Shown piece after piece: positions 1-64,000 of a stretch of 64,000 bases of DNA; positions within the stretch are counted from its first letter, which is position 1; each line of letters begins with the position of its first letter. This DNA comes from Chloroflexota bacterium. GTDB taxonomy: Bacteria > Chloroflexota > Anaerolineae > DTLA01. The stretch is from assembly GCA_014874485.1 (NCBI GenBank), contig JADBJK010000015.1, positions 55,955-119,954 of the forward strand. Reading direction: 5' to 3'. The notes below the pieces were generated by a model, which was not told the origin of the DNA, did no database searches, and saw nothing but the letters and a program-made list of their open reading frames with translations. The translations under genes were made by a program, and so were the position numbers.

Positions 1-678
1 GCGGTGAAGAAATTCGCCCAGTACAAGGTGGGGCGGCTGCCGGTGGTGAACGAGCATGGCGACCTGGTCGGCATCCTGACGGGCGGCGACATCACCCGCG
101 GCCTGCTGGAAGCCATCGGGCTGGACTATCACGCGGAGGAGATCAGCCGCTACCGTGCGCGACACATCTTTGAAGACATCGTATCGGACCAGACCGGCCT
201 GATCCTGCGCTACCACATCAAGCCGCGGGACTTCACCGGCGGGGGGAGCGCGTCCAGCAAGATCAAGCGGGCGCTGGATCGGCTGGGGGCCCCGCCGCTG
301 ATTCAGAGGCGGGTCGCCATCGCCGCCTACGAGGCGGAGATGAACCTGATTATCCATACGGACAACGGCGGCGAACTGATCGCGGAAATCCAGCCGGAAG
401 TCATCCGAATCGTCGCGACGGACAACGGCCCGGGCATCGCCGACATAGAGCAGGCCATGCAGCCCGGGTTCTCCACCGCGCCGAACTGGATTCGCGAACT
501 GGGGTTCGGGGCCGGCATGGGACTGGCGAACATCAAGAAATGCTCCGATTCCATGAAATTGGAGTCGCAGGTCGGCGTGGGCACGCGGCTGGAAATCGTC
601 ATCCGAATCCAGCCCGTCATGAGCAGCGGGAACGCCGCGCGACCCTCTGAAGGACAACAGAAACAGGAGACCTCGTGA
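1..678 (+). CDS. CBS-domain / histidine-kinase-like ATPase (HATPase_c, RsbW/anti-sigma-kinase-like) regulatory protein; probably 5'-truncated by the window edge
   Basis: The ORF at 4..678 has a CBS-like N-terminus (GRLPVVNEHGDLVGILTGGDI) followed by HATPase_c G1/G2 boxes (ATDNGPGI, GFGAGMGLANI). Only about one CBS repeat is present, so the gene likely continues upstream of the window. Confidence 0.6.
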   Translation, partial: AVKKFAQYKVGRLPVVNEHGDLVGILTGGDITRGLLEAIGLDYHAEEISRYRARHIFEDIVSDQTGLILRYHIKPRDFTGGGSASSKIKRALDRLGAPPLIQRRVAIAAYEAEMNLIIHTDNGGELIAEIQPEVIRIVATDNGPGIADIEQAMQPGFSTAPNWIRELGFGAGMGLANIKKCSDSMKLESQVGVGTRLEIVIRIQPVMSSGNAARPSEGQQKQETS

Positions 679-1031
679 TCGCACTAGCCGAGATTGTGCA
701 GAAACTCAACCTGGAAGTCGTGGGGAGCGCCGAGAATCTAGACCGCCGCGTCGTCGCCGGTTACGCGTCGGATTTGCTCAGTTGCGCCATGAACCGTGCC
801 AAGAAGGACTACGTCTGGGTTACGCTGCAGTCGCACGCCAACGTGGTCGCGGTGGCGAGCCTGCTGGACCTGGCCGCCGTCATCATCACCGAGGGCAACC
901 GCCCCGACGACGAGACCATCGCCCGCGCGGAGAGCGAAGGCGTCTGCCTGCTGCTCACGCCCAAGACGACGTTCACCGTCGTGGGCGAGTTGACGGCCCT
1001 CGGCGTCCGCGGCGAGCCGGAGCAGCCGTAA
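675..1031 (+). CDS. DRTGG-domain protein
   Basis: The 118-aa product is small and glycine-rich with an ...VVAGYASDLLSCAMN... core typical of DRTGG proteins. Its stop overlaps the upstream HATPase gene (ATGA coupling). Confidence 0.55.
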   Translation: MIALAEIVQKLNLEVVGSAENLDRRVVAGYASDLLSCAMNRAKKDYVWVTLQSHANVVAVASLLDLAAVIITEGNRPDDETIARAESEGVCLLLTPKTTFTVVGELTALGVRGEPEQP

Positions 1032-1048
1032 CGACGGCACGGGAGCCC

Positions 1049-1807
1049 ATGCTGCGGCCGATTCTGGCGGATTTGCACATTCACACAGTGCTCTCGGCGT
1101 GCGCCGAGGTGGAGATGATCCCGCCGCTCATCGTCCGGCGGGCGTGCCGCCTGGGGCTGGGCCTCATCGCGGTAACCGACCACAACGCTTGCGCCAACGC
1201 CGAGGCCGTCATACGCGCAGCCGAAGGGACCGGCCTGGCCGTGCTGCCGGGCATGGAACTCCAGACCCGCGAGGAGGTGCACCTGCTCTGCCTGTTTGAC
1301 ACGGTGGAGCAGAGCCTGGCGTGGCAGGCGGAGGTATGGAGCCTGCTGCCGCCGCTGGAGAACCGCGAGGAGTTCTTCGGCCCCCAGTACGTGGTGGACG
1401 CCGAAGGCCAATGGGTGCGCACCGAGGGGCGGCTCCTGGCGGCATCGGCGGACATCGCTCTGGAGCAGGCCATCGCCAGGGTGCACGCGCTGGGCGGGCT
1501 GGCGATACCGGCGCACGTGGACAGGCCGTCCTTCAGCCTGCTGGCGAACCTGGGCATGGTGCCGGCGAACCTCGGCGCGGACGCGCTGGAGGTTACGGCC
1601 CGGTTCCAGCCGGAGGCAGGTTTCGCCCAGTGGCCGGAGTTGCGCGGGTGGCCGCTTGTCGTGGACGGCGATGCGCATACGTTGAACGACATGCAGAACC
1701 GCACCCTGTTCAAGGTGGCTGCGCCGACCGTTCGCGAACTCTCACTAGCCCTTCGGGGCGCGGAAGGTCGCAAAATCACGGTGGACTGGCACCCAACGAA
1801 ATCGTAG
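1049..1807 (+). CDS. PHP-domain (polymerase/histidinol-phosphatase-like) metal-dependent phosphoesterase
   Basis: The product has an ADLHIHTVLSACA...VTDHN... PHP N-terminal histidine motif. The annotated start is the internal ATG at residue 90 of track ORF 782..1807; the upstream part of that ORF is a low-complexity Arg/Pro-rich artefact overlapping the DRTGG gene. Confidence 0.65.
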   Translation: MLRPILADLHIHTVLSACAEVEMIPPLIVRRACRLGLGLIAVTDHNACANAEAVIRAAEGTGLAVLPGMELQTREEVHLLCLFDTVEQSLAWQAEVWSLLPPLENREEFFGPQYVVDAEGQWVRTEGRLLAASADIALEQAIARVHALGGLAIPAHVDRPSFSLLANLGMVPANLGADALEVTARFQPEAGFAQWPELRGWPLVVDGDAHTLNDMQNRTLFKVAAPTVRELSLALRGAEGRKITVDWHPTKS

Positions 1808-1828
1808 AACTTCAAGGAGGAAAGTCGC

Positions 1829-2299
1829 ATGAGCCAACCTGAAACCCTGGATCTAGCACCGCTGGACGAAGTCATTGACGAATTCGCCGGGAAGAGTGGG
1901 GCCCTGATCCCAATCCTGCAACGGGCTCAGGACATCTTCGGCTATCTTCCGCCAGAGGTGCTCAAACACATCGCGGAGCGCACCCGCACACCCCTCAGCC
2001 AAGTGTATGGCGTGGTAACGTTCTACGCCCAGTTCTACCTGACGCGCCGCGGGAAGTACATCATCCGCCAGTGCGACGGGACCGCGTGCCACGTGCGCGG
2101 CGCGGCCAAGATCATTGACGCCGTGGAGCGCGAACTGGGCATCCGCGCGGGCGAGACCTCGCCCGACTACAAGTACACCTTTGAAGTCGTCTATTGTCTG
2201 GGTTCCTGCGGATTGTCGCCGGTGGCGGTCATCAACGACAAGGTGCACGGCCGCCTGACGCCGGAGCAGATGATCCGCACCATCCGTGAGTTGAAGTAG
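1829..2299 (+). CDS. hoxE: NAD(P)-linked hydrogenase diaphorase subunit HoxE (NuoE-like, thioredoxin-like [2Fe-2S])
   Basis: The 156-aa product has the NuoE/24-kDa subunit Cys pattern (CDGTACHVRG...CLGSCGLSP). An RBS (GGAGGAAAG) lies upstream. Confidence 0.8.
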   Translation: MSQPETLDLAPLDEVIDEFAGKSGALIPILQRAQDIFGYLPPEVLKHIAERTRTPLSQVYGVVTFYAQFYLTRRGKYIIRQCDGTACHVRGAAKIIDAVERELGIRAGETSPDYKYTFEVVYCLGSCGLSPVAVINDKVHGRLTPEQMIRTIRELK

Positions 2300-2301
2300 G
2301 C

Positions 2302-2856
2302 GTGCGAGAACTCTCCCTTCACGTGCTGGATGTGATGGAGAACGCCATTGAGGCAGGGGCCACGCGCATTGAGGTGCGCATTGACGAGGACCTGGGAGCG
2401 GATCGCTTGACCATAGAGGTTGCCGACAACGGGCGAGGGATGAGCAAGGAGATGACGCAGCGGGTTCTGGACCCCTTCTTCACGACGCGGAAGACGCGCC
2501 ACGTGGGGTTGGGGCTTCCGCTGTTCGCTGCGGCTGCCCGCCGCTGCGATGGCGACCTCACCATTGAGTCGGAGCCGGGAAAGGGGACGCGGGTCAGGGC
2601 CACGTTTCGGCACAGCCATATTGACCGGGCCCCGCTCGGCGATATGCCCTCGGCGCTCATGGCGGTTCTCCTGTCGGGGCGGCCCGTGGACCTGGCCTAC
2701 GTGCACCGTGTTGGCGAGGCCGAGTTCGCCTTTGACTCGGCGGAGGTCCGGCGCGAACTGGGCGAGGTCCCGCTGACGCATCCGGCGGTGCGCCAATGGC
2801 TGTGGCAGACACTGCGCGAAGGGGAGGAGAGCCTTCGCACCAAGCCGTCGGACTGA
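2302..2856 (+). CDS. Small stand-alone histidine-kinase-like ATPase (HATPase_c only)
   Basis: It has a GTG start, an N box (ENAIEAGAT), G1 (DNGRGM), G2 (GLGLPL) and GKGTRV. No sensor or DHp domain is present. Confidence 0.65.
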   Translation: MRELSLHVLDVMENAIEAGATRIEVRIDEDLGADRLTIEVADNGRGMSKEMTQRVLDPFFTTRKTRHVGLGLPLFAAAARRCDGDLTIESEPGKGTRVRATFRHSHIDRAPLGDMPSALMAVLLSGRPVDLAYVHRVGEAEFAFDSAEVRRELGEVPLTHPAVRQWLWQTLREGEESLRTKPSD

Positions 2857-2910
2857 TTTTCCAACCCATGCAGTGAGCAATGACAACCGGCAAAGCGAGG
2901 AGGTGGCAGA

Positions 2911-3294
2911 ATGCCCAAGATCAAGAGTTTGGAGGAACTCAAGAAGATTCGGGAGGAGGCGCAGAAAGACCTCAGAGTCCGCACCGAAACCGGCACCCGC
3001 ATCATCATCGGCATGGGCACGTGTGGCATTGCCGCCGGCGCGCGCGATGTGATGCACGCCATCCTCAACGAACTGGCGCGCAGGGACATTGAGGCCCATG
3101 TGGAGACGGTGGGATGCATCGGCATGTGCGCGAAGGAGCCCCTGGTGGACATTGAGCAGGCGGGAAAGCCACGGGTTACCTACGCCAACGTAACGCCCGA
3201 CATGGTGCCCCGCCTCATTGAAGAGCACCTGGTGAAGGGCCGCGTCGTCCAGGAGTGGGCGCTGGGCCGACTGGATTCCAAGGGCATCCAGTAG
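2911..3294 (+). CDS. Thioredoxin-like [2Fe-2S] ferredoxin (HndB-like)
   Basis: The 127-aa product has the IGMGTCGIAAGA...GCIGMCAKEP Cys motif. The same fold recurs at the N-terminus of both NuoF-like proteins in this window. Confidence 0.7.
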   Translation: MPKIKSLEELKKIREEAQKDLRVRTETGTRIIIGMGTCGIAAGARDVMHAILNELARRDIEAHVETVGCIGMCAKEPLVDIEQAGKPRVTYANVTPDMVPRLIEEHLVKGRVVQEWALGRLDSKGIQ

Positions 3295-3373
3295 GCGTGC
3301 TGGATTCTGAGACCGATACAACACCACCCATGAGCGTTTCACCGTAGACTGAGAAGACAAGGAGGAATCCGAT

Positions 3374-6300
3374 ATGGCCGAACCATTCTACAGGGCCAAC
3401 GTGCTGGTATGCGGCGGGACCGGATGCACGGCGTCCGGGTCGGCAGAGGTCATCACGGCCATGGAGGCGGAGATCAAGCGCCGCGGCCTGCAGAACGAGG
3501 TGCGGCTGGTGCAGACCGGCTGCCGCGGCTTCTGCGCCATGGGGCCTGTGATGATCGTTTACCCCGAAGGCATCTTCTACTGCCAGGTGCAGGCCAGCGA
3601 TGTGCCCACCATCGTGGAAGAGACCCTGGTCAAAGGGCGTGTCGTCCAGCGACTCACGTACCAGGAGCCGGAGACGCACAAGGCCCTGCCGTTCTACAAA
3701 GAGATTCCGTTCTACAGCAAGCAGATTCGCATTGCCCTGCGCAACTGCGGCATGATTGACCCCGAGAAGATAGAGGAGTACATCGCGCGGGGCGGCTACG
3801 AGGCGCTATCCAAGGCCCTGACCAGCATGACCCGCGAGGAGGTCATTGAGGAGGTCAAGCGGTCCGGGCTGCGCGGGCGAGGCGGTGCGGGCTTCCTCAC
3901 GGGCGTCAAGTGGGAGTTCACCGCCAAGGCCCCCGGCGACGTGAAGTACGTGGTGTGCAACGCCGACGAGGGCGACCCGGGCGCGTTCATGGACCGCTCC
4001 ATCTTGGAAGGCGACCCCCACAGCGTCATTGAGGGCATGATCATCTGCGGGTACGCCGTGGGCGCGAAAGAGGGGTACATCTACTGCCGCGCCGAGTACC
4101 CGCTGGCCATCAAGCGCCTGAAGACGGCCATCGCCCAGGCCGAGGAGTACGGCCTGCTGGGCGATCACATCATGGGCACCGACTTCAGTTTCCACCTGCA
4201 CATCAAGGAGGGCGCGGGCGCGTTCGTCTGCGGTGAGGAGACCGCGCTCATCGCGTCCATTGAGGGCCGCCGTGGCGAGCCGCGCCCCAGGCCGCCGTTC
4301 CCCGCCGTGTCGGGCCTGTGGGGCAAGCCCACCAACCTGAACAACGTCAAGAGTTACGCCAACATCCCGCAGATCATCGTCAACGGCGCCGAGTGGTTCA
4401 GCAACATCGGCGCGAAGCGAAGCCCGGGCACGGCCATCTTCGCGCTGACCGGCAAGGTGAACAACACCGGCCTGGTGGAAGTGCCCATGGGCATCACCCT
4501 GGGCGAGATCATCTTTGACATCGGCGGCGGCATCCCCAGAGGCAAGAAGTTCAAGGCCGTCCAGACCGGCGGGCCTCTTGGCGGCTGCATCCCGGCCCAG
4601 CACCTCAACGTCAAGGTGGACTTTGACTCGCTCAAGGAAGTGGGCGCGGTCATGGGTTCGGGCGGCATGATCGTCGTGGACGAAGACACCTGCATGGTGG
4701 AGTTCTCCAAGTTCTTCCTGACCTTCGCCCAGGCGGAATCGTGCGGCAAGTGCGTCCCCTGCCGCGTGGGCGGCAAGCGCATGCTGGAGATTCTCACCCG
4801 CATCACCGAGGGCAAGGGCAAACTGGAGGACCTGGACACCATCCGCGAGATCGCCAAGGGCATGGAGACCGGCGCGTTGTGCGCCCTGGGCCAGTTGACG
4901 CCCGGCCCGGTGATGGCCGCCCTGCGCTACTTTGAGGACGAGTTCCGCGCCCACATCCTGGACAAGGAATGCCCGGCCGGAACCTGCAAAGCGCTGGTGC
5001 GGGCGCGCTGCATCAACGCCTGCCCGTCCGAGGTGGACGTGCCGGCCTTCGTGGCGCTGACCGCCCAGGGGCGCTACCAGGAGGCGCTGGACATCCACCG
5101 CGAGCGCAACCCGTTCCCGCTCATCTGCGGGCGCGTGTGCCCGGCCTTCTGCGAGCAGAAGTGCCGCCGCGGCGACGTGGACGAGCCGGTGGCGCTGCGC
5201 CAGGTCAAGCGGTTCATGGCCGACCAGGAGAAGGACCATCCGTGGACGCCACCGAAGAAGGAAGGCCCCAAGGACAAGAAGGTGGCCGTCATCGGCGCGG
5301 GCCCCGCAGGGCTGACCGCGGCGCTGCGCCTGGCCCAGTTGGGCTATCCCGTTACCGTCTTTGAGAAACTGCCGGTTGCGGGCGGCATGATGGCGGTGGG
5401 CATCCCCGAATACCGCCTGCCGCGCGACATCCTGAACATTGAGATTGAGAACATCAAGCGGGCCGGGGTGGAGATTCGCCTGAACCAGGAGATGGGCCGC
5501 GACTTTACCATGGATGACCTGATGAACGGCATGGGCTACAGCGCCGTCGTGCTGGCCATCGGCGCCCACAAGAGCCGCAAACTGGGCATCCCGAACGAGG
5601 ACCTGCCCGGCGTGTACCACGGCGTGAATTTCCTGAAGGACGTGGCCCTGGGCAAGAAGCCGGACCTGAGGGGCAAGCGCGTGGCCGTCGTGGGCGGCGG
5701 CGCGGTTGCCGTGGACGCGGCGCGCACGGCCCTGCGGCTTGGCGCGAGCAAGGTGCATCTCATCTACCGCCGCACGCGGAGCGAGATGCCGGCCTGGGAA
5801 GAGGAAGTCCACGCCGCGGCGCTGGAAGGCATCCAGTTCCACTTCCTGACCAACCCGGTGGAGGTGATCGGAACCGACCACGTAACCGGCGTGAAACTCC
5901 AGGCGCAGCAGTTGGGCGAGTTTGACGCCAGCGGCCGCCGCAAGCCCGTCCCGATTGAGGGGTCCGAGTTCGTGCTGGACGTGGACCTGCTGATACCGGC
6001 CATCGGACAGGCGCTGGCGGTGGAGTGCCTGGACTCCTGCGGCGACATCAGTTTCAACCGCGACGGCACCATCACCGTCGGGCCGGACCTGGCGACGACC
6101 CGCGAGGGCGTCTTCGCGGCGGGCGACGCGGCCCTGGGGCCTGCCACCGTCGTGGAAGCCGTGGCCCAGGGCAACAAGGTGGCCGTGGCCGTGGATGCGT
6201 ACCTCAAGGGCCAGAAGGTGGAGCGGCCCAAGTACGTAACCGGGTACCACGAGGTGCCGCAGGTGTTCAACATGGACGACTACGCCGACGCCAAGCGGCC

Positions 6301-6481
6301 TCAGATGCCCGAATTGCCCGTTGAAGAGCGCATTTGCTGCTTTGACGAAGTGGAACTCGGGTTTGACGAAAAGACCGCCCGCGAAGAGTGCAAGCGTTGC
6401 CTGCGCTGCGACCTGGAATGGGTAGAGACCATGGGCGTGGAAGCGGTTACGCAGGCGGATAAAGACGCGGTCCCGGCATAG
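3374..6481 (+). CDS. hoxF: HoxF-like NAD(P)H-binding diaphorase subunit (NuoF 51-kDa homologue) fused C-terminally to a GltD/NfnB-like FAD-NAD(P)H oxidoreductase domain
   Basis: The 1035-aa product has an N-terminal thioredoxin-like 2Fe-2S domain and a NuoF core (GRGGAGFLTGVKWEF, CGKCVPCR 4Fe-4S). These are followed by a GltD-like 2x[4Fe-4S] region (CINACPSEVDVP...CGRVCPAFCEQKC), a Rossmann FAD/NAD(P) site (VAVIGAGPAGLTAA and VAVVGGGAVAVD) and a C-terminal Cys cluster (CKRCLRCD). The RBS is AAGGAGGAATCC. Confidence 0.8.
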   Translation: MAEPFYRANVLVCGGTGCTASGSAEVITAMEAEIKRRGLQNEVRLVQTGCRGFCAMGPVMIVYPEGIFYCQVQASDVPTIVEETLVKGRVVQRLTYQEPETHKALPFYKEIPFYSKQIRIALRNCGMIDPEKIEEYIARGGYEALSKALTSMTREEVIEEVKRSGLRGRGGAGFLTGVKWEFTAKAPGDVKYVVCNADEGDPGAFMDRSILEGDPHSVIEGMIICGYAVGAKEGYIYCRAEYPLAIKRLKTAIAQAEEYGLLGDHIMGTDFSFHLHIKEGAGAFVCGEETALIASIEGRRGEPRPRPPFPAVSGLWGKPTNLNNVKSYANIPQIIVNGAEWFSNIGAKRSPGTAIFALTGKVNNTGLVEVPMGITLGEIIFDIGGGIPRGKKFKAVQTGGPLGGCIPAQHLNVKVDFDSLKEVGAVMGSGGMIVVDEDTCMVEFSKFFLTFAQAESCGKCVPCRVGGKRMLEILTRITEGKGKLEDLDTIREIAKGMETGALCALGQLTPGPVMAALRYFEDEFRAHILDKECPAGTCKALVRARCINACPSEVDVPAFVALTAQGRYQEALDIHRERNPFPLICGRVCPAFCEQKCRRGDVDEPVALRQVKRFMADQEKDHPWTPPKKEGPKDKKVAVIGAGPAGLTAALRLAQLGYPVTVFEKLPVAGGMMAVGIPEYRLPRDILNIEIENIKRAGVEIRLNQEMGRDFTMDDLMNGMGYSAVVLAIGAHKSRKLGIPNEDLPGVYHGVNFLKDVALGKKPDLRGKRVAVVGGGAVAVDAARTALRLGASKVHLIYRRTRSEMPAWEEEVHAAALEGIQFHFLTNPVEVIGTDHVTGVKLQAQQLGEFDASGRRKPVPIEGSEFVLDVDLLIPAIGQALAVECLDSCGDISFNRDGTITVGPDLATTREGVFAAGDAALGPATVVEAVAQGNKVAVAVDAYLKGQKVERPKYVTGYHEVPQVFNMDDYADAKRPQMPELPVEERICCFDEVELGFDEKTAREECKRCLRCDLEWVETMGVEAVTQADKDAVPA

Positions 6482-6528
6482 CGCGGGCGCGATTCTACGC
6501 AACCAACGGAAAGGAGGCGACTTGCCCG

Positions 6529-8244
6529 ATGGCAACCGTCAACATCAAAATCAACGGACAACAGATTCAGGCGCGGGCGGGGGCCACGCTTCTGGAGGCG
6601 GCAAAAGAGGCGGGGATTGACATCCCCACCCTGTGCCACCACCCTGCCCTTGCCAACATCGGCGCGTGCCGCGTTTGCCTGGTGGAAGTGGCGAAGCAGC
6701 GCACACTCCAGCCCGCCTGCACCTTCCCCATCTCCGAGGGCATGGAAGTGGAGACCGAGTCGCCCAAGGCGGTGGAGGCGCGCAAGTTCGTCCTGGAGAT
6801 GCTCTTCTCCGAGCGCAATCACTACTGCATGTACTGCGAGATGAGCGGCGACTGCGAACTCCAGGCGCTGGCGTACCGCTACGGCCTGGACCACTGGACC
6901 TATCCCTCGCCGCACGCCAAGATGCCGGTGGACGGCACGCGCAAGTACTTCATCATGGATCACAACCGCTGCATCCTGTGCCGGCGCTGCATCCGTGCGT
7001 GCTCGGACCTGGTGGCGAACCACACGCTGGGCGTGCGCTTCCGCGGCGCCAAGACCATGATCAGCGCCGACATGGACGTGCCCTTCGGCGACTCCACGTG
7101 CGTGTCGTGCGGCACCTGCCTGCAGGTCTGCCCCACGGGCGCGCTGGTGGACCGCAAGAGCGCTTACATGGGCCGCGAGGTGCACGTAGAGCACACGGCC
7201 AGCGCATGCACGTTCTGCGCCGTGGGGTGCGGGACCAGCGTCGTTACACGCGCCGGGCATGTCCTGCGCGTGGAGGGCGACTGGGACGCACCCAACCAGG
7301 GCGTGCTGTGCGTAGCGGGGCGCTTTGAACCGCTCTACGACCGCCGCGAGCGGATCACCTCGCCCATGTTGCGCAAGGGCAACGGCCTTGTGCCCGTCTC
7401 CTGGGACGAGGCGCTGGGCGCCATCGCCGCCAAGGCGAAGGGCAACAGCGGCAAGAAGGCCGCGGCCTACGTTACCGGCAAGGCTCTCAACGATACGCTG
7501 GGCGAGTTCCTGAGGGTGTTCCAGGGGAAGATGCAGGCCACCGTTGGCACCGTGGAGCCGACGCTGGCGGACCTGGACCTGCCGGTGGGCGGCTCGCTGG
7601 CCGATGTGGACGCGGCCGACTGCATCCTGGTGGCGGGCGGCGATCCGCTGGCCACGCACCGCGTGCTCGGCTACCGCGTCAAGCGCGCCCTGGACAAAGG
7701 CGCTCGGCTGCTGGTGGTTACGGACAAGCCCAACGGCATGCTGCCCCTCGCGCACCGGAAGTTCGGCATGGCCCAGTTGGACGAGGCCGTGAAGGTCTGC
7801 CAGGGCAGCGCCGCGCCGGTGGTCATCTACGGTGGCGACCTGGACAAGGCCAGCGCCCGGAAACTGGCGACGCTGGTGGGCAAGGCCCGCTTCATCCCGC
7901 TGTTCCCCGCCAGCAACGGCTACCGAGCCAGGGAACTGGGTCTGAAGAACGGCTTCAGCGCCAATGGGCTCAAGGTGCTCTACCTGCTGTTGGGCGACGC
8001 AGAACTGCCCGACGAGGCCGTGAAGGAAGCGCGGCGGGCGGCATTCCTCGTCGTCCACGCCGCCTACAAGTCCGCGGCCACCGACGTGGCCGATGTGGTG
8101 CTGCCGGCTCCGCTGTGGTACGAGCAGGAGGGGAGTTTCACCGCCCTGGACGGCAGGAAAGTCGCCGTCAAGCCGGCGGTCGCCGCGCCCGAGGGTATGC
8201 TTGCCGAGGCCGCTGTCCTTGCCCGGCTGGCAGAGCGCCTGTAG
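6529..8244 (+). CDS. hoxU: HoxU-like iron-sulfur diaphorase subunit (NuoG 75-kDa homologue, extended C-terminus)
   Basis: The 571-aa product has an N-terminal 2Fe-2S ferredoxin fold (CHHPALANIGACRVC) and NuoG-type 4Fe-4S motifs (CILCRRCIRAC, CVSCGTCLQVCPTGA). It is longer than canonical HoxU because of a NuoG-like C-terminal domain. Confidence 0.75.
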   Translation: MATVNIKINGQQIQARAGATLLEAAKEAGIDIPTLCHHPALANIGACRVCLVEVAKQRTLQPACTFPISEGMEVETESPKAVEARKFVLEMLFSERNHYCMYCEMSGDCELQALAYRYGLDHWTYPSPHAKMPVDGTRKYFIMDHNRCILCRRCIRACSDLVANHTLGVRFRGAKTMISADMDVPFGDSTCVSCGTCLQVCPTGALVDRKSAYMGREVHVEHTASACTFCAVGCGTSVVTRAGHVLRVEGDWDAPNQGVLCVAGRFEPLYDRRERITSPMLRKGNGLVPVSWDEALGAIAAKAKGNSGKKAAAYVTGKALNDTLGEFLRVFQGKMQATVGTVEPTLADLDLPVGGSLADVDAADCILVAGGDPLATHRVLGYRVKRALDKGARLLVVTDKPNGMLPLAHRKFGMAQLDEAVKVCQGSAAPVVIYGGDLDKASARKLATLVGKARFIPLFPASNGYRARELGLKNGFSANGLKVLYLLLGDAELPDEAVKEARRAAFLVVHAAYKSAATDVADVVLPAPLWYEQEGSFTALDGRKVAVKPAVAAPEGMLAEAAVLARLAERL

Positions 8245-8278
8245 CAGCCGTGTAACGAGGATAAAAGGAGGATAATCC

Positions 8279-8818
8279 ATGGCGAAAGTCAAGGTTGCAA
8301 CAGATTGGCTGGCCGCGTGCGCAGGGTGCCACATGTCCGTGCTGGACATGGACGAGCGGCTCGTCCAACTGCTGGACAAGATAGAACTCACGTCCACGCC
8401 CATCACCGACCTGAAGCACCCACCGAAGGAGGGCGTTACGGTCGGGATTCTCACGGGCGCTATCTCCAACACGACCAACATTGAGGTCGCCAAGCAGATG
8501 CGCGAGCGCTGCCAGATTCTCATCGCGCTGGGCGACTGCGCGGTGTTCGGCGGCATCGTAACCATGCGCAACTTCTTTGACATGAACGAGGCCCTGAAAC
8601 GCGCCTACGTGGAGACCGAAAGCACCGTGGACGGCAAAATCCCCTGCTCGGAGGAACTGGGGAGGCCGGTGCGGGTGTGCGCGGTCAACCAGGTGGTCAA
8701 GGTGGACATCCACATTCCGGGATGCCCGCCGTCGCCGGACGCCATCTACTACGCCCTGTCCGAGTTGTTGGAGGGCCGCATCCCCGTCCTGACCGGCGAC
8801 AACCTGAAGTATGACTGA
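8279..8818 (+). CDS. hoxY: [NiFe] hydrogenase small subunit, NAD-reducing type (HoxY)
   Basis: The 179-aa product carries CAGCHMS, GDCAVFGG and GCPP motifs for the proximal 4Fe-4S cluster. The RBS is AAGGAGGATAA. Confidence 0.85.
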   Translation: MAKVKVATDWLAACAGCHMSVLDMDERLVQLLDKIELTSTPITDLKHPPKEGVTVGILTGAISNTTNIEVAKQMRERCQILIALGDCAVFGGIVTMRNFFDMNEALKRAYVETESTVDGKIPCSEELGRPVRVCAVNQVVKVDIHIPGCPPSPDAIYYALSELLEGRIPVLTGDNLKYD

Positions 8819-8868
8819 CGGTCATGCCCGCCAGGTCCAGGATTTGACCCTAGACAAGGAGCGCAACC

Positions 8869-10290
8869 ATGCAAAAGATCACGATAGAACCCGTAACGCG
8901 AATTGAGGGCCACGCCAAGGTTACCATCCACCTGAACGACGAGGGCAAGGTGGAGCGGGCCTTCTTCCACGTGAACGAGTGGCGTGGGTTTGAGAAGTTC
9001 AGCGAGGGGCGGCCCTTCTTTGAGATGGTTCAGATCACCCCGCGCATCTGCGGCATTTGCCCGGTGAGCCATCACCTGGCGTCGGCCAAGGCGTGCGACC
9101 GCGTCGCGGGGGTCGAACCGCCCAGGACGGCCAAACTCCTGCGCGAACTGATGCACATGGGGCAGTTCATCCAGTCCCACTCCATGCACTTCTTTGAACT
9201 GGCGGGGCCAGACCTGCTGCTGGGGTTTGACGCGGACCCCGCCATCCGCAACGTGGTGGGCATCGTCCAGGCGAACCCCGACCTGGCGCTGAAGGCGGTG
9301 CGCCTGCGCGGGTTCGGCCAGGACATCATCAAGCGCCTGGGCGGCAAGCGCGTGCACCCGGTCTTCGCCGTGCCCGGCGGCGTCAACGCGCCCCTGTCCG
9401 TCAAGGACCGCGACGCCATCCTGAGCCAGGTGGACGAGATGACCGAGGTCATCAAGACCGGCATCGCCATCGGCAAGCAGTGGTACGAGGCCAACATGGA
9501 CCTCGTCAACCAGTTCGCCGTGTTCCCCTCGTCCTACATGGGGCTGGTGGACGAGGAGGGCGGCCTGCAACTGTACGAAGGCAAGGTGCGGCTGGTGGAC
9601 AAGGACGGCCGGAAACTGGAGGAGTTTGACGCCCAGGACTACCTGACGTACATCGGCGAGCACGTGGAAGACTGGTCGTACCTGAAGTTCCCCTTCTACC
9701 GCAAGATGGGCTGGCCCAACGGCACGTACCGCGTTGGCCCGCTGGGGCGGCTGAACGCTGCTACCAAGATCAACACGCCCATGGCCAACGAGGAGTTCAA
9801 GGTCTGGAAGTCCATCAACGGCGGCAAGCCGGTGGAAGGCACCCTGTGGTTCCACTACGCCCGCCTGATAGAGGACCTGTACGCCATGGAGCGCGTCCGC
9901 GAGATTCTGGAGGACCCCGACATCCTGTCCACGGACATCGTCGCGGATTCCACGGGGTTCGTGGGCCAGGGCGTCGGGTGCGTGGAGGCTCCGCGCGGGA
10001 CTCTGTTCCACCACTACCAGACCGACGCCAACGGCATGCTGACCAAGGTCAACCTCATCGTCGCCACAGGCCACAACAACTGGGCGATGAGCAAGTCGGT
10101 GGAGATGGTGGCCAAGGCGTTCGTGGACGGCACCAAGTTGACGGAAGGGATGCTGAACCGCGTGGAGGCGGCCATCCGCGCCCACGACCCGTGCCTGTCG
10201 TGCTCTACCCACGCCGTCGGGGCCATGCCCATCGTGATTGAGATGTACGGCCCGGATGGCGCACTGGTGCACCGCCTGACCCGCGACTAG
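8869..10290 (+). CDS. hoxH: [NiFe] hydrogenase large subunit, NAD-reducing type (HoxH)
   Basis: The N-terminal Ni-binding motifs RIEGH and RICGICPVSH are present. The C-terminal DPCLSCSTH is followed by a 24-aa extension, the substrate for endopeptidase cleavage. Confidence 0.9.
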   Translation: MQKITIEPVTRIEGHAKVTIHLNDEGKVERAFFHVNEWRGFEKFSEGRPFFEMVQITPRICGICPVSHHLASAKACDRVAGVEPPRTAKLLRELMHMGQFIQSHSMHFFELAGPDLLLGFDADPAIRNVVGIVQANPDLALKAVRLRGFGQDIIKRLGGKRVHPVFAVPGGVNAPLSVKDRDAILSQVDEMTEVIKTGIAIGKQWYEANMDLVNQFAVFPSSYMGLVDEEGGLQLYEGKVRLVDKDGRKLEEFDAQDYLTYIGEHVEDWSYLKFPFYRKMGWPNGTYRVGPLGRLNAATKINTPMANEEFKVWKSINGGKPVEGTLWFHYARLIEDLYAMERVREILEDPDILSTDIVADSTGFVGQGVGCVEAPRGTLFHHYQTDANGMLTKVNLIVATGHNNWAMSKSVEMVAKAFVDGTKLTEGMLNRVEAAIRAHDPCLSCSTHAVGAMPIVIEMYGPDGALVHRLTRD

Positions 10291-10317
10291 AACTTTACCA
10301 CAGAGAAAATTGGCTGC

Positions 10318-10469
10318 TGTCATTGCGAGCGAAGCGAAGCAATCTCACGCCCTATCTGTCATGCTGAGCGAAGCGAAGCATCTCGGTTGGCGAGATTCTT
10401 CGCGGCTGGGCCGCTCAGAATGACAATCTACCGGGATTGCTTCGGGCGCTGCGCGCCCTCGCAATGACA
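10318..10469. mobile_element. MITE-like element, copy 1 (152 bp; 12-bp terminal inverted repeats TGTCATTGCGAG / CTCGCAATGACA)
   Basis: The termini are a perfect inverted pair. Inside is a nested inverted pair GTCATGCTGAG...CTCAGAATGAC, and the same architecture recurs at four or more other loci in this window. Confidence 0.7.
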
Positions 10470-10521
10470 AACTATCAAGAATCCCTGTGGCAAAATACGA
10501 GGCGGATAGCCGAGGAATCCC

Positions 10522-10563
10522 GCAGACCTCCGAGGGCCTTCCCGACCTCGGAGGTCTGCTTTT
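10522..10563 (+). terminator. Rho-independent terminator downstream of hoxH
   Basis: A 14-bp perfect stem (GCAGACCTCCGAGG...CCTCGGAGGTCTGC) is followed by a CTTTT tract. Confidence 0.6.
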
Positions 10564-10589
10564 GACGCCCTGGCCCCGTGGGATACAAT
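10562..10589 (+). promoter_or_regulatory. Sigma70-like promoter for the hoxW-hyp operon (TTGACG-N16-TACAAT)
   Basis: The hexamers lie immediately after the terminator T-tract, 58 nt upstream of hoxW. Confidence 0.4.
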
Positions 10590-10646
10590 AGCCAGGACAA
10601 CGCAAAGACGCGCTGAGACGTTCACGGGCGCGCTGGGACTGGACGG

Positions 10647-11132
10647 ATGAGACGGACCCTGGTCATCGGATACGGGAACCCCTACCGCCGCGACGACGGC
10701 GTGGCGTTGCACGTCGCCAACCTCTTGCGGGCGGAGCAGGGGCTGCGACCTCTGGCCCTGGACGAAGACGGCCTGGATGCGTGCGGCCATCCCCTGGACA
10801 CGGTGGTGCTCCACCAGTTGCTGCCCGAAATCGCGCCCATGCTGGCCGACTACGACCTGGTCGTGTTCGTGGATGCCCACACCGGCGTAATACCGGATGA
10901 CGTCCGCGTGCTGCCCGTGCAGGAGGAGTACGGCTTCCAGGCGGTTACCCATCACATGAGCCCGGGCATGATGCTGGCGCTGGCGCGGGCAGCGCGGGGT
11001 CGGGCGCCGGATGCCGCGCTGGTCTCCATTCGGGGCGAGGACTTTGATTTCGGCGAGGGCCTGTCGGCGGGGTGCAAGGCTCGCGCGGATGCGGCCGCCC
11101 GCGCCATCCTGGACATGGCCGGCAGGGAGTAG
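10647..11132 (+). CDS. hoxW: Hydrogenase maturation endopeptidase (HoxW/HycI family)
   Basis: The product has the GYGNPYRRDDGVALHV signature (GxGNxxxxDDGxG) and is 161 aa long. Confidence 0.85.
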   Translation: MRRTLVIGYGNPYRRDDGVALHVANLLRAEQGLRPLALDEDGLDACGHPLDTVVLHQLLPEIAPMLADYDLVVFVDAHTGVIPDDVRVLPVQEEYGFQAVTHHMSPGMMLALARAARGRAPDAALVSIRGEDFDFGEGLSAGCKARADAAARAILDMAGRE

Positions 11133-11138
11133 GTCGCC

Positions 11139-11480
11139 GTGCACGAACTGCCCGTTACCGAGCAAATCCTCAAGGTCGTGCTGGATCACGCGCGCAAGGC
11201 GGAGGCGCACCGCGTCGTGCACGTCAACCTCGTCATCGGCGACCTGACCACGTTCGTGGACGAGAGCATCCAATTCTACTTTGATTTCCTGTCGCGCGGG
11301 ACCGAGGCGGAGGGCGCGACCCTGCACATCCGCCGCATTCCGGCCCGCGTGCGGTGTCATGCCTGCGGCGGCGAGTTCGCGCCCGACGGCGTGGACTGGC
11401 GCTGCCCCCACTGCGGCGGCCTGGGCGGGGAAGTGCTCGCGGGCCGCGAGTCGTACATAGAGAGCATTGAGGTGGAATAG
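11139..11480 (+). CDS. hypA: Hydrogenase nickel insertion protein HypA
   Basis: The N-terminal MHE motif and the Zn site CHACGG...CPHCGG are present; the product is 113 aa. Confidence 0.85.
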   Translation: MHELPVTEQILKVVLDHARKAEAHRVVHVNLVIGDLTTFVDESIQFYFDFLSRGTEAEGATLHIRRIPARVRCHACGGEFAPDGVDWRCPHCGGLGGEVLAGRESYIESIEVE

Positions 11481-11485
11481 CCCCC

Positions 11486-12151
11486 ATGAAGAAAGTGGAA
11501 GTCGTAACCGACATCATGAGTGCCAACGACCAGATCGCCCAGGAGAACGCCGAAACCCTCCGGGCGCATGGCATCCTCACGGTGAACCTGATGGCATCGC
11601 CCGGGGCCGGCAAGACCAGCCTCATCCTGGAGACCGCGCGGGCGCTTGACGGCCGCCTGCGCCTGGGCGTGATTGAGGGCGACGTGGCCTCGCGCATTGA
11701 CGCGGACAAGGTCGCCGCCGCGGGGATTCCCGTGGTGCAGATCAACACCGGCGGCGCGTGCCACCTGGACGCGCCCATGATCCGCCAGGCGCTCCGCGCG
11801 CTCCCGCTGGACGAGATAGACCTGCTCATCGTGGAAAACGTCGGCAACCTCATCTGCCCGGTGGAGTTTCGCCTGGGCGAGACGCTGCGCGTCATGATCG
11901 CCAGCGTGCCCGAAGGCCACGACAAGCCCTACAAGTACCCGGGCATCTTCACGGCAGTGGAGGCCGTCGTCATCAACAAGATGGATTTGGCCCCCTACGT
12001 GGACTTTGACCTGGGCGCGCTGCACGAGGCCATACGGGGCATGAACCCGCGCGCCGAAATCTTTGAGGTCTCCTGCCGCACGGGCGAAGGCATTGGCCGA
12101 TGGGCCGAATGGCTCTGGGCGCAGTGGCAGGCGTATCGGCCGGCGAAGTAG
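11486..12151 (+). CDS. hypB: Hydrogenase nickel incorporation GTPase HypB
   Basis: The product has a P-loop (ASPGAGKTS) and a CH metal motif (GGACHLD), and is 221 aa long. Confidence 0.85.
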   Translation: MKKVEVVTDIMSANDQIAQENAETLRAHGILTVNLMASPGAGKTSLILETARALDGRLRLGVIEGDVASRIDADKVAAAGIPVVQINTGGACHLDAPMIRQALRALPLDEIDLLIVENVGNLICPVEFRLGETLRVMIASVPEGHDKPYKYPGIFTAVEAVVINKMDLAPYVDFDLGALHEAIRGMNPRAEIFEVSCRTGEGIGRWAEWLWAQWQAYRPAK

Positions 12152-12172
12152 GGGGAGAGGGCGGTCCCGGAC

Positions 12173-14560
12173 ATGGCCTCGGTTGTCGCCAATCGGTTCA
12201 AGGTAACCGGCGTGGTGCAGGGGGTGGGTTTCCGCCCCTTTGTGTACGGCCTGGCGGTGGGGCTGGGGCTGCGCGGCTGGGTCATCAACACGTCGTCGGG
12301 CGTGGTGATTGAGGTGGAAGGCCCGCCCGATGCCCTGGATGCCTTCGCGCGCGACCTGGTGGCGAAGGCCCCGCCCGTGGCGCGCATAGAGACCGTGCAG
12401 CGGGAGGAGATTCCGCCCAACGGCTGGGAGCGGTTTGAAATCCGCGAGAGCCGGGCCGAGGCTGGGTACGTGCTCATCTCGCCGGACATCGCCACCTGCC
12501 CCGAATGCCTGCGCGAACTGTTTGATCCCAACGACCGCCGCTACCGCTATCCGTTCATCAACTGCACCAACTGCGGGCCGCGTTTCACCATCATCGCCGA
12601 CGTGCCTTACGACCGGCCCCTGACCACCATGGCCGCGTTCCAAATGTGCCCGGAATGCCAGGCCGAGTACGATGACCCGCTGAACCGCCGATTCCACGCG
12701 CAGCCCAACGCCTGCCCCGTGTGCGGGCCGCGGGTGTGGCTTGTGCCCGCTTCGGCGCAGGACGCCGAGGCGCTGACCCCGCCCGCGGGCGACCCGGCCA
12801 ACGCCGAGGTGCTCGCCGAGGCAGCGCGCTTGCTGCGGGGAGGCGCCATCCTCGCCATCAAGGGCCTGGGCGGGTTCCACCTGGCCTGCGATGCGACCAA
12901 CCCCGACGCAGTGCGCACGCTGCGGGAACGCAAGCGCCGCCCGGCGAAGCCCTTGGCGGTGATGATGGCCTCGCTGGACGAGGTGCGCCAGCATTGCGAG
13001 ATCACGCCCGACGAGGAGGCGCTCCTGACCTCGCGCCAGTGCCCCATCGTCCTGCTGGAGTGGAAGCGCGACTCCACAGTTGTGGAGGAGGTGGCGCCGA
13101 ACAACCGCTACCTGGGCGTGATGCTCCCCTACACGCCGCTGCACCATATTCTGCTCCGCGACGCCGGGCGGCCGCTGGTCATGACGAGCGGCAACCTGTC
13201 GGAGGAGCCTATCGCGCAGGACAACGAGGAGGCCTGGCGTCGGCTGCGCGGCCTGGCCGATTGGTTTCTGCTCCACAACCGGGCCATCTACGCCCGCTAC
13301 GATGACAGCGTCTGGTTTGTGCCGCGCGTCCCCGACGGCAAGGCGGGTGCCGAGTCGGTGCCCCAGCCGCTGCGCCGCTCGCGGGGCTACGCGCCGTATC
13401 CCGTGCGCCTGCCCTTCCGCGCCCGCACGGTGCTGGCCACCGGCCCGGAACTCAAGAACACCTTCTGCATCACCCGCGACGAGCATGCCTTCGTTAGCCC
13501 CCACATCGGCGACATGGAGAACCTGGAGACGCTGGAGCACTACGAGACGGCCATGGGCCTCTACGAGCGGCTGTTCCGCCTGCGGCCTGATGCGATAGCC
13601 TGCGACCTGCACCCCGACTACCTGGCGACGCGCTACGCCCACGAGCGGGCCGAGCGGGAGCGCCTGCCCCTCATCGGCGTGCAGCACCACCACGCCCACA
13701 TCGCGGCGTGCATGGTGGACAACGGTATCACCGAGCCGGTCATCGGCGTGGCCCTGGACGGCACGGGGTACGGCCTGGACGGGCGAATCTGGGGCGGCGA
13801 GTGGCTGGTCGCCGACCTGCGCGGGTTCCGCCGCGCCGCGTGGCTGGAGCCGCTCCCGCTCCCCGGCGGCGACGCGGGCATCCGCAACCCGTGCCGCATC
13901 GCGTATGCGTACCTGCATGCGCTGTTCGGCGAAGTCCCCGCGCTGCCCTTCCTGGCGCAGATGGACGAGGCCGAAATCGCCGCCGTGCAGCGGCAGGTGG
14001 AGCGCGGCCTGAACACCGTTCTGACCACGTCCTGCGGCCGGCTGTTTGACGCCGTCGCAGCGATGGCCGGCGGGCGGGGCCGCGTTACCTACGAGGCGCA
14101 GGCGGCCATTGAGATGGAGATGGCATCGGAGGGCGACGAGGGCGACCCCTACGGGTACTTCTTCCGCTGGGCGGAGCCGCTCGCCTGGGGGAACACGGAT
14201 GCCTTGCCCCCGCTGGCCTGCGCCTTTGAGGTCGCCCTGAAGCCGCTGCTGGCGGGCGTCGTGCGCGATGTCCAGGCCGGGCGGATGCTGGGCGAAGTGG
14301 GCGGGCGCTTCCACCGCACGCTGGCGAACATGATCGCCGACCTGTGCTGCATGATCGCGCAGGGCACCGGCCTCGCGACGGTGGCCCTGTCGGGCGGGTG
14401 CTTCCAGAACCGCCTGCTGCTGGAACAGTCGGTGGGCGAACTCCGACGGCGCGGGCTGCGCGTGCTGCTGCACCGCCAGGTTCCGGCCAACGACGGCGGC
14501 GTGTCGCTGGGCCAGGCGGCCATCGGCCACTTTGCCCTTGAGGAGGGGCGGGCGCGATGA
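12173..14560 (+). CDS. hypF: Carbamoyltransferase HypF
   Basis: It contains an acylphosphatase domain (VQGVGFRPFVY), two CxxC...CxxC zinc fingers, and YrdC and Kae1-like domains, for 795 aa in total. Confidence 0.9.
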   Translation: MASVVANRFKVTGVVQGVGFRPFVYGLAVGLGLRGWVINTSSGVVIEVEGPPDALDAFARDLVAKAPPVARIETVQREEIPPNGWERFEIRESRAEAGYVLISPDIATCPECLRELFDPNDRRYRYPFINCTNCGPRFTIIADVPYDRPLTTMAAFQMCPECQAEYDDPLNRRFHAQPNACPVCGPRVWLVPASAQDAEALTPPAGDPANAEVLAEAARLLRGGAILAIKGLGGFHLACDATNPDAVRTLRERKRRPAKPLAVMMASLDEVRQHCEITPDEEALLTSRQCPIVLLEWKRDSTVVEEVAPNNRYLGVMLPYTPLHHILLRDAGRPLVMTSGNLSEEPIAQDNEEAWRRLRGLADWFLLHNRAIYARYDDSVWFVPRVPDGKAGAESVPQPLRRSRGYAPYPVRLPFRARTVLATGPELKNTFCITRDEHAFVSPHIGDMENLETLEHYETAMGLYERLFRLRPDAIACDLHPDYLATRYAHERAERERLPLIGVQHHHAHIAACMVDNGITEPVIGVALDGTGYGLDGRIWGGEWLVADLRGFRRAAWLEPLPLPGGDAGIRNPCRIAYAYLHALFGEVPALPFLAQMDEAEIAAVQRQVERGLNTVLTTSCGRLFDAVAAMAGGRGRVTYEAQAAIEMEMASEGDEGDPYGYFFRWAEPLAWGNTDALPPLACAFEVALKPLLAGVVRDVQAGRMLGEVGGRFHRTLANMIADLCCMIAQGTGLATVALSGGCFQNRLLLEQSVGELRRRGLRVLLHRQVPANDGGVSLGQAAIGHFALEEGRAR

Positions 14561-15654
14561 AGTTCATAGACGAGTTCCGCGACCCTCGGTTGGCCCGCTC
14601 GCTGGTGGAGCGCATCCGCCAGCGCGCGCGCAAGCCCATGCGCCTGATGGAGTTCTGCGGCGGACACACCCACGCCATCCTGCGATTCGGCATTCGCCAG
14701 GCGCTGCCGCCGACGGTGGAGATGCTGTCGGGGCCCGGGTGCCCGGTGTGCGTTACCGCCGCCGCGGACCTGGACCGGGCCATCGCCATGGCGGGTGTGC
14801 CGGGAGTCATCCTGGCCACCTTCGGCGACATGATCCGCGTGCCGGGGAGCCGCGAGAGCCTGCAGCAGGCCAAAGCGCGGGGCGCGGACATCCGCATCGT
14901 GTACTCGCCGCTGGACGCCGTGCGGCTGGCGGAGCAGAACCCGTCGCGGCCCGTGATCTTCCTGGGCGTGGGGTTTGAGACGACGGCCCCGGGCGTGGCG
15001 GCTTCCGTCCTGGACGCGCACGCGCGCGGGGTTGGCAACTACTACGTACTGTGCCTGCACAAACTCACGCCGCCCGCTACCCGCGCCATCTTGGATTCGG
15101 GCGAGGTCAACCTGTCGGGCGTCCTGGGGCCGGGACACGTTACCACCGTCATCGGGACGAAGGCGTGGGAGTTCCTGCCGCGCGAGTACGGCGTGCCCAT
15201 CGCCATCGCGGGATTTGAGCCGCTGGACATCCTGCGGGGCATCTCCCTGCTGGTGGAGCGGATTGCGGAGGGCGAGGCGCGCGTGGACAATGCCTATTCC
15301 CGCAGCGTGCTCCCGGAAGGGAATCGGGCGGCCCAGGACATGATGGCCCGCGTGTTTGAGGTGGCCGACGCCGAGTGGCGCGGGCTGGGGACGATACCGG
15401 CCAGCGGCCTGTGCATACGGCCGGAGTTCCAGGCCCACGACGCGGCGCGCGCGTTTCCGGTGGACGTGCCGCCGTCGCGGGAACCGCCAGGATGCCGCTG
15501 TGGGGACGTCTTGCGGGGCGTCTTGGCTCCGCCTTCGTGCCCGTTGTTCGGCAGAGCGTGCACGCCGGAGCACCCCGTCGGCCCGTGCATGGTGTCGGCC
15601 GAGGGGGCCTGCGCCGCCTACTATCAGTTTGGAGATGCGGGACATGAAGGATGA
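14557..15654 (+). CDS. hypD: Hydrogenase maturation factor HypD
   Basis: The motifs EFCGGHTHAI and GPGCPVCV are present. The start overlaps the hypF stop (ATGA). Confidence 0.85.
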   Translation: MKFIDEFRDPRLARSLVERIRQRARKPMRLMEFCGGHTHAILRFGIRQALPPTVEMLSGPGCPVCVTAAADLDRAIAMAGVPGVILATFGDMIRVPGSRESLQQAKARGADIRIVYSPLDAVRLAEQNPSRPVIFLGVGFETTAPGVAASVLDAHARGVGNYYVLCLHKLTPPATRAILDSGEVNLSGVLGPGHVTTVIGTKAWEFLPREYGVPIAIAGFEPLDILRGISLLVERIAEGEARVDNAYSRSVLPEGNRAAQDMMARVFEVADAEWRGLGTIPASGLCIRPEFQAHDAARAFPVDVPPSREPPGCRCGDVLRGVLAPPSCPLFGRACTPEHPVGPCMVSAEGACAAYYQFGDAGHEG

Positions 15655-16651
15655 GGCCATCCTGCTCGCCCACGGCAGCGGCGGGCGGCTGACGCACGAA
15701 CTGATCCGCGACCTGTTCCTGAGCGAGTTGTCCAATCCGTTCCTGGACGCGCTGGGCGACGCCGCTGTCCTGCCGCCGCAGAGCGGCCGCCTGGCCCTGA
15801 CCACCGACTCCTACGTGGTTCGGCCGGTCTTCTTCCCTGGCGGGGACATCGGCAAACTGGCCGTGTGCGGCACGGTCAACGACCTGAGCATGGTGGGCGC
15901 GCGCCCGCTTTTCCTGACCATCGGGTTCATCCTGGAGGAAGGGCTGCCCTTCGCCGACCTGCGGCGCATCGTGCGCTCGGCGGCGCAGACGGCCCGCGAG
16001 GCTGGCGTCCAGATTGTGGCCGGCGACACGAAGGTGGTGGACCGGGGCAGCGCCGACCAGGTGTTCATCAACACGGCGGGCGTGGGCCTCATTCCGGAGG
16101 GGGTCTCCCTGTCGCCGAGCGCCATCCGTCCGGGCGACGTCGTCCTCGTGTCGGGGACCGTGGGCGACCACGGGATTGCCGTCATGGCCCAGCGGGAAGG
16201 GTTGGGGCTGAGCACGTCGCTGGCCAGCGACTGCGCCCCCCTGAACGGTCTGGCGCAGGCCGTGGTGGCGTGCGGCGGCGTGCGGGTCATGCGCGACCCC
16301 ACGCGCGGCGGCCTGGCGACCACGCTGGTGGAACTGGCGCAGGCAGGCGGCGTGGGCCTAGAGATTGACGAGAGCGCCGTGCCCGTCAAGGATGCCGTGC
16401 GGGGCGCGTGCGAACTCCTGGGCCTGGACCCGCTGTACGTCGCCAACGAGGGCAAGTTGGTGGCGGTGGTGGCAGCCGAGGCGGCGGACGCTGCCCTCGC
16501 CGCGATGCAGGCGCACCCGCTGGGCCGCGATGCCCGCATCATCGGGCGCGCCACCGATGGGCATCCGGGGCGGGTCGTCCTGAAGACGCTGCTGGGCGTG
16601 TCCAGGGTTGTAGAGATGCTGACGGGCGAGCAGTTGCCCAGGATATGCTGA
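15635..16651 (+). CDS. hypE: Hydrogenase maturation factor HypE (start at internal ATG 15635 or 15644; the upstream part of the track ORF is an artefact overlapping hypD)
   Basis: The product is an AIR-synthase-like fold (MKDEAILLAHGSGG...) that overlaps the hypD stop. Confidence 0.8.
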   Translation: MRDMKDEAILLAHGSGGRLTHELIRDLFLSELSNPFLDALGDAAVLPPQSGRLALTTDSYVVRPVFFPGGDIGKLAVCGTVNDLSMVGARPLFLTIGFILEEGLPFADLRRIVRSAAQTAREAGVQIVAGDTKVVDRGSADQVFINTAGVGLIPEGVSLSPSAIRPGDVVLVSGTVGDHGIAVMAQREGLGLSTSLASDCAPLNGLAQAVVACGGVRVMRDPTRGGLATTLVELAQAGGVGLEIDESAVPVKDAVRGACELLGLDPLYVANEGKLVAVVAAEAADAALAAMQAHPLGRDARIIGRATDGHPGRVVLKTLLGVSRVVEMLTGEQLPRIC

Positions 16652-16673
16652 GGCCCACAGGCCCGCGCTCACC

Positions 16674-16702
16674 TTGACGCGGCCCGCATTTGGTCGTATA
16701 AT
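16674..16702 (+). promoter_or_regulatory. Strong sigma70-like promoter (TTGACG-N17-TATAAT) for the fds operon
   Basis: The consensus hexamers have ideal spacing, about 190 nt upstream of fdsG. Confidence 0.55.
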
Positions 16703-16890
16703 GCGTTTACTTCGCCATTGCATTGGAGAGAACCCGCCATGTTGTGCAACGCAGCCAGCATGATGTGTGGAAAGCATCCTCATCCGTTCGGCATCCCCAC
16801 ACCTGGCTCCAGTTCGGCGTCCATATCCAGCGGCTGCCCGTTGCCCATGTGCGGCCGCTGCTGCAGAATCGCCCCTGAAAGGAGGTCGCC

Positions 16891-17358
16891 TTGAACGACA
16901 AACTCCGTGAAGTCCTGCAAGCGCCGGTAACCGGCAAAGGAGACCTCATCCCGCTGCTCCAAAAGGCTCAGGAGGCCGAGGGATACGTCTCCGAGGAGGC
17001 CATCTACGCCATCGCCGAGAAACTGCGCATTCCCGCCAGCGAGGTGTTCGGCGTGTTGTCCTTCTACGCGCAGTTTCGGCTGCGTCCCATGGGCAAGCAC
17101 AACGTCAAGATATGCCGGGGCACGGCCTGCCACGTGCGCGGCTCGCCCCTTATCGTTACCGCTGTGGAGAGCGAACTGAAACTGGGCGGCGGCGAGGATA
17201 CGACTTCGGATGGCTTGTTCACGGTGGAGAAAATCGCCTGCTTCGGGGCGTGCAGCCTGGCGCCGGTGATGGTGGTGAACGGGCGCACCTACGGGAACCT
17301 GAGTCCGGACAAGGCGCGCCGCCTGATTCGCAAGATCGCGGAGGAAGAACATGTATAG
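16891..17358 (+). CDS. fdsG: NAD-dependent formate dehydrogenase gamma subunit (NuoE-like [2Fe-2S])
   Basis: The 155-aa product has the CRGTACHVRG...CFGACSLAP motif. It is a paralogue of hoxE. Confidence 0.75.
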   Translation: MNDKLREVLQAPVTGKGDLIPLLQKAQEAEGYVSEEAIYAIAEKLRIPASEVFGVLSFYAQFRLRPMGKHNVKICRGTACHVRGSPLIVTAVESELKLGGGEDTTSDGLFTVEKIACFGACSLAPVMVVNGRTYGNLSPDKARRLIRKIAEEEHV

Positions 17359-19210
17359 CGACTACGCCTCTTTGCGCGCCTGGGCCGAGGGCGAAGTGCA
17401 ACGCACCCGTCCGCCCGACCGAACCCGCATCCTCATCGGGCTGGGCACGTGCGGCATCGCCGCCGGCGGGCTGGACGTCCTGACAGCCCTGCGCGAGAAA
17501 CTGGCCGATATGCGCGTCCCTGCCGAGATCGTTCCCGTGGGCTGCATCGGCATGTGCTTTGAAGAGCCGCTGGTGGACATCGTAAGACCGGGCGAGCCTC
17601 GCATCTGCTACGCCAAGGTAACCCCCAAGAGCGTCCCGACCATTCTGGAAGAGCACCTACTCCACAACAACGTGCGCAAGGATTTGGCCTTCGCGGTCAT
17701 CGGCGACGAGCCTTACGACGGTATCCCATCGTGGAAGCAGTTGCCCTTCTTCGCCACCCAGCGACGAACGGTGCTGCGCAATTGCGGGTTCATTGACCCC
17801 GAATCGGTCGCCGAGTACATCGTCCACGATGGGTACGCCGCCCTGGCGAAGGCACTGTTTGAGATGACGCCCGAGTCCGTGATTGAGGAAGTGAAGCGGT
17901 CGGGGTTGCGCGGCAGGGGCGGCGCGGGGTTCCCAACGGGCATGAAGTGGGAATTCTGCCGAAAGTCCCCTGGCGACCACAAGTACATCATCTGCAACGC
18001 GGACGAGGGCGACCCTGGTGCCTTCATGAACCGTAGCGTCCTGGAGGGCGACCCCCACAGCGTGCTGGAGGGACTGCTCATCGCCGCCTACGCCATCGGT
18101 GCCGACCACGGCTACATCTACTGCCGCGCCGAGTATCCCCTGGCCATCGTGCGGCTGCGCAAGGCGCTGGAGCAGGCGCGGGCGCTGGGACTCCTGGGCG
18201 AGCACATCTTCGGCACCGACTTCAGTTTTGACGTAACCATCAAGGAGGGCGCGGGCGCGTTCGTCTGCGGCGAGGAGACCGCGCTCATGGCGTCCATAGA
18301 GGGCAAGCGCGGGATGCCCCGACCCCGCCCGCCGTTCCCCGCGCAGAAGGGCCTCTGGGGCCAGCCCACCAACATCAACAACGTGGAGACGCTGAACAAC
18401 ATCCCGCCCATCATCCTCAACGGCGCTGATTGGTTCGCTGCCGTGGGCACCGAGAAGAGCAAGGGCACCAAGACCTTCGCCCTGACAGGTAAAATCGCAA
18501 ACTCGGGACTGATAGAAGTCCCGCTCGGTATGCCGCTGCGCGAGATTATCTTTGAAATCGGCGGCGGCATCCCCAAAGGCAAGAAGTTCAAGGCCGCGCA
18601 GACAGGTGGTCCCTCAGGTGGGTGTATTCCGAGTTCCATGTTGGACATCCCGGTGGACTATGAGTCGCTAACCGCGGCCGGTTCCATCATGGGCTCCGGC
18701 GGGCTCGTCGTCATGGACGAGGACAACTGCATGGTTGACGTCGCGCGGTTCTTCCTCTCCTTCACCCAGAGCGAATCGTGCGGCAAATGCATTCCCTGCC
18801 GACTGGGCACCAAGCGCATGCTGGAGATACTAGAACGCATCACCCGAGGTGAGGGTCAGGAAGGCGACATAGAGTTGCTGCTGGAACTGTGCGAGACGGT
18901 GAAACTCGGGTCGCTGTGCGGGCTGGGCCAGACGGCTCCCAACCCCGTGTTGACCACCATCCGCTACTTCCGCGACGAGTACGAGGCCCATATCAAAGAG
19001 CACCGCTGCCCGGCCAAGGTGTGCAAGGCGCTCATCACCTACCGCATCTCCGAGGAGAAGTGCACCGGCTGCACCCTGTGCGCTCGCAACTGCCCCGTGG
19101 GTGCCATCAGCGGCGAGCGAAAGAAGGTGCACGTGATTGACCCGGCCGTCTGCACGCGCTGCGACACCTGTCGCCAGGTGTGCAACTTTGACGCGGTCCT
19201 CGTGGAATAG
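17351..19210 (+). CDS. fdsB: NAD-dependent formate dehydrogenase beta subunit (NuoF-like, FMN/NAD-binding, N-terminal 2Fe-2S and C-terminal 2x[4Fe-4S])
   Basis: The 619-aa product has the motifs GRGGAGFPTGMKWEF, CGKCIPCR and C-terminal CTGCTLCARNCP...CTRCDTCRQVC. Confidence 0.8.
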   Translation: MYSDYASLRAWAEGEVQRTRPPDRTRILIGLGTCGIAAGGLDVLTALREKLADMRVPAEIVPVGCIGMCFEEPLVDIVRPGEPRICYAKVTPKSVPTILEEHLLHNNVRKDLAFAVIGDEPYDGIPSWKQLPFFATQRRTVLRNCGFIDPESVAEYIVHDGYAALAKALFEMTPESVIEEVKRSGLRGRGGAGFPTGMKWEFCRKSPGDHKYIICNADEGDPGAFMNRSVLEGDPHSVLEGLLIAAYAIGADHGYIYCRAEYPLAIVRLRKALEQARALGLLGEHIFGTDFSFDVTIKEGAGAFVCGEETALMASIEGKRGMPRPRPPFPAQKGLWGQPTNINNVETLNNIPPIILNGADWFAAVGTEKSKGTKTFALTGKIANSGLIEVPLGMPLREIIFEIGGGIPKGKKFKAAQTGGPSGGCIPSSMLDIPVDYESLTAAGSIMGSGGLVVMDEDNCMVDVARFFLSFTQSESCGKCIPCRLGTKRMLEILERITRGEGQEGDIELLLELCETVKLGSLCGLGQTAPNPVLTTIRYFRDEYEAHIKEHRCPAKVCKALITYRISEEKCTGCTLCARNCPVGAISGERKKVHVIDPAVCTRCDTCRQVCNFDAVLVE

Positions 19211-19241
19211 CCACGGTTCTCGGATGGAAGGAGACGCAGAC

Positions 19242-21953
19242 ATGACCATTACGCTGACCATAGACGGCAAGACGGTGAGTGTGAAAGAGGGGGCCACGGT
19301 CCTGGATGCCGCCAAGGAAGCGGGCGTGTACATCCCCACCCTGTGCGCCGATGAGGACCTGCTGCCCTTTGGCGCGTGCCGCCTGTGCCTGGTAGAGGTG
19401 CAAGGCGACCGCAGGCCCATGCTCCCCTCGTGCACCACGCCTGCCACCGACGGGATGGTGGTGCGCACCTCCAGCCCGATTATTGACAAGACGCGGCGCA
19501 ACGTCGTGGAACTCTTGCTGTCCGACCACCCGGAGGACTGCTTGACCTGCCCGCAGAACAACCGCTGCGAACTCCAGCGCGTGGCGGCCTACGTGGGCGT
19601 CCGCACCAACCGCTTCCGCGGCGAGAAGCACGCCTACCCGATTGACGATTCCAACCCGTTCTACCGCCGCGATTTGGACCGCTGCATCCTGTGCGGCAAG
19701 TGCGTGCGCACCTGCGACGAGATTCAGCAACTGGGCGCCATCAACTTCGCCTACCGCGGCTTCCGCACCAAGATCGCGACCGTGCTGGACCGGCCGGTGG
19801 CGACTTCCACCTGCGAGTCGTGTGGGCAGTGCGTGGACAAGTGCCCGGTGGGCGCGCTGTACCCGGAGGCATGGCTACGGTACGGCCTGCCCGCCGCCGA
19901 GACGAAGACCATCTGCGCCTATTGCGGCGTGGGGTGTGGCCTGATCCTCCAGACGCGCGGCAACACGGTGGTGGGCGTCCGCGGCGACCCCGACAACCCC
20001 GTGAACCACGGCCGCACCTGCGTCAAGGGGCGGTTCGGATACGAGTTCATCAACCACCCAGACCGCCTGAAGAAGCCGCTCATCAAGAAAGACGGGGCCT
20101 TCGTGGAGGCCACCTGGGACGAGGCGCTTGACCTCGTGGCCCAGCGGCTGGCGTCGGTGGTGCGCGAACACGGCCCCGACGCGGTGGCACTGCTCACATC
20201 CGCAAAGTGCACCAACGAGGAGAACTACCTGCTCCAGAAATACGCAAGGGGGGTGCTGGGGACGCACAATGTGGACCATTGTGCGCGTCTCTGACACAGC
20301 AGCACCGTGACCGGTCTGGTCACAGCATTCGGCTCCGGGGCCATGACGAACTCCATTGAGGACATGAAGGAGGCCAAAGCCTTCCTCATCATCGGCTCCA
20401 ATACCACCGAGCAGCACCCCATCATCGGGCTAAACATCCGCAAGGCAGTGCGCGAGGGCGCGCGGCTCATCGTAGTGGACCCGCGCAGCACAGACCTGGC
20501 GAGGCGCGCCGACATCCACCTGTCCATTGATCCGGGGGGCAACATCGCCCTGCTCAACGGCCTGGCGCACATCATCCTGAAAGAGGGCTGGGAAGACAAG
20601 GAGTTCATCGCCTCCCGCACCGAGGGGTTTGACGAGTGGCGGGCGGTGGTGGAGAAATACACGCCCGAACGGGTCAGCGAGATCACCGGCGTTCCGGTGG
20701 AGCGCCTGTACGAGGCGGCGCGCCTGTACGCCACGACGAAGCCCGCCGCGCTGGTGTACGCCATGGGCGTAACCCAGCACACGTCGGGCCACCAGGGTGT
20801 GCAGGCGTGCGCCAACCTGCAAATGCTCACGGGGAACATGGGCATCCGTGGGGGTGGGGTCAACCCGTTGCGCGGCCAGAACAACGTGCAGGGCGCGTGC
20901 GACATGGGCTGCCTGCCCGACTTCTTCCCCGGCTACCAGCGCGTTGCCGACGACAAGGCCCGCGAGAAGTTCGCCCAGGCGTGGGGCGCTCGCTTCGGCG
21001 ACAAGCCCGGCCTCACCATCGTGGAGATGCTCAACGCCGCCGAGCAGGGGCGGCTCAAGGCGCTCTACGTTACCGGCGAGAACCCGGTCATGAGCGACCC
21101 CGACAGCCAGCATGTGGTCCACTGCCTGGAGAGCCTGGACTTCCTCGTGGTGCAGGACATCTTCCTCTCCGAGACGGCCCGCCTGGCCGACGTGGTGCTG
21201 CCCGCCGCGTCCTTCGCCGAGAAGGCCGGGACGTTCACCAACACCGAGCGGCGCGTCCAGTTGATTCGCCCCGCCATTGACCCGCCCGGCGAGGCGCGCC
21301 CCGATTGGGAGATCGTGGCCGACCTGGCCCGGCGCACGCTGAAGGCCCTCGGCCACACGCCCGACGGGCCATACGCTGGCTGGGATTACACATCCCCCGC
21401 CCAGATCATGGACGAAGCCGCGGCGCTGACGCCCATCTACGGGGGCATCCGCCACAGCCGCCTGGAGAACGGCGGAATCCAGTGGCCGTGCCCGTCTCCC
21501 GACCATCCGGGCACGCCCATCCTGCACGTCGGCAAGTTCTCGCGCGGTCTTGGAAAGTTCAATCCGGTGGAGTACATCCCACCCGCCGAGACGCCGGACG
21601 ACGCCTACCCGCTCATCCTCACGACCGGCCGCAGGCTGGAGCACTATCACACGGGCACCATGACGCGCCGCGTGGCCGGGCTGAACAAACTGGCCCCGGA
21701 GGAGCGCGTGGAGATCAACACAGAAGACGCGGCCCGCCTGGGCATCGCCGACGGCGACTGGGTCGTCGTGGAATCCAGGCGCGGCCGGGTGAAGGTGCGG
21801 GCGGCAGTGGGGCAGCGGTGCAAGCCGGGCGTGGTCTTCATGACGTTCCACTTCGCCGAGGCCCTGGGCAACGTGCTGACCCACACAGCGCTAGATCCCG
21901 TGTCCAAGATTCCGGAACTCAAAGTGGCCGCCGTTCGCGTGCTGCGGGCATAG
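19242..21953 (+). CDS. fdhA: Formate dehydrogenase alpha subunit, selenocysteine-containing (in-frame TGA at 20292..20294); molybdopterin/tungstopterin enzyme with an N-terminal NuoG-like Fe-S domain
   Basis: Track ORFs 19137..20294 and 20307..21953 are in the same frame and separated only by TGA. The flanking sequence VDHCARL-U-HSSTVTGL aligns residue-for-residue with E. coli FdhF VDHQARV-U-HGPSVAGL. The downstream region matches FdhF closely (RTEGFDEW, GVNPLRGQNNVQGACDMG). The RBS GGAAGGAG lies before ATG 19242. Confidence 0.85.
20307..20323 (+). other. SECIS-like hairpin 12 nt downstream of the fdhA UGA (GTGACC-GGTCT-GGTCAC)
   Basis: A perfect 6-bp stem with a GGUCU apical loop resembles the GGUC loop of the E. 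coli fdhF SECIS. Its position relative to the UGA is canonical. Confidence 0.5.
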
Positions 21954-21995
21954 CCCCAACCGGCCAAACCGAAGATTCATGTAACGTACCTGCAC

Positions 21996-22031
21996 GGAGC
22001 GCCGCACAAGTCGCGACGCTCCGTTTCTTTT
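21996..22031 (+). terminator. Putative intrinsic terminator after fdhA
   Basis: A GGAGCG...CGCTCC stem is followed by GTTTCTTTT. Confidence 0.4.
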
Positions 22032-22060
22032 CGCGCGCCTTCCACGCCGCGCATCCTCGC

Positions 22061-22088
22061 TTGACATGCGGGGTTTTTGCGGTAAGAT
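22061..22088 (+). promoter_or_regulatory. Sigma70-like promoter (TTGACA-N16-TAAGAT) upstream of proC
   Basis: A consensus -35 and a 4/6 -10 are followed by a ~220-nt GC-rich leader. Confidence 0.4.
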
Positions 22089-22312
22089 ACACGCCAGCGA
22101 GGGTTTCGCCATGAGGGACATCCGCGCAACTTCCTGCGGGTGCGAGCCGCGCACCCCTATCCCTCCCAGGCCCCTGGGCATCGCTCAGGGGCATCGGCGC
22201 GTGGGGAGGTAGCGCGGCGGAATCCGCTCGCGAATCAACGTAGCATTCGCACGAAACGAGCCTCCCGTATGGGAGGCGTTTTGTTAGGCTCACAGAGAGG
22301 GATAACGTCAAC

Positions 22313-23203
22313 ATGGAAGAGAGTTTGCAACAGAAGCGGCTGGCGTTCATCGGCAGCGGCACCATGGCGGAGGCCATGATTCAGGGCATCCTGCGGTGCG
22401 GCGTTGCGGCGGCGGAGAACATCTGGGCCAGCGGCCCGCGCAAGGAGCGCGCCGCCGAGTTGACCGAGAAGTACGGCATCCACGGCACGACGGACAACCG
22501 CGAGGCCGCTCGCAAGGCCGACGTCGTCGTCCTGTCGGTGAAACCGCAGCGGCTGCGCATGGTGCTGCACGAACTGCGGGGCACCGTCCGCCCCGAGCAA
22601 CTCGTCATGTCCATCGTGGCGGGCGCGAAGATTTCCTACATCGCGCAGGTGCTCGGCACGCCGTCCGTCATTCGGGTGATGCCCAATACCCCCGCGCAGA
22701 TCGGCGAGGGGATTTCGGTCTGGTTCGCCACGCCCCAGGTTACGCCCGAACAGCGCGAGGTGGGCCGCCGCATCCTCACGGCCCTGGGCGAAGAGATTGA
22801 GGTGGACGAGGAGCGGTTCCTGGACATGGCAACGGCGGTCAGCGGCACCGGCCCCACCTACGTGTTCCTCATCATGGAGGCGCTGGTGGATGCGGCGGTG
22901 CACCTGGGGTTCTCGCGGCGCATCGCCGAGGCCCTGGTTACCAAGACGGTGCTGGGTTCGGTGCTGTTCGCCCGCCAGTCCAACATGCACCTGGCGCAAC
23001 TGCGGAACATGGTTACCTCACCAGGCGGCACCAGCGCCGAAGCCATCTACCAACTGGACAAGGGAAGCATTCGCACGGTGCTGTCCAAGGCGGTCTGGGC
23101 GGCCTACCAGAAGTCCAAACTGCTGGGCGAGACCCTGTCCCAAGACGACGAATTGGACAAGCGGCCCAACGGCAGCCCGCCGTCGGAGAAGTTGGAAACG
23201 TAG
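22313..23203 (+). CDS. proC: Pyrroline-5-carboxylate reductase
   Basis: The product has an N-terminal Rossmann motif (LAFIGSGTMAEAMI) and a ProC C-terminal dimerisation domain (GGTSAEAI). Confidence 0.85.
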   Translation: MEESLQQKRLAFIGSGTMAEAMIQGILRCGVAAAENIWASGPRKERAAELTEKYGIHGTTDNREAARKADVVVLSVKPQRLRMVLHELRGTVRPEQLVMSIVAGAKISYIAQVLGTPSVIRVMPNTPAQIGEGISVWFATPQVTPEQREVGRRILTALGEEIEVDEERFLDMATAVSGTGPTYVFLIMEALVDAAVHLGFSRRIAEALVTKTVLGSVLFARQSNMHLAQLRNMVTSPGGTSAEAIYQLDKGSIRTVLSKAVWAAYQKSKLLGETLSQDDELDKRPNGSPPSEKLET

Positions 23204-23214
23204 GGAGGGGGCAC

Positions 23215-23625
23215 GTGGCGGTTCGGTACAGGGTTCTGCCGGGCGGGCGCAGGCCCGTGAAGAGCGGCGCAGCCTATGACCTGTTCGCGCGGCTGGACGC
23301 ACCCCTCACGCTGAGCGGCCCCACGCTCGTGCCCCTGGGCATCGCGTTGGAACTGCCCCAGGGTTACGGGGCCATCGTCAAGGCCCGGTCCAGCGCCCCG
23401 CTCCGCCACGGGTACGAAGCGCACGTCGGCTTGATTGACCCCGAGTTCAACGGGCGCGAAGTGTGTACCATCCTGGAGCCGCTCCCCGGCGCGGGGTCGG
23501 TTACCATCCAGCCCGGCGACCGCGTGGCCCAGATGTGGGTGCAGCGCATGGACGTGGAACTGGTGGAGACGGACGAGGACATCCCGCCGGGCCCCAAGGA
23601 AGGCTTCGGGAGCACCGGGAAGTAG
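23215..23625 (+). CDS. dut: dUTP diphosphatase
   Basis: It has a GTG start and dUTPase motifs (AAYDL, KARSS, GLIDPEFNGRE), and is 136 aa long. Confidence 0.7.
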   Translation: MAVRYRVLPGGRRPVKSGAAYDLFARLDAPLTLSGPTLVPLGIALELPQGYGAIVKARSSAPLRHGYEAHVGLIDPEFNGREVCTILEPLPGAGSVTIQPGDRVAQMWVQRMDVELVETDEDIPPGPKEGFGSTGK

Positions 23626-23627
23626 GG

Positions 23628-24437
23628 ATGGCGGCTGCGATGCGCTGGGCGGGAATCTGCTTTGCCTATGTGGGCGCCATGGCGGGGCTGGCGGCGCTGG
23701 CCGGCCCTCGCCCCGACCTCGCGTACAGCCTCGCCCTCGTCCTGCCCGTCCCGCTCCTGTACGCCCTGTTCCGAAGCCGCACGCCGCCGACCGCACCCGC
23801 GCCGTGGTGGGCAGGCCTTGCGCTGTGGGCCTTCGTCGTGCTGTCGCGGGCAGGGGCGGCGGCGCTGGTGGCGGCTGGCCACGTCCCCTTTCGGGCACAC
23901 GGGTCCCTTTCCCTCGCGGCCACCGGCAGCCTGTTCCCCCTCGTGGCGCTGGCCATCCTGCTGGGCGAGCGGTCGGGCGGCGCTGCGTTCGGGTTCACGC
24001 CGCGGGGCGCGTTGCGGCAGATTCTGCTGGGCGCGGGGTTGGCGCTGGTGTTGCAGGCGGTCATGCGCGCGCCCGCCTGGGCGACAGGCGGGTTGCACGT
24101 GGGCGCGGGCGGCTTCGCGGCGCTGGCGCAGAGTTTTCCCGCTGAACTGATGACCATCGCCCTGGGCGAGGAGAGCCTGTTCCGCGGGTACATGCAGGTA
24201 ACCCTGCAGCGGCGCTATCCGTGGTGGTTTGCGACGTTTCTCATCTCCGTGCTCTTCGGCCTGTGGCATCTCCCCGCCGGGCTCTTCGCACCCAGCCTGC
24301 TGACCCTGTTCGGTGTGGTGGGCTTCCCCTTCGCGTTCGGGCTGCTGGCCGGGGTCATGTTCCACCTCACGGGGTCCATCCTGGGGCCGGTAGTGGCCCA
24401 CGCGCTCTACAACGCCGTGAACGCCATGTTCGCGTAA
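23628..24437 (+). CDS. CPBP-family intramembrane metalloprotease (CAAX protease/Abi)
   Basis: It is polytopic with the motifs GEESLFRGY (EExxxR), LFGLWH (FxxxH) and HALYNAV (HxxxN). The start was chosen at the ATG just after the dut stop. Confidence 0.7.
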   Translation: MAAAMRWAGICFAYVGAMAGLAALAGPRPDLAYSLALVLPVPLLYALFRSRTPPTAPAPWWAGLALWAFVVLSRAGAAALVAAGHVPFRAHGSLSLAATGSLFPLVALAILLGERSGGAAFGFTPRGALRQILLGAGLALVLQAVMRAPAWATGGLHVGAGGFAALAQSFPAELMTIALGEESLFRGYMQVTLQRRYPWWFATFLISVLFGLWHLPAGLFAPSLLTLFGVVGFPFAFGLLAGVMFHLTGSILGPVVAHALYNAVNAMFA

Positions 24438-24667
24438 CTGCCGAGTTCGGTTCCGGGGTTTGTTGGAGACGGCCAGAAGCGGGGTGTTCCGCGCGTGGAG
24501 CAGGTTTCCAAACCTGCCCCCGCCTCTGAATTGACAGCATGTCGCCCACGCGTATAATAGGCCCAGAGTCGTCTCTGTGCATATCACGGTGCGCTTTCGG
24601 CCTGGGGCAGAAAGCGCGCCTTGACTTTGCAGGGACGGCATTTCAGCGTTTTGCGAGGGAGCAGACG

Positions 24668-25225
24668 ATGATTTCGGTAACCGAACTGCGCAAAGGCGTA
24701 ACCTTTGAAATGGACGGCGAACTGTACCGCGTGCTGGACTATCAGCACCACAAGCCGGGGCGCGGCAACGCGGTCATCCGCACACGCCTGCGCAACCTGC
24801 GCTCGGGCGCGACCATTGACCGCACCTTCCAGTCGGGCGACCGCGTGCAGGACGTGCGGCTGGACCACCGCACCGTTCAGTATCTGTACAACGACGGCGA
24901 GTTCTACCACTTCATGGACGTGGAGACCTACGAGCAGCCCATCCTCAGCGCCGACGTGCTGGGCGACGCCGCCAAGTACCTGGTGGACGGCCTGACCGTT
25001 GAACTCATCTCCTACGGCAGCGAGCCGATTGAGGTGGAACTGCCGGTAACCGTGGACATGCGCGTTACCGAGACCGAGGCTGCCATCAAGGGCGACACGG
25101 CCACCGGCGCGACCAAAGACGCCGTTACCGAGACCGGCCTGGTGGTCAAGGTGCCGCTGTTCGTGGCCGAGGGCGACGTGATCCGCGTGGACACGCGAAC
25201 GGGCGAGTACCTGACCCGCGTGTAG
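24668..25225 (+). CDS. efp: Translation elongation factor P
   Basis: It contains the KPGRGNA loop and has the EF-P length and domain order of 185 aa. Confidence 0.9.
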   Translation: MISVTELRKGVTFEMDGELYRVLDYQHHKPGRGNAVIRTRLRNLRSGATIDRTFQSGDRVQDVRLDHRTVQYLYNDGEFYHFMDVETYEQPILSADVLGDAAKYLVDGLTVELISYGSEPIEVELPVTVDMRVTETEAAIKGDTATGATKDAVTETGLVVKVPLFVAEGDVIRVDTRTGEYLTRV

Positions 25226-25311
25226 GCGGCGCAGAACGGCGCATTTGGCGCGGGCCCGGCCTGCGCGAATCGGCAGGGCGCAAGGGACAGTGCGAGGCGG
25301 CCCCTCGCGAT

Positions 25312-25340
25312 TTGACTGTCCCTCTTCCTGTGGCTATAAT
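25312..25340 (+). promoter_or_regulatory. Promoter TTGACT-N17-TATAAT overlapped by inverted repeat GGGACAGT...ACTGTCCC (25284..25322), a candidate GntR operator
   Basis: The hexamers have 17-nt spacing. An 8-bp inverted repeat with GT...AC character spans the -35. Confidence 0.45.
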
Positions 25341-25370
25341 ATGTCAGACATCAGACAAAGGGGTGTGTGG

Positions 25371-26111
25371 ATGCGACTGAAATACGACTCCCGTCCCCTC
25401 TACCTCCAGGCCGAGGAGGCCCTCAGTCGCCTTATCCAAGATGGCACGTACCGCATCGGAGACCGCCTGCCGCCCGAGCCGGAACTGGCCCAGCGTCTGG
25501 GGATTTCGCGGGCCACGCTCCGCGAAGCCCTGCGCGCCTTTGAGGACAAGGGCCTTATCACCCGCCGTCGCGGGCTGGGGACCTTCATCACCGCGCCCGT
25601 TCCCCTCATAGACAGCGGCCTGGAGCAACTGGAGAGCCTGGACTCCCTGGCCCGCCGCATGGGCCTCGTCTGCACCACCGAGGATTTGGAAATCCGGGAG
25701 GAGCCGGCCGCGCAGGAAATCGCCTCGCGGCTCGGAATCGCGCCAGGCGACGCGGTCATCACCGTGGGCCGCACGAAAGTTACCAACGGCGTCATCGCCG
25801 CCTACATGTACGACGTGCTCCCCGCCTGGGTTACCGACATCGCCTCGCTCAAGGCGTCGTTCAAGGGGTCCGTCCTGGACTACCTGCTGGAGCGCGGTGT
25901 TCCTTTGAGTTTCGCCTGGACGAACATCATCGCGACGCGCGCGGACCCCGTTGTCGCCGCCAAGTTGCGCGTCAAGCCGAGCACTGTACTTCTGCTGTTG
26001 GAGGAGGTTACGTACACCCACGACAACCAGATTGCAGGCTACTCGCAGAACTACTTCTTGCCCAGCGTGTTCAAGTTCCACCTGATTCGCCGTATTGTCC
26101 CATCGCGTTAG
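25371..26111 (+). CDS. GntR-family transcriptional regulator with UTRA effector domain (HutC subfamily)
   Basis: It has an N-terminal wHTH (GDRLPPEPELAQRLGISRATLREALRAFEDKGLI) and a C-terminal UTRA-like domain. The 25371 ATG was chosen because the 25341 ATG abuts the -10 element. Confidence 0.75.
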   Translation: MRLKYDSRPLYLQAEEALSRLIQDGTYRIGDRLPPEPELAQRLGISRATLREALRAFEDKGLITRRRGLGTFITAPVPLIDSGLEQLESLDSLARRMGLVCTTEDLEIREEPAAQEIASRLGIAPGDAVITVGRTKVTNGVIAAYMYDVLPAWVTDIASLKASFKGSVLDYLLERGVPLSFAWTNIIATRADPVVAAKLRVKPSTVLLLLEEVTYTHDNQIAGYSQNYFLPSVFKFHLIRRIVPSR

Positions 26112-26143
26112 GACAAAAACAACTATTCTGAAAGGAGAGACGT

Positions 26144-27214
26144 ATGAAAACAGAGAGTTTCCGTGGCAAGGACTTCATCACCCTGTTGGACTGGACGCGG
26201 GAGGAAGTGGAGACCATCCTGGACGTGGCGCTGGACCTGAAGCGGCGCTACGCCATGCGCGAGCCCCACGACCACCTGCTCCGCGCACGCACCCTGTTCA
26301 TGATCTTCTACAACCAGAGCCTGCGCACCCGTAACTCGTTTGAGGCCGGCATGACCCAACTGGGCGGCCATGCCCACTACCTGGACCCGGGCAAGATTTA
26401 CACCCCGGCGCTCCCTGGCAAGGAGGTGGCCTACTCCACCGAGCGCGTCTCCGACGTGGCGCGTGTGCTGGCCCGCATGGGCGACGCCATCGCCATCCGC
26501 TGCTACGGCGACCCGGTGGACTGGGTGTACGGCGGCGCTAACGAACTGATCCGCAACTTCGCCTACTGGGCCGACATCCCCGTGCTCAACATGGAGGACG
26601 ACAAGTACCATCCGTTCCAGGCCCTGGCCGACATCCTCACGGTCAAGGAGAAGTTCGGCACGTTCAAGGGCGTCAACTTCGTCATGAGTTGGGCCTACTC
26701 GCCCAGCATCCACAAGCCCCGCGCCGTGCCCCAGAGCGCCATCATCGCGGCGACCATGATGGGCATGAACGTTACCCTCGCGCACCCCGAGGGCATGGAA
26801 CTGGACCCCGAAGTGCTGGCGGCGTGCGAGGCCAACGCGCGGCACAACGGCGGCTCGTTCAAGATCAGCCACGACATGCGCGAGGCGTTCAAGGGCGCGC
26901 ACGTGGTGTATCCCAAGGCCTGGTGCGCGACGCCCATCTTCAAGCCCCCGGTAGGCGAGGACGACCCGAAGAAGACCCAGCAGATCTTTGACAGCCACAA
27001 GGACTGGATTTGCGACGCCGAGAAGATGCGCCTCACGGACCCGGAGAGCATCTACCTGCACTGCCTGCCCTGCGACCGCGGGTACGAGGTAACCGACGAG
27101 GTCATTGACAACACGACCCGCTCCAAAGAGCGCCCGTGGCTGTCGGCCGCCTACGACGAGGCGGAGAACCGCCTGCACGTCCAGAAGGCCGTCATGAGCC
27201 TGGTCATGAGTTAG
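26144..27214 (+). CDS. Carbamoyltransferase, OTC/ATC superfamily paralogue 1 (YgeW/knotted-type or catabolic OTC-like; substrate unknown)
   Basis: It has an SxRTR carbamoyl-phosphate motif (SLRTRNSFE), HPFQALADI and HCLPCDRG, with C-terminal insertions relative to canonical OTC. Confidence 0.7.
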   Translation: MKTESFRGKDFITLLDWTREEVETILDVALDLKRRYAMREPHDHLLRARTLFMIFYNQSLRTRNSFEAGMTQLGGHAHYLDPGKIYTPALPGKEVAYSTERVSDVARVLARMGDAIAIRCYGDPVDWVYGGANELIRNFAYWADIPVLNMEDDKYHPFQALADILTVKEKFGTFKGVNFVMSWAYSPSIHKPRAVPQSAIIAATMMGMNVTLAHPEGMELDPEVLAACEANARHNGGSFKISHDMREAFKGAHVVYPKAWCATPIFKPPVGEDDPKKTQQIFDSHKDWICDAEKMRLTDPESIYLHCLPCDRGYEVTDEVIDNTTRSKERPWLSAAYDEAENRLHVQKAVMSLVMS

Positions 27215-27329
27215 CCCACCGCGCGAGCGAGATTCCCTTCACCACAGAAAACCCGGCGACCGCAGGGCGAAGCGCAGACCTCCGCGATCTCCGCGGTCTC
27301 TGTGGTGAATCATTCGGAGGTACGAAAAG

Positions 27330-28373
27330 ATGGATCTGTTCGGCAAGGATTTGATCACAACCCAGGAATGGACCAAGGAAGAACTGGATGCCGTGCTGGA
27401 CCTGGCGGCGAAGATGAAGCGCGACCGCTTCAACCCGCGCTTCACCAGCCTGCTGCAGAACAAGACGTTCTTCATGTTCTTCTACAACCCGTCGGTGCGG
27501 ACGCGCCAGAGTTTTGAGTGCGCCGCCACCGAACTCGGCGGCCATGCCCAGTTCCTGGAGCCGAAGGCCATGCGCCTGAAGACGGCAACCAGCGCGGGCG
27601 AGACGGTGGAGGACGCCGCCAAAGTTATGGACCGCTACGCCGCGGGCCTGGGCATCCGCATCCTGGAGGACAAGATCGGCGCGTATGGCGAGGGCGACGA
27701 CCTCATCCGCGAGTACGCCTACTGGGCCCGAATGCCCGTCTTCTCCATGGCGCACGACAAGTATCACCCGTTCCAGGGCCTGGCCGACATCATGGGCTGG
27801 GCCGAATGGTACGGCAAAGGCCCAGGCCAGACGCTGGACATGAGCGTGCTCAAGGGCAAGAAACTGCTCGTTACCTGGGGGCACGGGGCACTGGCCCGCT
27901 CGTGGTGCTCGGTGCAGGAGGCGCTGCTCATCGGCTCCCGCTACGGGATGCACGTAACCCTGGCGCACCCCGAAGGGTATCCGCTGGATCCCCAGGTCAT
28001 TGAGTGGACGCGGGCCAACTGCCAGGCCAACGGCACCACGTTTGAGGAGACCACCGACGTGCGCGAGGGGTACGTGGGCGCGCATGTGGTGTACTCGCGC
28101 CACTGGATGAGCCCCGATGCGTACAAGGATGGCGAGTTCCTCAAGCAGCAGGAGATTGAGCGGGCGCTGAAACTCACCGAGTGGATTTGCGACGCCGAGA
28201 AGATGCGCCTGACCGACAACGCCATCTTCACCCATCCCATGCCCATTGACCGCGGCCACGAGGTTACCGACGAGGTCGCCAGCGGCCCGCGCTCGTGCAT
28301 CTACGACGTGGCCGAGAACCGCCTGCACGTGCAGAAGGCCGTCATGGCCCTGACCATGTCGGGCCTTCTGTAG
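27330..28373 (+). CDS. Carbamoyltransferase, OTC/ATC superfamily paralogue 2 (substrate unknown)
   Basis: It has SVRTRQSFE and HPFQGLADI, and HPMPIDRG in place of HCLP. It shares about 40% similarity with paralogue 1. Confidence 0.7.
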   Translation: MDLFGKDLITTQEWTKEELDAVLDLAAKMKRDRFNPRFTSLLQNKTFFMFFYNPSVRTRQSFECAATELGGHAQFLEPKAMRLKTATSAGETVEDAAKVMDRYAAGLGIRILEDKIGAYGEGDDLIREYAYWARMPVFSMAHDKYHPFQGLADIMGWAEWYGKGPGQTLDMSVLKGKKLLVTWGHGALARSWCSVQEALLIGSRYGMHVTLAHPEGYPLDPQVIEWTRANCQANGTTFEETTDVREGYVGAHVVYSRHWMSPDAYKDGEFLKQQEIERALKLTEWICDAEKMRLTDNAIFTHPMPIDRGHEVTDEVASGPRSCIYDVAENRLHVQKAVMALTMSGLL

Positions 28374-28407
28374 GCCATACCCATACCACACAAAGGAGTG
28401 CGTCGTT

Positions 28408-29352
28408 ATGACGAAGAAAGTCGCAGTGGTTGCCATCGGCGGCAACTCGCTCATCAAGGACAAGAATCATCAGACGGTTCCCGACCAGTACCAGGCCGCC
28501 AAGGAGACTTGCTACCACATCGCGGGCATGATTGAGCAGGGCTGGGATGTGGCCATCGGCCACGGCAACGGGCCGCAGGTGGGGTTCATCCTGCGCCGCA
28601 GCGAATTGGCCCGCCACGAACTGCACGAGGTGCCGCTGGACGTGTGCGGGGCCGATACCCAGGGCGCCATCGGCTACATGCTCCAGCAGAACTTGCAGAA
28701 CGAGTTCCTGCGACGCGGCATGAAGAAGCAGGCCGTTACCGTCGTTACGCAGGTGGTGGTGGATCGCAACGACCCCGCCTTCCAGAACCCGAGCAAGCCC
28801 ATCGGCTCGTTCATGACCGAGGAGGAGGCCAAGCGCCGCCGCGACCTGGAGGGCTGGCACGTGGTGGAGGATGCTGGGCGCGGCTGGCGGCGGGTTGTCC
28901 CGTCCCCCCTGCCGCAGAAGGTGAAGGAGCAGGACGCGGTTGAGGAGTTGCTCAGCAAGGGGTTCGTGGTGATCACCGTGGGCGGGGGCGGCATCCCCGT
29001 CGTGGAGAACGAGAAGGGCGAACTAGAGGGCGTCGCCGCGGTGATTGACAAGGACTACGCCTCGTCGCTCCTGGCCCGCAGCATCAAGGCCGACCTGTTC
29101 CTCATCTCCACCGCCGTGGAGAAGGTGTACCTGAATTACGGCAAGCCCGACCAGAAGGCCATTGACCGCATGACCGTGGCCGAGGCCAAGCAGTACATGG
29201 CCGAGGGCCACTTCGCCAAAGGCTCCATGCTCCCGAAGATTCAGGCCATCATCTGGTTCCTGGAGGCGGGCGGCAAGCAGGCCATCATCACCAACCCGGA
29301 GAACATTGAGCGCGCGCTGCGTGGTGAGACGGGCACGCTCATTGTTCCGTAG
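28408..29352 (+). CDS. arcC: Carbamate kinase
   Basis: It has an amino-acid-kinase fold (VVAIGGNSL...GHGNGPQVG) and a carbamate-kinase C-terminus (GSMLPKIQAI). Confidence 0.8.
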   Translation: MTKKVAVVAIGGNSLIKDKNHQTVPDQYQAAKETCYHIAGMIEQGWDVAIGHGNGPQVGFILRRSELARHELHEVPLDVCGADTQGAIGYMLQQNLQNEFLRRGMKKQAVTVVTQVVVDRNDPAFQNPSKPIGSFMTEEEAKRRRDLEGWHVVEDAGRGWRRVVPSPLPQKVKEQDAVEELLSKGFVVITVGGGGIPVVENEKGELEGVAAVIDKDYASSLLARSIKADLFLISTAVEKVYLNYGKPDQKAIDRMTVAEAKQYMAEGHFAKGSMLPKIQAIIWFLEAGGKQAIITNPENIERALRGETGTLIVP

Positions 29353-29452
29353 CGACTTCGCGCTACCGCATTCTGAAACGTCGGGGACAATGGGGTCTCC
29401 GGCGTTTCTCTTTTGCAGGGAGTGGGAAGGCGCACAGGGATTTTTGGTGGTA

Positions 29453-30082
29453 TGTCATTGCGAGGGGCGAAGCCCCGAAGCAATCCCTGGGACGTGAGAT
29501 TGCTTCGCTTCGCTCGCAATGACGGAGAAGGCACTTGCGACGCACCTCCGAGGTGCGTCGCAAGTGGGCCGACTGGATTGCTTCGCTTCGCTCGCAATGA
29601 CAGCAAAGGGGTTGTCATTGCGAGGGGCGCAGCCCCGAAGCAATCCCCGGGGCGCGAGATGGCTTCGCTTCGCTCGCAATGACGGAGAATGCACGTGCGA
29701 CGCACCTCCGAGGTGCGTCGCACGTGGGCCGACTGGATTGCTTCGCTTCGCTCGCAATGACAGCAAAGGGGTTGTCATTGCGAGGGGCGCAGCCCCGAAG
29801 CAATCCCCGGGGCGCGAGATGGCTTCGCTTCGCTCGCAATGACGGAGAATGCACGTGCGACGCACCTCCGAGGTGCGTCGCACGTGGGCCGACTGGATTG
29901 CTTCGCTTCGCTCGCAATGACAGCAAAGGGGTTGTCATTGCGAGGGGCGCAGCCCCGAAGCAATCCCCGGGGTGCGAGATTGCTTCGCTTCGCTCGCAAT
30001 GACGGAGAAGACACTTGCGACGCACCTCCGAGGTGCGTCGCAAGTGGGCCGACTGGATTGCTTCGCTTCGCTCGCAATGACA
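29453..30082. repeat. Tandem array of about four 160-bp composite units built from MITE-family modules (each unit has TGTCATTGCGAG termini and a 13-bp-stem hairpin CTTGCGACGCACCTC-CGAG-GTGCGTCGCAAG)
   Basis: The unit period is exactly 160 bp (29610/29770/29930). Units are near-identical and there are no unique spacers. Confidence 0.8.
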
Positions 30083-30102
30083 GGTGCCGCGCTGCATCCC
30101 CA

Positions 30103-31161
30103 TCACGGTTCCTCCAGCGCCGCCAGTTCCGTCAGCCTGGCCCAATCGTAGTTCTCGCGCCACAGGAAATAGCCGCCGAGGACGAAGATGGGGAGGTACA
30201 CGATGGCGTGAAGCACAATCCCGCACGCCAGGGCCAGCGCGGGGTCAACCCCGTACAGCCCCAGCGTGAGCACGCACAGGTAATGGAAAACGCCGATGCG
30301 CCCAGGCGACGACGGCACGATGATGCCGATGTTCAGGATGGCCAGCAGGAGCGGGGCCGCCGTCCACGGAAGGCGCAGGCCAAACGCCCAGAAGACGAGG
30401 GCGTTGGTGAGAATCATCAGCGCCCAGTTGCCCGCCGACCAGCACCAGAGCACCAGGTTCATGCGCAGGCTCTTGAGCGGGCGCAGGCTCAGCGCGGCCC
30501 GCTGCACCGCGCCCATGACCCCCAGCCGCCCCAGCCACGACTCGGGCCCCACCATCCGCACCACCCAGGCGGGCAGGCGGCCCTCCCACCGCGAGAGCGC
30601 CGTCATCGCCGCCAGGAGCACCACCATCCCGCCGCTCACGAAGAGCGACGACCCCTTGACCCACGACGGGAAGGGCATGAACACCGATGTTACCAGCACC
30701 ACCAGGAGCAGCATGAGGCTGTCCAGCGCCTTCTCCAGCACGATGGTGCCCAGCACATACGCGCCGCTGACGGATTCTATCCGCGCCAGCAGGTACGCCC
30801 GCGCGATCTCGCCCAGGCGCGCGGGAAGCGCCGCGTTGACCGCCTGGCCGATGTAGATGACGCTCATCAGTTTGCCGAGGCGCCGCTCCCTGTGTTCGGG
30901 GTAGAACAGGGCCTTCCAGCGGGCGGCTTTCACGGCCTGCGTCGCCAGGAACGCCGCCAGCGCCGCGCCCACCAGCCACGCATTCGCCTGGCGCAGGGCT
31001 TCCCACACCTCGCGCAGGTGCACCTGTCTGAAGGCGAGCCACAGGAACAGCACGCTCAACAGCGTGCCTGCGATGAGGCCCAGGTTCCGTCGCGTGCGGT
31101 TCGGGGATGCGGTGCGAATGGGTACCTCCTCGGCGCGCCCCGCGTCCTGGGGCGAGCGCAA
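30103..31161 (-). CDS. UPF0104/LPG-synthase-TM (flippase-like) integral membrane protein
   Basis: It has 7-8 predicted TM helices and the conserved GRIGVFHY region. Confidence 0.55.
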   Translation of the reverse strand: MRSPQDAGRAEEVPIRTASPNRTRRNLGLIAGTLLSVLFLWLAFRQVHLREVWEALRQANAWLVGAALAAFLATQAVKAARWKALFYPEHRERRLGKLMSVIYIGQAVNAALPARLGEIARAYLLARIESVSGAYVLGTIVLEKALDSLMLLLVVLVTSVFMPFPSWVKGSSLFVSGGMVVLLAAMTALSRWEGRLPAWVVRMVGPESWLGRLGVMGAVQRAALSLRPLKSLRMNLVLWCWSAGNWALMILTNALVFWAFGLRLPWTAAPLLLAILNIGIIVPSSPGRIGVFHYLCVLTLGLYGVDPALALACGIVLHAIVYLPIFVLGGYFLWRENYDWARLTELAALEEP

Positions 31162-31266
31162 CGGAGCCCGATTGTACCCGCGGGCCAGGCGCGTGTCAAA
31201 AGCACGCCGATTTGACAGAAGGCCCCGCCTGCGATAACCTCACCTACCACCTGGAGGCAGGAGTCC

Positions 31267-32220
31267 ATGCGGTCATCCACCCACAAACGATTGTTGGTTG
31301 CGGCGCTGTGTTGCACGGCGATGATTTCGGCGTGCAGCGCCGCAACCCGCCAGGCCCCTACCCCCACGCCGTCGCCCACGCCCACGGCCATGCCTACGGC
31401 GACGGCCACGCAGCCCATGCCAACGGCCACGCCTGCCCCCACGTGCACGCCGTGCCCGTCGCCCGTGCCCACCGACACGCCCGTGCCGACGCCCACCCCG
31501 ACGCCGTGGCCCACGCCCGACGGCATCGCCCGCACGGCCTACGTGCCCATCCTGATGTATCACTACATCTCCGTGCCGCCGAAGAACGCCGATGCAATCC
31601 GCCGCGACCTGTCGGTGTCGCCCGCCGCCTTTGAGGAACAACTGCGCTACCTCAAAGACCATGGCTACCAGACCATCAGCCTCTACGACCTGAACCGCCA
31701 CTTGCAGCGGGGCGATCCCCTGCCCGAGAAGCCCGTCATCCTCACGTTTGACGATGGCTACCGCGACAACTTTGACTTTGCGTTCCCGCTGTTGGTGAAA
31801 TACGGGTTCACGGGGACGTTCTTCCTGGTAACCGAACCCATTGACCGCGGCGACGAGGCGTACCTGACCTGGCCGCAGGTAACCGTCATGAGCCGCATGG
31901 GCATGGACATGGAGCCGCATACCTATACCCACCCCGACCTCACCAACAAGCCCGTGGACTACATCGTGTGGCAAGTCATCGGCTCCAAAGAGGCCATTGA
32001 GGAGCGCACGGGCAAGACCTGCCGCTTCTTCGCCTACCCGTCGGGGCAGTACGACCAGAGGGTTGTGGATGTGCTGAAGTCCGCGTATTTCTGGGGCGCG
32101 GTGGTATCCCAGGCGGGCGCGACCCACACGTCCGACGGGATGTTCGCCCTCAAGCGGGTGCGGGTTCGCGGCTCGGATACCCTGGAGCAGTTCGCCCAGA
32201 AACTGACCTGGGACTGGTAG
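31267..32220 (+). CDS. Polysaccharide deacetylase (CE4/NodB) lipoprotein with PT-rich linker
   Basis: It has a signal peptide with a lipobox (MISAC), a PTPTPSPTPT linker, and the NodB motifs TFDDGY and HTYTHPDL. Confidence 0.75.
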   Translation: MRSSTHKRLLVAALCCTAMISACSAATRQAPTPTPSPTPTAMPTATATQPMPTATPAPTCTPCPSPVPTDTPVPTPTPTPWPTPDGIARTAYVPILMYHYISVPPKNADAIRRDLSVSPAAFEEQLRYLKDHGYQTISLYDLNRHLQRGDPLPEKPVILTFDDGYRDNFDFAFPLLVKYGFTGTFFLVTEPIDRGDEAYLTWPQVTVMSRMGMDMEPHTYTHPDLTNKPVDYIVWQVIGSKEAIEERTGKTCRFFAYPSGQYDQRVVDVLKSAYFWGAVVSQAGATHTSDGMFALKRVRVRGSDTLEQFAQKLTWDW

Positions 32221-32221
32221 G

Positions 32222-33913
32222 ATGTTCTTTGACGCGCTGACGCTCGCGGCGGTGGTGCAGGAGATTCGGGAGCGCGCGCTGGGCGGGCGAGTCCAGTCGG
32301 TCGTGCAGCCCGACCCGCTGACGGTGACGCTGGAACTCTACGCGGGACAGGCCCGCCACGACCTGGTGCTCTCGGCGCAGGCTTCCCATCCCCGCGTGCA
32401 CTTCGCCGCCGAGAAGCCTCGCCGCGGCACCGAGACGCCATCCCCCCTGCTGCTGCAAATGCGCAAACTGCTCGTGGGCGCGCGGCTCGCCGACGTGCAT
32501 CGGCCCGCCTGGGAGCGCATCCTGCACTTGCGGTTTGAGCGCGGCGGCGAAACGCTCACGCTCATCGCGGAAATCATGGGCAAGCACAGCAACGTCATCC
32601 TGGTTGCTGCCGAGGGCACGATTCTGGAATGCGTCAAGCGCGTGGGGCCCGACGTGAACCGCTACCGCGTGGTGTTGCCCAACCGCGCCTACGTCCCGCC
32701 GCCCGCGCAAAGCCGCCTGCCCCTGCCCGAATGGGACGAGGAGCGACTGGCCCGACTGCTCCAGGAGCACGCCGACAAGTCGGTGGAGCGGGCGCTCGTC
32801 GGCGCGGTGCAGGGGTTGAGCCCGCTGGCCGCCCGCGAGGCGCTGGCGCGGGCAGGTAGTGCCGACCCCGCCCGAATCCTGCGGGCGCTCGGCGAACTGT
32901 TCGCGCCCGTGGAGACAGGCCGCTGGTCGCCGAGCGTGGGGTTCCAGGATGGCGCGGCAGCCGCCTACGCGCCCTATGAACTTACCCACCTGGGCGAGTG
33001 GAAGCCTGCGCCGTCCATCAGCGTGGCGATAGAGACCTACCGCGCGGCCCAGGAGACCGCCGACCCCTACGCGGCGGCGCGCGCTTCGGTGCGCAAACTG
33101 TTGGATGAGGCCGCGAACCTTGTCGCCCGACGCAGGCAGGCGCTGGAGCGCGAGTTGCCCTCCTCGGACGAGGTCAACCGCCTTCTGGAATGCGGCCAGG
33201 TGCTCCTCGCCCACCTGGGCGAAATTCGCAAAGGCCACACCCAGGTGGCCCTGCCCGACCTCTCGGGCCAGCCGCTGACCGTTGACCTGAACCCCGACGA
33301 GACCCCGCTGGAGAACGCGCAGCGATACTTCAAGGCGTACCAGAAGGCGCGCGCTGCGCTAAAAGAAGTCCCGCAGCGGCTGGAATCCCTGGCAGCGGAG
33401 GAAGCCTACCTGGCCCAGTTGAGCGCCGACCTAGCCATGGCGACGACGCGGCCAGAGATTGACGAAGTGGCAGCGGCCCTCGCCGAGGCGGGATACGTCC
33501 GCGAGCGCACGCGGCCGCGTTCACGGCCACGCCCCGCAAAGCCGCTCACGGTGCGCTCCCCCGACGGCTTCACGGTGCTGGTGGGGCGCAACAGCCGCCA
33601 GAATGAGGAAGTTACGTTCCGCATGGCCGCGCCCGACGACCTCTGGCTGCACGTGCGCGGGCTGCCTGGGGCGCACGTCGTCATCCGCAGCGGAGGGCGC
33701 GCCGTGCCCGAGGCCACGCTGGAGTTCGCGGCCCGATTGGCGGCCTACCACTCGTCGGCCCGCGGCGAGCCTTCCGTCCAGGTGGACTGGACGCAGCGGA
33801 AGCATGTGCGGCGACTCCCAGGCGGCAGGCCAGGGATGGTGCGCTACTCGCACGAGCAGTCCGTCGTCGTGCCCGCGGCCCTCCCCGACGAGGACGAGCC
33901 CTGGGAACAGTAG
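32222..33913 (+). CDS. rqcH: RqcH/NFACT-family (FbpA-like) ribosome quality control protein
   Basis: It has an NFACT-N region (KHSNVILV) and a C-terminal NFACT-R/DUF814 (VLVGRNSRQNEEVTF...HVRGLPGAHVVI). Confidence 0.7.
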   Translation: MFFDALTLAAVVQEIRERALGGRVQSVVQPDPLTVTLELYAGQARHDLVLSAQASHPRVHFAAEKPRRGTETPSPLLLQMRKLLVGARLADVHRPAWERILHLRFERGGETLTLIAEIMGKHSNVILVAAEGTILECVKRVGPDVNRYRVVLPNRAYVPPPAQSRLPLPEWDEERLARLLQEHADKSVERALVGAVQGLSPLAAREALARAGSADPARILRALGELFAPVETGRWSPSVGFQDGAAAAYAPYELTHLGEWKPAPSISVAIETYRAAQETADPYAAARASVRKLLDEAANLVARRRQALERELPSSDEVNRLLECGQVLLAHLGEIRKGHTQVALPDLSGQPLTVDLNPDETPLENAQRYFKAYQKARAALKEVPQRLESLAAEEAYLAQLSADLAMATTRPEIDEVAAALAEAGYVRERTRPRSRPRPAKPLTVRSPDGFTVLVGRNSRQNEEVTFRMAAPDDLWLHVRGLPGAHVVIRSGGRAVPEATLEFAARLAAYHSSARGEPSVQVDWTQRKHVRRLPGGRPGMVRYSHEQSVVVPAALPDEDEPWEQ

Positions 33914-34022
33914 CCTGGCATGGTCCGAGGTATGCCGCGGAGAAAGCGAAGCACACCCTAACACAGGGGTGTGCTCCCCGAGGATTGACCCGATTTGGCC
34001 GAGCGCTTTGGGGTGCGCTGGG

Positions 34023-34253
34023 CTACTCCACCTTGATCTGCGTCCGCTTCTTGGGGGTTTCTTCGGTGCGCTCAATGGCCGCGTCAATCAGACTGCGATA
34101 GGCCAGGAGCGCCTCTTTCCGAGCCGCCCTGATATGCTTGTGGAACTCTTCGGGGAAGAGCGCCTTTCGGCTTTGCCGAATGCCCCGAATGCCCTCGCGC
34201 ACCCAATCCTCAAAGACGAACTCTTTCTCTTTCGCTTCTGTCATGGCACCCAC
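34023..34253 (-). CDS. Small hypothetical protein (76 aa from the internal ATG with RBS GGAGGTG)
   Basis: The ORF has a good RBS but no recognisable family. Confidence 0.3.
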   Translation of the reverse strand: MGAMTEAKEKEFVFEDWVREGIRGIRQSRKALFPEEFHKHIRAARKEALLAYRSLIDAAIERTEETPKKRTQIKVE

Positions 34254-34432
34254 CTCCCTGCTGATCAGGTACCTTACCGACATCTCTATTGTACCCCAAA
34301 ACTCCGTTTTGCGCAAGGGCTAACCCACGGGCGGTGCATTTCAGTTTGGGGGCAAGCCTGCGGCAATTGACACCTCTTTCGCCGCCTGATGTACAGCGAT
34401 GGGTCTGCTGACCTCACCTGACCCCTCCCGCA

Positions 34433-34474
34433 CCCTCCCCTTTCCTCTCCGCAGGCGGAGAGGAAAGGGGAGGG
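34433..34474. repeat. Perfect 20-bp inverted repeat (CCCTCCCCTTTCCTCTCCGC-AG-GCGGAGAGGAAAGGGGAGGG)
   Basis: The two arms are exactly complementary. The repeat lies just downstream of the minus-strand ABC/DUF4340 operon. Confidence 0.7.
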
Positions 34475-34545
34475 CCAGGGTGGGGATAGGTGAGGTAGAT
34501 TCTGCTCGGCAGCCCGACGGCTCGCAGCCCCCATCCCCCGACCGC

Positions 34546-35157
34546 CTACGGCGCGACGGTCGGCGTCGCCGTGGGAACGGGCGATGCCGACGGCGTGGGC
34601 GTTACGGTCGGCGTGGGGGTAGGCGTCGGCTTCTTGGGCGGTTCAGCGACGATTTGCTCCAGGTTGCTGATGCCCCACGAGTACACCAGGTGCACCTCTG
34701 GGCGGTCATCGGCCATCATGTACCGATACGTCCCCGTGGGGTTCTGGTCGCCCACCCGCAGCGTGTGGCTCGCGCCGTCCGCCAGCGTGAGCGTTACCGT
34801 CATGGTCGGCGTCGCAAGGCCGTAGTCCGCCAGGTCCAGCGTGCCGCTGAGGGTACGCGTGGAGCGCAGGGTAACCAGGTCGTTCAGCGCGCCCGCCACG
34901 CGGTTTGCGTCGGCCTCGTACACAATAGGCTCGCGGATCCACCACGTCTGGTCTTCGGTGCGCTCAAGGACGAGTTTCTGGCCGTCGCGCTTCACCGCCT
35001 CCAGGCGGGTGATGGCATCCTGCGGGATGTCCCACAGCGCCACCGTCTGGGCGTCTTCCTGCGGCGCTTGCTTGGACTTGGGCACCTCCACCAGGAAGAC
35101 GTAGGCCGCGAGCACAACCAGAACGGCGAACAGGATGAGCGTGTTGCGCGGTTTCAT
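34546..35157 (-). CDS. DUF4340-domain protein (partner of GldG-like ABC auxiliary components)
   Basis: It has an N-terminal TM segment and a PT-rich C-terminal tail. It sits downstream of the GldG-like gene. Confidence 0.55.
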   Translation of the reverse strand: MKPRNTLILFAVLVVLAAYVFLVEVPKSKQAPQEDAQTVALWDIPQDAITRLEAVKRDGQKLVLERTEDQTWWIREPIVYEADANRVAGALNDLVTLRSTRTLSGTLDLADYGLATPTMTVTLTLADGASHTLRVGDQNPTGTYRYMMADDRPEVHLVYSWGISNLEQIVAEPPKKPTPTPTPTVTPTPSASPVPTATPTVAP

Positions 35158-35178
35158 GTCGCCCCTCCCTGGCCAACG

Positions 35179-36702
35179 CTACCGCCGCCGCCACCAGATG
35201 ACCAGACCGATGATCAGCACCGCCGCGGGCAGGACCAGGGCGCTGCTGTACAGGATGATCCGCATCTGAGCAGGCGTGAGGAACACAGTCCGCACGTCCG
35301 AGGTCTTGGGGCTGATGGCGATGAGCGACTCTTCCTCGGCCAGCCAGTTGACGGCGTTGATGAACAGGTCGGCGTTGCCGAAAGCGCCGCGCACCGAGTT
35401 CAGCACGCTGTTGGCCACGAAGTCCGAGTCGCCGACCAGCACCAGCCGCGTCTTGCCCTTCTGCACCTGCGCCATGAGGGTGAGCGGGCCTGCCACGTCC
35501 GCGTCATCGCGCTGCACCTGGCGCTGGGTCAGGTTGGTTTCGCCCCAACTCTGATCGCTGGTCGTGATCAGGTCGGTGATGGTAGCCCCCTCTGGCGCGT
35601 TGGCCGTGCGCTCTATGGACCGCGCGTAGGGGAAGAAACTCGTCAGCCCCGTCATGTCCTTGGTAATCATGCTGTACGGATAGCGGGTCGTGAGCGGCGT
35701 CAGCGGGTCGCCGAAGAAACTGCTGTACAGGTCCACCACCAGGTCGTTGCGGAAGCGCACGCCATACGGCTCCAGAACCGCATTGAGGTCCACGTTCGCG
35801 GCGGGGTCCAGCAGCACCAGGAGTTTGCCGCCGCCGTCCAGGTACGCGGACAGGGTCTTGCGCTCGTCCTCGGCGTAGTCCATCTGCGGGCCTGCGACGA
35901 TGAGGGCGGCCGCGTCCGACGGGATGGTGCTGGTCATGGCCAGGTTCAGCGTCCCCACCTTGTAGTTGTTCTTCTCCAGCAGCGACTTGATGGCGCTGAA
36001 CCCATCGTCGGCGTAGCCTTCGGGATTCCGCTCCTTGTGGCCCGTGATGAAATAGACGCCTTTCTCCTCGTCGCGCGAGACCTTGAGGATGGCGCTGGTA
36101 ATGCTCTGCTCGTCGGTGCTGAAGATATCCTGGCGGCGGTTGCCCCGCTCAAAGACGATAGTCCCGTAACTGGTAATGCCGTACTGACGGGCCACGGCGG
36201 GCTTCTGGTCGGGGTCCACCAGTTCCAGCGACAGTTTGTCCGTGTGGTACATGTACTCGGCCAGCAAGTCCTTCAGGTTCGCCTGGGTGCCATCGGAAAC
36301 CGAATAGAACGCCGTGATCTTGACGGGCTCCTTGAGGTCCTTGAGAATCTGAATCGTCTGGCTGGACAGCGAGTACTGCTTCGTGCCCGTTAGGTCCCAG
36401 CGCGCGTGGTGCCGATTGCCGAGGAAGTTGACCAGGGCCAGGATGGCCAGCAGGGTGAGGCTTGCGGCCAGGGCGTTGGAGCCATAGCGCGCCCGTCGGC
36501 CCGTGAGCGCCCGACGTACCTCGGCGGGACGGCCCAGCGCCGCAGCCAGCAGCAGGACCGCACCCAGCGCCACAACGGCCCCAGGAATCCAGTGCATCTT
36601 GCCCATGAACAGGGCAGCGACCAGCCCCGCGGCGACCGCAAACAGGCCCGCGTAGGCAATCTTGCTGCTCCAACGAGAGAGACGTTCGCGGATCATCGCC
36701 AC
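35179..36702 (-). CDS. GldG-like ABC-transporter auxiliary component
   Basis: The 507-aa product has N- and C-terminal TM anchors and a large periplasmic domain. It sits in the GldA/GldF/GldG gene order. Confidence 0.6.
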   Translation of the reverse strand: MAMIRERLSRWSSKIAYAGLFAVAAGLVAALFMGKMHWIPGAVVALGAVLLLAAALGRPAEVRRALTGRRARYGSNALAASLTLLAILALVNFLGNRHHARWDLTGTKQYSLSSQTIQILKDLKEPVKITAFYSVSDGTQANLKDLLAEYMYHTDKLSLELVDPDQKPAVARQYGITSYGTIVFERGNRRQDIFSTDEQSITSAILKVSRDEEKGVYFITGHKERNPEGYADDGFSAIKSLLEKNNYKVGTLNLAMTSTIPSDAAALIVAGPQMDYAEDERKTLSAYLDGGGKLLVLLDPAANVDLNAVLEPYGVRFRNDLVVDLYSSFFGDPLTPLTTRYPYSMITKDMTGLTSFFPYARSIERTANAPEGATITDLITTSDQSWGETNLTQRQVQRDDADVAGPLTLMAQVQKGKTRLVLVGDSDFVANSVLNSVRGAFGNADLFINAVNWLAEEESLIAISPKTSDVRTVFLTPAQMRIILYSSALVLPAAVLIIGLVIWWRRR

Positions 36703-37403
36703 CTCCGAGTCTCCAGGACGCGCGTCGCAAGGAACAGCGCCGCTGCGATCACGCTGAGGTAGTAGATCACGTCGCGGGTGTCAATGACGCCCTTGAAGAA
36801 GTCGTAGAAATGCCCCGACAGCGCCAGGTACTGGAACACGCCCGAAAGCGGCGCGCCCGTTACGTCGCCCAGGGCGCTCACCAGCCACAGCAGGACGATG
36901 AGCACCACGCCCAGCACCGCCGACACAATCTGGTTCTGCGTGAGGGACGAGGTCAGCACGCCCAGGCTGAGCAGCGCCCCGCCCAGCAGGAGCATCCCCA
37001 CGTAGCCCGACACCATGGGGCCCAGGTCGGGGTTGCCCACGATGGTGAGGACGAACGGGAAGTAAAGGCTCACGCCCAGCATGCAGGCATAGAGGGTCAG
37101 CGAGCCGAGGAACTTGCCCAGCACCACCTCCCAATCCTTCACAGGGGCGGTGAGCAGCAACTCTATGGTTCCCATGCGTTGTTCCTCGGCCAGCAGGCGC
37201 ATGGTGAGGATGGGCGCGACGAACAGCAGCACCGTCGTCATGTTGCCCAGGGTATAGCGCATCGTGGCCTCGCGCGAGTAGTACAGGATCATGGCGAAGA
37301 AGTAGCCCATGACCGCCAGGAACGCCGCCGCCACGACGTAGGCAATCGGCGACACGAAGTACGCCTGTATCTCTCTGCGAGCGATGGTCAAGGTGTTCTT
37401 CAT
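36693..37403 (-). CDS. ABC-2 family permease (GldF-like)
   Basis: The 236-aa product has six TM segments. Its start overlaps the stop of the downstream gene. Confidence 0.65.
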   Translation of the reverse strand: MKNTLTIARREIQAYFVSPIAYVVAAAFLAVMGYFFAMILYYSREATMRYTLGNMTTVLLFVAPILTMRLLAEEQRMGTIELLLTAPVKDWEVVLGKFLGSLTLYACMLGVSLYFPFVLTIVGNPDLGPMVSGYVGMLLLGGALLSLGVLTSSLTQNQIVSAVLGVVLIVLLWLVSALGDVTGAPLSGVFQYLALSGHFYDFFKGVIDTRDVIYYLSVIAAALFLATRVLETRRWR

Positions 37404-37415
37404 GGGACGCCTCCG

Positions 37416-38330
37416 CTACTCGGTCGTCAGTTTCAGGAAGATTTCCTCCAGGCTCATGCCCACGGGCCGCAGTTCCAGCAGGCCCCAGCCGCGGTTCACC
37501 ACGGCGCGCGCGATTTCGGGGCGCTTGTCGGTGCCCAGGGCGCACTCCACCTCATAGGCCCCGTTGCCCTTGTCGTCCACGGCCAGGATGCCGTCCATGG
37601 ACTGGAACAGGCGGCGCGCCTCGTTGCCATCCGCGCCAGCCAGTTGGACGAAGATGCGTTCCGCGCCCTTGAGCCGCGCCATGAGCCGTTCGGGGGTGCC
37701 CTCGGCCACGATTTGCCCCTCGTTGATGATGAGCACGCGCGTGCAGGTCTGGCTCACCTCGGGCAGAATGTGGGTACTCAGGATCACCGTGTGGTCCTGC
37801 GCCAGGCCACGGATCAACTCGCGCACCTCGATGATTTGCCGCGGGTCCAGGCCGATGGTCGGCTCGTCCAGGATGAGCACCTCAGGGTCGTGGAGCAGCG
37901 CCTGGGCCAGCCCCAGCCGTTGTCGGTACCCCTTGGACAGTTTGCCGATCATCACGTCGGCGTGGTCGGCGATGCGGACTTTCTCCATGGCCTCGTCTAT
38001 GCGGCGCTCGCGCTTGTCCACGCCCCGCAGGCGCGCCATGAAGTCCAGATAGCCCCACACCGTCATTTCGGGGTACAGGGGCACCGTCTCTGGCAGGTAG
38101 CCCAGCCGCTTGCGTACCTCCAGCGAGTCGGTGGTAACGTCGTAGCCCGCCACGGTTACCGTGCCCGACGTGGGCGGCATGTAGCCCGTGAGGATGCGCA
38201 TCGTGGTGGTCTTGCCCGCGCCGTTGGGGCCGAGGAACCCGAGAATCTCCCCCTTGGCGACATCAAAACTGACGTTCTTCAGCGCCTGAAAATCCCCATA
38301 GTGCTTGGTGAGGTTGCTTACGTGGATCAT
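37416..38330 (-). CDS. ABC transporter ATP-binding protein (GldA-like)
   Basis: It has Walker A (GPNGAGKTT), a signature motif (LSKGYRQRL) and Walker B (ILDEPT). The start was chosen at the internal ATG preceded by GGAGCGAGGAGG; the track ORF begins at a TTG 12 codons upstream. Confidence 0.8.
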   Translation of the reverse strand: MIHVSNLTKHYGDFQALKNVSFDVAKGEILGFLGPNGAGKTTTMRILTGYMPPTSGTVTVAGYDVTTDSLEVRKRLGYLPETVPLYPEMTVWGYLDFMARLRGVDKRERRIDEAMEKVRIADHADVMIGKLSKGYRQRLGLAQALLHDPEVLILDEPTIGLDPRQIIEVRELIRGLAQDHTVILSTHILPEVSQTCTRVLIINEGQIVAEGTPERLMARLKGAERIFVQLAGADGNEARRLFQSMDGILAVDDKGNGAYEVECALGTDKRPEIARAVVNRGWGLLELRPVGMSLEEIFLKLTTE

Positions 38331-38580
38331 CCTCCTCGCTCCTATGTCGGATTGTCCAGCCAACAAATATAGCGCAAGAAGATTAATGAGAGATTAGAAA
38401 GGGTTTAGAGGATGCAGAGAGGGGCCGGGCGCGAAGGCGGATCGCGGTCTGCGTTTGGGGAGGCACCGCCTCGCGCCGGGTCTGCCCGGGGGTAACCTTT
38501 CAGAAATCATTGCACGGGGTTGGGATATAGATAAGTTTCGCTTATTTACAAGATTTAGACTGCGCCCCGCTTACATAGAT

Positions 38581-38609
38581 TTGACAGATAGGCCCCGCCT
38601 CGTTACAAT
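38581..38609 (+). promoter_or_regulatory. Sigma70-like promoter TTGACA-N17-TACAAT in an unusually AT-rich patch, upstream of the rhodanese gene
   Basis: The -35 is consensus and the -10 matches 5/6. An AT-rich UP-like region lies upstream. Confidence 0.5.
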
Positions 38610-38714
38610 ATCCACAAGCCGTTGTGCGTACAGCGCCGGTCAAGCGTCGTTGGAGGCCAGTACTTTGAAATCCTGCACCACCTGAAAACCCCATTCAAGG
38701 AGGACAGAAGGTCT

Positions 38715-39824
38715 ATGCGGAACAAAGTTGTGTCCTTGCTACTCGCTGTAACTCTCTTGCTCATTGCAGTATCGCCTGCTTTCGCCGAAGGCCCCAGCGG
38801 AGACTTTGAGGTCATTCGGGCCGCGGCCGAGAAGTATCTCACCACGGTCAAGTCACCCGTCATCACCGCCGACGCCCTGTACACGCTGCTGAACGACGGG
38901 GATGCTTCCAACGACCCATTCATCCTCAGCGTGCGTAAGCCGGAGGACTACGCGCTGGGCCACATTCCGGGCGCGGTGAACATCTTCTACAAAAACATCG
39001 CCAAGCCCGAGAACCTGGCCAAACTGCCCAAGGACAAGCAGATCGTGGTCTACTGCTACACCGGCCACACCGGCCAGATCGCGACCACCATCCTCAACCT
39101 CCTGGGCTACAACGCCGTCAACCTCAAGTTCGGGATCATGGGCTGGACGAAGAACGACGCGGTCCTGAACCAGAAGCGGTTCGGCCCCGACACCGAACAG
39201 CGCGACTACCCGCTGGAGACCACGGTCAACGAAGCGACGGCCACCTATCCCTACCCGACCGTCTCCACGGGCGCGACCGGCGACTTTGAGATCATCCGCA
39301 CCGCCGCCGATAACTGGCTGAACAGCGCCAAGGCCCCCATCGTTACCGCCGATTCCGTGTTTGAGAACCTGAACGACGGCGACGCGTCCAACAATCCGGT
39401 CATCGTCTCCGTGCGCACGGCCGAACACTACGCGCTGGGCCACATCCCGGGCGCCATCAACATCTTCTACAAGGACATCGCCAAGCCCGAGAACCTGGCC
39501 AAACTGCCCCCGGACAAGCGCATTTTGACCTACTGCTACACCGGCCACACCGGAATGGTGGCGGCGACGATCCTGGGCCTGCTGGGTTACGACGCCGGCA
39601 ACATCAAGTACGGCATGATGGGCTGGACCAAGGACGACAAGGTGCTCGCCCAGGCGCGGTACGATGTCAAGACGGCTCCCGACTATCCGGTTGAGGGCAC
39701 TGCCGCTCCCGCCAAACTGCCCGTTACCGGTGCCGAGACCAACCTGACGTGGGTCGTGCTGGTCGCCGGCATCGCCGCTCTGCTCACGGGCAGCGCCCTG
39801 TACGCAAAGCGCACGACGCGCTAG
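38715..39824 (+). CDS. Secreted tandem-rhodanese (two sulfurtransferase domains) with C-terminal LPXTG sortase anchor
   Basis: It has a signal peptide, two near-identical rhodanese domains each with an active-site loop CYTGHTG, and a C-terminus LPVTG + hydrophobic helix + KRTTR. The RBS is AAGGAGG. Confidence 0.75.
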   Translation: MRNKVVSLLLAVTLLLIAVSPAFAEGPSGDFEVIRAAAEKYLTTVKSPVITADALYTLLNDGDASNDPFILSVRKPEDYALGHIPGAVNIFYKNIAKPENLAKLPKDKQIVVYCYTGHTGQIATTILNLLGYNAVNLKFGIMGWTKNDAVLNQKRFGPDTEQRDYPLETTVNEATATYPYPTVSTGATGDFEIIRTAADNWLNSAKAPIVTADSVFENLNDGDASNNPVIVSVRTAEHYALGHIPGAINIFYKDIAKPENLAKLPPDKRILTYCYTGHTGMVAATILGLLGYDAGNIKYGMMGWTKDDKVLAQARYDVKTAPDYPVEGTAAPAKLPVTGAETNLTWVVLVAGIAALLTGSALYAKRTTR

Positions 39825-39972
39825 TTCTGGCTGCAAAGACGCCGGTTGGCCTCCGGGCGTCTTGACGCGGTAAGGCTTGCTTCGGGGGATTGCCGCGAGG
39901 CGATTCCCCGAAGCACCCAAAAACGACGGATTTCGCAGTACCTACCAGTTGACCACAGAGGAAAGTACCCGT

Positions 39973-40126
39973 TGTCATTGTGAGCGAAGCGAAGCAATCT
40001 CACGCTCCGTCTGTCATGCTGAGCGCAGCGGAGCATCTCGGTTAACGAGATTCTTCGGCGCTTCGTGCCTCAGTAGGGACAATTCATGAATTGTCCCTAC
40101 GGGCGCTGCGCGCCCTCGCAATGACA
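39973..40126. mobile_element. MITE-like element, copy 2 (154 bp, with an internal perfect palindrome GGGACAATTCATGAATTGTCCC)
   Basis: It has the same TIRs and module order as copy 1. Confidence 0.7.
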
Positions 40127-40177
40127 ACCAGTAAGAAGCCCTGTGGTGCAGTACCTAATCCAGAAGAGAGGTGGCAC

Positions 40178-41578
40178 ATGAAACCCAAAACCCTGATCTG
40201 GGTGGTGGGTTTGGTCGGGATCACGGTGCTGATCCTGGCGGCCTGTGGAGCCGCGGCGACGCCTACGCCGACCACAGCGCCCACGAAAGTACCGCCGATC
40301 AACACGCCTGTACCACCGCCCACCAACACCCCGGCACCGACGAACACTCCGGTGCCCCCGACACCCACGCCCATCCCGAGCGCGGACAACTGCGTGGCGT
40401 GTCATACCAACGCGGAAACCCTGCAGAAACTCGCCGAGACCAAGAAGACCGGCTCCGCCGAAACCGAAGGCGAGGGTTGAGCGGGCGAGTTGCCTCCGTT
40501 GGAGGCATGGGAAAAGGTCTTCATCGGCAACGACACCTTCCTCAAGGACGTCCACAACACGCCCAACTGCATCGGCTGCCACGGCGGCCAGCCGGATACG
40601 AATGACAAGGCCGTTGCCCACCAGGGCGTGGTGCGCGACCCGTCAGCCGATCCCCAGGGTGTCTGCGCCAACTGCCACGGCGACATCGCCAAGACCTACG
40701 CCACTTCGCTGCACTACACCATCAGGGGGTACTACACCATCCTCGGCGAGCGCGGGTTTGACTTCAACGACCCGGCCAAGGCCGAAATCTTCAACCGCCA
40801 CTGCACCAGTTGCCATGCGACCTGCGGCCAGTGCCACATCTCGCGGCCCACGTCGGCCGACGGCGGCCTCGTGAAGGATCACCAGGTCAAGAGCATCGTC
40901 TCGCTCAGCGACACGTGCCTGGGCTGCCACGGCGGGCGCGTCGGCCCCGAGTTCATGGGCAAGAACGCGGGCGTGCCCGGCGACGTCCACTGGACCAAGG
41001 GCGTCAACTGCTTCAAGTGCCACAATATGACGCAGTTCCACGGCGACGGCACGCAGTACGCCCACCGGTACGACGGCAAGCCTGTGCCTTCGTGCCTGGA
41101 TTGCCACCCGGACGCCGCGCCCGGCAAGGGCCAGGTCATGCAGCACAACATCCACGGCGACAAACTGGACTGCCGCGTGTGCCACTCGGCCGGGGCCTAC
41201 AAGTCCTGCTGGAACTGCCACGTCGGCCTAGACAAGGAAGGTCTGCCGTATCGCAAACTTGACCCGTCGGTGATGACCTTCAAGATCGGCAAGAACCCGA
41301 ACCCGACGCCCGACCGACCGTGGGAGTACGTCCTGGTGCGGCACATCCCGGTGCCCGCGGACATCTTCGGGTACTACGGCGACAACATGCTGCCCAACTG
41401 GGCCGCCGTGCCCACCTGGAAGTACGCCACCGTGCACAACATCCAGAAGATCACGCCGCAGAACCAGGACTGCAAGAACTGCCACGGCCATCCGGAACTG
41501 TTCCTGACGGAGAAGGACGTGGATCCGGCGGAACTGGAAGCAAACCGCGCCGTGATCGTTACGGAGATTCCGAAGTAG
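40178..41578 (+). CDS. Multiheme c-type cytochrome lipoprotein (~11 CxxCH motifs) interrupted by a single in-frame TGA at 40478..40480: either selenocysteine/readthrough or a disrupted gene
   Basis: Track ORFs 40091..40480 and 40490..41578 share a frame and are separated only by the TGA. The upstream part supplies a signal peptide with a lipobox (LAAC), a PT linker and the first heme site (CVACH). The downstream part has ten CxxCH motifs but no signal peptide of its own. A hairpin TGCCTCC-GTT-GGAGGCA begins 11 nt after the TGA. Confidence 0.55.
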
Positions 41579-42066
41579 TCGGTTTCACCGCAGAGAACGC
41601 AGAGACCGCAGAGGGAGACGAGAAATCGGGCTCCTTTGCGGTCTCTGTCATGAAATTGCTGCCCGCACTGCCTGGCTTGTCATTGCGAGGGCGCGTAGCA
41701 GTCGGTTTCACCACAGAGAACGCAGAGACCGCAGAGGGAGACGAGAAATCGGGCTCCTTTGCGGTCTCTGTCATGAGCTTGCTGCCACACTGCCCGGCTT
41801 GTCATTGCGAGGGCGCGAAGCAGTCGGTTTCACCACAGAGAACGCAGAGACCGCAGAGGGAGACGAGAAATCGGGCTCCTCTGCGGTCTCTGTCATGAGC
41901 TTGCTGCCACACTGCCCGGCTTGTCATTGCGAGGGCGCGAAGCAGTCGGTTTCACCACAGAGAACGCAGAGACCGCAGCGGGAGACGAGAAATCGGACCC
42001 CCTTTGCGGTCTCTGTCATGAAATTGCTGCCCTCATGCGACGCACCTCGCAGGTGCATCGCACGTT
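41579..42066. repeat. Tandem array of four ~120-bp units of a second repeat family (GTTTCACCRCAGAGAACGCAGAGACCGCAGAG... ending in TGTCATTGCGAGGGCGCG)
   Basis: The period is about 120-121 bp (41579/41700/41820/41940). Each unit contains an 11-bp-stem hairpin CAGAGACCGCA...TGCGGTCTCTG. Confidence 0.75.
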
Positions 42067-42086
42067 GTGCCGAACCCGTGTGCGGG

Positions 42087-44483
42087 CTACGCCTCGCGCA
42101 CCTTGAACCCCCGCAGCCGCAGGGAGTTGCTCACCACGAAGATGGAACTCATCGCCATAGCGCCGGCGGCGATCATGGGGTTCAGGAACCCTGCCGCTGC
42201 CGCCGGAATCAGCACCGTGTTGTAGAAGAACGCCCAGAACAGGTTCTGCTTGATGGTGCGCATGGTCCCGCGCGACAGCGCCACGGCCCGCGCCACGCCC
42301 CGCAGGTCGCCGCTCATCAGCGTGATGTCGGCGGCCTCCATGGCGATGTCGGTGCCCGTGCCGATGGCGATGCCCACGTCGGCCTGGGCCAGGGCAGGCG
42401 CGTCGTTGATGCCGTCGCCCACCATGGCGACCACGTGGCCCTCGTCCTGCAGGCGCTTGACCTCCAGGGCCTTGTCCTGCGGCAGGACCTCGGCCAGCAC
42501 GCGGTCTATGCCCACCTGGGCCGCGATGGCCTCGGCCGTGCGGCGGTTGTCGCCGGTGATCATGGCCACCTGCAGCCCCAGGTCGTGCAACATGCGCACG
42601 CCCTCGGCAGAGCCGGCCTTGACCGTGTCGGCCACGCCCACGACGCCGACCGCCGCATCCCCCACCGCCACCACCAACGTCGTCTTGGCCTCGCCCTGAA
42701 GGCGCTCCACATCCCTGTCCAGCCCGTTGAGGCGGACGCCGTTCTCCTCCATGAGTTTCAGCGTGCCCAGGAGCACCCTCTCACCGTTCACATGGCCGAC
42801 CACACCCTTGCCGCTGACGGCTTGGAACTCGGACACGGCGGCCAGCGCCAGACCGCGCTCGCGGGCGGCTTGCACGATGGCCTCGCCGATGGGGTGCTCG
42901 GAGCCTTGCTCCACCGACGCGGCCCAGCGCAGCACCTCGGCCTCGTCGCCGTGCAGGGCCACCACGTCGGTAACCGACGGCTTGCCCTCGGTGATGGTGC
43001 CGGTCTTGTCCAGCACGACCACGTCCACGTCGCCGGCCCGCTCCAAGCTCTCGCTGCTCTTGATGAGGATGCCGTTCTCCGCGCCCTTGCCCGTCCCCAC
43101 CATGATGGCCGTGGGCGTGGCCAGGCCCAGGGCGCACGGGCACGCGATGACGAGCACCGCCACCATGTTGAGCAGGGAGCGGGTGAACCCCGCGTCGCCG
43201 ATGAAGTACCAGCCCAAGAATGTGAGCACGGCAACGGCGATGACCACCGGCACGAAGACCGCCGACACGCGGTCGGCCAGGCGCTGGATGGGGGCCTTGG
43301 AACCCTGCGCTTGCTCCACCAGACGGACGATTTGCGCCAGGACCGTGCCCTTGCCCACCTGCGTGGCCTGAACCTTCAGCAGGCCCTGCTTGTTCACCGT
43401 CGCGCCGACGACCTGGGAGCCGGGGGCCTTTTCCACCGGCAGGCTCTCGCCCGTGAGCATGGACTCGTCCACGGCCGAGGTTCCCTCCAGCACGACGCCG
43501 TCCACGGGGATGCGCTCGCCCGGACGCACGACCACCACGTCGCCCACGCGCACGTCGCCGACGGCCACTTCCACCTCCGCGCCGTCGCGGATGACCCGCG
43601 CCGTCTTCGGGGCCAGGCCCATCAGCCGCTTGATGGCCTCGGACGTGCGGCCCTTGGCCCGCGCCTCCAGGTACTTGCCCAGGATGATGAGGGTGATGAT
43701 GACCGCTGCGGTGTCGTAGTAGAGCGGCCCCGTGATGAAGAACGTGCTGGCGACGCTGTACAGGAACGCCGCCGACGACCCCATGGCGATGAGCACGTCC
43801 ATGTTGGCCGAACCTGCGCGCAGGGCCTTGTACCCGCCGCGGTAGAACTGCCAGCCGATGACGAACTGCACGGGGATGGTCAGCGCCAGCAGGAGATAGG
43901 GACGCCAGGCGAAGTCGGGAATTAGACCGCCGTCCACGCCCATGCTGAGGATGGAGATGATGAGGCTCAACGCCACGCCCCAGGTGAGTTTGCGGCGCTG
44001 GGTGCGGATTTCCCGCTCACGCGCGGCCCGCTCGGCGTCCTCCACCTCTTCGCCCGCGCCCGCCTCCACGACCTCGTAGCCCACGTCCACGATGGCCCGC
44101 TTGATGTCGGCGAGGGACACCGCCGTGGGGATGTACTCCACGGTGGCCCGCTCGCTGGCCAGGTTCACGTTGGCCTCCACAACGCCGTCCAGTTTCCGCA
44201 GCGCCCGCTCAATGGTCAGCGCGCAGTTGGCGCACGTCATGCCGCGGATGGGCAGTTCGGCCTTCGCCGTCGTCGCGCCGTACCCCAGGTCGGCGATGGT
44301 CGCCACGACGCGCTTCTCGTCCACCAGGGCAGGGTCGTACTCCAGCGTTACGCGCTCGGCGGCGAAGTTCACGGCGGCGTTCTGGACGCCGTCCAGTTTC
44401 TTCAGGCCGCGCTCTATGGTCAGTGCGCAGTTGGCGCACGTCATCCCAGTTACGGGAATGGTCAGTTGCTTCTTGTCGGGCAT
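42087..44483 (-). CDS. copA: Copper-translocating P1B-type ATPase
   Basis: It has two N-terminal HMA domains (GMTCANC), a CPC transmembrane motif, DKTGT, and GDGINDAP. Confidence 0.9.
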
Positions 44484-44504
44484 GGGTACCTGCCTTTCCT
44501 ATGC

Positions 44505-44868
44505 TTACGTTTCACCGCAGAGGGCGCGGAGACCGCAGAGATCAAGGTTTCTAGAACTTGACCGCAGAGTAAATTGTCTGGTGTCATTGCGGGCCAAGCA
44601 TCTCGCGGCCCACGTGCGAGGCACCTCCGAGGTGCGTCCCACGTGCCCCTGCTGGGATTGCTTCGGGCGCTGCGCGCCCTCGCAATGACACCTCATCTGT
44701 CATGCTGAGCGAAGCGAAGCATCTCGGTTGACGAGATTCTTCGGCGCTTTGCGCCTCAGAATGACGGTCTAGTGAGCGAAGCAGTCTCCTGCTTGCGGGC
44801 GATTGTTTCACCGCACCTGTGCAAGCATCCCCTAGCACCCTCTGCGTTCTCTGCGACTCTGCGGTGAG
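44505..44868. repeat. Composite repeat block: a rearranged MITE copy (44582..44766) flanked by second-family modules
   Basis: It contains GTGTCATTGCG..., the hairpin module GCGAGGCACCTCCGAGGTGCGTC, the GTCATGCTGAGCGAAGCGAAGCATCTCGGTTGACGAGATTCTTCGGCGC module, and GTTTCACCGCAGAG modules. Confidence 0.65.
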
Positions 44869-44870
44869 GC

Positions 44871-45077
44871 TCACTCCGCGGCGGGGTAGCCGATCTCCTG
44901 CAGCGTCTTCAGCACCGCCGCCAGCGTCTCGGGCGAGTCCACCTTGACCGAGACCTGCTTGGTCTGGACGTCGGCCTGGACCTCGGCCACGCCCTTCACC
45001 TGGCCCAGTTCGCGCTGGATGGTGCGCACGCAATGGTGGCACGAGATGTTGGGGACGTTCAACACTTTGCTAATCAT
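44871..45077 (-). CDS. copZ: Heavy-metal-associated (HMA) copper chaperone
   Basis: The 68-aa product has the metal-binding loop SCHHC. Confidence 0.7.
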   Translation of the reverse strand: MISKVLNVPNISCHHCVRTIQRELGQVKGVAEVQADVQTKQVSVKVDSPETLAAVLKTLQEIGYPAAE

Positions 45078-45094
45078 CTTATCCGCTCCTTATG

Positions 45095-45373
45095 CTAGAG
45101 TTTTCTGGATAACTCAAAGATGTCCATGAGTTCGCCGATGACGCGCTCGCGCTCGTCTGGGTTCTCGCCGCGGATGGCGGTGGTAACGCAGGTGTGCAGG
45201 TGGCCGTTGAGCACCAGGGCGTTGACCCTGTCCAGGGCGCGCTGGACGGCGAGGACCTGCTTGATGATGTCCACGCAGTAGGCATCCTCGTCCACCATGC
45301 GCTGGATGCCGCGCAGGTGCCCCTCGGCGGTAGCCAGGCGGGCCTTCACGTCGCTCTTGAGTTGGTTGTCCAT
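45095..45373 (-). CDS. csoR: CsoR-family copper-sensing transcriptional repressor
   Basis: The 92-aa product has C-H-C ligand spacing (YCVD...HLHTC). Confidence 0.8.
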   Translation of the reverse strand: MDNQLKSDVKARLATAEGHLRGIQRMVDEDAYCVDIIKQVLAVQRALDRVNALVLNGHLHTCVTTAIRGENPDERERVIGELMDIFELSRKL

Positions 45374-45389
45374 CGCGTTCCTCCTTTAC

Positions 45390-45411
45390 CCCCTCCCCCA
45401 TGGGGGAGGGG
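45390..45411. promoter_or_regulatory. Perfect 22-bp palindrome CCCCTCCCCCATGGGGGAGGGG in the csoR 5' region, a candidate CsoR operator
   Basis: It is exactly self-complementary and lies between the predicted promoter and the csoR start. Known CsoR operators are C-tract/G-tract palindromes. Confidence 0.55.
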
Positions 45412-45422
45412 TTCACCCATAA

Positions 45423-45451
45423 TATACCTCATTTTGTCCGATTTGTCAAGT
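45423..45451 (-). promoter_or_regulatory. Sigma70-like promoter (TTGACA-N17-TATATT on the minus strand) for csoR-copZ-copA
   Basis: The reverse complement reads TTGACAAATCGGACAAAATGAGGTATATT. Confidence 0.5.
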
Positions 45452-45563
45452 GGGGCGCTGCGGTGTGGTTGACCGCGGGGAAAACGGTCCGCCTTTGAAA
45501 CCGAATTGCGGCGCGGCGCAAATTGACAATCCCGCCCCCATCGCATATACTAGCCTTGCCAGT

Positions 45564-45641
<78 letters not shown>

Positions 45642-45831
45642 CGAATAGCGAAAGGCGCTGAACAGGAGTAGTAGGCCATCCCTGCAGAGAGGCGGGCGCT
45701 CGGTGCAAGCCCGCCGACGCGCCGACGGGGAGCGCACAAGGTCGAACTCGCCTGGGAGCCGCGGCGGCGAACGCCAGTAGTCGCCGACGGGTGGCGGACG
45801 TTACCCGCCGTAGAGTGGGCCAGGACAGCAC

Positions 45832-45904
45832 GGGGCTGTAGCTCAGTGGGAGAGCACTTGTCTGGCAGACAAGGGGTCAGGGGTTCAAGTCCCCTCAGCT
45901 CCAC
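45832..45904 (+). tRNA. tRNA-Ala (anticodon GGC)
   Basis: It has a cloverleaf with G3:U70, the anticodon loop CUGGCAG and a T-loop TTCAAGT. Confidence 0.8.
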
Positions 45905-46024
45905 CTTCACCCCACCATCAACCCTGGCCAAGCAGGGTGGTACCGCGGAACTCCTCCGTCCCTGGACGGGGGAGTTTTGTTTATCTGGCGAGGGTTCGGG
46001 GGTTTACACAGATTCGGCTCTGTG

Positions 46025-46413
46025 TGTCATTGCGAGCGAAGCGAAGCAATCTTACGCTCCGTTTGTCATGCTGAGCGAAGCGAAGCATCTCGGTTGACGA
46101 GATTCTTCGGCGCTCCGCGCCTCAGAATGACGGGGCGGTGGCTGTCATGCTGAGCGAAGCGAAGCATCTCGGTTGACGAGATTCTTCGGCGCTCCGCGCC
46201 TCAGAATGACGGGGCGGTGGCTGTCATGCTGAGCGAAGCGAAGCATCTCGGTTGACGAGATTCTTCGGCGCTCCGCGCCTCAGAATGACGGGGCGGTGGC
46301 TGTCATGCTGAGCGAAGCGAAGCATCTCGGTTGACGAGATTCTTCGGCGCTCCGCGCCTCAGAATGACAGCCTACCGAGATTGCTTCGGGCGCTCCGCGC
46401 CCTCGCAATGACA
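46025..46413. mobile_element. MITE-like element, copy 3, expanded by a 4x tandem amplification of its internal 79-bp module (46064..46379)
   Basis: The TIRs TGTCATTGCGAG...CTCGCAATGACA are intact. The internal unit GTCATGCTGAGCGAAGCGAAGCATCTCGGTTGACGAGATTCTTCGGCGCTCCGCGCCTCAGAATGACGGGGCGGTGGCT is repeated four times. Confidence 0.75.
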
Positions 46414-46466
46414 ACGAGCGACAGCGTTCGGAACCGAATCCAGATTCGGCTGACGGGAGAGAAGCG

Positions 46467-49250
46467 ATGGCAGACAAGTACATACCGCAAGAGATTGAGC
46501 CAAAATGGCAGGCGCGATGGGAAAAGGACCAACTGTATCGGTCCAGGATTGACCCCACGCGCCCCAAACACTACGCCCTGACGATGCTCCCCTACCCGTC
46601 GGGCGACCTCCACATCGGCCACTGGTACGCCATGGCGCCGTCGGATGCCCATGCGCGCTACATGCGCATGCGTGGGTACAACGTGCTGTTCCCCATGGGG
46701 TTTGACGCCTTCGGCCTGCCCGCCGAGAACGCCGCCATCAAGCACGGCATCCACCCGTTCAAGTGGACCATGGCGAACATTGAGAAGATGCGCCGTCAAC
46801 TCAAGAGCATGGGCGCCATGTTTGACTGGGAGCGCGAGGCCATCTCGTGCCTGCCTGGATACTACAAGTGGACCCAGTGGTTTTTCCTGAAGTTCTACGA
46901 GATGGGGATGGCCTACCGCGCCTTCGCGCCAGTGGATTTCTGCCCCACGTGCAACACCACGCTGGCCCGCGAACAGGTGTGGGGCGAAGACCGCCACTGC
47001 GAACGGTGCGGGACGCCCGTCATCCGCAAGGAACTGAACCAGTGGTTTTTCCGCACGACCGCCTACGCCGACGAACTGCTGGACTTCTCCAAGATTGACT
47101 GGCCTGAACGGGTGCGCACCATGCAGACCAACTGGATTGGCCGCAGCGAGGGGGCCGACGTAACCTTCCGCAGCGAGGAGGGCGACCCGATTGTGGTGTT
47201 CACGACGCGGCCCGACACGCTGTGGGGCGCTACGTTCATGGTGCTGGCCCCCGAGCACCCGCTGGTGGACAAGTTGACGTCGCCCGAATGCCGCCCCGCC
47301 GTGGAGGCGTATGTGGCCGAGGCGAGCCGCCAGACCGAGGTGGTGCGCCTGGCCGCCGACAAGGAGAAGACCGGCGTGTTCATTGGGGCCTACGCCGTCA
47401 ACCCCGTCAACGGCGCGCGCATCCCCATCTGGATCGCCGACTACGTGATGATGACCTACGGCACGGGGGCTATCATGGGCGTGCCTTCCCACGACGAGCG
47501 CGACTTCCAGTTCGCGCTGAAGTTCGGCCTGCCCATCATCCCGGTCATTGACCGCACCGACGGCAAGGCGAAATCCCGCGTCCCACGTGGGGCCGTGCGC
47601 GACGGGTTCGCCGAGGCGCTGGCAGCCGCGGGCATCCCGTGCGAGGGCGACGCCGACGCGTGGCGCGTGTCCCTGCAGGGCGCGGCACAGATAGAGGCGT
47701 ACATCGCCCTGGCGCAGAAGTACGTCCGCCCCGATGCGTGGGTGGAGGTGGTCGGCGCGCGATGGACCTTTGTCTTCGCCGACGGCGCGCGCGAGTTTGA
47801 CTCGGTGGAGGCCGACCGCGAGATTCTGGCCCGCTGCCAGGCGCTGGCCCCCGAAACCACGGCGGCGCGCACCGTCATGGAGATGCTGTGGCAGCGCGAG
47901 TGGTACCGCGACATCCTGTTCCACGCCGAGTATGGCACGATGATCAACTCCGGCCCGTTCACCGGCACGCCCGGCAGCGAGGCGATCAAGAAGGTTACGG
48001 CCTGGCTGGAGGAGAAGGGCGTCGGCAAGTACGCCGTCAACTACCGCCTGCGCGACTGGCTCATCAGCCGCCAGCGGTACTGGGGCGCGCCCATCCCCAT
48101 CATCTATTGCCCGAAGTGCGGGACCGTCCCCGTGCCCTACGAGGACCTGCCTGTGCTCCTGCCGGAGGATGCGGAGTTCCTGCCCACCGGCGAGAGTCCG
48201 CTGAAGTACCACGCGGGCTTCCGCTACACGACGTGCCCCAAGTGCGGCGGCCCCGCCGAGCGGGAGACCGACACCATGGATACGTTCCTGTGCTCGTCGT
48301 GGTACCAGTACGCCTATCTCAGCCCGTACTACGAGGGCGACCAGCCCTTTGACCCGGAAGAGGGCAAGTACTGGCTGCCCGTGGACCTGTACACCGGCGG
48401 GATTGAGCACGCGACGATGCACCTCATCTACACCCGCTTCTTCACCAAGGTCATGCGGGACATGGGCCTGGTGGACTTTGACGAGCCGATGCTGCGGCTG
48501 CGCAACCAGGGGATGATCCTGGGCGAGGACCGCGAGAAGATGTCCAAGAGCCGCGGCAACGTCGTGTCGCCCGACGAGCAGGTGGCGAAGTACGGCGCGG
48601 ACACGGTGCGCGCGTACCTGATGTTCGGCTACCGCTGGGAGCAGGGCGGGCCGTGGGACAGCCAGGGGATTGAGGGCGTGTCGCGCTTCCTGTACCGCGT
48701 CTGGGACTGCGTGCTGACGCCGCCCGCCCGCGCCGCCCAGGGCCAGCCCGCCGAAGCCGACATCCGCGCGCTGCGCCGCAAGACGCACCAGACCATCCGC
48801 CGCGCCACCGAGGACATGGAGGCCCTGGCCTTCAACACCTACATCGCGAACCTGATGGAGTTCCTGAACGCGCTGGTCAAGGCGAAGGAGACGCCGTTGT
48901 ACCGCTCCGAGGCGTGGGACGAGGCGATCCGCACCCTGGTGCTGCTGCTGGCCCCGGCGTGCCCGCACATCGCCGAGGAACTCTGGGAGCGCATCGGTCA
49001 GCCCTACAGCGTGCACGTGCAGCCCTGGCCGCAGTGGGATGAGGAGATCGCCCGCGAGGAGATGATCACGCTGCCCGTGCAGGTCAACGGCAAGGTGCGC
49101 GACCGCATCACCGTGCCGGTGGACGCGACAGAGGACGCCGTCCGCGAGGCCGCCCTCGCCGCCGAAGGTGTGCGCCGCCACGTGGAGGGCAAGCAGGTCG
49201 CCAAGGTCATCTACGCGCCTGGGCGGCTGGTGAGCATCGTGGTGAAATAG
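46467..49250 (+). CDS. leuS: Leucyl-tRNA synthetase
   Basis: It has the HIGH motif (DLHIGHWY) and KMSKS, and is 927 aa long. Confidence 0.95.
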   Translation: MADKYIPQEIEPKWQARWEKDQLYRSRIDPTRPKHYALTMLPYPSGDLHIGHWYAMAPSDAHARYMRMRGYNVLFPMGFDAFGLPAENAAIKHGIHPFKWTMANIEKMRRQLKSMGAMFDWEREAISCLPGYYKWTQWFFLKFYEMGMAYRAFAPVDFCPTCNTTLAREQVWGEDRHCERCGTPVIRKELNQWFFRTTAYADELLDFSKIDWPERVRTMQTNWIGRSEGADVTFRSEEGDPIVVFTTRPDTLWGATFMVLAPEHPLVDKLTSPECRPAVEAYVAEASRQTEVVRLAADKEKTGVFIGAYAVNPVNGARIPIWIADYVMMTYGTGAIMGVPSHDERDFQFALKFGLPIIPVIDRTDGKAKSRVPRGAVRDGFAEALAAAGIPCEGDADAWRVSLQGAAQIEAYIALAQKYVRPDAWVEVVGARWTFVFADGAREFDSVEADREILARCQALAPETTAARTVMEMLWQREWYRDILFHAEYGTMINSGPFTGTPGSEAIKKVTAWLEEKGVGKYAVNYRLRDWLISRQRYWGAPIPIIYCPKCGTVPVPYEDLPVLLPEDAEFLPTGESPLKYHAGFRYTTCPKCGGPAERETDTMDTFLCSSWYQYAYLSPYYEGDQPFDPEEGKYWLPVDLYTGGIEHATMHLIYTRFFTKVMRDMGLVDFDEPMLRLRNQGMILGEDREKMSKSRGNVVSPDEQVAKYGADTVRAYLMFGYRWEQGGPWDSQGIEGVSRFLYRVWDCVLTPPARAAQGQPAEADIRALRRKTHQTIRRATEDMEALAFNTYIANLMEFLNALVKAKETPLYRSEAWDEAIRTLVLLLAPACPHIAEELWERIGQPYSVHVQPWPQWDEEIAREEMITLPVQVNGKVRDRITVPVDATEDAVREAALAAEGVRRHVEGKQVAKVIYAPGRLVSIVVK

Positions 49251-49393
49251 GGCGCGAGCACCTGCGGCGCACGCCAACGAGTGCGTCGCAGGGTTGTTCC
49301 CACCCCGATCCCTCTCGCCCCGCAGGCGAATTGACGTTCGCCCGTCGGGTCAGTAGAATGGAGGCACTCAACACGGTGAGGGGTGAATGTCCC

Positions 49394-49765
49394 ATGTGGA
49401 AATCGCTCGCGCTGATTTTCGTTTCGGTGCTGATCGGCGTGTTCGGTCAGTTGAGCCTGAAGACCGGAATGACCCAGGTGGGCCGCATTGACGCGCAGGC
49501 CCTATCGCAGCCGGTGCAATTGCTCCTGCGCATCTTCACCACGCCCATCATCCTGGCCGGCATCGCGCTGTACATCGTCGGCACGCTCATCTGGCTCGTG
49601 GTGCTGTCGCGCCTGGACTTGAGTTTCGCCTATCCGCTGGTGGCGACGACCTACGTGTTCACGCCGCTCCTGGCCCATCTCCTGCTCAAGGAGCCGATTC
49701 CCGCCATGCGGTGGGTGGGGATTGCCCTCATCCTCGTCGGCGTGTACATCGTCGCCAGAGCCTGA
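49394..49765 (+). CDS. Small EamA/SMR-like four-helix membrane transporter (ArnE/ArnF-like)
   Basis: It is about 123 aa with four TM helices. The start was chosen at an internal ATG. Confidence 0.5.
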   Translation: MWKSLALIFVSVLIGVFGQLSLKTGMTQVGRIDAQALSQPVQLLLRIFTTPIILAGIALYIVGTLIWLVVLSRLDLSFAYPLVATTYVFTPLLAHLLLKEPIPAMRWVGIALILVGVYIVARA

Positions 49766-49794
49766 GCCGCAACGGTGCAGCCGCGGAGGCGCGC

Positions 49795-52335
49795 ATGATT
49801 CAACTGGACGACCTGCTCCAGGCTACAGGCGGGCGGGTTCACGGCCCGGTGTTCGCGCGCGAGTTCGCCGACTTCTGCTACGACTCCCGCCTGCTCCATC
49901 CGGGCGAACTGTTCCTCGCCGTCAAGACCGAGACGGGCGACGGGCACGACTACGTGCTGGATGCCTGCCGTAAGGGGGCCGCGGGCGTCGTAGCCGAGCG
50001 CGAGTTTGACCTTGCCCCGTTCGGCGCGACCCTGGTCGTCGTGGAGAATACGCAGCAGGCGCTGACCGACTGGGCGCGGTACATCCTGCGCAAGTTCGGC
50101 ACCGAGGTCGTCGGCATCACCGGCAGTTCGGGCAAGACGACGACAAAGGAGGCCATCGCCCACATCCTCGGCGCGCGGTTCCGCGTCTTCCGCAACTACG
50201 CCAACTACAACGGGCGCTACGGCCTGCCCATCGCGCTGGGCCGCCTGGAACCGGCCCACGAGGTGGCCGTGCTGGAGATGGCTTGCGACGGGTTTGACGA
50301 AATCCGCCTGCTGGCCGACCTCACGCGGCCTCGCGTCGGCGTCGTTACCACGGTCAACCCGACCCACATTGAGTACCTCGGCTCGCTGGAGCAGATCGCG
50401 ATTGAGAAGGGCCGCCTGGTAGAGGCGCTGCCCGCCGATGGCTACGCCGTGCTCAACTGGGACGACGAGCGGGTGCGCGCCATGGCCCGGCGTACGCAGG
50501 CGCGCGTGCTGTTCTACGGCCTCGGCGCGGATGCCGACGTGCGGGCCGAGGACGTCGCCTCGTCGCCGGAGGGCATCGCCTTCACGCTGGTGGCCCAGGG
50601 GCAGCGCGTGGCAGTTCGCTGCCCGCTGCTGGGCAGGCACCACGTGTACACGGCCCTGGCCGCCGCGTCGGTGGGGCTTGTGTACGGCATCGGCCTGGGG
50701 GAAATCGCCGAGCGCCTGGCCGAGTTCCGCCCCCAGCCCGGCCGCCTCAACCCGCTGCCGGGCAAGGGCGGCGCGCTCATCCTGGACGACACGTACAACT
50801 CCAGCCCCGCCGCGGTGATGGCCGCCCTGGACACCCTGGCGGACTTCCCGCGGGGCGGGCGCATCGCCGTCCTGGGCGACATGCTCCAACTGGGCGACTA
50901 CGCCGAAGAGTATCACCGCGAGGTCGGGCGCAAGGCGGCGAGCGTCGTGGATTTTCTCATCACGCAGGGCGAGTGGGCGCGGCTCATCGCGATGGAAGCC
51001 GAGGCGTCGGGGCTGGCGGCAGACGCGGTCGCGGTAACGTACACGGCGGGCGATGCGATTGCGGCGGCGGAGAAGGCCCTGCGCCCCGGCAGCGTCCTCC
51101 TGGTGAAGGGGGCGCAGGAACTCCGCATGGAGCAGGTGGTGGCGGCGCTGCTGGCCCAGCCCGAGACGGCGAGCCGCGTCCTGGTGCGCCAGAACTCGGC
51201 GTGGCAGCGCGTGCGGCTGGTGAGGCCGGGCCGCCCCACGTGGGTGGAGATTGACCTGGACGCCATCGCCTACAACGTCCGCCGCCTGGTGGAAATCGCC
51301 GGGCCGGGCGTGGACGTGATGGCGGTGCTGAAGGCCGACGCCTACGGCCACGGCGCGGTGAAGGTGGCCCGCACGGCGCTCAACAACGGCGCGGCGTGCA
51401 TCGGCGTCGCGTGCCTGGGCGAGGCGGTGGAGTTGCGGCGGGCGGGCATCACGGCCCCCATCCTCATCCTGGGGTTCACCCCGCCCTGGCAGGCGCGCGA
51501 GGCCGTGCTCCACGACGTGCGCGTAACCGTCTTCTCCTGGGATGTGGCCCAGGCGCTCAACCGCGCCGCCGCAGATTTGCGAGACCGCGCCCGCGTGCAC
51601 GTGAAGGTGGACACGGGCATGGGCCGCCTGGGCCTGATGCCCGACGAGGTGGTGCCGTTCGTGCGCGCGCTGCACGATTTGGCCAACGTGGAGGTGGAGG
51701 GCATCTTCACCCACTTCGCCACCGCCGACTCTGCCGACAAGTCCCACGCGCGGGCGCAACTGGCCACATTCCAGGCCGTGCTGGACGACCTGCGCGCGGC
51801 CGGGTTCTCGTTCCGCTACGTCCACGCGGCCAACAGCGCCGCCATGCTCAGCCTGCCCGAGTCGCGGTTCAACCTGGTGCGTCCGGGCATCGCGCTGTAT
51901 GGGCTGAATCCGTCGGCGGAGGTGCCGTGCCCGCCCGACTTTCGCCGCGCCCTGTCGTTCAAGTGCCAGGTGGCCCAGGTGAAGACCCTGCCGCCTGGCT
52001 CCTGCGTGAGTTACGGCTGCACGTACCGCACGCCCGACTGGCGGAAGATCGCGGTGATTCCGGTGGGGTACGCCGACGGGTTCCGCCGCGCGCCCGCGCA
52101 CTGGGGTGAGGTGCTGGTCAAGGGGCAGCGAGCGCCCATCGTGGGCCGCGTGTGCATGGACCAGACGATGATAGACGTTACGGACATCCCCGGCGTGCGA
52201 CAGGGCGACGAAGTGGTGCTCATCGGGCGGCAGGGGCAGGAGGAAATCACCGCCGACGAGGTGGCCGCGCGCCTGGGGACCATCAACTACGAGGTGGTGT
52301 CCGAAATCCTGGCGCGCGTGCCCCGCGTGAGTTGA
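49795..52335 (+). CDS. murF: Bifunctional UDP-MurNAc-tripeptide:D-Ala-D-Ala ligase (MurF) / alanine racemase (Alr) fusion
   Basis: The N-terminal ~450 aa are MurF (GITGSSGKTTTKE). The C-terminal ~380 aa are Alr (AVLKADAYGHGA PLP-lysine motif, ...VCMDQ...). Confidence 0.85.
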   Translation: MIQLDDLLQATGGRVHGPVFAREFADFCYDSRLLHPGELFLAVKTETGDGHDYVLDACRKGAAGVVAEREFDLAPFGATLVVVENTQQALTDWARYILRKFGTEVVGITGSSGKTTTKEAIAHILGARFRVFRNYANYNGRYGLPIALGRLEPAHEVAVLEMACDGFDEIRLLADLTRPRVGVVTTVNPTHIEYLGSLEQIAIEKGRLVEALPADGYAVLNWDDERVRAMARRTQARVLFYGLGADADVRAEDVASSPEGIAFTLVAQGQRVAVRCPLLGRHHVYTALAAASVGLVYGIGLGEIAERLAEFRPQPGRLNPLPGKGGALILDDTYNSSPAAVMAALDTLADFPRGGRIAVLGDMLQLGDYAEEYHREVGRKAASVVDFLITQGEWARLIAMEAEASGLAADAVAVTYTAGDAIAAAEKALRPGSVLLVKGAQELRMEQVVAALLAQPETASRVLVRQNSAWQRVRLVRPGRPTWVEIDLDAIAYNVRRLVEIAGPGVDVMAVLKADAYGHGAVKVARTALNNGAACIGVACLGEAVELRRAGITAPILILGFTPPWQAREAVLHDVRVTVFSWDVAQALNRAAADLRDRARVHVKVDTGMGRLGLMPDEVVPFVRALHDLANVEVEGIFTHFATADSADKSHARAQLATFQAVLDDLRAAGFSFRYVHAANSAAMLSLPESRFNLVRPGIALYGLNPSAEVPCPPDFRRALSFKCQVAQVKTLPPGSCVSYGCTYRTPDWRKIAVIPVGYADGFRRAPAHWGEVLVKGQRAPIVGRVCMDQTMIDVTDIPGVRQGDEVVLIGRQGQEEITADEVAARLGTINYEVVSEILARVPRVS

Positions 52336-52346
52336 GGCAGGTCGCC

Positions 52347-53477
52347 ATGCGCGTGCTGATGATCTCCAAGGCGTGCCTGGTGGGCATCTACCAGCGGAAG
52401 TTGGAGGAACTGGCCCGCCTGCCCGACGTAACGCTGAAGGTGCTGGTACCGCCGTCGTGGAACGACCGGGGCGGGCGCGTGCCGCTGGAGCGCGTGCACA
52501 CCGAGGGGTACGACCTGGAGGCCATCCCCATCGCCTTCAACGGGAACTACCACCTGCATTTCTACCCCGACCTGGGCCGCTACGTGCGCGCCTTCCGCCC
52601 GGACATCGTGCACATAGACGAGGAGCCGTACAACCTGGCCACGTGGCAGGCGATGCGACTGGCGCGGGCGGTCGGCGCGAAGGCGCTGTTCTTCACGTGG
52701 CAGAATCTCCTGCGGGGGTATCCGCCCCCGTTTCGGTGGATGGAGACGTACAATTACCGCCATGCCGCCTATGCCATTGCGGGGAATCGGGAAGCGGTGG
52801 CCGTCCTGCGCGCCAAGGGGTTCGCGGGGCCGGTGGCCGTCATCCCGCAGTTCGGCGTGGACACCGACCGCTTCGCGCCCGCCGACGGCATGCCCGACCC
52901 CGCCGCGCCGTTCACCGTGGGGTTCATCGGGCGGATGGTGCCGGAGAAGGGCGTGGGCCTGCTGCTGGACGCGATGGCCGGTCTGGACGGGGACTGGCGG
53001 CTGATGTACCTGGGCGACGGCCCGGCCCGCGCCGAGTTGGAGGCCCGCGTCCGGGCGATGGGGCTGGCCTCGCGGGTGGCCTTCCGGTCGCGCGTCCCCT
53101 CGGTGGAGATGCCCGCCTACCTGCGGCGGCTGCATGTGCTGGCGCTTCCCTCGCTCACGCGGCCCAACTGGAAGGAGCAGTTCGGGCGTGTGCTCATTGA
53201 GGCGATGGCGTGCGGCGTGCCCGTCGTCGGCTCCAGCAGCGGCGAGATTCCCAACGTCATCGGGGACGCGGGGCTGGTGTTCCCGGAGGGGGACGCGGAG
53301 GCGCTGCGGGCGGCGCTGGCGCGGCTGCGCGATGACCGCGCCCTGTGGCAGCGCCTGGCGGCGGCGGGGCGGGCGCGCGTCCTGGCCGAGTTCACCCACG
53401 CGCAGGTGGCGCAGAAGACGTACCGCGTGTATCAGTCTGTAGGGGCGATTCATGAATCGCCCCTACTGGCAAGGTGA
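52347..53477 (+). CDS. GT4-family glycosyltransferase
   Basis: It has a GT-B fold with the EX7E region (EQFGRVLIEAMACGVPVV). Confidence 0.75.
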   Translation: MRVLMISKACLVGIYQRKLEELARLPDVTLKVLVPPSWNDRGGRVPLERVHTEGYDLEAIPIAFNGNYHLHFYPDLGRYVRAFRPDIVHIDEEPYNLATWQAMRLARAVGAKALFFTWQNLLRGYPPPFRWMETYNYRHAAYAIAGNREAVAVLRAKGFAGPVAVIPQFGVDTDRFAPADGMPDPAAPFTVGFIGRMVPEKGVGLLLDAMAGLDGDWRLMYLGDGPARAELEARVRAMGLASRVAFRSRVPSVEMPAYLRRLHVLALPSLTRPNWKEQFGRVLIEAMACGVPVVGSSSGEIPNVIGDAGLVFPEGDAEALRAALARLRDDRALWQRLAAAGRARVLAEFTHAQVAQKTYRVYQSVGAIHESPLLAR

Positions 53478-54475
53478 TAGTCCTCGCCCCGCGCGACCCC
53501 CGGCCCCCGCCCGCGGCTGAAGCCGTCGGGCTGAAAGGGCCAAGCCCTGCGGGCTATCCCAGCCCCACCGGGGCTTCGCCCGTTCAGCGCGGGGGTTTAG
53601 CCCCGCGCGGGCATGCGCCCCTGCCCTCGCCCGCGGCTGAAGCCGTCGGGCTGAAAGGGCCAAGCCCTGCGGGCTATCCCAGCCCCACCGGGGCTTTGCC
53701 CATTCAGCGCGGGGGTTTAGCCCCGCGCGGTCCTGCCCCGCCCTCTCCCGCGCGCCCCTGCGCCCGCCCGCGGCTGAAGCCGTCGGGCTGAAAGGGCCAA
53801 GCCCTGCGGGCTATCCCAGCCCCACCGGGGCTTCGCCCGTTCAGCGCGGGGGTTTAGCCCCGCGCGGGCATGCGCCCCTGCCCTCGCCCGCGGCTGAAGC
53901 CGTCGGGCTGAAAGGGCCAAGCCCTGCGGGCTGCCCGTAGGGCCCAGCACGCTGCGCCCAGCCCGAACGGGGTTTTGCCCATTCAGCGCGGGGGTTTAGC
54001 CCCGCGCGGCCGTGCGCCCCTGCCCTCGCCCGCGGCTGAAGCCGTCGGGCTGAAAGGGCCAAGCCCTGCGGGCTATCCCAGCCCCACCGGGGCTTTGCCC
54101 ATTCAGCGCGGGGGTTTAGCCCCGCGCGGTCCTGCCCCGCCCTCTCCCGCGCGCCCCTGCCCGCGGCTGAAGCCGTCGGGCTGAAAGGGCCAAGCCCTGC
54201 GGGCTGCCCGTAGGGCCCAGCACGCTGCGCCCAGCCCGAACGGGGTTTTGCCCATTCAGCGCGGGGGTTTAGCCCCGCGCGGCCGTGCGCCCCTGCCCTC
54301 GCCCGCGGCTGAAGCCGTCGGGCTGAAAGGGCCAAGCCCTGCGGGCTATCCCAGCCCCACCGGGGCTTTGCCCGTTCAGCGCGGGGGTTCAGCCCCGCGC
54401 GGCCCTGCCCCTTTCGCGCCTTTCGTGCCCTTTCGCGCATTTCGCGATCCAAACGCCCTGCCCGCGCGTTTGTAC
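53478..54475. repeat. About 1 kb of GC-rich tandem palindromic repeats (third family; ~7 units of 120-145 bp sharing the core GGCTGAAGCCGTCGGGCTGAAAGGGCCAAGCCCTGCGGGCT and the hairpin GCGCGGGGGTTTAGCCCCGCGC)
   Basis: Cores recur at about 53516, 53637, 53772, 53890, 54031, 54166 and 54307, with two alternating variant sub-modules between them. Confidence 0.75.
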
Positions 54476-54498
54476 TCCAGGCGCGGGGCGGCTATAAT
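54469..54498 (+). promoter_or_regulatory. Promoter TTGTAC-N18-TATAAT upstream of the second GT4 gene
   Basis: A perfect -10 lies immediately after the repeat array. Confidence 0.35.
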
Positions 54499-54548
54499 GC
54501 GGGCATGCATCACATCCCAAGCGGGCATCCGGAGGTGGGGCAGCGCCT

Positions 54549-55679
54549 GTGCGAATCGGCCTGAACGCTCAACTCTTGTCCCTGTCCGACAGTTACCGCG
54601 GGGCAGGCATCGCGCACTACATCCACCAAACGCTCATGCACCTGCCGCGTGCGGGTGCGCACACGTACATCGCATTCGTGGCAGACAAGGCATTCCGTGC
54701 GGACGGCATGGAGGTCGTCCCTTCGCGCCTGCCCACATCCCGCCCGCCCGTGCGCATCCTCTGGGAGCAGACCTTCCTGCCGGTGGAACTGGCCCGCCGC
54801 GGCATAGACTTGCTCCACGCCATGGCGTTCGTTATGCCGGTGTTCTCCGCGGTGCCCTCGGTGGTTACCGTGTACGACGTGTCGTTCGCCCTGTTCCCGG
54901 AGAGTTTCCGCCCGTTCAACCGCTGGTACCTGGCCACCATGACGCGGCGCTCGGTGCGCAAGGCCCGCGCCGTGCTCGCCATCTCCCAGAACACGGCCAA
55001 CGACCTGTGCCGCCTGTGGGGCATCCCGCGCGACAAGATTCACCTGGCGTACTGCGGCGTGGACGACATCTTCCGTCCCGTGCCAGGGGGCGAGGTGCAG
55101 GCGTTCCGCGAGGCCAGGGGGCTGCCCGCGCAGTACATCCTGTTCGTGGGGACGCTGGAGCCGCGCAAGAACGTGGTGCGCCTTGTGGAGGCGTTCGCAC
55201 TCCTGAAGAAGCAGGGCCTGCCGCACAAGCTCGTCCTGGCGGGCGGCAGGGGCTGGATGTACGAACCCATCTTCGCGGCGGTGGAGCGGCTGGGGCTGGA
55301 GTCCGAGGTCCTCTTCCCCGGGTTCGTGCCGCGGCAGGAACTGCCTTTGTGGTATAATGGGGCGGCGGTCTTCGTGTATCCGTCGCTGTACGAGGGGTTT
55401 GGCCTGGGGCCGCTGGAGGCGATGGCATGCGGGACGCCCGTCGTGGTGTCGGACCGCGCCTCGCTGCCCGAAGTGGTGGGAGACGCGGGGCTGACCGTGC
55501 CGCCAGACGACGTATCGGCCCTCGCCGAGGCGATGGCGGCCATCCTGCGCGAGCCGATGCAGGCAGCCCGACTGCGCGAACGGGGCCTTCGCCGCGCCCG
55601 CGAGTTCACATGGGAGCGCACGGCCCAGGCCACCGTGCAGGCATACGAAAGCGTCCTGTCGGAGAGACGGCATGTCTAA
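54549..55679 (+). CDS. GT4-family glycosyltransferase
   Basis: It has a GTG start and the motif EGFGLGPLEAMACGTPVV. Confidence 0.75.
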   Translation: MRIGLNAQLLSLSDSYRGAGIAHYIHQTLMHLPRAGAHTYIAFVADKAFRADGMEVVPSRLPTSRPPVRILWEQTFLPVELARRGIDLLHAMAFVMPVFSAVPSVVTVYDVSFALFPESFRPFNRWYLATMTRRSVRKARAVLAISQNTANDLCRLWGIPRDKIHLAYCGVDDIFRPVPGGEVQAFREARGLPAQYILFVGTLEPRKNVVRLVEAFALLKKQGLPHKLVLAGGRGWMYEPIFAAVERLGLESEVLFPGFVPRQELPLWYNGAAVFVYPSLYEGFGLGPLEAMACGTPVVVSDRASLPEVVGDAGLTVPPDDVSALAEAMAAILREPMQAARLRERGLRRAREFTWERTAQATVQAYESVLSERRHV

Positions 55680-57099
55680 GCGGTATCGGCGTGTTGTGGC
55701 CTTGCTCACGGCCCTAGGCGACATCGTGCTCATCAACGTGGCTTTCGCGCTGGCCTACTTCGTCCGCTATCAGTTGGAGTGGCCGCGCCCGGTCATTGAC
55801 GAGTACTACGTCCCGTACCAAACGTTTATCCCTATCGCCGCGCTGTTCACGGGGGTGCTGCTGCTCACCTTCCTCCTGGAGAAGGTGTACGAGGTGCGTC
55901 GCGGTCGTCCCTGGCTGGACGAGGTGTACGCCATTCTCAACGGCACGACCAACGGGGTCATCCTGCTCATCGTGTTCTTCTTCGTCTCGGGCTCGCCGCT
56001 GTACTCCCGCCTGATCTTCCTCTACGCGGCGGTGGCGGTGGTGGTGGTGCTGGGGCTGGGCCGCGCCGTGCGCAACTGGATTCTGAACGCATTGCGCAAG
56101 AAGGGCATCGGCGTGGATCGGGTGCTGGTGGTGGGCGCGGGCGAGATGGGCCGCATGCTCATGCGCAACATCGTCGCCCAGCCCGAACTGGGCTACCGCA
56201 TCGTGGGCTACGTGGACGACGACCCGAAGAAGGCCAACGGGGCCGTGGGCCGATTCGCGGGCCTGGGCACGGTGGACGACTTGCCGCGGATTCTCGCCGC
56301 GGGGAACGTGGACGAGGTCATCGTAACGCTGCCGTGGATGTACCACCGCAAGATTCTGCGCATCGTCAACGAGTGTGCGCGGTCGGACATCCGCGCCCGC
56401 ATCGTGCCCGACCTGTTCCAGATGTCGGTGCGGCGGCTGGATTTGGACAACCTGAACGGCCTGCCGCTCTTGTCGGTGCAGGAGCCGCGCATCAGCGCTT
56501 CGGGGCAAATCGCCAAGCGCGTGCTGGATGTCGTCGGCGCGGCCGTTGTGTTGATCATCACGTCCCCGTTCATGGCGCTGGCCGCGCTGGCCATACGGCT
56601 GGATTCTCCTGGGCCCATCCTGTTCCGCCAGGAGCGGGTGGGGCGCGGCGAGTCGCGGTTCACCCTGTACAAGTTCCGCACCATGTACAAGGACGCCGAG
56701 GAGCAACTGGAGACCCTCAAGGCGCGCAACGAGGCGTCGGGGCCGCTGTTCAAGATGAAGAACGACCCGCGCATCACGCGGGTGGGGCGCATCCTGCGGC
56801 GGACGAGCATAGACGAGTTGCCGCAGTTGTACAACGTGCTGAAGGGGGACATGAGCCTGGTGGGGCCGCGCCCGCCCCTGCCGCGGGAGGTAGAGCAGTA
56901 CCAGGACTGGCACCGCAGGCGGCTGGCCGTGGCCCCAGGTATCACGGGCCTCTGGCAGGTGAGCGGCCGCAGCGACCTGACCTTTGACGAGATGGTGCTC
57001 CTGGACCTGTACTACATTGAGAACTGGTCGCTGTTCTTGGATTTCAAGATTCTGTTGCGGACGATTCCGCAGGTCATCTTTGCGAGGGGGGCGTATTAG
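55672..57099 (+). CDS. Polyprenyl-phosphate sugar phosphotransferase (WbaP/bacterial sugar transferase family) with CoA-binding-like domain
   Basis: It has N-terminal TM helices and a C-terminal catalytic domain (DELPQLYNVLKGDMSLVGPRP). Confidence 0.8.
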   Translation: MSKRYRRVVALLTALGDIVLINVAFALAYFVRYQLEWPRPVIDEYYVPYQTFIPIAALFTGVLLLTFLLEKVYEVRRGRPWLDEVYAILNGTTNGVILLIVFFFVSGSPLYSRLIFLYAAVAVVVVLGLGRAVRNWILNALRKKGIGVDRVLVVGAGEMGRMLMRNIVAQPELGYRIVGYVDDDPKKANGAVGRFAGLGTVDDLPRILAAGNVDEVIVTLPWMYHRKILRIVNECARSDIRARIVPDLFQMSVRRLDLDNLNGLPLLSVQEPRISASGQIAKRVLDVVGAAVVLIITSPFMALAALAIRLDSPGPILFRQERVGRGESRFTLYKFRTMYKDAEEQLETLKARNEASGPLFKMKNDPRITRVGRILRRTSIDELPQLYNVLKGDMSLVGPRPPLPREVEQYQDWHRRRLAVAPGITGLWQVSGRSDLTFDEMVLLDLYYIENWSLFLDFKILLRTIPQVIFARGAY

Positions 57100-57121
57100 C
57101 ACTTGACTACCGAGAAGATTG

Positions 57122-57273
57122 TGTCATTGCGAGCGAAGCGAAGCAATCTCGCGCTCCATGTGTCATGATGAGCGGAGCGAAGCATCTCGTTGACGAGATT
57201 CTTCGGCGCTTCGCGCCTCAGAATGACAGGCTGCCGGGATTGTTTTCGGGCGCTGGGCATTCTCGCGATGACA
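57122..57273. mobile_element. MITE-like element, copy 4 (3' TIR degenerate: CTCGCGATGACA)
   Basis: It has the same module order as copies 1-3. Confidence 0.65.
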
Positions 57274-57319
57274 GCGCCAACCGCGGTGAAATCATGTATC
57301 GTACAGTGCGAGGGAGGAC

Positions 57320-58504
57320 ATGAACCGCCCAATGGACATTGACAAAGACGCGCTGGTGCAATTCGCACGGGAGTTGATCCAGATTCCCAGCCCGTCGGGG
57401 CAGGAGGGCGCCGTGGCCCAGCGGCTTGCCGAGGAGATGCGGCGGCTGGGCTGGCAAAACGTCTTCACGGACCGCATCGGCAACGTGGTGGGCCGTCTGG
57501 GCAGCGGCGAGCCGCCCATCCTGCTGTACAATGGCCACATGGACACCATAGGCCCCGGCGACCTCAACCAGTGGAAGCGCGACCCCTACGCCGCCGAGGT
57601 GGAGAACGGCATCCTGTTCGGCCTGGGCGCGGTGGACATGAAGGGGGCGCTGGCGGCCATGGTGTACGCCGCGCCTGCCATCCTGGCCCGCGCCCCACGG
57701 CTGAAGGGCACGCTCTACGTGGTGGGCGTGGTGCAGGAGGAGCCAGCCGAGGGGCTTGGGATGAAGGTGCTGATTGAGGAGGAGGGCATCCGTCCCGACT
57801 TCGTTGTGCTGGGCGAGGCGACGAACCTGCAGGTGTCTCGGGGGCAGCGCGGCCGGGTGGAGATTCGGGTTACCACCCACGGGCGCGCGTGCCACGCCTG
57901 CTCGCCCGAACAGGGCCGCAATGCCATCAACGCCGCCGCCCGCATCATCTTTGAGACCGAACTCCTCACGTCCAAGTTCATGTCGGACCCGTTCCTGGGG
58001 CCTGGGACGTTGGCGGTTACCCAGATTGAGAGCACCGCGGGCAGCCGCAACGCCATCCCCGCCGCGTGCACCTTCTACCTGGACCGGCGGCTCACCCTGG
58101 GCGAAACCGAAGCGAAGGCGCTGGCCGAGATTCAGCACATCGTGGCCCGCGAACGGCTCAAGGCCGACGTGGCGGTGAGCGAGTGGGACATCGTGAGTTA
58201 CACGGGCTACCGCGCCCACGTCCGCGATTCGTATCCGGCGTGGGTGGTGCCCGAAGACCACCCGCTGGTGCAGACGGTGAGCCAGGCGGTGAGGCAGACG
58301 CTGGGCTACAAGCCCCGCCTGGAGCGGTGGGCCTTCTCCACCGACGGCGTCTATACCATGGGCGTGGCGGGGATACCGACCGTGGGGTTCGGCCCAGGCG
58401 ACGAAAAACTGGCCCACACCGTGGACGACCACGTGAAGGTGGCCGATTTGGTCGCGGCGGCGCAGGTGTACGCGGCGCTGGCCGTGCAGATGCTGGGCGG
58501 ATAG
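57320..58504 (+). CDS. M20-family metallopeptidase/deacylase (ArgE/DapE/YgeY-like)
   Basis: It has metal ligand motifs (GHMDTI, GAVDMKG and a glutamate-rich EEE region) and is 394 aa long. Confidence 0.7.
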   Translation: MNRPMDIDKDALVQFARELIQIPSPSGQEGAVAQRLAEEMRRLGWQNVFTDRIGNVVGRLGSGEPPILLYNGHMDTIGPGDLNQWKRDPYAAEVENGILFGLGAVDMKGALAAMVYAAPAILARAPRLKGTLYVVGVVQEEPAEGLGMKVLIEEEGIRPDFVVLGEATNLQVSRGQRGRVEIRVTTHGRACHACSPEQGRNAINAAARIIFETELLTSKFMSDPFLGPGTLAVTQIESTAGSRNAIPAACTFYLDRRLTLGETEAKALAEIQHIVARERLKADVAVSEWDIVSYTGYRAHVRDSYPAWVVPEDHPLVQTVSQAVRQTLGYKPRLERWAFSTDGVYTMGVAGIPTVGFGPGDEKLAHTVDDHVKVADLVAAAQVYAALAVQMLGG

Positions 58505-58527
58505 CCCGCAGGAGGAGTTCGCCACCC

Positions 58528-59805
58528 ATGCCCGCGATCATTCTGGTAGGCGCCCAGTGGGGCGACGAGGGAAAAGGCAAGATCACCGACCTGCTCGCCG
58601 CGCAGGTGGACGTGGTGGCGCGCTACGGCGGCGGCGACAACGCGGGCCACACCGTGGTCGTCCGCGGCGAACGGTTTGCGCTGCACCTCATCCCGTCGGG
58701 CGTGCTGCACCCGGGCACCGAGTGCATCCTGGGCAGCGGGATGGTCATCAACCCAGCGCGGCTGGTGCAGGAACTGGACGGCCTCACGGCGCGCGGCGTG
58801 GACGTGTCGCGGGTGCGCGTCAGCAGCGCGGCCCATCTCATCATGCCGTGGCACCTGGCGCTGGACGAGGCGCAGGAGGCGGCCCGCGGCGGCGCGCAAA
58901 TCGGCACCACGCGGCGGGGCATCGGCCCGGCCTACGCCGACAAGGCCGCCCGCACGGGCATCCGCGTGGGCGACATGCTGGACGACAAGCACCTGGCCGC
59001 GACCATCCTGGCCCGCGCCGAGGAGAAGCGCCCCGTGCTTCGCGCCTACGGCCTGCCGGAGCCGGGCGTGGACGCCATCATCCTCCAGTACCAGGAGTAC
59101 GCCGCGCGCCTTCGCCCGCACATCGCCGACACGGTGCGCCTGGTGCACCAGCGCCTGGCCGAGGGCAAGACCATCCTGTGCGAGGGGGCCCAGGGCACGC
59201 TGCTGGACCTGGATCACGGCACCTATCCGTATGTTACCAGTTCTTCGCCCATCGCGGGCGGCGCGCTCACGGGGCTGGGCATCGGGCCGGGCCATGTGAG
59301 CCGCGTCATCGGCGTGGCCAAAGCGTACTCCACGCGGGTGGGTATGGGACCGTTCCCCACCGAGTTGACCGACGACATCGGCGAGCAGTTGGTCGTCATT
59401 GGCGGGGAGTACGGCACGACCACCGGCCGCCGCCGCAGGGCCGGCTGGCTGGACATGGTGGCGCTGCGCTACGCAGTCCAGGTCAACGGCATCACGGAAC
59501 TGGCGCTGACCAAACTGGACGTGCTCGGGGCGTTCCCCCAGATCAAGGTCTGCGTCGCCTACCGGTGCAAAGGCGAACGGCTCACGGACTTCCCGACGGA
59601 CGCGCGCACGCTGGCCCTGTGCGAGCCGGAGTACGAGACGCTGCCCGGATGGCAGAGCGAGATTTCGCATGTGCGGAGCCGCCAGGCGCTGCCCCCTGCC
59701 GCGCGCGCCTACGTGGCCTACCTGGAGCACCGTCTGGGCGTGCCCGTTCGCATCATCTCCGTCGGCCCCGAGCGGGATGAGACCATCGTGGAGGCGCGCC
59801 CGTGA
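58528..59805 (+). CDS. purA: Adenylosuccinate synthetase
   Basis: It has the P-loop GAQWGDEGKGK and GHTVV, and is 425 aa from the internal ATG. The upstream part of the track ORF is an artefact. Confidence 0.9.
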   Translation: MPAIILVGAQWGDEGKGKITDLLAAQVDVVARYGGGDNAGHTVVVRGERFALHLIPSGVLHPGTECILGSGMVINPARLVQELDGLTARGVDVSRVRVSSAAHLIMPWHLALDEAQEAARGGAQIGTTRRGIGPAYADKAARTGIRVGDMLDDKHLAATILARAEEKRPVLRAYGLPEPGVDAIILQYQEYAARLRPHIADTVRLVHQRLAEGKTILCEGAQGTLLDLDHGTYPYVTSSSPIAGGALTGLGIGPGHVSRVIGVAKAYSTRVGMGPFPTELTDDIGEQLVVIGGEYGTTTGRRRRAGWLDMVALRYAVQVNGITELALTKLDVLGAFPQIKVCVAYRCKGERLTDFPTDARTLALCEPEYETLPGWQSEISHVRSRQALPPAARAYVAYLEHRLGVPVRIISVGPERDETIVEARP

Positions 59806-61094
59806 TTGAGCGGTACACCCGCCCCGCCATGCGCGACCTGTGGACGACGGAGAACAAGTACCGCCAGTGGCTGCGCGTGGAGATTCTGGTCTGCGAGGCG
59901 CTGGCGCTGCTGGGCCAGATACCGCCGGACGCCGCCGAACGCATCCGCGCCAACGCCCGCTTCCGCCCCGAACGCATCGCCCAGTTGGAGGCCGACCTGC
60001 GCCACGACGTGCTGGCCTTCCTCACCGACGTGGGCGAAAGTCTGGGCGACGACGCGCGGTACCTGCACCTGGGGTTGACCTCGTCCGACATCGTGGACAC
60101 AGCCCAGGCGGTGCTGCTGGCGCAGGCGGTGGACATGCTCGTGGAGGGGGCCTCGCGGCTTGTCGGCATCCTCAAGGAGCAGGCGCTGCGCCACAGGGAA
60201 ACGCTCATGATGGGCCGCACCCACGGCGTGCACGCCGAACCCATTACCCTGGGGCTGAAGTTCGCCCGGTGGGCCTTTGAGATGCACCGCAACCGGCGGC
60301 GACTGGCCCAGGCGCGGGAGGCGGTCGCCGTCGGCAAGATTTCGGGCGCGGTGGGAACCTACGCCACGGTGGATCCCTTCGTGGAAGCCTACGTGTGCGA
60401 GAAACTGGGGTTGCGGCCCGAGCCGGTGTCCAGCCAGATCGTGCCGCGCGACCGATACGCCGAACTCCTGGCCGCCATCGCCATCACGGGGGCGTCGCTG
60501 GAGGAATTCGCCACGGAGGTGCGCCACCTGCAACGCACCGAGGTCCTGGAGGCCGCCGAGCCGTTCGGGGAGAAGCAGAAAGGCTCGTCGGCCATGCCGC
60601 ACAAGCGCAACCCCGTGCAGGCCGAGCAGATTTGCGGCCTGGCCCGTGTGTTGCGCGGCTATCTGACGACGGCGCTGGAGAACGTCGCCCTGTGGCACGA
60701 GCGCGACATCAGCCACTCGTCGGCGGAGCGCATCATCCTGCCCGGCGCGACGTCGCTGCTTGACTACATGCTGGACCGCATGGGCACGCTGCTGGGCGGC
60801 CTGGAGATCTTCCCGGAGAGCCTGGCTCGCAACCTGACCCTCACGCGGGGGTTATTCGCTTCGCAGAGGGTGATGCTGGCGCTGGTGGACAAGGGCATGG
60901 CCCGCGACGAAGCCTACGCGCTGGTGCAGGGCGCGGCCATGGACGCCTGGCGGCGCGGGCGGGATTTCCGCGAGGCGCTGGAGGAGCGAGGCGTGTCCCG
61001 CTACCTGTCGCCCGAAGACCTGGACGGGTTGTTTGATCTCGCGTTCTACCGCCGCAACCTGGATGTCATCTTCCGTCGGCTTGAGGCGCTGTGA
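59802..61094 (+). CDS. purB: Adenylosuccinate lyase
   Basis: It has a fumarase/ASL fold and the signature GSSAMPHKRNP. Its GTG start overlaps the purA stop. Confidence 0.9.
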   Translation: MIERYTRPAMRDLWTTENKYRQWLRVEILVCEALALLGQIPPDAAERIRANARFRPERIAQLEADLRHDVLAFLTDVGESLGDDARYLHLGLTSSDIVDTAQAVLLAQAVDMLVEGASRLVGILKEQALRHRETLMMGRTHGVHAEPITLGLKFARWAFEMHRNRRRLAQAREAVAVGKISGAVGTYATVDPFVEAYVCEKLGLRPEPVSSQIVPRDRYAELLAAIAITGASLEEFATEVRHLQRTEVLEAAEPFGEKQKGSSAMPHKRNPVQAEQICGLARVLRGYLTTALENVALWHERDISHSSAERIILPGATSLLDYMLDRMGTLLGGLEIFPESLARNLTLTRGLFASQRVMLALVDKGMARDEAYALVQGAAMDAWRRGRDFREALEERGVSRYLSPEDLDGLFDLAFYRRNLDVIFRRLEAL

Positions 61095-61145
61095 TGCTCG
61101 CGCGGCATGCCGGCGATGTCCACTCTATAGCATAAGGGGGCATGC

Positions 61146-62042
61146 ATGAAACGAGTCGTGAGCATCAGCCTGGGGAGTTCGCACCGCGACCACGCTGTGG
61201 AGGTGGAACTGCTGGGCGAGCGCATCCGCATAGAGCGCATCGGCACCGACGGCGACATGCGCCGTGCCCAGCAGATGTACCAGGACCTGGACGGGCAGGT
61301 GGACGCCTTTGGCGTGGGCGGCACCGACTTGGCGCTCCGCGTGGATGACAAGACTTATCCGCTGTACTCGGTGTTGCCGCTGGTGGCGGGGGTCAAGAAG
61401 ACGCCGCTGGTGGATGGCGGCGGCCTGAAGCACACGCTGGAGCGCCGCGTGATGCAGGTGGTAGAGGCCCAAATCGGCGACACCATCTCGCCCAAGACGG
61501 CGCTCATCACGTCGGCGGCCGACCGCTTCGGCATGGCCCAGTCCTTCGCCGAGGCGGGCTACGACACGGTGTACGGCGACCTCATGTTCGCGCTGGGGCT
61601 GCCCATTCCCATCCGTGGCATCAAGAACCTGAAGCGGCTGGCGGCGGTCCTGCTGCCCATCTTCGGGCGGCTTCCCTTCAGCATGTTGTACCCCACGGGC
61701 GAGAAGCAGCGGCAAAATCAGCCCAAGTTTGAGAAGTACTATCAGTGGGCGTCGGTCGTGGCGGGTGACTTCAATTACATCTACCGCCACATGCCGCCAC
61801 GGCTGGATGGCAAGGTGGTCGTAACGAACACGACGACGGCCGCCGACGTGGAGATGCTCCGAAACGCGGGTGTGCGCTACTTGGTTACCACTACCCCCCG
61901 CCTGGAGGGGCGCTCGTTCGGCACCAACGTCATGGAGGCGTGCCTCGTGGCCCTGGCGGGGCTGGGCCGCCCACTGAGCGATGAGGAGATACAGGCCATG
62001 CTCCAGAAACTCAATCTCCAACCCACGGTGCAGGCCCTATGA
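61146..62042 (+). CDS. Conserved hypothetical protein (no confident family assignment)
   Basis: The 298-aa ORF has an RBS. It sits in an operon-like arrangement with the next two genes (4-bp overlaps). Confidence 0.4.
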   Translation: MKRVVSISLGSSHRDHAVEVELLGERIRIERIGTDGDMRRAQQMYQDLDGQVDAFGVGGTDLALRVDDKTYPLYSVLPLVAGVKKTPLVDGGGLKHTLERRVMQVVEAQIGDTISPKTALITSAADRFGMAQSFAEAGYDTVYGDLMFALGLPIPIRGIKNLKRLAAVLLPIFGRLPFSMLYPTGEKQRQNQPKFEKYYQWASVVAGDFNYIYRHMPPRLDGKVVVTNTTTAADVEMLRNAGVRYLVTTTPRLEGRSFGTNVMEACLVALAGLGRPLSDEEIQAMLQKLNLQPTVQAL

Positions 62043-62827
62043 GTGGCGAGAAACTGGACGCCATCATCCTGGCGGGCGCGACGGCGGGCGAGGCCGACCC
62101 GCTGCTGGCAGGCGCATCGGTCTCCAAGAAGGCGCTCCTTCCCATCTTCGGCAGGCCGATGGTGGCCTACGTGGAGGAGGCGCTGCGGGCCAGCGGGCGC
62201 GTGGACCGCATCGTGTGCGTGGGCCTGGGGCCGTATGACACAGCGGAGTTCGCCGGGCCGGTGTTGCGCCTGGCTGCCCAGGGCGACATCGTCGCCAACA
62301 CGCTGGCGGCGCTGGAATGGCTCCGCGCGACGGGCCATGTCTCGCCGTATGTCCTCATCGCCTCGTCGGACATCCCGCTCTTGACCGGGCCGGTGGTGGC
62401 CCGCTTCGCCGAAACGTGCTTGCGGCGTGGCGGGGATTTGTTCTACTCCGTCGTGGAGAAATCCGTGCTGGAGGCAGCGTTCCCCGGCTCGGGACGCAGT
62501 TACGCCCATCTGAAGGACGGCTACTGGGACGGCGGCGACCTGTTCATGGTGCGGTCGGACCTGTCCATGCAGAAGGTGCAGATGATGCGCGACCTCATCG
62601 CCCAGCGCAAGGATGCCCTGAAGATGGCCCGCGTGTTGGGGCCGCGCTTCCTGTTGGCCATTGTGCTGCGCCGCCTCACCCTGGCCGACGCCGAACGGCG
62701 CGTGAGCGAAATCCTGGGCATTGAGGGCCGCGTCGTCGCCTCGCCCGACTGGGAACTGGCGATGGACGTGGACAAGCCGCACCAACTGGAGATGGTCATC
62801 CGCTACATGGAGGCACACCGGCAGTGA
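62039..62827 (+). CDS. MobA-like NTP-transferase (nucleotidyltransferase) domain protein
   Basis: It has an N-terminal AIILAGA...G nucleotide-binding fold and is 262 aa long. Confidence 0.5.
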   Translation: MSGEKLDAIILAGATAGEADPLLAGASVSKKALLPIFGRPMVAYVEEALRASGRVDRIVCVGLGPYDTAEFAGPVLRLAAQGDIVANTLAALEWLRATGHVSPYVLIASSDIPLLTGPVVARFAETCLRRGGDLFYSVVEKSVLEAAFPGSGRSYAHLKDGYWDGGDLFMVRSDLSMQKVQMMRDLIAQRKDALKMARVLGPRFLLAIVLRRLTLADAERRVSEILGIEGRVVASPDWELAMDVDKPHQLEMVIRYMEAHRQ

Positions 62828-63354
62828 GCCTCTGGCAGGCCGCGGCGGCGCTGGATCGCCGCATCAGCCGACGGTTGCGGATTCCCGAAGGGCGGCGCGG
62901 GCTTCGCTTGGCGGCGCTCGTCGTGGCCCACCTGGGCGACAGCCCGCTGTGGGCGGCTATCCTCGTCGGCGCGTATGCGTGGGGTGGGGCTTCGCTGCGC
63001 GCCCTGGCCGTACGGACGGCCGCCGCCATACTCACGGTCGGCATCCTGGGCGGCGTTGCCAAGCGCATCGTGCGCCGCCCCCGCCCGGATGGGTACGCGC
63101 CCGGACTGTACTCGCGCACCATGGACCGCTACTCGTTCCCATCGGGCCACGCGGCGCGAATGGCAGCGGTGGCGGCTGTGGTGGGCGCGGCGTATCCGGA
63201 CTTCGCGGTGGCGGCTGCTGCGTGCGCGGTCGTGGTGGCAGTGGCGCGCGTGGCGCTGGGTGTGCACTACGCGGGCGACGCGCTGGGCGGCCTGCTGCTG
63301 GGCACGCTCGTTGCGGCGGCGTGGGTGGCCGGGGTGCACGGGCTGCCGGGTTGA
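62824..63354 (+). CDS. PAP2-family (type 2 phosphatidic-acid-phosphatase-like) membrane phosphatase
   Basis: It has the motifs KRIVRRPRP (KxxxxxxRP), PSGH, and SRVALGVHYAGD (SRxxxxxHxxxD). Confidence 0.75.
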   Translation: MSLWQAAAALDRRISRRLRIPEGRRGLRLAALVVAHLGDSPLWAAILVGAYAWGGASLRALAVRTAAAILTVGILGGVAKRIVRRPRPDGYAPGLYSRTMDRYSFPSGHAARMAAVAAVVGAAYPDFAVAAAACAVVVAVARVALGVHYAGDALGGLLLGTLVAAAWVAGVHGLPG

Positions 63355-63500
63355 GGGTTTACCGCAGAGCACGCAGAGGGCGCAGAGATTTGTTGGATGC
63401 TGGGGTAACAGTTGCGACGCACTTCCGAAGTGCGTCGCAACTGTGGAACTGCCGGGTTGAGGGTTTACCGCAGAGCACGCAGAGAACGCAGAGAAAGACA
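63355..63500. repeat. Second-family repeat block (two GGTTTACCGCAGAGCACGCAGAG modules flanking a 13-bp-stem hairpin AGTTGCGACGCAC...GTGCGTCGCAACT)
   Basis: There is a direct repeat of the module at 63355 and 63460, with a perfect hairpin between the copies. Confidence 0.65.
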
Positions 63501-63523
63501 GAGCAGTTCTCCGCGGTGAGAGA

Positions 63524-63799
63524 TTGTGGGAGTGTCCGATGTCCAAACCATCGCGCCGCGTGATTCGGGCCAGCGAAATCGGCCAGTTCGCCTATTGCCC
63601 CCGCGCCTGGTACCTGGGGAGCGTGCTGGGGCTGCCGTCGGCGAACGTTGCGGACTTGGAGGCGGGGACCGAAACCCACCGCCGCCACGGGCGCAAGGTG
63701 TACCTGGCGCTCGTCCTGCAGCGCGTTGGCATCGCCCTGGCGGCCCTGGGCGCGCTGGCGCTTGTGCTGTGGGCCATCGCCCGCTTGGGAGGAGGGTGA
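63524..63799 (+). CDS. Small protein with Cas4/DUF83-like N-terminal motif (ASEIGQFAYCPRAWYL) and a hydrophobic C-terminus
   Basis: The motif resembles the conserved YCPR-x-YL start of PD-(D/E)xK Cas4-family nucleases. The 91-aa length is too short for a full nuclease. Confidence 0.3.
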   Translation: MWECPMSKPSRRVIRASEIGQFAYCPRAWYLGSVLGLPSANVADLEAGTETHRRHGRKVYLALVLQRVGIALAALGALALVLWAIARLGGG

Positions 63800-63800
63800 G

Positions 63801-64000
63801 GTGTCCCCGCGGTCCGTTGCCGTTGTCGCGCTGCTGCTCGTCATCGTCGGCCTCGTCGTGTGGCTGTGGGCGCGCAGACAGTGGGCGGGGGCGGGGTTGC
63901 CGCGCGGCCGACTGGTGTACGGCGACACGGGCAGGTGGGAGCGGACGCGCGAACCGCTGTTCTCGCGGCGCTACGGCCTCACCGGCAGGCCCGACTACCT
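63801..64000 (+). CDS. Membrane-anchored protein, 3'-truncated by the window edge (TM helix then YGDTG...GLTGRPDYL, reminiscent of PD-(D/E)xK nuclease motif II)
   Basis: A GTG start overlaps the previous stop and the ORF runs off the window. Confidence 0.3.
   Translation, partial: MSPRSVAVVALLLVIVGLVVWLWARRQWAGAGLPRGRLVYGDTGRWERTREPLFSRRYGLTGRPDY

Follow-up and report, generated by a model that had tools for sequence, protein, structure and literature searches.

The ~630-bp repeat array that lies between two convergent genes in the 64-kb window (the whole stretch of 64,000 nucleotides analysed here, from an Anaerolineales genome) is, with a probability that we put at roughly 70%, a tandemly amplified mosaic of REP-like modules, and neither a row of independent transposon insertions nor a dedicated regulatory device. 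Its building blocks are short oriented hairpins with an unpaired TGTC tag, which probably constitute a new two-tier variant of the superfamily of CGTC/TGTC-tagged REPs, repeats that are now placed among the NTS/Ssn-related motifs.

Results

Anatomy of the array

The features of the locus are as follows (window coordinates, strand, description and supporting evidence).

28408-29352, plus strand: upstream carbamate-kinase-like gene (arcC), 314 aa (Pfam AA_kinase, E 7e-30)
29375-29418, plus strand: intrinsic terminator of the kinase operon, stem at 29375-29408 and then a T-tract (terminator scan)
29453-30082, no strand: array of four 150-bp elements and three identical 10-bp linkers, period 160 bp (TRF, spacing, unit alignment)
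29453-29602, plus strand: unit 1 element, TGTCATTGCGAG...CTCGCAATGACA, with 8 differences from units 2 and 3 (exact copy in independent contig L005)
29454-29485, plus strand: forward hairpin module A, with repeats at 29614, 29774 and 29934 (architecture search)
29498-29523, minus strand: inner reverse hairpin module A, GTCATTGCGAGCGAAGCGAAGCAATC on the minus strand, with a repeat at 29978-30003 (terminus and architecture searches)
29532-29566, no strand: palindrome C, 35 nt, perfect, with repeats at 29692-29726, 29852-29886 and 30012-30046 (repeat finder, unit alignment)
29576-29601, minus strand: terminal reverse hairpin module A, with repeats at 29736, 29896 and 30056 (terminus and architecture searches)
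29603-29612, also 29763-29772 and 29923-29932, plus strand: 10-bp linker GCAAAGGGGT (same linker between elements in related strain L001)
29613-29762, plus strand: unit 2 element, identical to unit 3 (unit alignment)
29773-29922, plus strand: unit 3 element, identical to unit 2 (unit alignment)
29933-30082, plus strand: unit 4 element, with 6 differences from units 2/3 and 6 from unit 1 (right junction matched in contigs L176 and L178)
30103-31161, minus strand: downstream gene for an LPG_synthase_TM-family membrane protein (Pfam PF03706, E 3e-43)

The initial annotation described this region as an exact 160-bp periodic array of about four units, and our results bear the description out: TRF reports a period of 160, 3.9 copies, 97% matches, 0% indels and a score of 1164 at 29453-30083, and a repeat finder places the unit starts 160 and 160 apart. 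Each period is made of a 150-bp element whose two ends are perfect inverted repeats of 12 bp and of a 10-bp linker that is identical in all three of its occurrences, and every unit does open, as had been proposed, with the inverted terminus of the family (TGTCATTGCGAG). Inside an element, a forward hairpin module is followed by a 12-14-nt linker, a reverse module, the 35-nt palindrome and a second reverse module, and the array as a whole carries 12 hairpins in 630 bp, which bracket segments of 10-52 nt. The forward module A reads GTC-ATTGC-GA-GGGGC-GAA-GCCCC-GAA-GCAAT-C and is preceded by a T, giving the TGTC tag. The inner reverse module A also occurs at 29658-29683 and at 29818-29843, with one stem mismatch in each case.

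Each unit had also been credited with a perfect hairpin with a 13-bp stem. All four units do contain such a hairpin; its arms, however, measure 17 nt and enclose a single central C, so that it exceeds the stated length, and its sequence varies between units: palindrome C is CACTTGCGAC...GTCGCAAGTG in units 1 and 4 and CACGTGCGAC...GTCGCACGTG in units 2 and 3. The two variants differ by a paired T/A to G/C change, and the palindrome stays perfect in both. Further copies of the palindrome C family lie at 42037-42061, 44616-44640 and 63414-63438. As single-stranded DNA, a single unit folds at -54.4 kcal/mol (z = -6.3).

Two other classes of feature were considered and rejected for this stretch. 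A CRISPR, which the initial annotation had already discounted, does not fit a locus in which the entire 160 bp repeats, the three 10-bp linkers are identical and unique spacers are absent. The open reading frames that overlap the array are in-repeat artefacts between two well-supported genes, and a coding function for them was rejected. Rfam, searched at gathering thresholds over the whole window, returned two tRNAs only, the array being without any match.

Copy number and independent contigs

An array of near-identical units raises the question of whether the assembler multiplied what are really one or two units. This suspicion is fed by the identity of units 2 and 3, by the fact that three arrays in the window all have ~3.8-3.9 copies, and by the short-read contigs that approach the array from either flank, all of which end inside the first or last module, so that none spans the array. 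On the left, the exact kinase protein is present on ten other contigs, and four other assemblies match the window at 100% identity as far as the array, where all of them end in the first module or right after unit 1. On the right, the exact LPG_synthase_TM protein occurs on 7 other contigs, which run into the last module and then stop.

However, the same contigs also argue against inflation. Contig L005 contains the whole of unit 1 exactly, and contigs L176 and L178 from the right flank match the right junction; because contigs from the left and the right flank match them, both array junctions are independently confirmed, and these junctions together with all of unit 1 thus recur in independent assemblies. 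Moreover, units 1 and 4 each depart at 6-8 positions from the sequence shared by units 2 and 3, and therefore at least three distinct units exist, which a single unit, collapsed or looped, cannot explain. The source contig (~123 kb) reads through many such repeats, and L005 ends at the last base common to "unit then linker" and "unit then right flank", as expected if both arrangements exist. An assembly artefact is unlikely on this evidence. The array is confirmed as real, and about four units is its probable copy number.

Every short-read assembly breaks at the array, a point of importance for the quality of genomes assembled from metagenomes. The break in L005 could also come from other genomic copies of the module.

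The hairpin module as a family

Of the 25 occurrences of the terminus motif GTCATTGCGAG in the window, where 1.2 would be expected, 12 fall within the array, and those outside it coincide with predicted intergenic gaps. Solo elements of 107-152 bp are found in several other intergenic regions of the window, and TRF detects two to three further arrays besides the one studied here. The modules have spread to most of the larger intergenic regions of the window.

A module is an oriented hairpin of ~26-34 nt, in which an unpaired (T)GTC tag is followed by a 5-bp basal stem (ATTGC/GCAAT), a G/A-rich internal loop and a short variable apical stem of 2-6 bp that is closed by a GNA triloop (GAA or GCA), with a C directly after the palindrome. 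A search of the window for this architecture (GTC, a stem that opens with AT, its complementary arm, and C) gave 32 hairpins as compared with 2.4 in shuffled sequence, the detector fixing the 5' GTC and the 3' C so that conservation at these two positions is partly built in. Among the hairpins recovered by this search, three covarying forms of the basal stem are seen: ATTGC/GCAAT, ATGC/GCAT and ATTC/GAAT.

The family reaches far beyond the window. When one genome per species was scanned with the 21 fixed bases of module A, the apical part being left free, exact matches were found in at least 119 stretches from >20 phyla, with Chloroflexota as the commonest phylum among the matches listed. Although the apical insert was left unconstrained, 39% of the 127 distinct inserts contain a perfect stem of at least 4 bp, against 7% of shuffles, and these apical stems use 43 different arm sequences with loops that are mostly GAA, GCA or GTA. 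Since the insert forms stems without having been constrained to do so, it is the structure that is conserved, and not the sequence alone. Chloroflexus sp. SKYG63 likewise has module A in tandem arrays. A literature search for the motif string returned chance primer matches only.

Association with GIY-YIG nuclease genes

The open reading frames within 600 bp of the module A motif were clustered across the 119 loci listed. A single family recurs next to the motif among these loci, namely a 95-aa GIY-YIG open reading frame, present at two of them; no transposase recurs within the same distance. At one of the two loci (L053) the gene is exactly bracketed by a forward and a reverse module A, and at the other (L125) module A surrounds it. 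Pfam assigns these GIY-YIG frames with E-values of 1e-12 to 1e-19. NCBIfam holds no meaningful family for the proteins, and a search of the PDB by sequence returned 1zg2 alone (UPF0213 protein BH0048, E 8e-4).

These observations bear directly on the claim of the initial annotation that the units are MITE modules, a label that fits loosely but lacks precision. According to that reading, the 150-bp units are non-autonomous derivatives of an insertion sequence with a DDE transposase and TGTCATTGCGAG as terminal inverted repeats, inserted side by side, and the perfect 12-bp inverted termini and the solo copies of 107-152 bp elsewhere in the window speak in its favour. The inverted termini stand. 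However, the supposed terminal repeat is itself an oriented hairpin module with covarying stems, five solo copies and the array are without target-site duplication (flanking direct repeats), and the sole coding partner found is the gene for a GIY-YIG nuclease, with no transposase recurring among the 119 loci listed. The identical linkers and the identity of units 2 and 3 likewise point to duplication of a unit plus its linker, and not to independent insertions. We therefore consider a classical MITE array quite improbable. Because target-site duplications are missing, no transposase recurs at the loci listed and the only coding partner found is GIY-YIG, the modules belong with the REP-like CGTC/TGTC-tagged palindromes and the Ssn-related motifs.

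Ssn proteins are single-domain GIY-YIG proteins of ~94 aa that bind NTS hairpins solely as single-stranded DNA and cut a few nucleotides upstream of the hairpin; the 3 nt located 5' of the palindrome are needed for cleavage and the 3' C for binding (Chenal et al. 2025, PMC11893778). The ssn genes are typically flanked by repeats, and the NTS-ssnA-NTS layout resembles that of an insertion sequence (PMC11893778). We sought relatives of the 95-aa protein in metagenome contigs and obtained 50 loci, which are not phylogenetically independent. GTCAT-hairpins lie within 200 bp of the gene upstream in 30/50 loci, downstream in 35/50 and on both sides in 25/50, and in these 50 loci they are usually oriented forward upstream and reverse downstream. 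Hairpin density is 5.8/kb near the gene and 0.51/kb further off in the same loci, a local enrichment of 11-fold that the design of the detector does not build in. The flanking hairpins include the canonical Neisseria NTS GTCATTCCCGCGAAAGCGGGAATC in some loci and hairpins of module A or B types in others, with module A types beside the gene in L126, L127, L129, L137 and L161. GIY-YIG proteins whose flanking hairpins are of the same class are slightly more alike than the others (56.3 vs 51.8% identity, a difference reached in 0/2000 permutations), a pattern that would fit co-evolving specificity in a sample whose loci are not independent.

The published SRM search pattern, HGTCWYN(0-2)YYVSBRHN(0-5)WNVSBRGN(0-2)RNCYNB, gave 0 matches in the window, against a mean of 0.57 in shuffles, and it matches the Neisseria NTS used as a control. 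It matches 0/37 of the hairpins in the window, and among the hairpins that flank Ssn-like genes it matches 19/105 overall and 0/28 of the two-tier ones. Because this pattern is unmatched, the link to the Ssn system rests on architecture and gene association. A tblastn search of the 64-kb window and of the related contigs L001-L006 turned up no Ssn-like gene. The modules are tied to the published Ssn system by the genes that lie beside them in genomes other than the source genome.

Strain variation and the flanking genes

Contig L001 is 96.6% identical to the window over 11 kb, and at the site of the array it carries a different mosaic: 72-bp elements that are joined by the same GCAAAGGGGT linker and lack palindrome C, a piece of the palindrome flank left in inverted orientation, and, directly next to a truncated module, an element of the IS110 family. 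The transposase of this IS110 element is absent from the window. Local instability is the visible consequence of the array, a close relative having another mosaic and an IS110 insertion at the site. The same two facts, found at one site in a strain that is ~97% identical, lend indirect support to the earlier suggestion that the array could nucleate recombination.

The genes on either side are convergent, as the initial annotation had it, with the kinase on the plus strand (28408-29352) and the LPG_synthase_TM gene on the minus strand (30103-31161). The kinase gene, annotated in the source record as "MAG: carbamate kinase [Anaerolineales bacterium]", is the last of a cluster of GntR, two OTCase genes and the kinase. 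Its terminator, a stem of 14 pairs followed by TCTTTTG, lies 35 bp upstream of the array, and a scan of both strands found no terminator-like site (stem then T-run) in the array. Because arcC has its own terminator upstream of the array, a terminator role for the array is not needed, and the proposal that the array acts as a large transcriptional insulator finds no footing in these results.

More generally, the array might be a functional RNA or transcription element, kept by selection to end transcription, to insulate the convergent genes from each other or to stabilise a 3' UTR. Its place between two convergent genes, 20 bp beyond the stop codon of the one on the minus strand, and its very stable GC-rich hairpins are compatible with such a role, and roles of this type have been hypothesized for REP/BIME elements (PMC3733652). 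Against it, the canonical terminator of arcC lies upstream and none is found inside the array on either strand; the content of the site differs in the ~97%-identical strain, which speaks against any conserved requirement; many contexts and phyla that are unrelated to one another share these modules; and Ssn binds single-stranded DNA and does not bind RNA (PMC11893778). Selection for a function of this kind is in our view improbable. The finding of the array leaves the understanding of the flanking genes unchanged.

Discussion

Possible origin and action of the array

We suggest that the array arose when a composite unit, made up of a forward module, a reverse module, palindrome C, a second reverse module and a 10-bp linker, was amplified in register to about four copies. 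The likeliest route would be that directly repeated modules underwent unequal homologous recombination or that replication slipped between them, a reading supported by the identity of the linkers and of units 2 and 3 and by an alignment free of indels. Whenever the array becomes single-stranded, as in replication, in repair or in DNA uptake, very stable hairpins would be expected to form. By analogy with Neisseria enzymology, the folded array would then offer 12 candidate sites to a nuclease, of which 4 lie on the top strand and the other 8 on the bottom strand, and we infer that an Ssn nuclease might act on them in the source genome.

A bolder version of this idea deserves mention, although we regard it as a long shot. 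The two-tier TGTC hairpins may define a separate Ssn/GIY-YIG specificity class that is still actively mobile in Chloroflexota, in which case in-register arrays such as this one, whose linkers are constant and whose units are nearly identical, would be footprints of nuclease-dependent copying, whereby a single-strand nick 5' of the hairpin would be followed by copy synthesis. If this were true, GIY-YIG-plus-hairpin elements would form a new class of transposon in bacteria instead of being a domesticated nuclease whose repeats are passive.

Comparison with known repeat systems

The initial annotation called the arrangement satellite-like for a bacterial chromosome, which overstates its rarity: further arrays exist in the window and in Chloroflexus, hairpin arrays are known from Neisseria (PMC1797815), and BIMEs are found in other bacteria (PMC2817692). 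E. coli REP/BIME-2 arrays and Pseudomonas REPINs resemble our array in that extragenic palindromes of alternating orientation are joined by fixed linkers and amplified in tandem, form long hairpins when single-stranded and are targets of the IS110 family (PMC2817692, PMC3116915). It could be supposed that the modules are REP or REPIN elements mobilised by a RAYT (a Y1 HUH transposase of the IS200/IS605 type), and that the array is the equivalent of an E. coli BIME-2. The inverted hairpin pairs in a REPIN-like 72-bp form, the extragenic positions, the tandem mosaic arrays and the IS110 element that targets the modules, as in REP systems (PMC2817692, PMC3116915), all accord with this supposition. 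However, GTAG tags and RAYTs characterise those systems, whereas the tag here is TGTC and the associated gene encodes a GIY-YIG nuclease; no Y1 transposase gene was found beside the motif in the 119 loci listed, and CGTC/TGTC-tagged repeats have been reported without RAYT (PMC3733652). Mobilisation by a RAYT is therefore very improbable, and the reading of the array as an amplified mosaic of TGTC-tagged modules is the one that we retain.

Closer relatives of these modules are the CGTC-tagged REPs, in which the tag is often TGTC and the stems start with A-T pairs, for which a dedicated transposase was not known, and which include dRS3 of Neisseria and RPE-4/6 of Rickettsia (Di Nocera et al. 2013, PMC3733652). 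The modules of the array all have the form TGTC-AT...AT-C, and thus show both the unpaired tag (CGTC, TGTC or CCTC) and the A-T start of the stem; they share the short C-rich tail and the frequent inverted dimers as well, and no dedicated transposase was found nearby in the 119 loci listed. They depart from the described families in the stem, which is continuous over 8-9 bp and closed by a 4-5-nt loop in those families but interrupted and capped by a GNA triloop here, and in the host, since the described families come from five phyla and Chloroflexi is not among them.

Repeats of the NTS type were themselves classed earlier as CGTC-tagged REPs (Di Nocera et al. 2013, PMC3733652), and our hairpins share several features with SRM/NTS motifs. 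A GTC stands directly 5' of a palindrome that opens with AT, a C stands directly 3' of it, the hairpin falls within the range of 20-50 nt, and it is multicopy and clustered in intergenic regions. In addition, hairpins of the window type bracket genes for ~95-aa GIY-YIG proteins elsewhere, and the same protein family has the canonical NTS in other loci. The differences are that the window hairpin is two-tier, a G/A internal loop separating the 5-bp basal stem from an apical mini-hairpin, and that its host belongs to Chloroflexota. Because neither the SRM pattern nor a continuous stem of 8-9 bp is found in them, we file the modules as a two-tier variant and not as a plain member of either group. 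The implication is that the Ssn-linked hairpin repeat system extends to Chloroflexota in a two-tier form, and since the published pattern misses this form wholly, current censuses of such repeats are probably underestimates.

At the level of the whole locus, a close counterpart is the intergenic NIME array, in which hairpins of this superfamily bracket short repeat segments; syntenic NIME arrays vary in number and content from one Neisseria strain to another and collect insertion sequences, and an IS110-like phage recombinase uses their hairpin as a target (Bentley et al. 2007, PMC1797815). The window array shows the same set of properties, namely hairpins that bracket short segments, an intergenic position, variation between strains and an IS110 insertion. 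There are also differences: NIMEs are irregular mosaics of many RS families, whereas the present array repeats one 160-bp composite unit in register, and the dRS3 sequence is ATTCCC-N8-GGGAAT, whereas the basal stem here is ATTGC/GCAAT, in a different phylum. NIME-like arrays, once described as specific to Neisseria, thus have a regular tandem counterpart with the same hallmarks in a distant phylum.

Arrays and nested elements in the window

The 160-bp array at 29453-30082, which lies between convergent genes, is preceded by a gene cluster that looks like a catabolic operon yielding carbamoyl-phosphate:

25245-29352: genes for a GntR/UTRA regulator, two carbamoyltransferase paralogues of the OTCase family and a carbamate kinase

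An array of related hairpins was also found at 46026-46412, where four 79-bp units that are 100% identical lie inside an element with termini of module A, the oriented two-tier hairpin. Each unit carries related hairpins as an inverted pair (GTCATGCTGAG...GCATC and GTCATTCTGAG...GAATC), and the element has a pair of tRNA genes (45564-45636, 45832-45903) on one side and the leucyl-tRNA synthetase gene on the other.

Two further arrays were observed. The one at 41571-42031 (122 bp, 3.8 copies, 94% matches) has units made of a module other than A (CACCACAGAGAACGCAGAGACCGCAGAG...) and a truncated start of module A. The other, at 53498-54409, is large and complex, with periods of 120-273 bp; its GC-rich hairpins (CGCGGCTGAAGCCGTCGGGCTGAAAGGGCC..., CAGCGCGGGGGTTTAGCCCCGCGCGG) form a family unrelated to these modules and not of the GTCAT type.

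The solo module-A elements at 10300-10490, 39955-40150 and 44565-44700 show three nested layers, in which a further inverted pair, CCACAGAG ... CCTGTGG, forms the outer layer, the module-A element lies ~13-15 nt inside it, and a pair of module-B hairpins is enclosed within. This nesting suggests either that whole composite elements were copied or that existing hairpin pairs were preferred for insertion.

Palindrome C

The perfect 35-nt palindrome of the array units, palindrome C, is a repeat family of its own in the source genome:

29532-29566: first copy, with its three repeats in the array
42037-42061: copy just after the 122-bp array
44616-44640: copy
63414-63438: copy

Among the array copies, a paired change from T/A to G/C occurs in both arms. 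This could reflect selection in favour of the hairpin, or intrastrand templated repair inside the palindrome.

Comparison with Neisseria

In two metagenome contigs (L139 and L148), Ssn-like genes are flanked by canonical NTS, the hairpin cut by the Ssn nuclease in Neisseria. Downstream of these genes, hairpins of two types, GTCATTCCCGCG... and GTCACCCTCGCG..., follow one another at a spacing of roughly 50-100 bp and with alternating orientation. Therefore, arrays like the Neisseria intergenic mosaic arrays (PMC1797815) adjoin ssn genes outside Neisseria.

In a ~97%-identical strain (GCA_054680255.1, contig BAAHHH010000008.1), the intergenic site of the 160-bp array holds an IS110-family element adjoined by a truncated module A:

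11225-12724: region with the truncated module A and the IS110-family element
11344-12429: its transposase ORF (domains DEDD_Tnp_IS110 and Transposase_20)

The contig stops shortly past the element, so that the right junction is only partly present. This arrangement resembles that in Neisseria, where IS110-like recombinases have the hairpin repeat dRS3 as their target.

Follow-up and report, generated by a model that had tools for sequence, protein, structure and literature searches.

An in-frame UGA, most likely read as selenocysteine, in an 11-haem lipoprotein cytochrome c encoded beside a putatively wall-anchored rhodanese in Chloroflexota

The window, a 64-kb stretch of DNA from a Chloroflexota bacterium, encodes a secreted tandem rhodanese and, 3′ of it on the same strand, a multihaem cytochrome c. 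The rhodanese gene (38715..39824, + strand; 369 aa) opens with a signal peptide (residues 1–24, cleavage after AFA, residue 24), matches PF00581 in two stretches (E 9.8e-36, 122.7 bits) and closes with a cell-wall sorting signal (39717..39821, +) that comprises LPVTG (39717–39731), a hydrophobic stretch and a KRTTR tail. Each domain carries the catalytic loop CYTGHTG, at 39054..39074 (+; residues 114–120, Cys114) in domain 1 and at 39534..39554 (+; residues 274–280, Cys274) in domain 2; unlike classical tandem rhodaneses, the protein thus retains the catalytic cysteine in both domains. These features, together with a TIGR01167 match on the C terminus that is barely above threshold (16.5 bits, cut-off 15.9), bear out the description in an earlier note on this DNA of an exported protein with two intact rhodanese loops and LPVTG. 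The same tripartite pattern of [LMV]P.TG, hydrophobic stretch and basic tail recurs, motif variants included, in about 30 of 49 separate (unfused) rhodaneses upstream of related cytochromes, which argues that LPVTG is a signal and not a fortuitous match. No reading frame among the 55 candidates scanned within the 64-kb window matched sortase (PF04203). The rarity that had been claimed for such a protein is contradicted by 1,537 homologues at E ≤ 1e-3 (each of the best 120 of these 1,537 scoring below 1e-136). Most belong to Anaerolineae and other Chloroflexota, and several are already named as LPXTG-anchored.

Upstream of the rhodanese lies a sigma-70-like promoter match, TTGACA-17-TACAAT (38581..38609, +), about 105 nt 5′ of the ATG. 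It is a pattern match only, agreeing at 11 of 12 positions, and it sits in the lowest-GC 1-kb bin of the window (GC 0.58); an AT-rich consensus promoter had been noted there. Both hexamers are kept in two close relatives (L007 and L008), in which the spacer and the DNA farther upstream have diverged. The cytochrome had been placed immediately 3′ of the rhodanese; the two genes are in fact separated by a 354-nt spacer, in which repeat copies occur along with a strong hairpin that lacks a U-tract.

The cytochrome gene (40178..41578, +; 466 residues) can be read as one frame only through an in-frame UGA at codon 101 (40478..40480, +). Its 5′ part encodes a lipoprotein signal peptide with the lipobox LAAC (40178..40246, +; Cys23), a Pro/Thr-rich linker of about 45 residues and the sole haem motif on this side of the UGA, CVACH (40391..40405, +). 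The ten remaining haem motifs, from CIGCH to CKNCH, follow the UGA (40568..41485, +), and the Pfam models Cytochrom_c3_2, Cytochrome_C7 and C554 (PF14537, PF14522 and PF13435) score above their cut-offs. The UGA lies in the motif S-E-x-E-G-E-G-U-[AG]-G, and the peptide across it, if UGA encodes selenocysteine (Sec), would be AETEGEG-U-AGELPPLEAWEK. The lipobox is present in most non-fused homologues, and haem motif 1 is conserved wherever related loci extend far enough upstream. In an alignment of 51 sequences, nine of the ten motifs after the UGA are invariant except for one cysteine at ≥90%, and motif 2 is conserved at ≥90% throughout. Twelve histidines outside the motifs are invariant or conserved at ≥90% in this alignment, and no cysteine beyond the CXXCH motifs is invariant or nearly so.

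In the databases this gene appears split into two ORFs, one of 100 aa and one of 362 aa. N-terminal fragments stop at ...GEG, and C-terminal fragments begin with (M/L)PPLEAWEK or MEAWEK, right past the UGA; the 100-aa fragment is annotated as ‘hypothetical’ and the 362-aa fragment as ‘cytochrome c3 family’, in JGI sometimes under the name sulfurtransferase. Both halves are conserved in the same frame at 87 related sites. Furthermore, the ten-haem part lacks a signal peptide of its own, and its sole candidate start is a TTG inside the conserved LPPLE. Attachment of c-type haem requires export, and with neither signal peptide nor proper start this part depends on read-through for its export and maturation. 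Comparison of these sequences establishes a single predicted 466-residue, 11-haem lipoprotein cytochrome c with UGA at codon 101. The earlier reading of an 11-haem cytochrome lipoprotein therefore stands as to the lipobox and the 11 CXXCH motifs, but it had overlooked the conserved UGA and taken the frame as uninterrupted, whereas the frame is broken by TGA at 40478–40480 and needs that codon to be decoded in order to reach 11 haems. A structure model of the ten-haem part, built with the 51-sequence alignment, is poor (pLDDT 52.6, pTM 0.38), too low to place the Sec relative to the haems.

Of 84 distinct homologous sequences, 83 have TGA at this site and one has TGG, while TAA and TAG never occur; the 84 come from Anaerolineae, Caldilineae, Ardenticatenales, Thermoflexus, Dehalococcoidia and Acidimicrobiia, and hence from two phyla. 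Starting 11 nt past the UGA is a SECIS-like hairpin of 17 nt, UGCCUCC-GUU-GGAGGCA (40491..40507, +), with 7 bp and a GUU loop. Its pairing is kept in 97.6% of cells across the homologues, as against 42–58% in slid controls, and none of 500 shuffles matched the observed hairpin values. Compensatory changes affect three pairs, one changing from G–C to A–U four times and to C–G once, one from C–G to G–C once and one from C–G to A–U twice. Third positions are constrained in the same stretch: entropy there is 0–0.39 bit for the five codons that lie wholly within the hairpin (+5 to +9, Pro-Pro-Leu-Glu-Ala) and 0.9–1.9 bit for the flanking Gly, Glu and Val codons, and CCU and GCA are used at hairpin codons in 99% and 95% of sequences despite a gene GC3 of about 0.9. 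Folded as single sequences, neither this hairpin (z −0.74) nor that of the formate dehydrogenase described below (z −0.02) is more stable than its shuffles, so the case for selenocysteine rests on comparative data. An Rfam scan of 38300–42100 at E ≤ 10 returned only noise, with the SECIS family absent.

At the UGA position, distant homologues have cysteine. An exhaustive profile search recovered cysteine at the UGA column in P0290 (GEG-C-GG), P0272, P0274, P0299 and P0317, and vicinal cysteines at the site (GEC-C-GG) in P0289 and P0292; a word-index protein search with a short query across the Sec site gave 11 candidates for such forms, all of them fragments. The sole Cys-form gene examined (L093) has the codon TGT and lacks the hairpin, keeping only 3 of its 7 pairs. 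Tryptophan occupies the column in L092, which has a true TGG codon and no hairpin, and in L060; histidine, methionine or tyrosine is found there in a few relatives. Since such variants exist, the residue at the Sec site is dispensable for folding. We rejected the possibility that tryptophan at this column is an artefact of translation with code 4, as the codon in P0253 is a real TGG.

The same window encodes a formate dehydrogenase alpha subunit (FdhA; 19137..21953, +) with an in-frame TGA at 20292–20294 in the canonical Sec site HCARL-U-HSSTV, across which the match to the Pfam Molybdopterin model is split. Its hairpin, also of 17 nt but with the loop GGUCU, starts 13 nt past the UGA and resembles the cytochrome hairpin in geometry. 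Reassignment of UGA in the host code was rejected, as 9 of 35 genes end normally at TGA. Searches of the window and 86 related loci, about 1.1 Mb, found no SelA, SelB or SelD (tblastn, E. coli queries) and no tRNA-Sec (ARAGORN), which says little because the stretches searched are short. Some Dehalococcoidia have been recorded with as many as 49 selenoproteins (PMC13326102). Most likely, then, the hairpin 11 nt past the UGA directs decoding of codon 101 as selenocysteine.

The rhodanese and the cytochrome stay together across relatives. Of 72 related loci, 63 have a rhodanese directly 5′ in the same orientation, and 14 of these 63 (L017, L071, L078 and L080 among them) carry it as an in-frame fusion to the cytochrome. 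The functional couple that the earlier note had proposed is strongly supported by this synteny: because relatives keep the genes adjacent or fuse them, the sequences argue strongly for a functional link between the two proteins. Genes for a Tat-signal 4Fe-4S protein (FdnH-like, with a C-terminal helix) and a Ni_hydr_CYTB (PF01292) cytochrome b lie 3′ of the cytochrome in the fused clade, whereas in the window a quinol-oxidising module is not encoded adjacent to the cytochrome. The cytochrome family spans at least 467 species, mainly Chloroflexota with some Actinomycetota. Their habitats include sediments, sludge and springs.

Our preferred reading, at a probability of roughly 0.6, is that the locus encodes a cell-surface redox system in two parts, in which the rhodanese and the Sec-cytochrome together act as a sulfane-sulfur (polysulfide/thiosulfate) reductase. 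The Sec-cytochrome family probably processes sulfur compounds at the cell surface. The rhodanese would bind sulfane sulfur, drawn from polysulfide, thiosulfate or elemental sulfur, in the form of a cysteine persulfide and hand it to the selenolate of Sec101, which would lie between haem 1 and haem 2 in a flexible loop rich in Gly, giving an Se–S adduct; electrons coming along the haem chain would then release sulfide. In the sister clade these electrons could be drawn from menaquinol through the FdnH-like 4Fe-4S protein and the FdnI/PhsC-like cytochrome b encoded directly 3′; in the window organism, a donor for the cytochrome is not encoded nearby. Several observations weigh on the other side. 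FdnI-type cytochromes b more often serve donor oxidation, which counts against a reductase, and neither L093, with Cys at the site, nor L060 and L092, with Trp, has a rhodanese immediately 5′. The other residues seen at the Sec column, the absence of a quinol-oxidising module next to the window cytochrome, and the searches that found no sortase in the window and no Sec machinery in the window or the related loci were likewise counted against this explanation.

We infer the sulfur chemistry of the couple, and the inference is strengthened by the precedent of MccSep and ExtH in Geobacter (PMC13510729). MccSep (ExtKL, GSU2937-2936) of Geobacter sulfurreducens, published in 2026 (PMC13510729; PDB 9WT8–9WTC), is a 5-haem Sec enzyme demonstrated to reduce polysulfide and selenite. 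It is likewise an extracytoplasmic multihaem cytochrome c with one Sec, its UGA splits the annotated gene in two and is followed by a SECIS-like hairpin, Sec-type and Cys-type relatives both exist, and the gene for the rhodanese-like lipoprotein ExtH lies in the same cluster (PMC13510729; PMC5877670). The architectures differ, however. MccSep has five haems and an Ig-like stem, whereas the window cytochrome has 11 haems; the Sec of MccSep is near the C terminus in D-G-U-P, whereas ours, at position 101, falls after haem 1 and before haem 2, in G-E-G-U-G/A-G. A haem-ligating cysteine, Cys239, is conserved and needed in MccSep, and our family has no conserved cysteine outside CXXCH, so a mechanism that pairs a haem-ligating Cys with Sec is not simply transferable. 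Neither the window protein nor its profile matched the MccSep structures 9WT8 and 9WT9 in the searched copy of the PDB at E ≤ 10, and NF040886, the MccSep/ExtKL family model, did not match the cytochrome. The window rhodanese falls short of the ExtH model NF040901 (20.4 bits, cut-off 200) and differs from that lipoprotein in having an LPXTG anchor and no lipobox. MccSep is a soluble periplasmic enzyme of Desulfobacterota and Nitrospirota; the Chloroflexota and Actinomycetota system is lipid- and wall-anchored, or fused to the rhodanese.

Other known systems share single elements of the proposed design. In the Sud-PsrABC system of Wolinella succinogenes, a periplasmic rhodanese-like polysulfide-sulfur transferase feeds polysulfide reductase, so that here too an extracytoplasmic rhodanese-fold protein brings sulfane sulfur to a respiratory reductase; that reductase, however, is a molybdopterin enzyme and not a protein with haem and Sec, and we know of no fusion or cell-wall anchoring of the Sud-PsrABC proteins. 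The closest solved rhodanese domains include those fused to an oxidoreductase in 3NTA/3NTD, which we take to be Npsr, an NADH-dependent persulfide reductase. With rhodanese and reductase in one polypeptide, where the persulfide is reduced, it parallels our fused forms, but as a flavoprotein of the cytoplasm it has a Cys-CoA redox centre and neither haem nor Sec. PhsABC thiosulfate reductase and FdnGHI formate dehydrogenase-N combine an FeS subunit with a dihaem cytochrome b, the same membrane module as the Tat-exported 4x[4Fe-4S]-type protein and PF01292 cytochrome b of the fused clade; their catalytic subunit is a Mo-bisPGD protein, in place of which we find the rhodanese and the Sec-cytochrome, with the module not adjacent in the window. 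Two further annotated families of c-type haem proteins contain Sec in some members, the GSU2204 family (NF041027) and the tetrathionate-reductase-type octahaem cytochrome (TIGR04315) (PMC13188914), and the window cytochrome matches neither at E ≤ 0.1. A 2026 review lists no further cytochrome selenoprotein family (PMC13188914), and a full-text literature search found no description of an 11-haem Sec-cytochrome family.

Among the alternatives, the one that survives best, although we regard it as unlikely, is that the system runs in the opposite direction: sulfide, polysulfide or thiosulfate would be oxidised outside the cell and the electrons passed via the haems, and in the fused clade via the FeS protein and cytochrome b, to quinones, in a manner akin to TsdA/SoxAX chemistry or to an FdnGHI-type redox loop. 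FeS and cytochrome b partners like those of the fused clade serve donor oxidation in formate dehydrogenase-N and hydrogenase-1, which favours this direction, but in the Salmonella thiosulfate reductase PhsABC the identical module runs in reverse. One locus (L091) places DsrE, DsrH and TusA genes next to the cytochrome, in keeping with oxidation; DsrE/TusA neighbours occur in just 2 of the 92 sequences searched, however, and such a sulfur relay was rejected as a defining feature. The authors of the MccSep study mention a possible relation to the reverse of TsdA/SoxAX (PMC13510729), but because our family has no conserved extra cysteine it lacks a His/Cys haem signature, and the sole characterised Sec multihaem enzyme is a reductase (PMC13510729).

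It is quite improbable that the system acts mainly on selenium or tellurium oxyanions, with a rhodanese perselenide and a Sec-cytochrome that reduces selenite or tellurite at the surface for detoxification or selenium supply. MccSep does reduce selenite as well, but with a Vmax of 59 µmol min−1 mg−1 against 83 for polysulfide, its preferred substrate (PMC13510729), and ExtI and ExtH have been implicated in selenite handling (PMC5877670). The locus gives weak NCBIfam matches to the Geobacter ‘selenite/tellurite reduction operon’ (ExtH at E 2e-4; ExtN, ExtO and ExtM at about 1e-11), yet these reach 20–44 bits against cut-offs of 200–800 and reflect generic rhodanese and haem motifs. In addition, the spread of the family over at least 467 species of sediments, sludge and springs is better explained by abundant sulfur than by trace selenium.

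Very doubtful, too, is a wire for extracellular electron transfer, such as one for metal reduction, in which Sec101 serves as distal haem ligand or redox tuner and the rhodanese is an accessory. Histidine or methionine, possible haem ligands, does occur at or beside the Sec column in the distant homologues P0250 and P0256, and the L090 and L092 loci lie within clusters of other multihaem cytochromes. However, tryptophan (a true TGG in L092) and tyrosine are also found at this column, and the twelve conserved non-motif histidines suffice for bis-His ligation of all 11 haems. Vicinal cysteines (GEC-C-GG), typical of redox-active dithiol loops, are frequent in the Cys-type relatives, and a wire would leave the tight linkage or fusion to catalytically intact rhodaneses unexplained. 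Scarcely credible is a genuine stop or a pseudogene, so that a monohaem lipoprotein of 100 aa and a protein with ten haems would be made separately: all public gene calls do split the gene, and the Sec machinery was not found in the window and the 86 related loci searched, but we rejected both versions given a downstream part without an export signal, conservation of frame, flanks and the TGA itself in 83 of 84 sequences from several classes and two phyla, the covarying hairpin and the Cys homologues.

Returning to the sulfane-sulfur reductase, we see about even odds that the family constitutes a second, independently evolved class of multihaem selenoenzymes, in which Sec would receive sulfane sulfur straight from a dedicated and often fused rhodanese, without a haem-ligating Cys. 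The rhodanese fusions in these sequences point to such a direct hand-over of persulfide to Sec. For enzymology, MccSep, the one enzyme with Sec and haem so far characterised, gives the family a natural point of comparison, as the two share a logic of Sec, haem chain and rhodanese but differ in fold and in the haem-ligating Cys. Recognising the UGA also repairs a gene that is now carried as two meaningless fragments in hundreds of genomes, and it adds a family that the 2026 catalogue of prokaryotic selenoproteins (PMC13188914) does not list.

For cell biology, the pair illustrates how a single-membrane cell may place a redox enzyme outside its membrane, one partner being tethered by a lipid anchor with a Pro/Thr linker, the other by a wall anchor. 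For ecology, it provides a testable gene pair for Anaerolineae and Dehalococcoidia, which are abundant in sediments and digesters and whose sulfur role and need for selenium are poorly defined. If the proposal is true, abundant Chloroflexota of sediments and sludge would own an unrecognised, selenium-dependent route of sulfur respiration or cycling at the surface of their single-membrane cells.

The cytochrome frame opens at an ATG (position 40178) and first encodes a lipoprotein signal whose lipobox is LAAC (Cys23); next come a Pro/Thr-rich linker, about 45 residues long, and a single haem motif, CVACH. It then meets an in-frame TGA at 40478–40480, in the context …AETEGEG-TGA-AGELPPLEAWEK…, past which the same frame holds ten further CXXCH motifs and ends at a TAG (41576–41578). 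The portion 3′ of the TGA has no signal peptide, and its sole candidate start is a TTG within the conserved LPPLE. Because c-type haems are attached after export, a stand-alone ten-haem product without a signal peptide could not mature. Database homologues all start at (M/L)PPLEAWEK or MEAWEK, immediately past the TGA, and the matching 100-aa N-terminal fragments terminate at …GEG. A true stop codon, as these split entries have it, is very improbable, as it would leave just such a stand-alone product.

We sampled 80 GTDB species representatives, from at least 467 that encode a relative of the cytochrome, together with further contigs. The sampled loci come from Anaerolineae, Caldilineae, Ardenticatenales, Thermoflexus, Dehalococcoidia, Acidimicrobiia and Actinomycetes, the nearest relative of the window among them being a Caldilineae MAG with 96% identity. 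The haem-1 segment and the downstream body share one frame at all 87 sites, which also keep the flanking motif C..CH-(about 27 residues)-S-E-G-E-G-*-[GA]-G-x-[LV]-P-P-[LV]-E-A-W. At the selenocysteine (Sec) site, 83 of 84 distinct sequences have TGA and the remaining one has TGG; TAA, TAG and Cys codons are absent. Reassignment of TGA in the genetic code is ruled out, because TGA serves as an ordinary stop in 9 of the 35 Pfam-supported window genes (TAG 25, TAA 1). TAG as the commonest stop is probably unusual for a genome of about 66% GC.

A hairpin, UGCCUCC-GUU-GGAGGCA (40491–40507), starts 11 nt past the UGA. This geometry matches that of the minimal SECIS in E. coli fdhF, where a 17-nt stem-loop follows the UGA at a distance of about 11 nt. 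Over 84 sequences, 97.6% of cells are paired, compared with 42–58% when the 3′ arm is slid, and the observed values of five measures were reached by none of 500 shuffles. Three of the seven pairs show compensatory changes (G–C to A–U four times and to C–G once; C–G to G–C once and to A–U twice), some at the cost of an Ala-to-Val, Ala-to-Gly or Pro-to-Gln replacement. Third-position entropy is 0–0.39 bit in the five codons lying fully within the hairpin (+5 to +9, Pro-Pro-Leu-Glu-Ala) and 0.9–1.9 bit in the flanking Gly, Glu and Val codons; CCU, CCG and GCA are used in 99%, 100% and 95% of sequences, despite a GC3 of about 0.9 in the cytochrome gene. The single-sequence folding energy is unremarkable, and the hairpin matches no Rfam family. 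Our comparison of these loci shows a single protein, predicted to be an exported selenoprotein and carrying 11 haem motifs, and we put the probability that the cytochrome is a selenoprotein at about 0.9.

An exhaustive profile search for cytochrome homologues yielded 939 representatives with E ≤ 1e-3, of which 184 reached 1e-30. Distant, uninterrupted homologues have Cys in the Sec column (P0290, with GEG-C-GG, and P0272, P0274, P0299 and P0317) or a vicinal Cys pair, GEC-C-GG (P0289 and P0292), which resembles the redox-active C-terminal loops of thioredoxin reductases. Trp (a genuine TGG in L092), His, Met and Tyr also occur there. TGG occupies the Sec position in two relatives, L060 (9995) and L092 (2136..3596); L060 keeps the hairpin, so its TGG may be a recent change or a sequencing error. 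Inspection of L092 by eye found no equivalent hairpin, and the Cys-form gene L093 has three of the seven pairs left.

The window organism also carries a classical selenoprotein gene, since the alpha subunit of an NAD-type formate dehydrogenase (19137..21953) is split into two ORFs by a TGA (20292–20294) at a canonical Sec site, HCARL-U-HSSTV. The Pfam Molybdopterin model spans this stop, a 17-nt hairpin with the loop GGUCU begins 13 nt 3′ of it, and genes for NuoE- and NuoF-like subunits (16891..19210) lie upstream. No sel genes or tRNA-Sec were found in the 64-kb window or the related loci, which are short stretches of genomes. Chloroflexota with up to 49 selenoproteins are on record (PMC13326102). 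Elsewhere in the window is an NAD(P)-linked [NiFe] hydrogenase cluster (3374..16648), comprising a NuoF–GltD-like fusion, a NuoG-like protein, small and large subunits, and hypA, hypB, hypF, hypD and hypE-like maturation genes; the hydrogenase and formate dehydrogenase are possible electron sources for the organism.

Upstream of the cytochrome, on the forward strand, lies a gene for a secreted tandem rhodanese of 369 residues (38715..39824), with PF00581 in two stretches (E = 9.8e-36), a signal peptide cleavable between …SPAFA and EG, and two CYTGHTG loops (residues 114–120 and 274–280). At its C terminus, LPVTG is followed by 23 mostly hydrophobic residues and KRTTR, scoring 16.5 bits with the LPXTG anchor model TIGR01167, barely above the cut-off of 15.9. 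A promoter-like TTGACA-17-TACAAT (38581..38609) matches at 11 of 12 positions, and both hexamers are unchanged in two close relatives, with a variable spacer between them. The domains, motifs, anchor score and conserved hexamers thus bear out the earlier note's description of a wall-anchored double rhodanese and its promoter. The rarity that it claimed for such a protein did not hold: there are 1,537 homologues at E ≤ 1e-3, the best 120 of them all below 1e-136, and some of these entries already bear the name ‘LPXTG-motif cell wall-anchored protein’. Among the matches listed, homologues are mostly about 370 aa long and come from Anaerolineae or other Chloroflexota. Some 30 of 49 separate (non-fused) rhodaneses end in [LMV]P.TG, a hydrophobic stretch and an Arg-rich tail, a recurrence that indicates that the sorting signal is under selection.

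An inverted repeat, ATAAGtttcgCTTAT, 5′ of the −35 hexamer and a leader of about 105 nt (together 38531..38714) are near-identical in the related loci L007 and L008, in which DNA farther 5′ has diverged; they are a candidate operator and regulatory leader, and Rfam gave no match to this region. A GC-rich hairpin (39836..39863; stem about 10 bp, no U-tract) lies 12 nt past the rhodanese stop codon and is a candidate terminator or attenuator of transcription towards the cytochrome gene. The rhodanese–cytochrome spacer exceeds that of the close relative L001 by about 180 nt and contains shorter copies (about 39940–40130) related to a tandem repeat (41571..42031; 122-nt unit ×3.8, 94% matches) that runs from the last bases of the cytochrome gene to just short of copA. 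On the reverse strand, copA (798 aa), a copZ-like HMA gene and csoR (42087..45373) are syntenic in the close relatives L001–L003, which have ccm genes upstream where the window has an ABC-2 transporter cluster.

The proposed coupling of rhodanese and cytochrome is real, and the comparison shows a pairing, which we regard as obligate, with catalytically intact rhodaneses. At 63 of the 72 cytochrome sites with enough upstream DNA, a rhodanese lies directly upstream on the same strand. In 14 of these, one to six rhodanese domains are fused in frame and stop some 25 residues short of haem 1; in three of the nine other cases, rhodanese matches lie just downstream. Functional coupling is therefore very probable. 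Such fusions are the probable reason that JGI labels certain cytochrome fragments ‘thiosulfate/3-mercaptopyruvate sulfurtransferase’. Neither the TGG variants L060 and L092 nor the Cys variant L093 are directly preceded by a rhodanese; these are three cases only, and they hint that Sec loss accompanies the absence of an adjacent rhodanese.

Two architectures can be distinguished. In the window type the cytochrome is a lipoprotein and the double rhodanese a separate, wall-anchored protein, and no electron-transfer partner is adjacent. The fused type runs from a signal peptide through the rhodanese(s), haem 1, Sec and 10–12 haems to a C-terminal transmembrane helix, and is followed by genes for a Tat-signal 4×[4Fe-4S]-type protein and a PF01292 cytochrome b, the membrane module of FdnGHI and thiosulfate reductase PhsABC. 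Among individual loci, L016 has an N-terminal part of 1009 aa, with six rhodanese catalytic loops fused ahead of the Sec-cytochrome; L037, whose N-terminal part is 493 aa, has another 12 CXXCH motifs before the Sec codon. The fused-type locus L091 (3497..6532) continues from cytochrome, FeS and cytochrome b genes to an HTH regulator and genes for the sulfur-relay proteins DsrE-like (three), DsrH and TusA; the sole other locus with a DsrE-like neighbour is L069. A typical fused-type locus in a MAG labelled Candidatus Thorarchaeota (L024, SHMX01000014.1) is probably a mis-binned Chloroflexota contig.

We propose that the rhodanese would take sulfur from polysulfide, thiosulfate or S0 as a Cys persulfide and hand it to the Sec101 selenolate in a Gly-rich loop, where haem-delivered electrons would release sulfide; the FeS/cytochrome b module would tie the fused-type enzyme to the quinone pool. 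Persulfide reductases with a fused rhodanese (Npsr) or fed by one (Sud–Psr) are known, and the entries 3NTA/3NTD rank among the closest rhodanese domains of solved structure. MccSep, which is clustered with the rhodanese ExtH, is a demonstrated Sec-containing multihaem polysulfide reductase (PMC13510729). From these precedents and the vicinal Cys pair of the Cys-type relatives, we give reduction of sulfane sulfur roughly even odds. The same couple working in the oxidative direction is unlikely, the only characterised Sec-containing multihaem enzyme being a reductase, and its use for selenite or tellurite reduction is more doubtful. That Sec ligates a haem in a plain electron wire is less probable again; such a wire would leave the rhodanese found at most sites unexplained.

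Although the proposed reductive couple resembles MccSep/ExtH in outline, it is a separate family. Judged by sequence, the cytochrome falls outside the MccSep/ExtKL family: its haems number 11, not five, its Sec differs in placement and motif, and it belongs to a family without the conserved haem-ligating Cys of MccSep/ExtKL. It showed no similarity to 9WT8/9WT9, both present in the searched PDB library, and matched none of NF040886, NF041027 and TIGR04315, the only cytochrome-type families in a 2026 review of prokaryotic selenoproteins (PMC13188914). Our literature search found no description of a rhodanese-coupled Sec-cytochrome family. The main interest of the locus lies in a widespread family of selenocysteine cytochromes, coupled to rhodaneses, that has gone unannotated.

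Follow-up and report, generated by a model that had tools for sequence, protein, structure and literature searches.

BIME units are REPs of 35–40 nt that alternate in orientation. REP/BIME elements are transcribed within operon RNA, and a role in read-through or at the mRNA 3′ end has been shown for some of those in E. coli. Members of the REPIN, ERIC, Correia and RUP families are present in tens to hundreds of dispersed copies and rarely form direct arrays of seven units. The repeats of MIRU-VNTR loci and of BOX measure tens to ~100 bp and vary by slippage or unequal recombination; to our knowledge, no essential function has been demonstrated for them. MIRUs are non-palindromic and often contain short ORFs that overlap the neighbouring genes, and BOX has defined A and C end-modules. 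A promoter and a terminator accompany every NsiR1 repeat. The tracts known from phase variation are 1–7 nt in length and act through the −35/−10 spacing or through the reading frame.

GTAG REPs and clustered REPs have been documented in Chloroflexi, with clustered GTAG REPs in Thermomicrobium roseum (Di Nocera et al. 2013, PMC3733652). The window analysed here is a 64 kb stretch of DNA from an uncultured member of the Anaerolineae (Chloroflexota). It contains a palindromic tandem array that is read here, with a probability of roughly 0.65, as a fast-evolving, dispensable, locally amplified non-coding cluster of the REP/BIME, REPIN/MITE-like or intergenic minisatellite (VNTR) kind. The copy number of the unit varies, yet nothing ties this variation to expression control, and the element is presumably selfish or neutral.

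Structure of the array and its flanks

A preliminary description of this DNA placed a GC-rich palindromic tandem array between two glycosyltransferase genes, and TRF, the count of core copies and Pfam all find it there. The array, of ~0.9 kb (53510–54409), has a GC content of 75.8% vs. 66.4% in the window and, as assembled, consists of seven head-to-tail units of 120, 137, 120, 142, 131, 142 and 108 nt (Table 1). The estimate of about seven units was thus right, and the lengths of 120–145 bp given with it become 108–142 nt. TRF reports 53498–54409 with a period of 120 and 7.0 copies (scores 756–1034), and a higher-order period of 273 × 1.9 at 98%.

Each unit combines a 46-nt core of invariant sequence with a hairpin and a C-rich linker. 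The core, CCCGCGGCTGAAGCCGTCGGGCTGAAAGGGCCAAGCCCTGCGGGCT, which had been put at ~40 bp, occurs in seven exact copies at a spacing of 120–142 nt, with 0 differences over 7 × 46 positions. Hairpin 1, CCCGCGGCTGAAGCCGTCGGG, and the adjoining CTGAAAGGGCCAAGCCCTGCGGGCT together make up the 46–48-nt core. The 22-nt hairpin GCGCGGGGGTTTAGCCCCGCGC (hairpin 3) is also present seven times, six of them exact and one with a single mismatch; 0.00 copies of either sequence were expected from shuffles, and neither has a copy outside the array in the 64 kb window. This hairpin is real, with a perfect stem of 8 bp and a loop of 6 nt; the ninth pair of the near-perfect 9-bp stem first proposed is G.G. The linkers are G-poor on the sense strand, e.g., 23 C vs. 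10 G.

The units are ordered and can be told apart by three linker types, two tip types and SNPs. The long tip is the short tip plus a nested 23-nt GTAG-type REP, at the position of which the short units have a 25-column gap in alignment A1. The tips follow the order S S S L S L S. The alternation of two variants reported earlier holds strictly in the last four units, which are a duplicated 273-nt block of two units (98%; family D1, 53880–54138 vs. 54153–54411 at 98%), and not over the array as a whole.

Table 1. Positions of the array units and flanking features in the 64 kb window.
Feature	Position	Strand	Remarks
Upstream GT4 glycosyltransferase	52347–53477	+	376 aa as called in public assemblies; Pfam Glyco_trans_1_4 / Glycos_transf_1 / Glyco_trans_4_4
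Perfect 28-bp GTAG...CTAC palindrome GTAGGGGCGATTCATGAATCGCCCCTAC	53439–53466	.	GTAG-type REP in 3′ end of upstream GT; inverted repeat I9, 14+14 nt, 100% complementary
C-rich 5′ flank TCCTCGCCCCGCGCGACCCCCGGCCCCCG	53478–53509	+	3′ end resembles inter-unit linker 3′ ends
Unit 1	53510–53629	+	120 nt, short tip, linker a
Unit 1, hairpin 1	53510–53530	+	
Unit 1, core	53510–53555	+	
Unit 1, hairpin 3	53587–53608	+	
Unit 2	53630–53766	+	137 nt, short tip, long C-rich linker b
Unit 3	53767–53886	+	120 nt, same as unit 1
Unit 4	53887–54028	+	142 nt, long tip, linker c
Nested GTAG-type REP GTAGGGCCCAGCACGCTGCGCCC	53937–53959	+	apex of unit 4; sets long variant apart from short
Unit 5	54029–54159	+	131 nt, short tip, linker b minus 6 nt
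Unit 6	54160–54301	+	142 nt, same as unit 4; nested REP at 54210–54232
Unit 7 (final)	54302–54409	+	108 nt, short tip; hairpin 3 with one substitution (GTTCAG)
Mini-repeat CCTTTCGCG × 4	54410–54446	+	3′ flank of array; TRF period 9, 4.0 copies
Promoter-like block	54469–54498	+	−35 TTGTAC 54470–54475, 17-nt spacer, −10 TATAAT 54493–54498
Downstream GT4 glycosyltransferase	54549–55679	+	Pfam; exact protein on public contigs

Each unit is a long imperfect palindrome of roughly 100–125 nt with nested hairpins, in which two inverted arms each contain a short GC-rich hairpin. That the palindrome extends over the whole unit is indicated by RNAalifold, which pairs the two arms with each other over 37 positions, and by matches of the unit HMM to its own reverse strand, with E down to 2e-13. 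In unit 1 the arms are identical at 37 of 55 aligned positions. By arm pairing, arm identity and the reverse-strand HMM, the unit thus has the terminal inverted repeats expected of a MITE. Folding yields stable hairpins in every unit (z = −2.2 to −3.6), and the two strands fold equally well. The secondary structure is conserved, with 96.6% of cells paired vs. 34–56% in slid controls; a covariation analysis, underpowered with eight distinct sequences, gave one compensatory pair, a number that shuffles also reach (171/500).

The two GT4 genes belong to a small glycan-synthesis cluster (GT4, GT4 and a Bac_transf priming transferase by Pfam), and the second of them overlaps the gene for the priming transferase (55672–57099). 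The exact protein of the upstream GT4 is present on six contigs. Comparison of its C-terminus with orthologs revealed that the last 12 codons come from an inserted palindrome, GTAGGGGCGATTCATGAATCGCCCCTAC, and its flank. This palindrome is present once in the window and also in the same-species contigs L006–L009, and is absent from the orthologs L014, L015, L019 and L020. GTAG tags in this region are limited to it and to the nested apex insert of the long units.

The TATAAT promoter noted earlier is present; it does not follow the array immediately, as had been stated, but starts 84 nt past the last unit, with 60 nt between the array end and the −35 element. Transcription is predicted to begin ~7 nt past TATAAT, at ~54505. 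When five loci were aligned (the window, L012, L014, L015 and L017) the block GTTTGT..T...G.CGCGGGGCGGCTATAATGCGGGCA.GC was found to be invariant, and it is recognisable in L019, L020 and L022 too. It is unchanged with 0, 1 or 7 units in the spacer, and where the upstream gene differs. A generic consensus scan of positions 53000–55000 found 0 promoter and 0 terminator sites, the promoter having been missed because its −35 element matches at just 3 of 6 positions.

The array had been said to be neither coding nor CRISPR, and both statements are borne out. Each forward frame contains 11–14 stops, and the unit lengths of 137, 142 and 131 nt are not divisible by 3. When 1.84 billion protein representatives were searched exhaustively, two matches were obtained, both of them translated repeats; a 200-aa chimeric repeat-translation query matched one protein, P0001, and a 619-aa query of the same kind had no match at E ≤ 10. 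The reverse frames have 3–7 stops, with a 203-aa ORF in one, and the ORFs across the array are translations of the repeat. With respect to CRISPR, the variable parts are only two or three recurring variants instead of unique spacers, no cas genes flank the array, and the sole match to a CRISPR-DR model in it scores 18.7 bits vs. a gathering score of 35 (E = 2.7). The unit ends do not fit the RYYYAAC/GTTRRRY of integron attC sites, and no integrase is nearby. The CUGANGA of hammerhead-type ribozyme cores is not found in the unit. Rfam has no match at the gathering threshold, and its best sub-threshold models are generic miRNA hairpins at chance level (25 bits vs. 65). Iterons and centromere-like sites were rejected on the length of the units and on the context of chromosomal housekeeping genes.

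Distribution in relatives and in other genomes

Relatives are identified here by the percent identity of the downstream GT. The 96-bp spacer of L020/21 (90%) contains no repeat whatever, and the 121-bp spacer of L019 (93%) no unit, although L019 has TGATAGTCCTCGCCC in common with the 5′ flank of the array. Only a hairpin-1-like piece is present in the 210-bp spacer of L015/16 (87%), and only a hairpin-3-like piece in L022–24 (84%). L014 (92%) has a 262-bp spacer with exactly one unit, which contains the nested insert of the long units, here GTAGGGGCACAGCACGCTGTGCCC with a perfect 9-bp stem, and several broken pairs in the 5′ arm. L012 (98%) has at least 2.2 tandem units of both tip types in a different arrangement; each of its two units differs from the core in the window at 3 of 46 positions, and the flanking mini-repeat block CCTTTCGCG is duplicated and brackets the two units. 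Hairpin 1 is common to L014 and L015, so that L015 is not a cleanly empty site. L020, though empty, has diverged too far for junctions to be placed, and no direct repeat that would represent a target-site duplication is evident at the ends of the single copies in L014 and in L010, described below.

Variation in unit number had been set beforehand as the test of the preliminary description, and related genomes range from none (twice) through fragments and a single unit to at least 2.2 and, in the window, 7. The array is therefore not an artefact of a single unit. It is also dispensable, since the relative with the 96-bp spacer carries no repeat. Head-to-tail direct copies, with a copy number that varies at an orthologous locus between related genomes, are the properties of a VNTR.

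The array is one of nine intergenic repeat clusters in the window. Since eight further spacers have comparable clusters, and these adjoin unrelated housekeeping genes, e.g., those for LeuRS, an amino-acid kinase, cytochrome c and a P-type ATPase, repeat clusters are a genome-wide feature and not a peculiarity of the polysaccharide locus. Contigs of relatives cross four of the clusters, and synteny is lost at each of these (~46.0, 53.5, 57.1 and 63.4 kb). A conspecific strain lacks the cluster at 46023–46418, and L012 has an expanded form of another. It is at such clusters (9 in 64 kb) that metagenome assemblies from short reads break in these organisms; the clusters also yield spurious database ORFs like "PIQRGGLAPRG".

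Modules of other types are dispersed in the window; the unit of the array is absent elsewhere in the 64 kb and in ~190 kb of relatives' DNA, where a classical REP or MITE would be expected in many scattered copies. Related units are found on unrelated contigs from metagenomes. L010 (~54% GC) has one unit, and also hairpin 1 alone in inverted orientation, in an unrelated intergenic region with a DUF4129 context, L011 has a tandem array of at least eight units with a 93-nt period, and P0122 and P0001 are translated tandem units. The core has repeatedly formed direct tandem arrays in independent contexts, namely at this locus, in L011, in P0122 and possibly in P0001. Between organisms of ~54%, ~62% and 66% GC it differs at just 1–2 of 46 positions, which is more conservation than is expected of neutral junk, unless there has been horizontal spread or recognition by a protein.

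In 185,579 species reference genomes there were 0 matches both to 23 nt of the core, taken exactly, and to a degenerate core pattern of 26 bases; this set therefore lacks both the source lineage and the repeat. There were likewise no matches to hairpin 3 or the degenerate core in viral contigs, and none to the repeat in a plasmid collection (blastn, 'distant'). Among ~16 window ORFs chosen beside repeat clusters, no transposase or RAYT was found. A literature search with the sequence motifs and for descriptions of Chloroflexi or Anaerolineae repeats found nothing specific to this one. The array represents a previously undescribed palindromic repeat family of uncultured Anaerolineae.

Origin of the array and possible functions

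The ancestor would have had one unit in the spacer upstream of the promoter of the downstream GT, a state that survives in the 92% relative. Unequal recombination or replication slippage may then have duplicated blocks of one or two units, up to seven copies. The last steps are presumably very recent, because all seven cores agree, four of the units form two identical pairs (U1 = U3 and U4 = U6) and the two-unit block is duplicated at 98%. The downstream GT operon retains an invariant promoter of its own, and relatives manage with 0 or 1 units. Since the flanking genes point the same way and their ancestral spacers were short, read-through RNA from the upstream murF/alr–GT genes probably includes the array, whose hairpins may incidentally impede this read-through or stabilise the upstream 3′ end.

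It is unlikely that the hairpins and C-rich linkers have been selected to stop or attenuate murF/alr–GT1 read-through into the GT2–Bac_transf operon, or to protect the 3′ end of the upstream mRNA. The array sits precisely between the stop codon of one gene and the conserved, independent promoter of the next, its hairpins are very stable, the composition of its linkers is rut-like, and several relatives carry some hairpin module in the spacer. However, no intrinsic-terminator-like site (hairpin and T-run) is present in 53000–55000; the equal folding of the two strands gives no sign of selection on an RNA strand; and one hairpin would be enough, which leaves seven identical ones unexplained. Insulation is evidently not required, since the spacers of the 90% relative (96 bp) and the 93% relative hold no hairpin. 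The preliminary description suggested a phase- or expression-variable spacer in an exopolysaccharide locus. In such a contingency locus, unit number would switch or tune the downstream GT operon and hence the surface polysaccharide. Despite the differences in unit number between close relatives and the position upstream of a cell-envelope glycan operon, this now appears quite improbable and the proposal is not upheld. With the array ending at 54409 and the −35 element starting at 54470, the tract is inside neither the promoter spacer nor a reading frame, and unit number alters neither the −35/−10 spacing nor any frame. The promoter and 5′ UTR downstream are the same across array states, one relative has a repeat-free spacer, similar clusters adjoin unrelated genes, and units of this length are unlike known phase-variation tracts.

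The conserved structure, the near-identity of the core in distant organisms and the recurrence of tandem organisation in L011 and P0122 could also point to tandem genes for small structured RNAs, or to one long structured RNA, as with NsiR1 in Nostoc. This is very improbable: the units have no internal promoter-like or terminator-like sites, Rfam gives nothing above noise, compensatory change does not exceed that in shuffles, neither strand is favoured in folding, the element is missing in close relatives, and in L014, with its single copy, several 5′-arm pairs are broken. Inflation of one or a few units by repeat mis-assembly is barely credible. Short-read assemblies from several runs do stop ~30–60 nt from both edges of the array, and two pairs of units are identical. 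But the units are ordered, distinguishable variants, and the independent L012 assembly contains tandem units of both tip types. The contig breaks themselves argue for more than one copy, because the L014 assembly crosses a single unit easily. There is, finally, a small chance, suggested by the conservation of its sequence, that the core is recognised as a module by a dedicated protein or has a function at the RNA level.

Taken as a locally amplified palindromic cluster, the array reveals no new regulatory mechanism and opens no long-standing question. It does provide, at one locus, an unusually complete natural series of empty, fragmentary, one-, few- and seven-copy states, together with a case of nested REP insertion and of a glycosyltransferase whose C-terminus was rewritten by a REP. 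The finding would be more interesting if amplification were driven by an enzyme, or if the core were a protein or RNA recognition site. A specific enzyme that copies the unit head-to-tail (e.g., a HUH/Y1 or other ssDNA transposase, or a recombinase) would amount to a new mobile-repeat system in uncultured Chloroflexota, or the arrays could instead have a function as multi-copy RNA or DNA-binding platforms.

Comparison with known repeat systems

NsiR1, upstream of hetF in Nostoc, resembles the array in that a gene is preceded by structured non-coding units in tandem. In contrast to NsiR1, the array has none of the corresponding promoter and terminator signals by the consensus scan, and it is missing in close relatives.

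The REPINs of Pseudomonas fluorescens and the MITE-like palindromes of ~100–150 bp (ERIC/IRU, Correia, RUP) have, like the unit, inverted arms with short hairpins, and the single unit and inverted solo arm in the intergenic region of L010 add to this likeness. The differences are that no target-site duplication was found for the unit and that there is one unit locus in ~64 kb.

The REP clusters and BIMEs of Enterobacteria and the GTAG-REP superfamily are, like the array, extragenic GC-rich palindromic modules with short linkers, in mosaic clusters between co-directional genes, and their copy number and presence vary by strain. True GTAG-tagged palindromes occur in the window, at 53439–53466 and, nested, at 53937–53959 and 54210–54232. 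The terminal hairpins of the unit, 1 and 3, however, carry no terminal GTAG or CGTC tag, so that the unit itself is not a tagged REP; and unlike those of BIMEs, the units are 108–142 nt long and all direct, and each forms a long palindrome in its own right.

The MIRU-VNTR loci of Mycobacterium and the BOX elements of Streptococcus pneumoniae, with their variable boxB, are, like the array, direct head-to-tail repeats in spacers between co-directional genes, with a copy number that varies by strain. The units described here differ from them in being longer, strongly palindromic and mosaic, with nested REPs.

Structure and folding of the array

The array has been examined by direct reading, Tandem Repeats Finder (TRF), a repeat finder and pattern searches. 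Its seven head-to-tail units span 53510–54409 (900 bp), with a GC content of 75.8% compared to 66.4% for the window. A 46-nt core, CCCGCGGCTGAAGCCGTCGGGCTGAAAGGGCCAAGCCCTGCGGGCT, is identical in all units (seven exact pattern matches, 0.00 expected), and the hairpin GCGCGGGGGTTTAGCCCCGCGC is present in each, six times exactly and once with a single change; neither occurs again in the 64 kb outside the array. The units vary in the apex, which is short (S) or long (L), at two SNP sites, and in a C-rich linker with three forms. Units 1 and 3 are identical, as are units 4 and 6, and the block formed by units 4 and 5 recurs as units 6 and 7 at 98%. The ends of the linker are similar to the sequences flanking the whole array, as expected if a unit and a few flanking bases were duplicated in tandem. 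The repeat finders and pattern searches show that a preliminary description of the array was accurate, except that the core, given as ~40 bp, is 46 nt, and the hairpin stem, given as 9 bp, is 8 bp. The alternation of two sub-modules that it reported holds for the last four units, but not for the rest, the apex types being S S S L S L S.

Coordinates of the array units and other features of the window (start only for units)
Feature	Position	Strand	Size or tandem structure	Remarks
Unit 1	53510		120 nt	
Unit 2	53630		137 nt	
Unit 3	53767		120 nt	
Unit 4	53887		142 nt	
Unit 5	54029		131 nt	
Unit 6	54160		142 nt	
Unit 7	54302		108 nt	
Nested insert	53937–53959, 54210–54232			in long-apex units
GTAG...CTAC palindrome	53439–53466		28 bp	
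Mur ligase–alanine racemase gene	49795–52335		846 aa	MurF-like; Mur_ligase_M/C + Ala_racemase_N/C
Upstream GT4 glycosyltransferase	52347–53477	+		
Downstream GT4 glycosyltransferase	54549–55679	+		overlaps Bac_transf priming sugar transferase
Promoter-like block, TTGTAC	54470–54475			17-nt spacer to TATAAT
Promoter-like block, TATAAT	54493–54498			
Repeat cluster	10288–10490		none listed	
Repeat cluster	29433–30083		160 nt x 3.9	97%
Repeat cluster	39949–40146		none listed	
Repeat cluster	41571–42065		122 nt x 3.8	94%
Repeat cluster	44579–44771		none listed	
Repeat cluster	46023–46418		79 nt x 3.9	100% identical, palindromic unit
Repeat cluster	53480–54411			array under study
Repeat cluster	57097–57276		none listed	
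Repeat cluster	63343–63494		none listed	
tRNA-Ala genes	45564–45639, 45832–45905			anticodons CGC and GGC; 190 nt apart, 5′ of 79-nt array
Duplicated coding segments	1985–6690 vs. 17026–19400			diverged
Duplicated coding segments	26165–27208 vs. 27342–28358			diverged
Duplicated coding segments	38790–39183 vs. 39270–39663			diverged; within double-rhodanese gene
CCCACG/CACGCC hexamer tract	31363–31531		~26 copies	degenerate; in ORF

Each unit is predicted to fold into three GC-rich hairpins, a long central one flanked by hairpins 1 and 3, with energies 2.2–3.6 SD below those of shuffled sequences; the two strands fold alike (−75.9 vs. −76.0 and −82.6 vs. −83.4 kcal/mol). An alignment of all eight available distinct copies gave a different fold in RNAalifold, the 5′ arm pairing over its full length with the 3′ arm (37 pairs), and a profile HMM of the unit also matches the reverse strand of the unit itself (E as low as 2e-13). 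The unit is therefore an imperfect palindrome of roughly 100–125 nt with a small hairpin in each arm. When the three-hairpin model was tested by counting pairs, 96.6% of cells were paired, compared to 34–56% with the partners slid. Compensatory change was limited to one pair, in hairpin 3 of the metagenome contig L010 (G-C to A-U), a number not above shuffles (171/500). The palindromy of the unit is real. The long apex is the short apex with an insert of roughly 22 nt, GTAGGGCCCAGCACGCTGCGCCC, which starts with GTAG and has a 9-bp stem; its counterpart in the syntenic relative L014, GTAGGGGCACAGCACGCTGTGCCC, has a perfect stem. This insert is a nested GTAG-type REP.

One reverse frame of the array contains a 203-aa ORF. 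A coding repeat was rejected, in agreement with the preliminary description: there are 11–14 stop codons in each of the three forward frames and 3–7 in each reverse frame, most unit lengths are not multiples of three, and the ORF, searched exhaustively with HMMER against 1.84 billion representatives, matched two proteins only, both obvious translated repeats. No Rfam family matched the array at the gathering score, and a permissive Rfam search yielded generic hairpin matches at chance level only.

The locus in conspecific and related genomes

A MurF–alanine racemase fusion and LeuRS are encoded further upstream of the two glycosyltransferases (GTs), and an M20 peptidase and PurA further downstream. 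The fusion is kept in all syntenic relatives. The promoter-like block 3′ of the array was read from the sequence; a consensus promoter scan did not call it, its −35 element matching at 3/6 only. GGAGG precedes the GTG start of the downstream GT. A scan of 53000–55000 found no terminator-like sites.

Exact-protein look-ups traced this organism to several public sequencing runs, and every short-read contig either stops ~30–60 nt into the 5′ edge of the array (53535–53537) or starts at the final bases of the array (54408–54427). Homologues of the downstream GT are annotated as proteins of Anaerolineales, Anaerolineae or Chloroflexota MAGs, and its protein identity was used to place syntenic loci at graded divergence. 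At 98% (L012) there are at least 2.2 units, short then long, before the MAG contig ends inside the array; the flank block CCTTTCGCG occurs twice there, in an arrangement unlike that of the window. The 121-bp spacer of L019 (93%) is without a unit and has just half of another palindromic module, and the 262-bp spacer of L014 (92%) contains exactly one long-type unit, whose 5′ arm has several broken pairs. At 90% (L020/L021) the 96-bp spacer consists of the stop codon, 15 nt and the promoter, without any repeat. At 87%, L015/L016 have a hairpin-1-like piece and an unrelated hairpin in 210 bp, and L017/L018, in which the upstream gene differs, have another module only. At 84% (L022–L024) the upstream genes differ and a sole hairpin-3-like piece lies directly 5′ of the promoter. 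The edges of the cluster are exactly where homology with the relatives ends. All five aligned loci share an invariant promoter block, GTTTGT..T...G.CGCGGGGCGGCTATAATGCGGGCA.GC, and the block is recognizable in the other relatives, which bears out the TATAAT promoter previously placed downstream of the array.

From these graded spacer states and the invariant promoter, it is clear that the array is dispensable and lineage-specific, that its copy number is variable, and that the downstream promoter is independent of it. The variable unit number proposed earlier is thus seen among orthologous spacers. The seven window cores are identical, whereas each of the two L012 units differs from them at 3/46, which points to very recent amplification or homogenization in the window lineage.

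The upstream GT gene contains, within its 3′ end, a perfect 28-bp palindrome, GTAGGGGCGATTCATGAATCGCCCCTAC, that has taken the place of the ancestral C-terminus, so that the protein reads ...YRVYQSVGAIHESPLLAR (ending ...YQSVGAIHESPLLAR) before the stop, compared to ...YRVYQETLGGR (...YQETLGGR) in relatives. Same-species contigs carry the palindrome; relatives at ≤93% identity lack it wherever their contigs cover the end of the upstream GT. This palindrome is a REP insertion into coding sequence.

Other repeat clusters and the wider family

Self-comparison and TRF revealed nine intergenic repeat clusters in the window. The other eight are built from other palindromic modules, e.g., TGTCATTGCGAG...GAAGCAATC and its inverse. 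The arrays at 29433 and 41571 contain inverted pairs of TGTCATTGCGAGG..GAAGCAATC, other hairpins and CAGAGAACG 9-mers, and the small clusters (10288, 39949, 44579, 57097 and 63343) consist of the same dispersed modules. Two tRNA-Ala genes lie on one side of the 79-nt array and leuS on the other; the conspecific strain L006 lacks the whole 436-bp cluster, and in L012 the Bac_transf–M20 spacer contains an expansion of diverged copies of the unit. The 57.1-kb cluster is also expanded in L012, where the spacer is 427 bp, compared to 220 bp in the window and 54–57 bp in L015/L017. Alignments of relatives break at the four clusters that their contigs cross (~46.0, 53.5, 57.1 and 63.4 kb), and short-read contigs end at clusters, e.g., at 57148/57149. 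The clusters adjoin unrelated housekeeping genes, and the genes scanned near them include no transposase. Repeat clusters are a genome-wide habit. The duplicated coding segments, also found by self-comparison, are paralogous genes or domains unrelated to the palindromic repeats, and the hexamer tract probably encodes a low-complexity Pro/Thr-rich linker.

A search of 185,579 species-representative genomes did not find the core, which likewise has no match in viral contigs or plasmids. One metagenome scan found it in two unrelated contigs. L010 (Ga0316624_10032502, ~54% GC) has one complete unit of the same architecture at 1195–1325, more symmetric than any other copy seen. The unit lies in a spacer of ~900 bp adjoining a DUF4129 gene. 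Its core differs at 2/46, its apex is different yet contains GTAG, and its hairpin 3 is compensatorily changed; the spacer also has a hairpin 1 standing alone in inverted orientation (1917–1954), as well as other modules, among them the GTCATTCCGAACG... type. L011 (JACKQG010108188.1) has at least eight tandem units of 93-nt period at 1210–1889, which share only hairpin 1 and the core with the window (best copy, 1/46 core differences). Their linker is purine-rich, and the array, which runs off the contig end, lies upstream of a gene in divergent orientation, of unknown family and with no Pfam match. Among database proteins, P0122 is the translation of at least two tandem units (period ~117 nt) and P0001 a mosaic of units and other modules. 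These contexts show that the element is rare, occurs as single copies, fragments and arrays, and is not tied to glycosyltransferase genes.

Origin of the array and comparison with known repeats

The array is probably (at about 0.65) a selfish or neutral palindromic repeat, of which one copy would first have occupied the GT–GT spacer; unequal recombination or slippage would then have raised the copy number to seven, recently. Given the gene orientation, the short ancestral spacer and the absence of a terminator, the array is probably carried on read-through transcripts of the upstream genes, and effects on read-through or mRNA stability, if any, would be incidental. That these stable hairpins, dispensable in relatives, form a selected insulator or 3′-end element is unlikely. 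The near-identity of the core across organisms of differing base composition and its repeated formation of direct arrays leave a slim chance of an RNA function, or of a mechanism dedicated to recognition or amplification.

Phase variation, as first suggested, is right in that copy number varies, but a regulatory switch is opposed by the array geometry, the invariant promoter, the repeat-free relatives and the like clusters beside unrelated genes; a contingency locus is thus improbable. Tandem sRNA genes, a reading that the folding of successive units might invite, are very improbable, and an assembly artefact, at a locus where short-read contigs break off, is the least probable of all.

No description of the repeat was found in Rfam or the searchable literature. 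As an amplified palindromic repeat, the element is close in kind to REP/BIME clusters, to REPIN or MITE-like long palindromes and to MIRU-type minisatellites. GTAG-tagged REPs have been described, in a Chloroflexi species also as clusters, and RAYT transposases have been proposed to mobilize them (PMC3733652). A REP proper is defined by a GTAG or CGTC tag. The array unit has neither, and its copies in the window are confined to one locus rather than dispersed, so it is not filed as a REP proper. The REP within the upstream GT coding sequence is reminiscent of Rickettsia palindromic elements.
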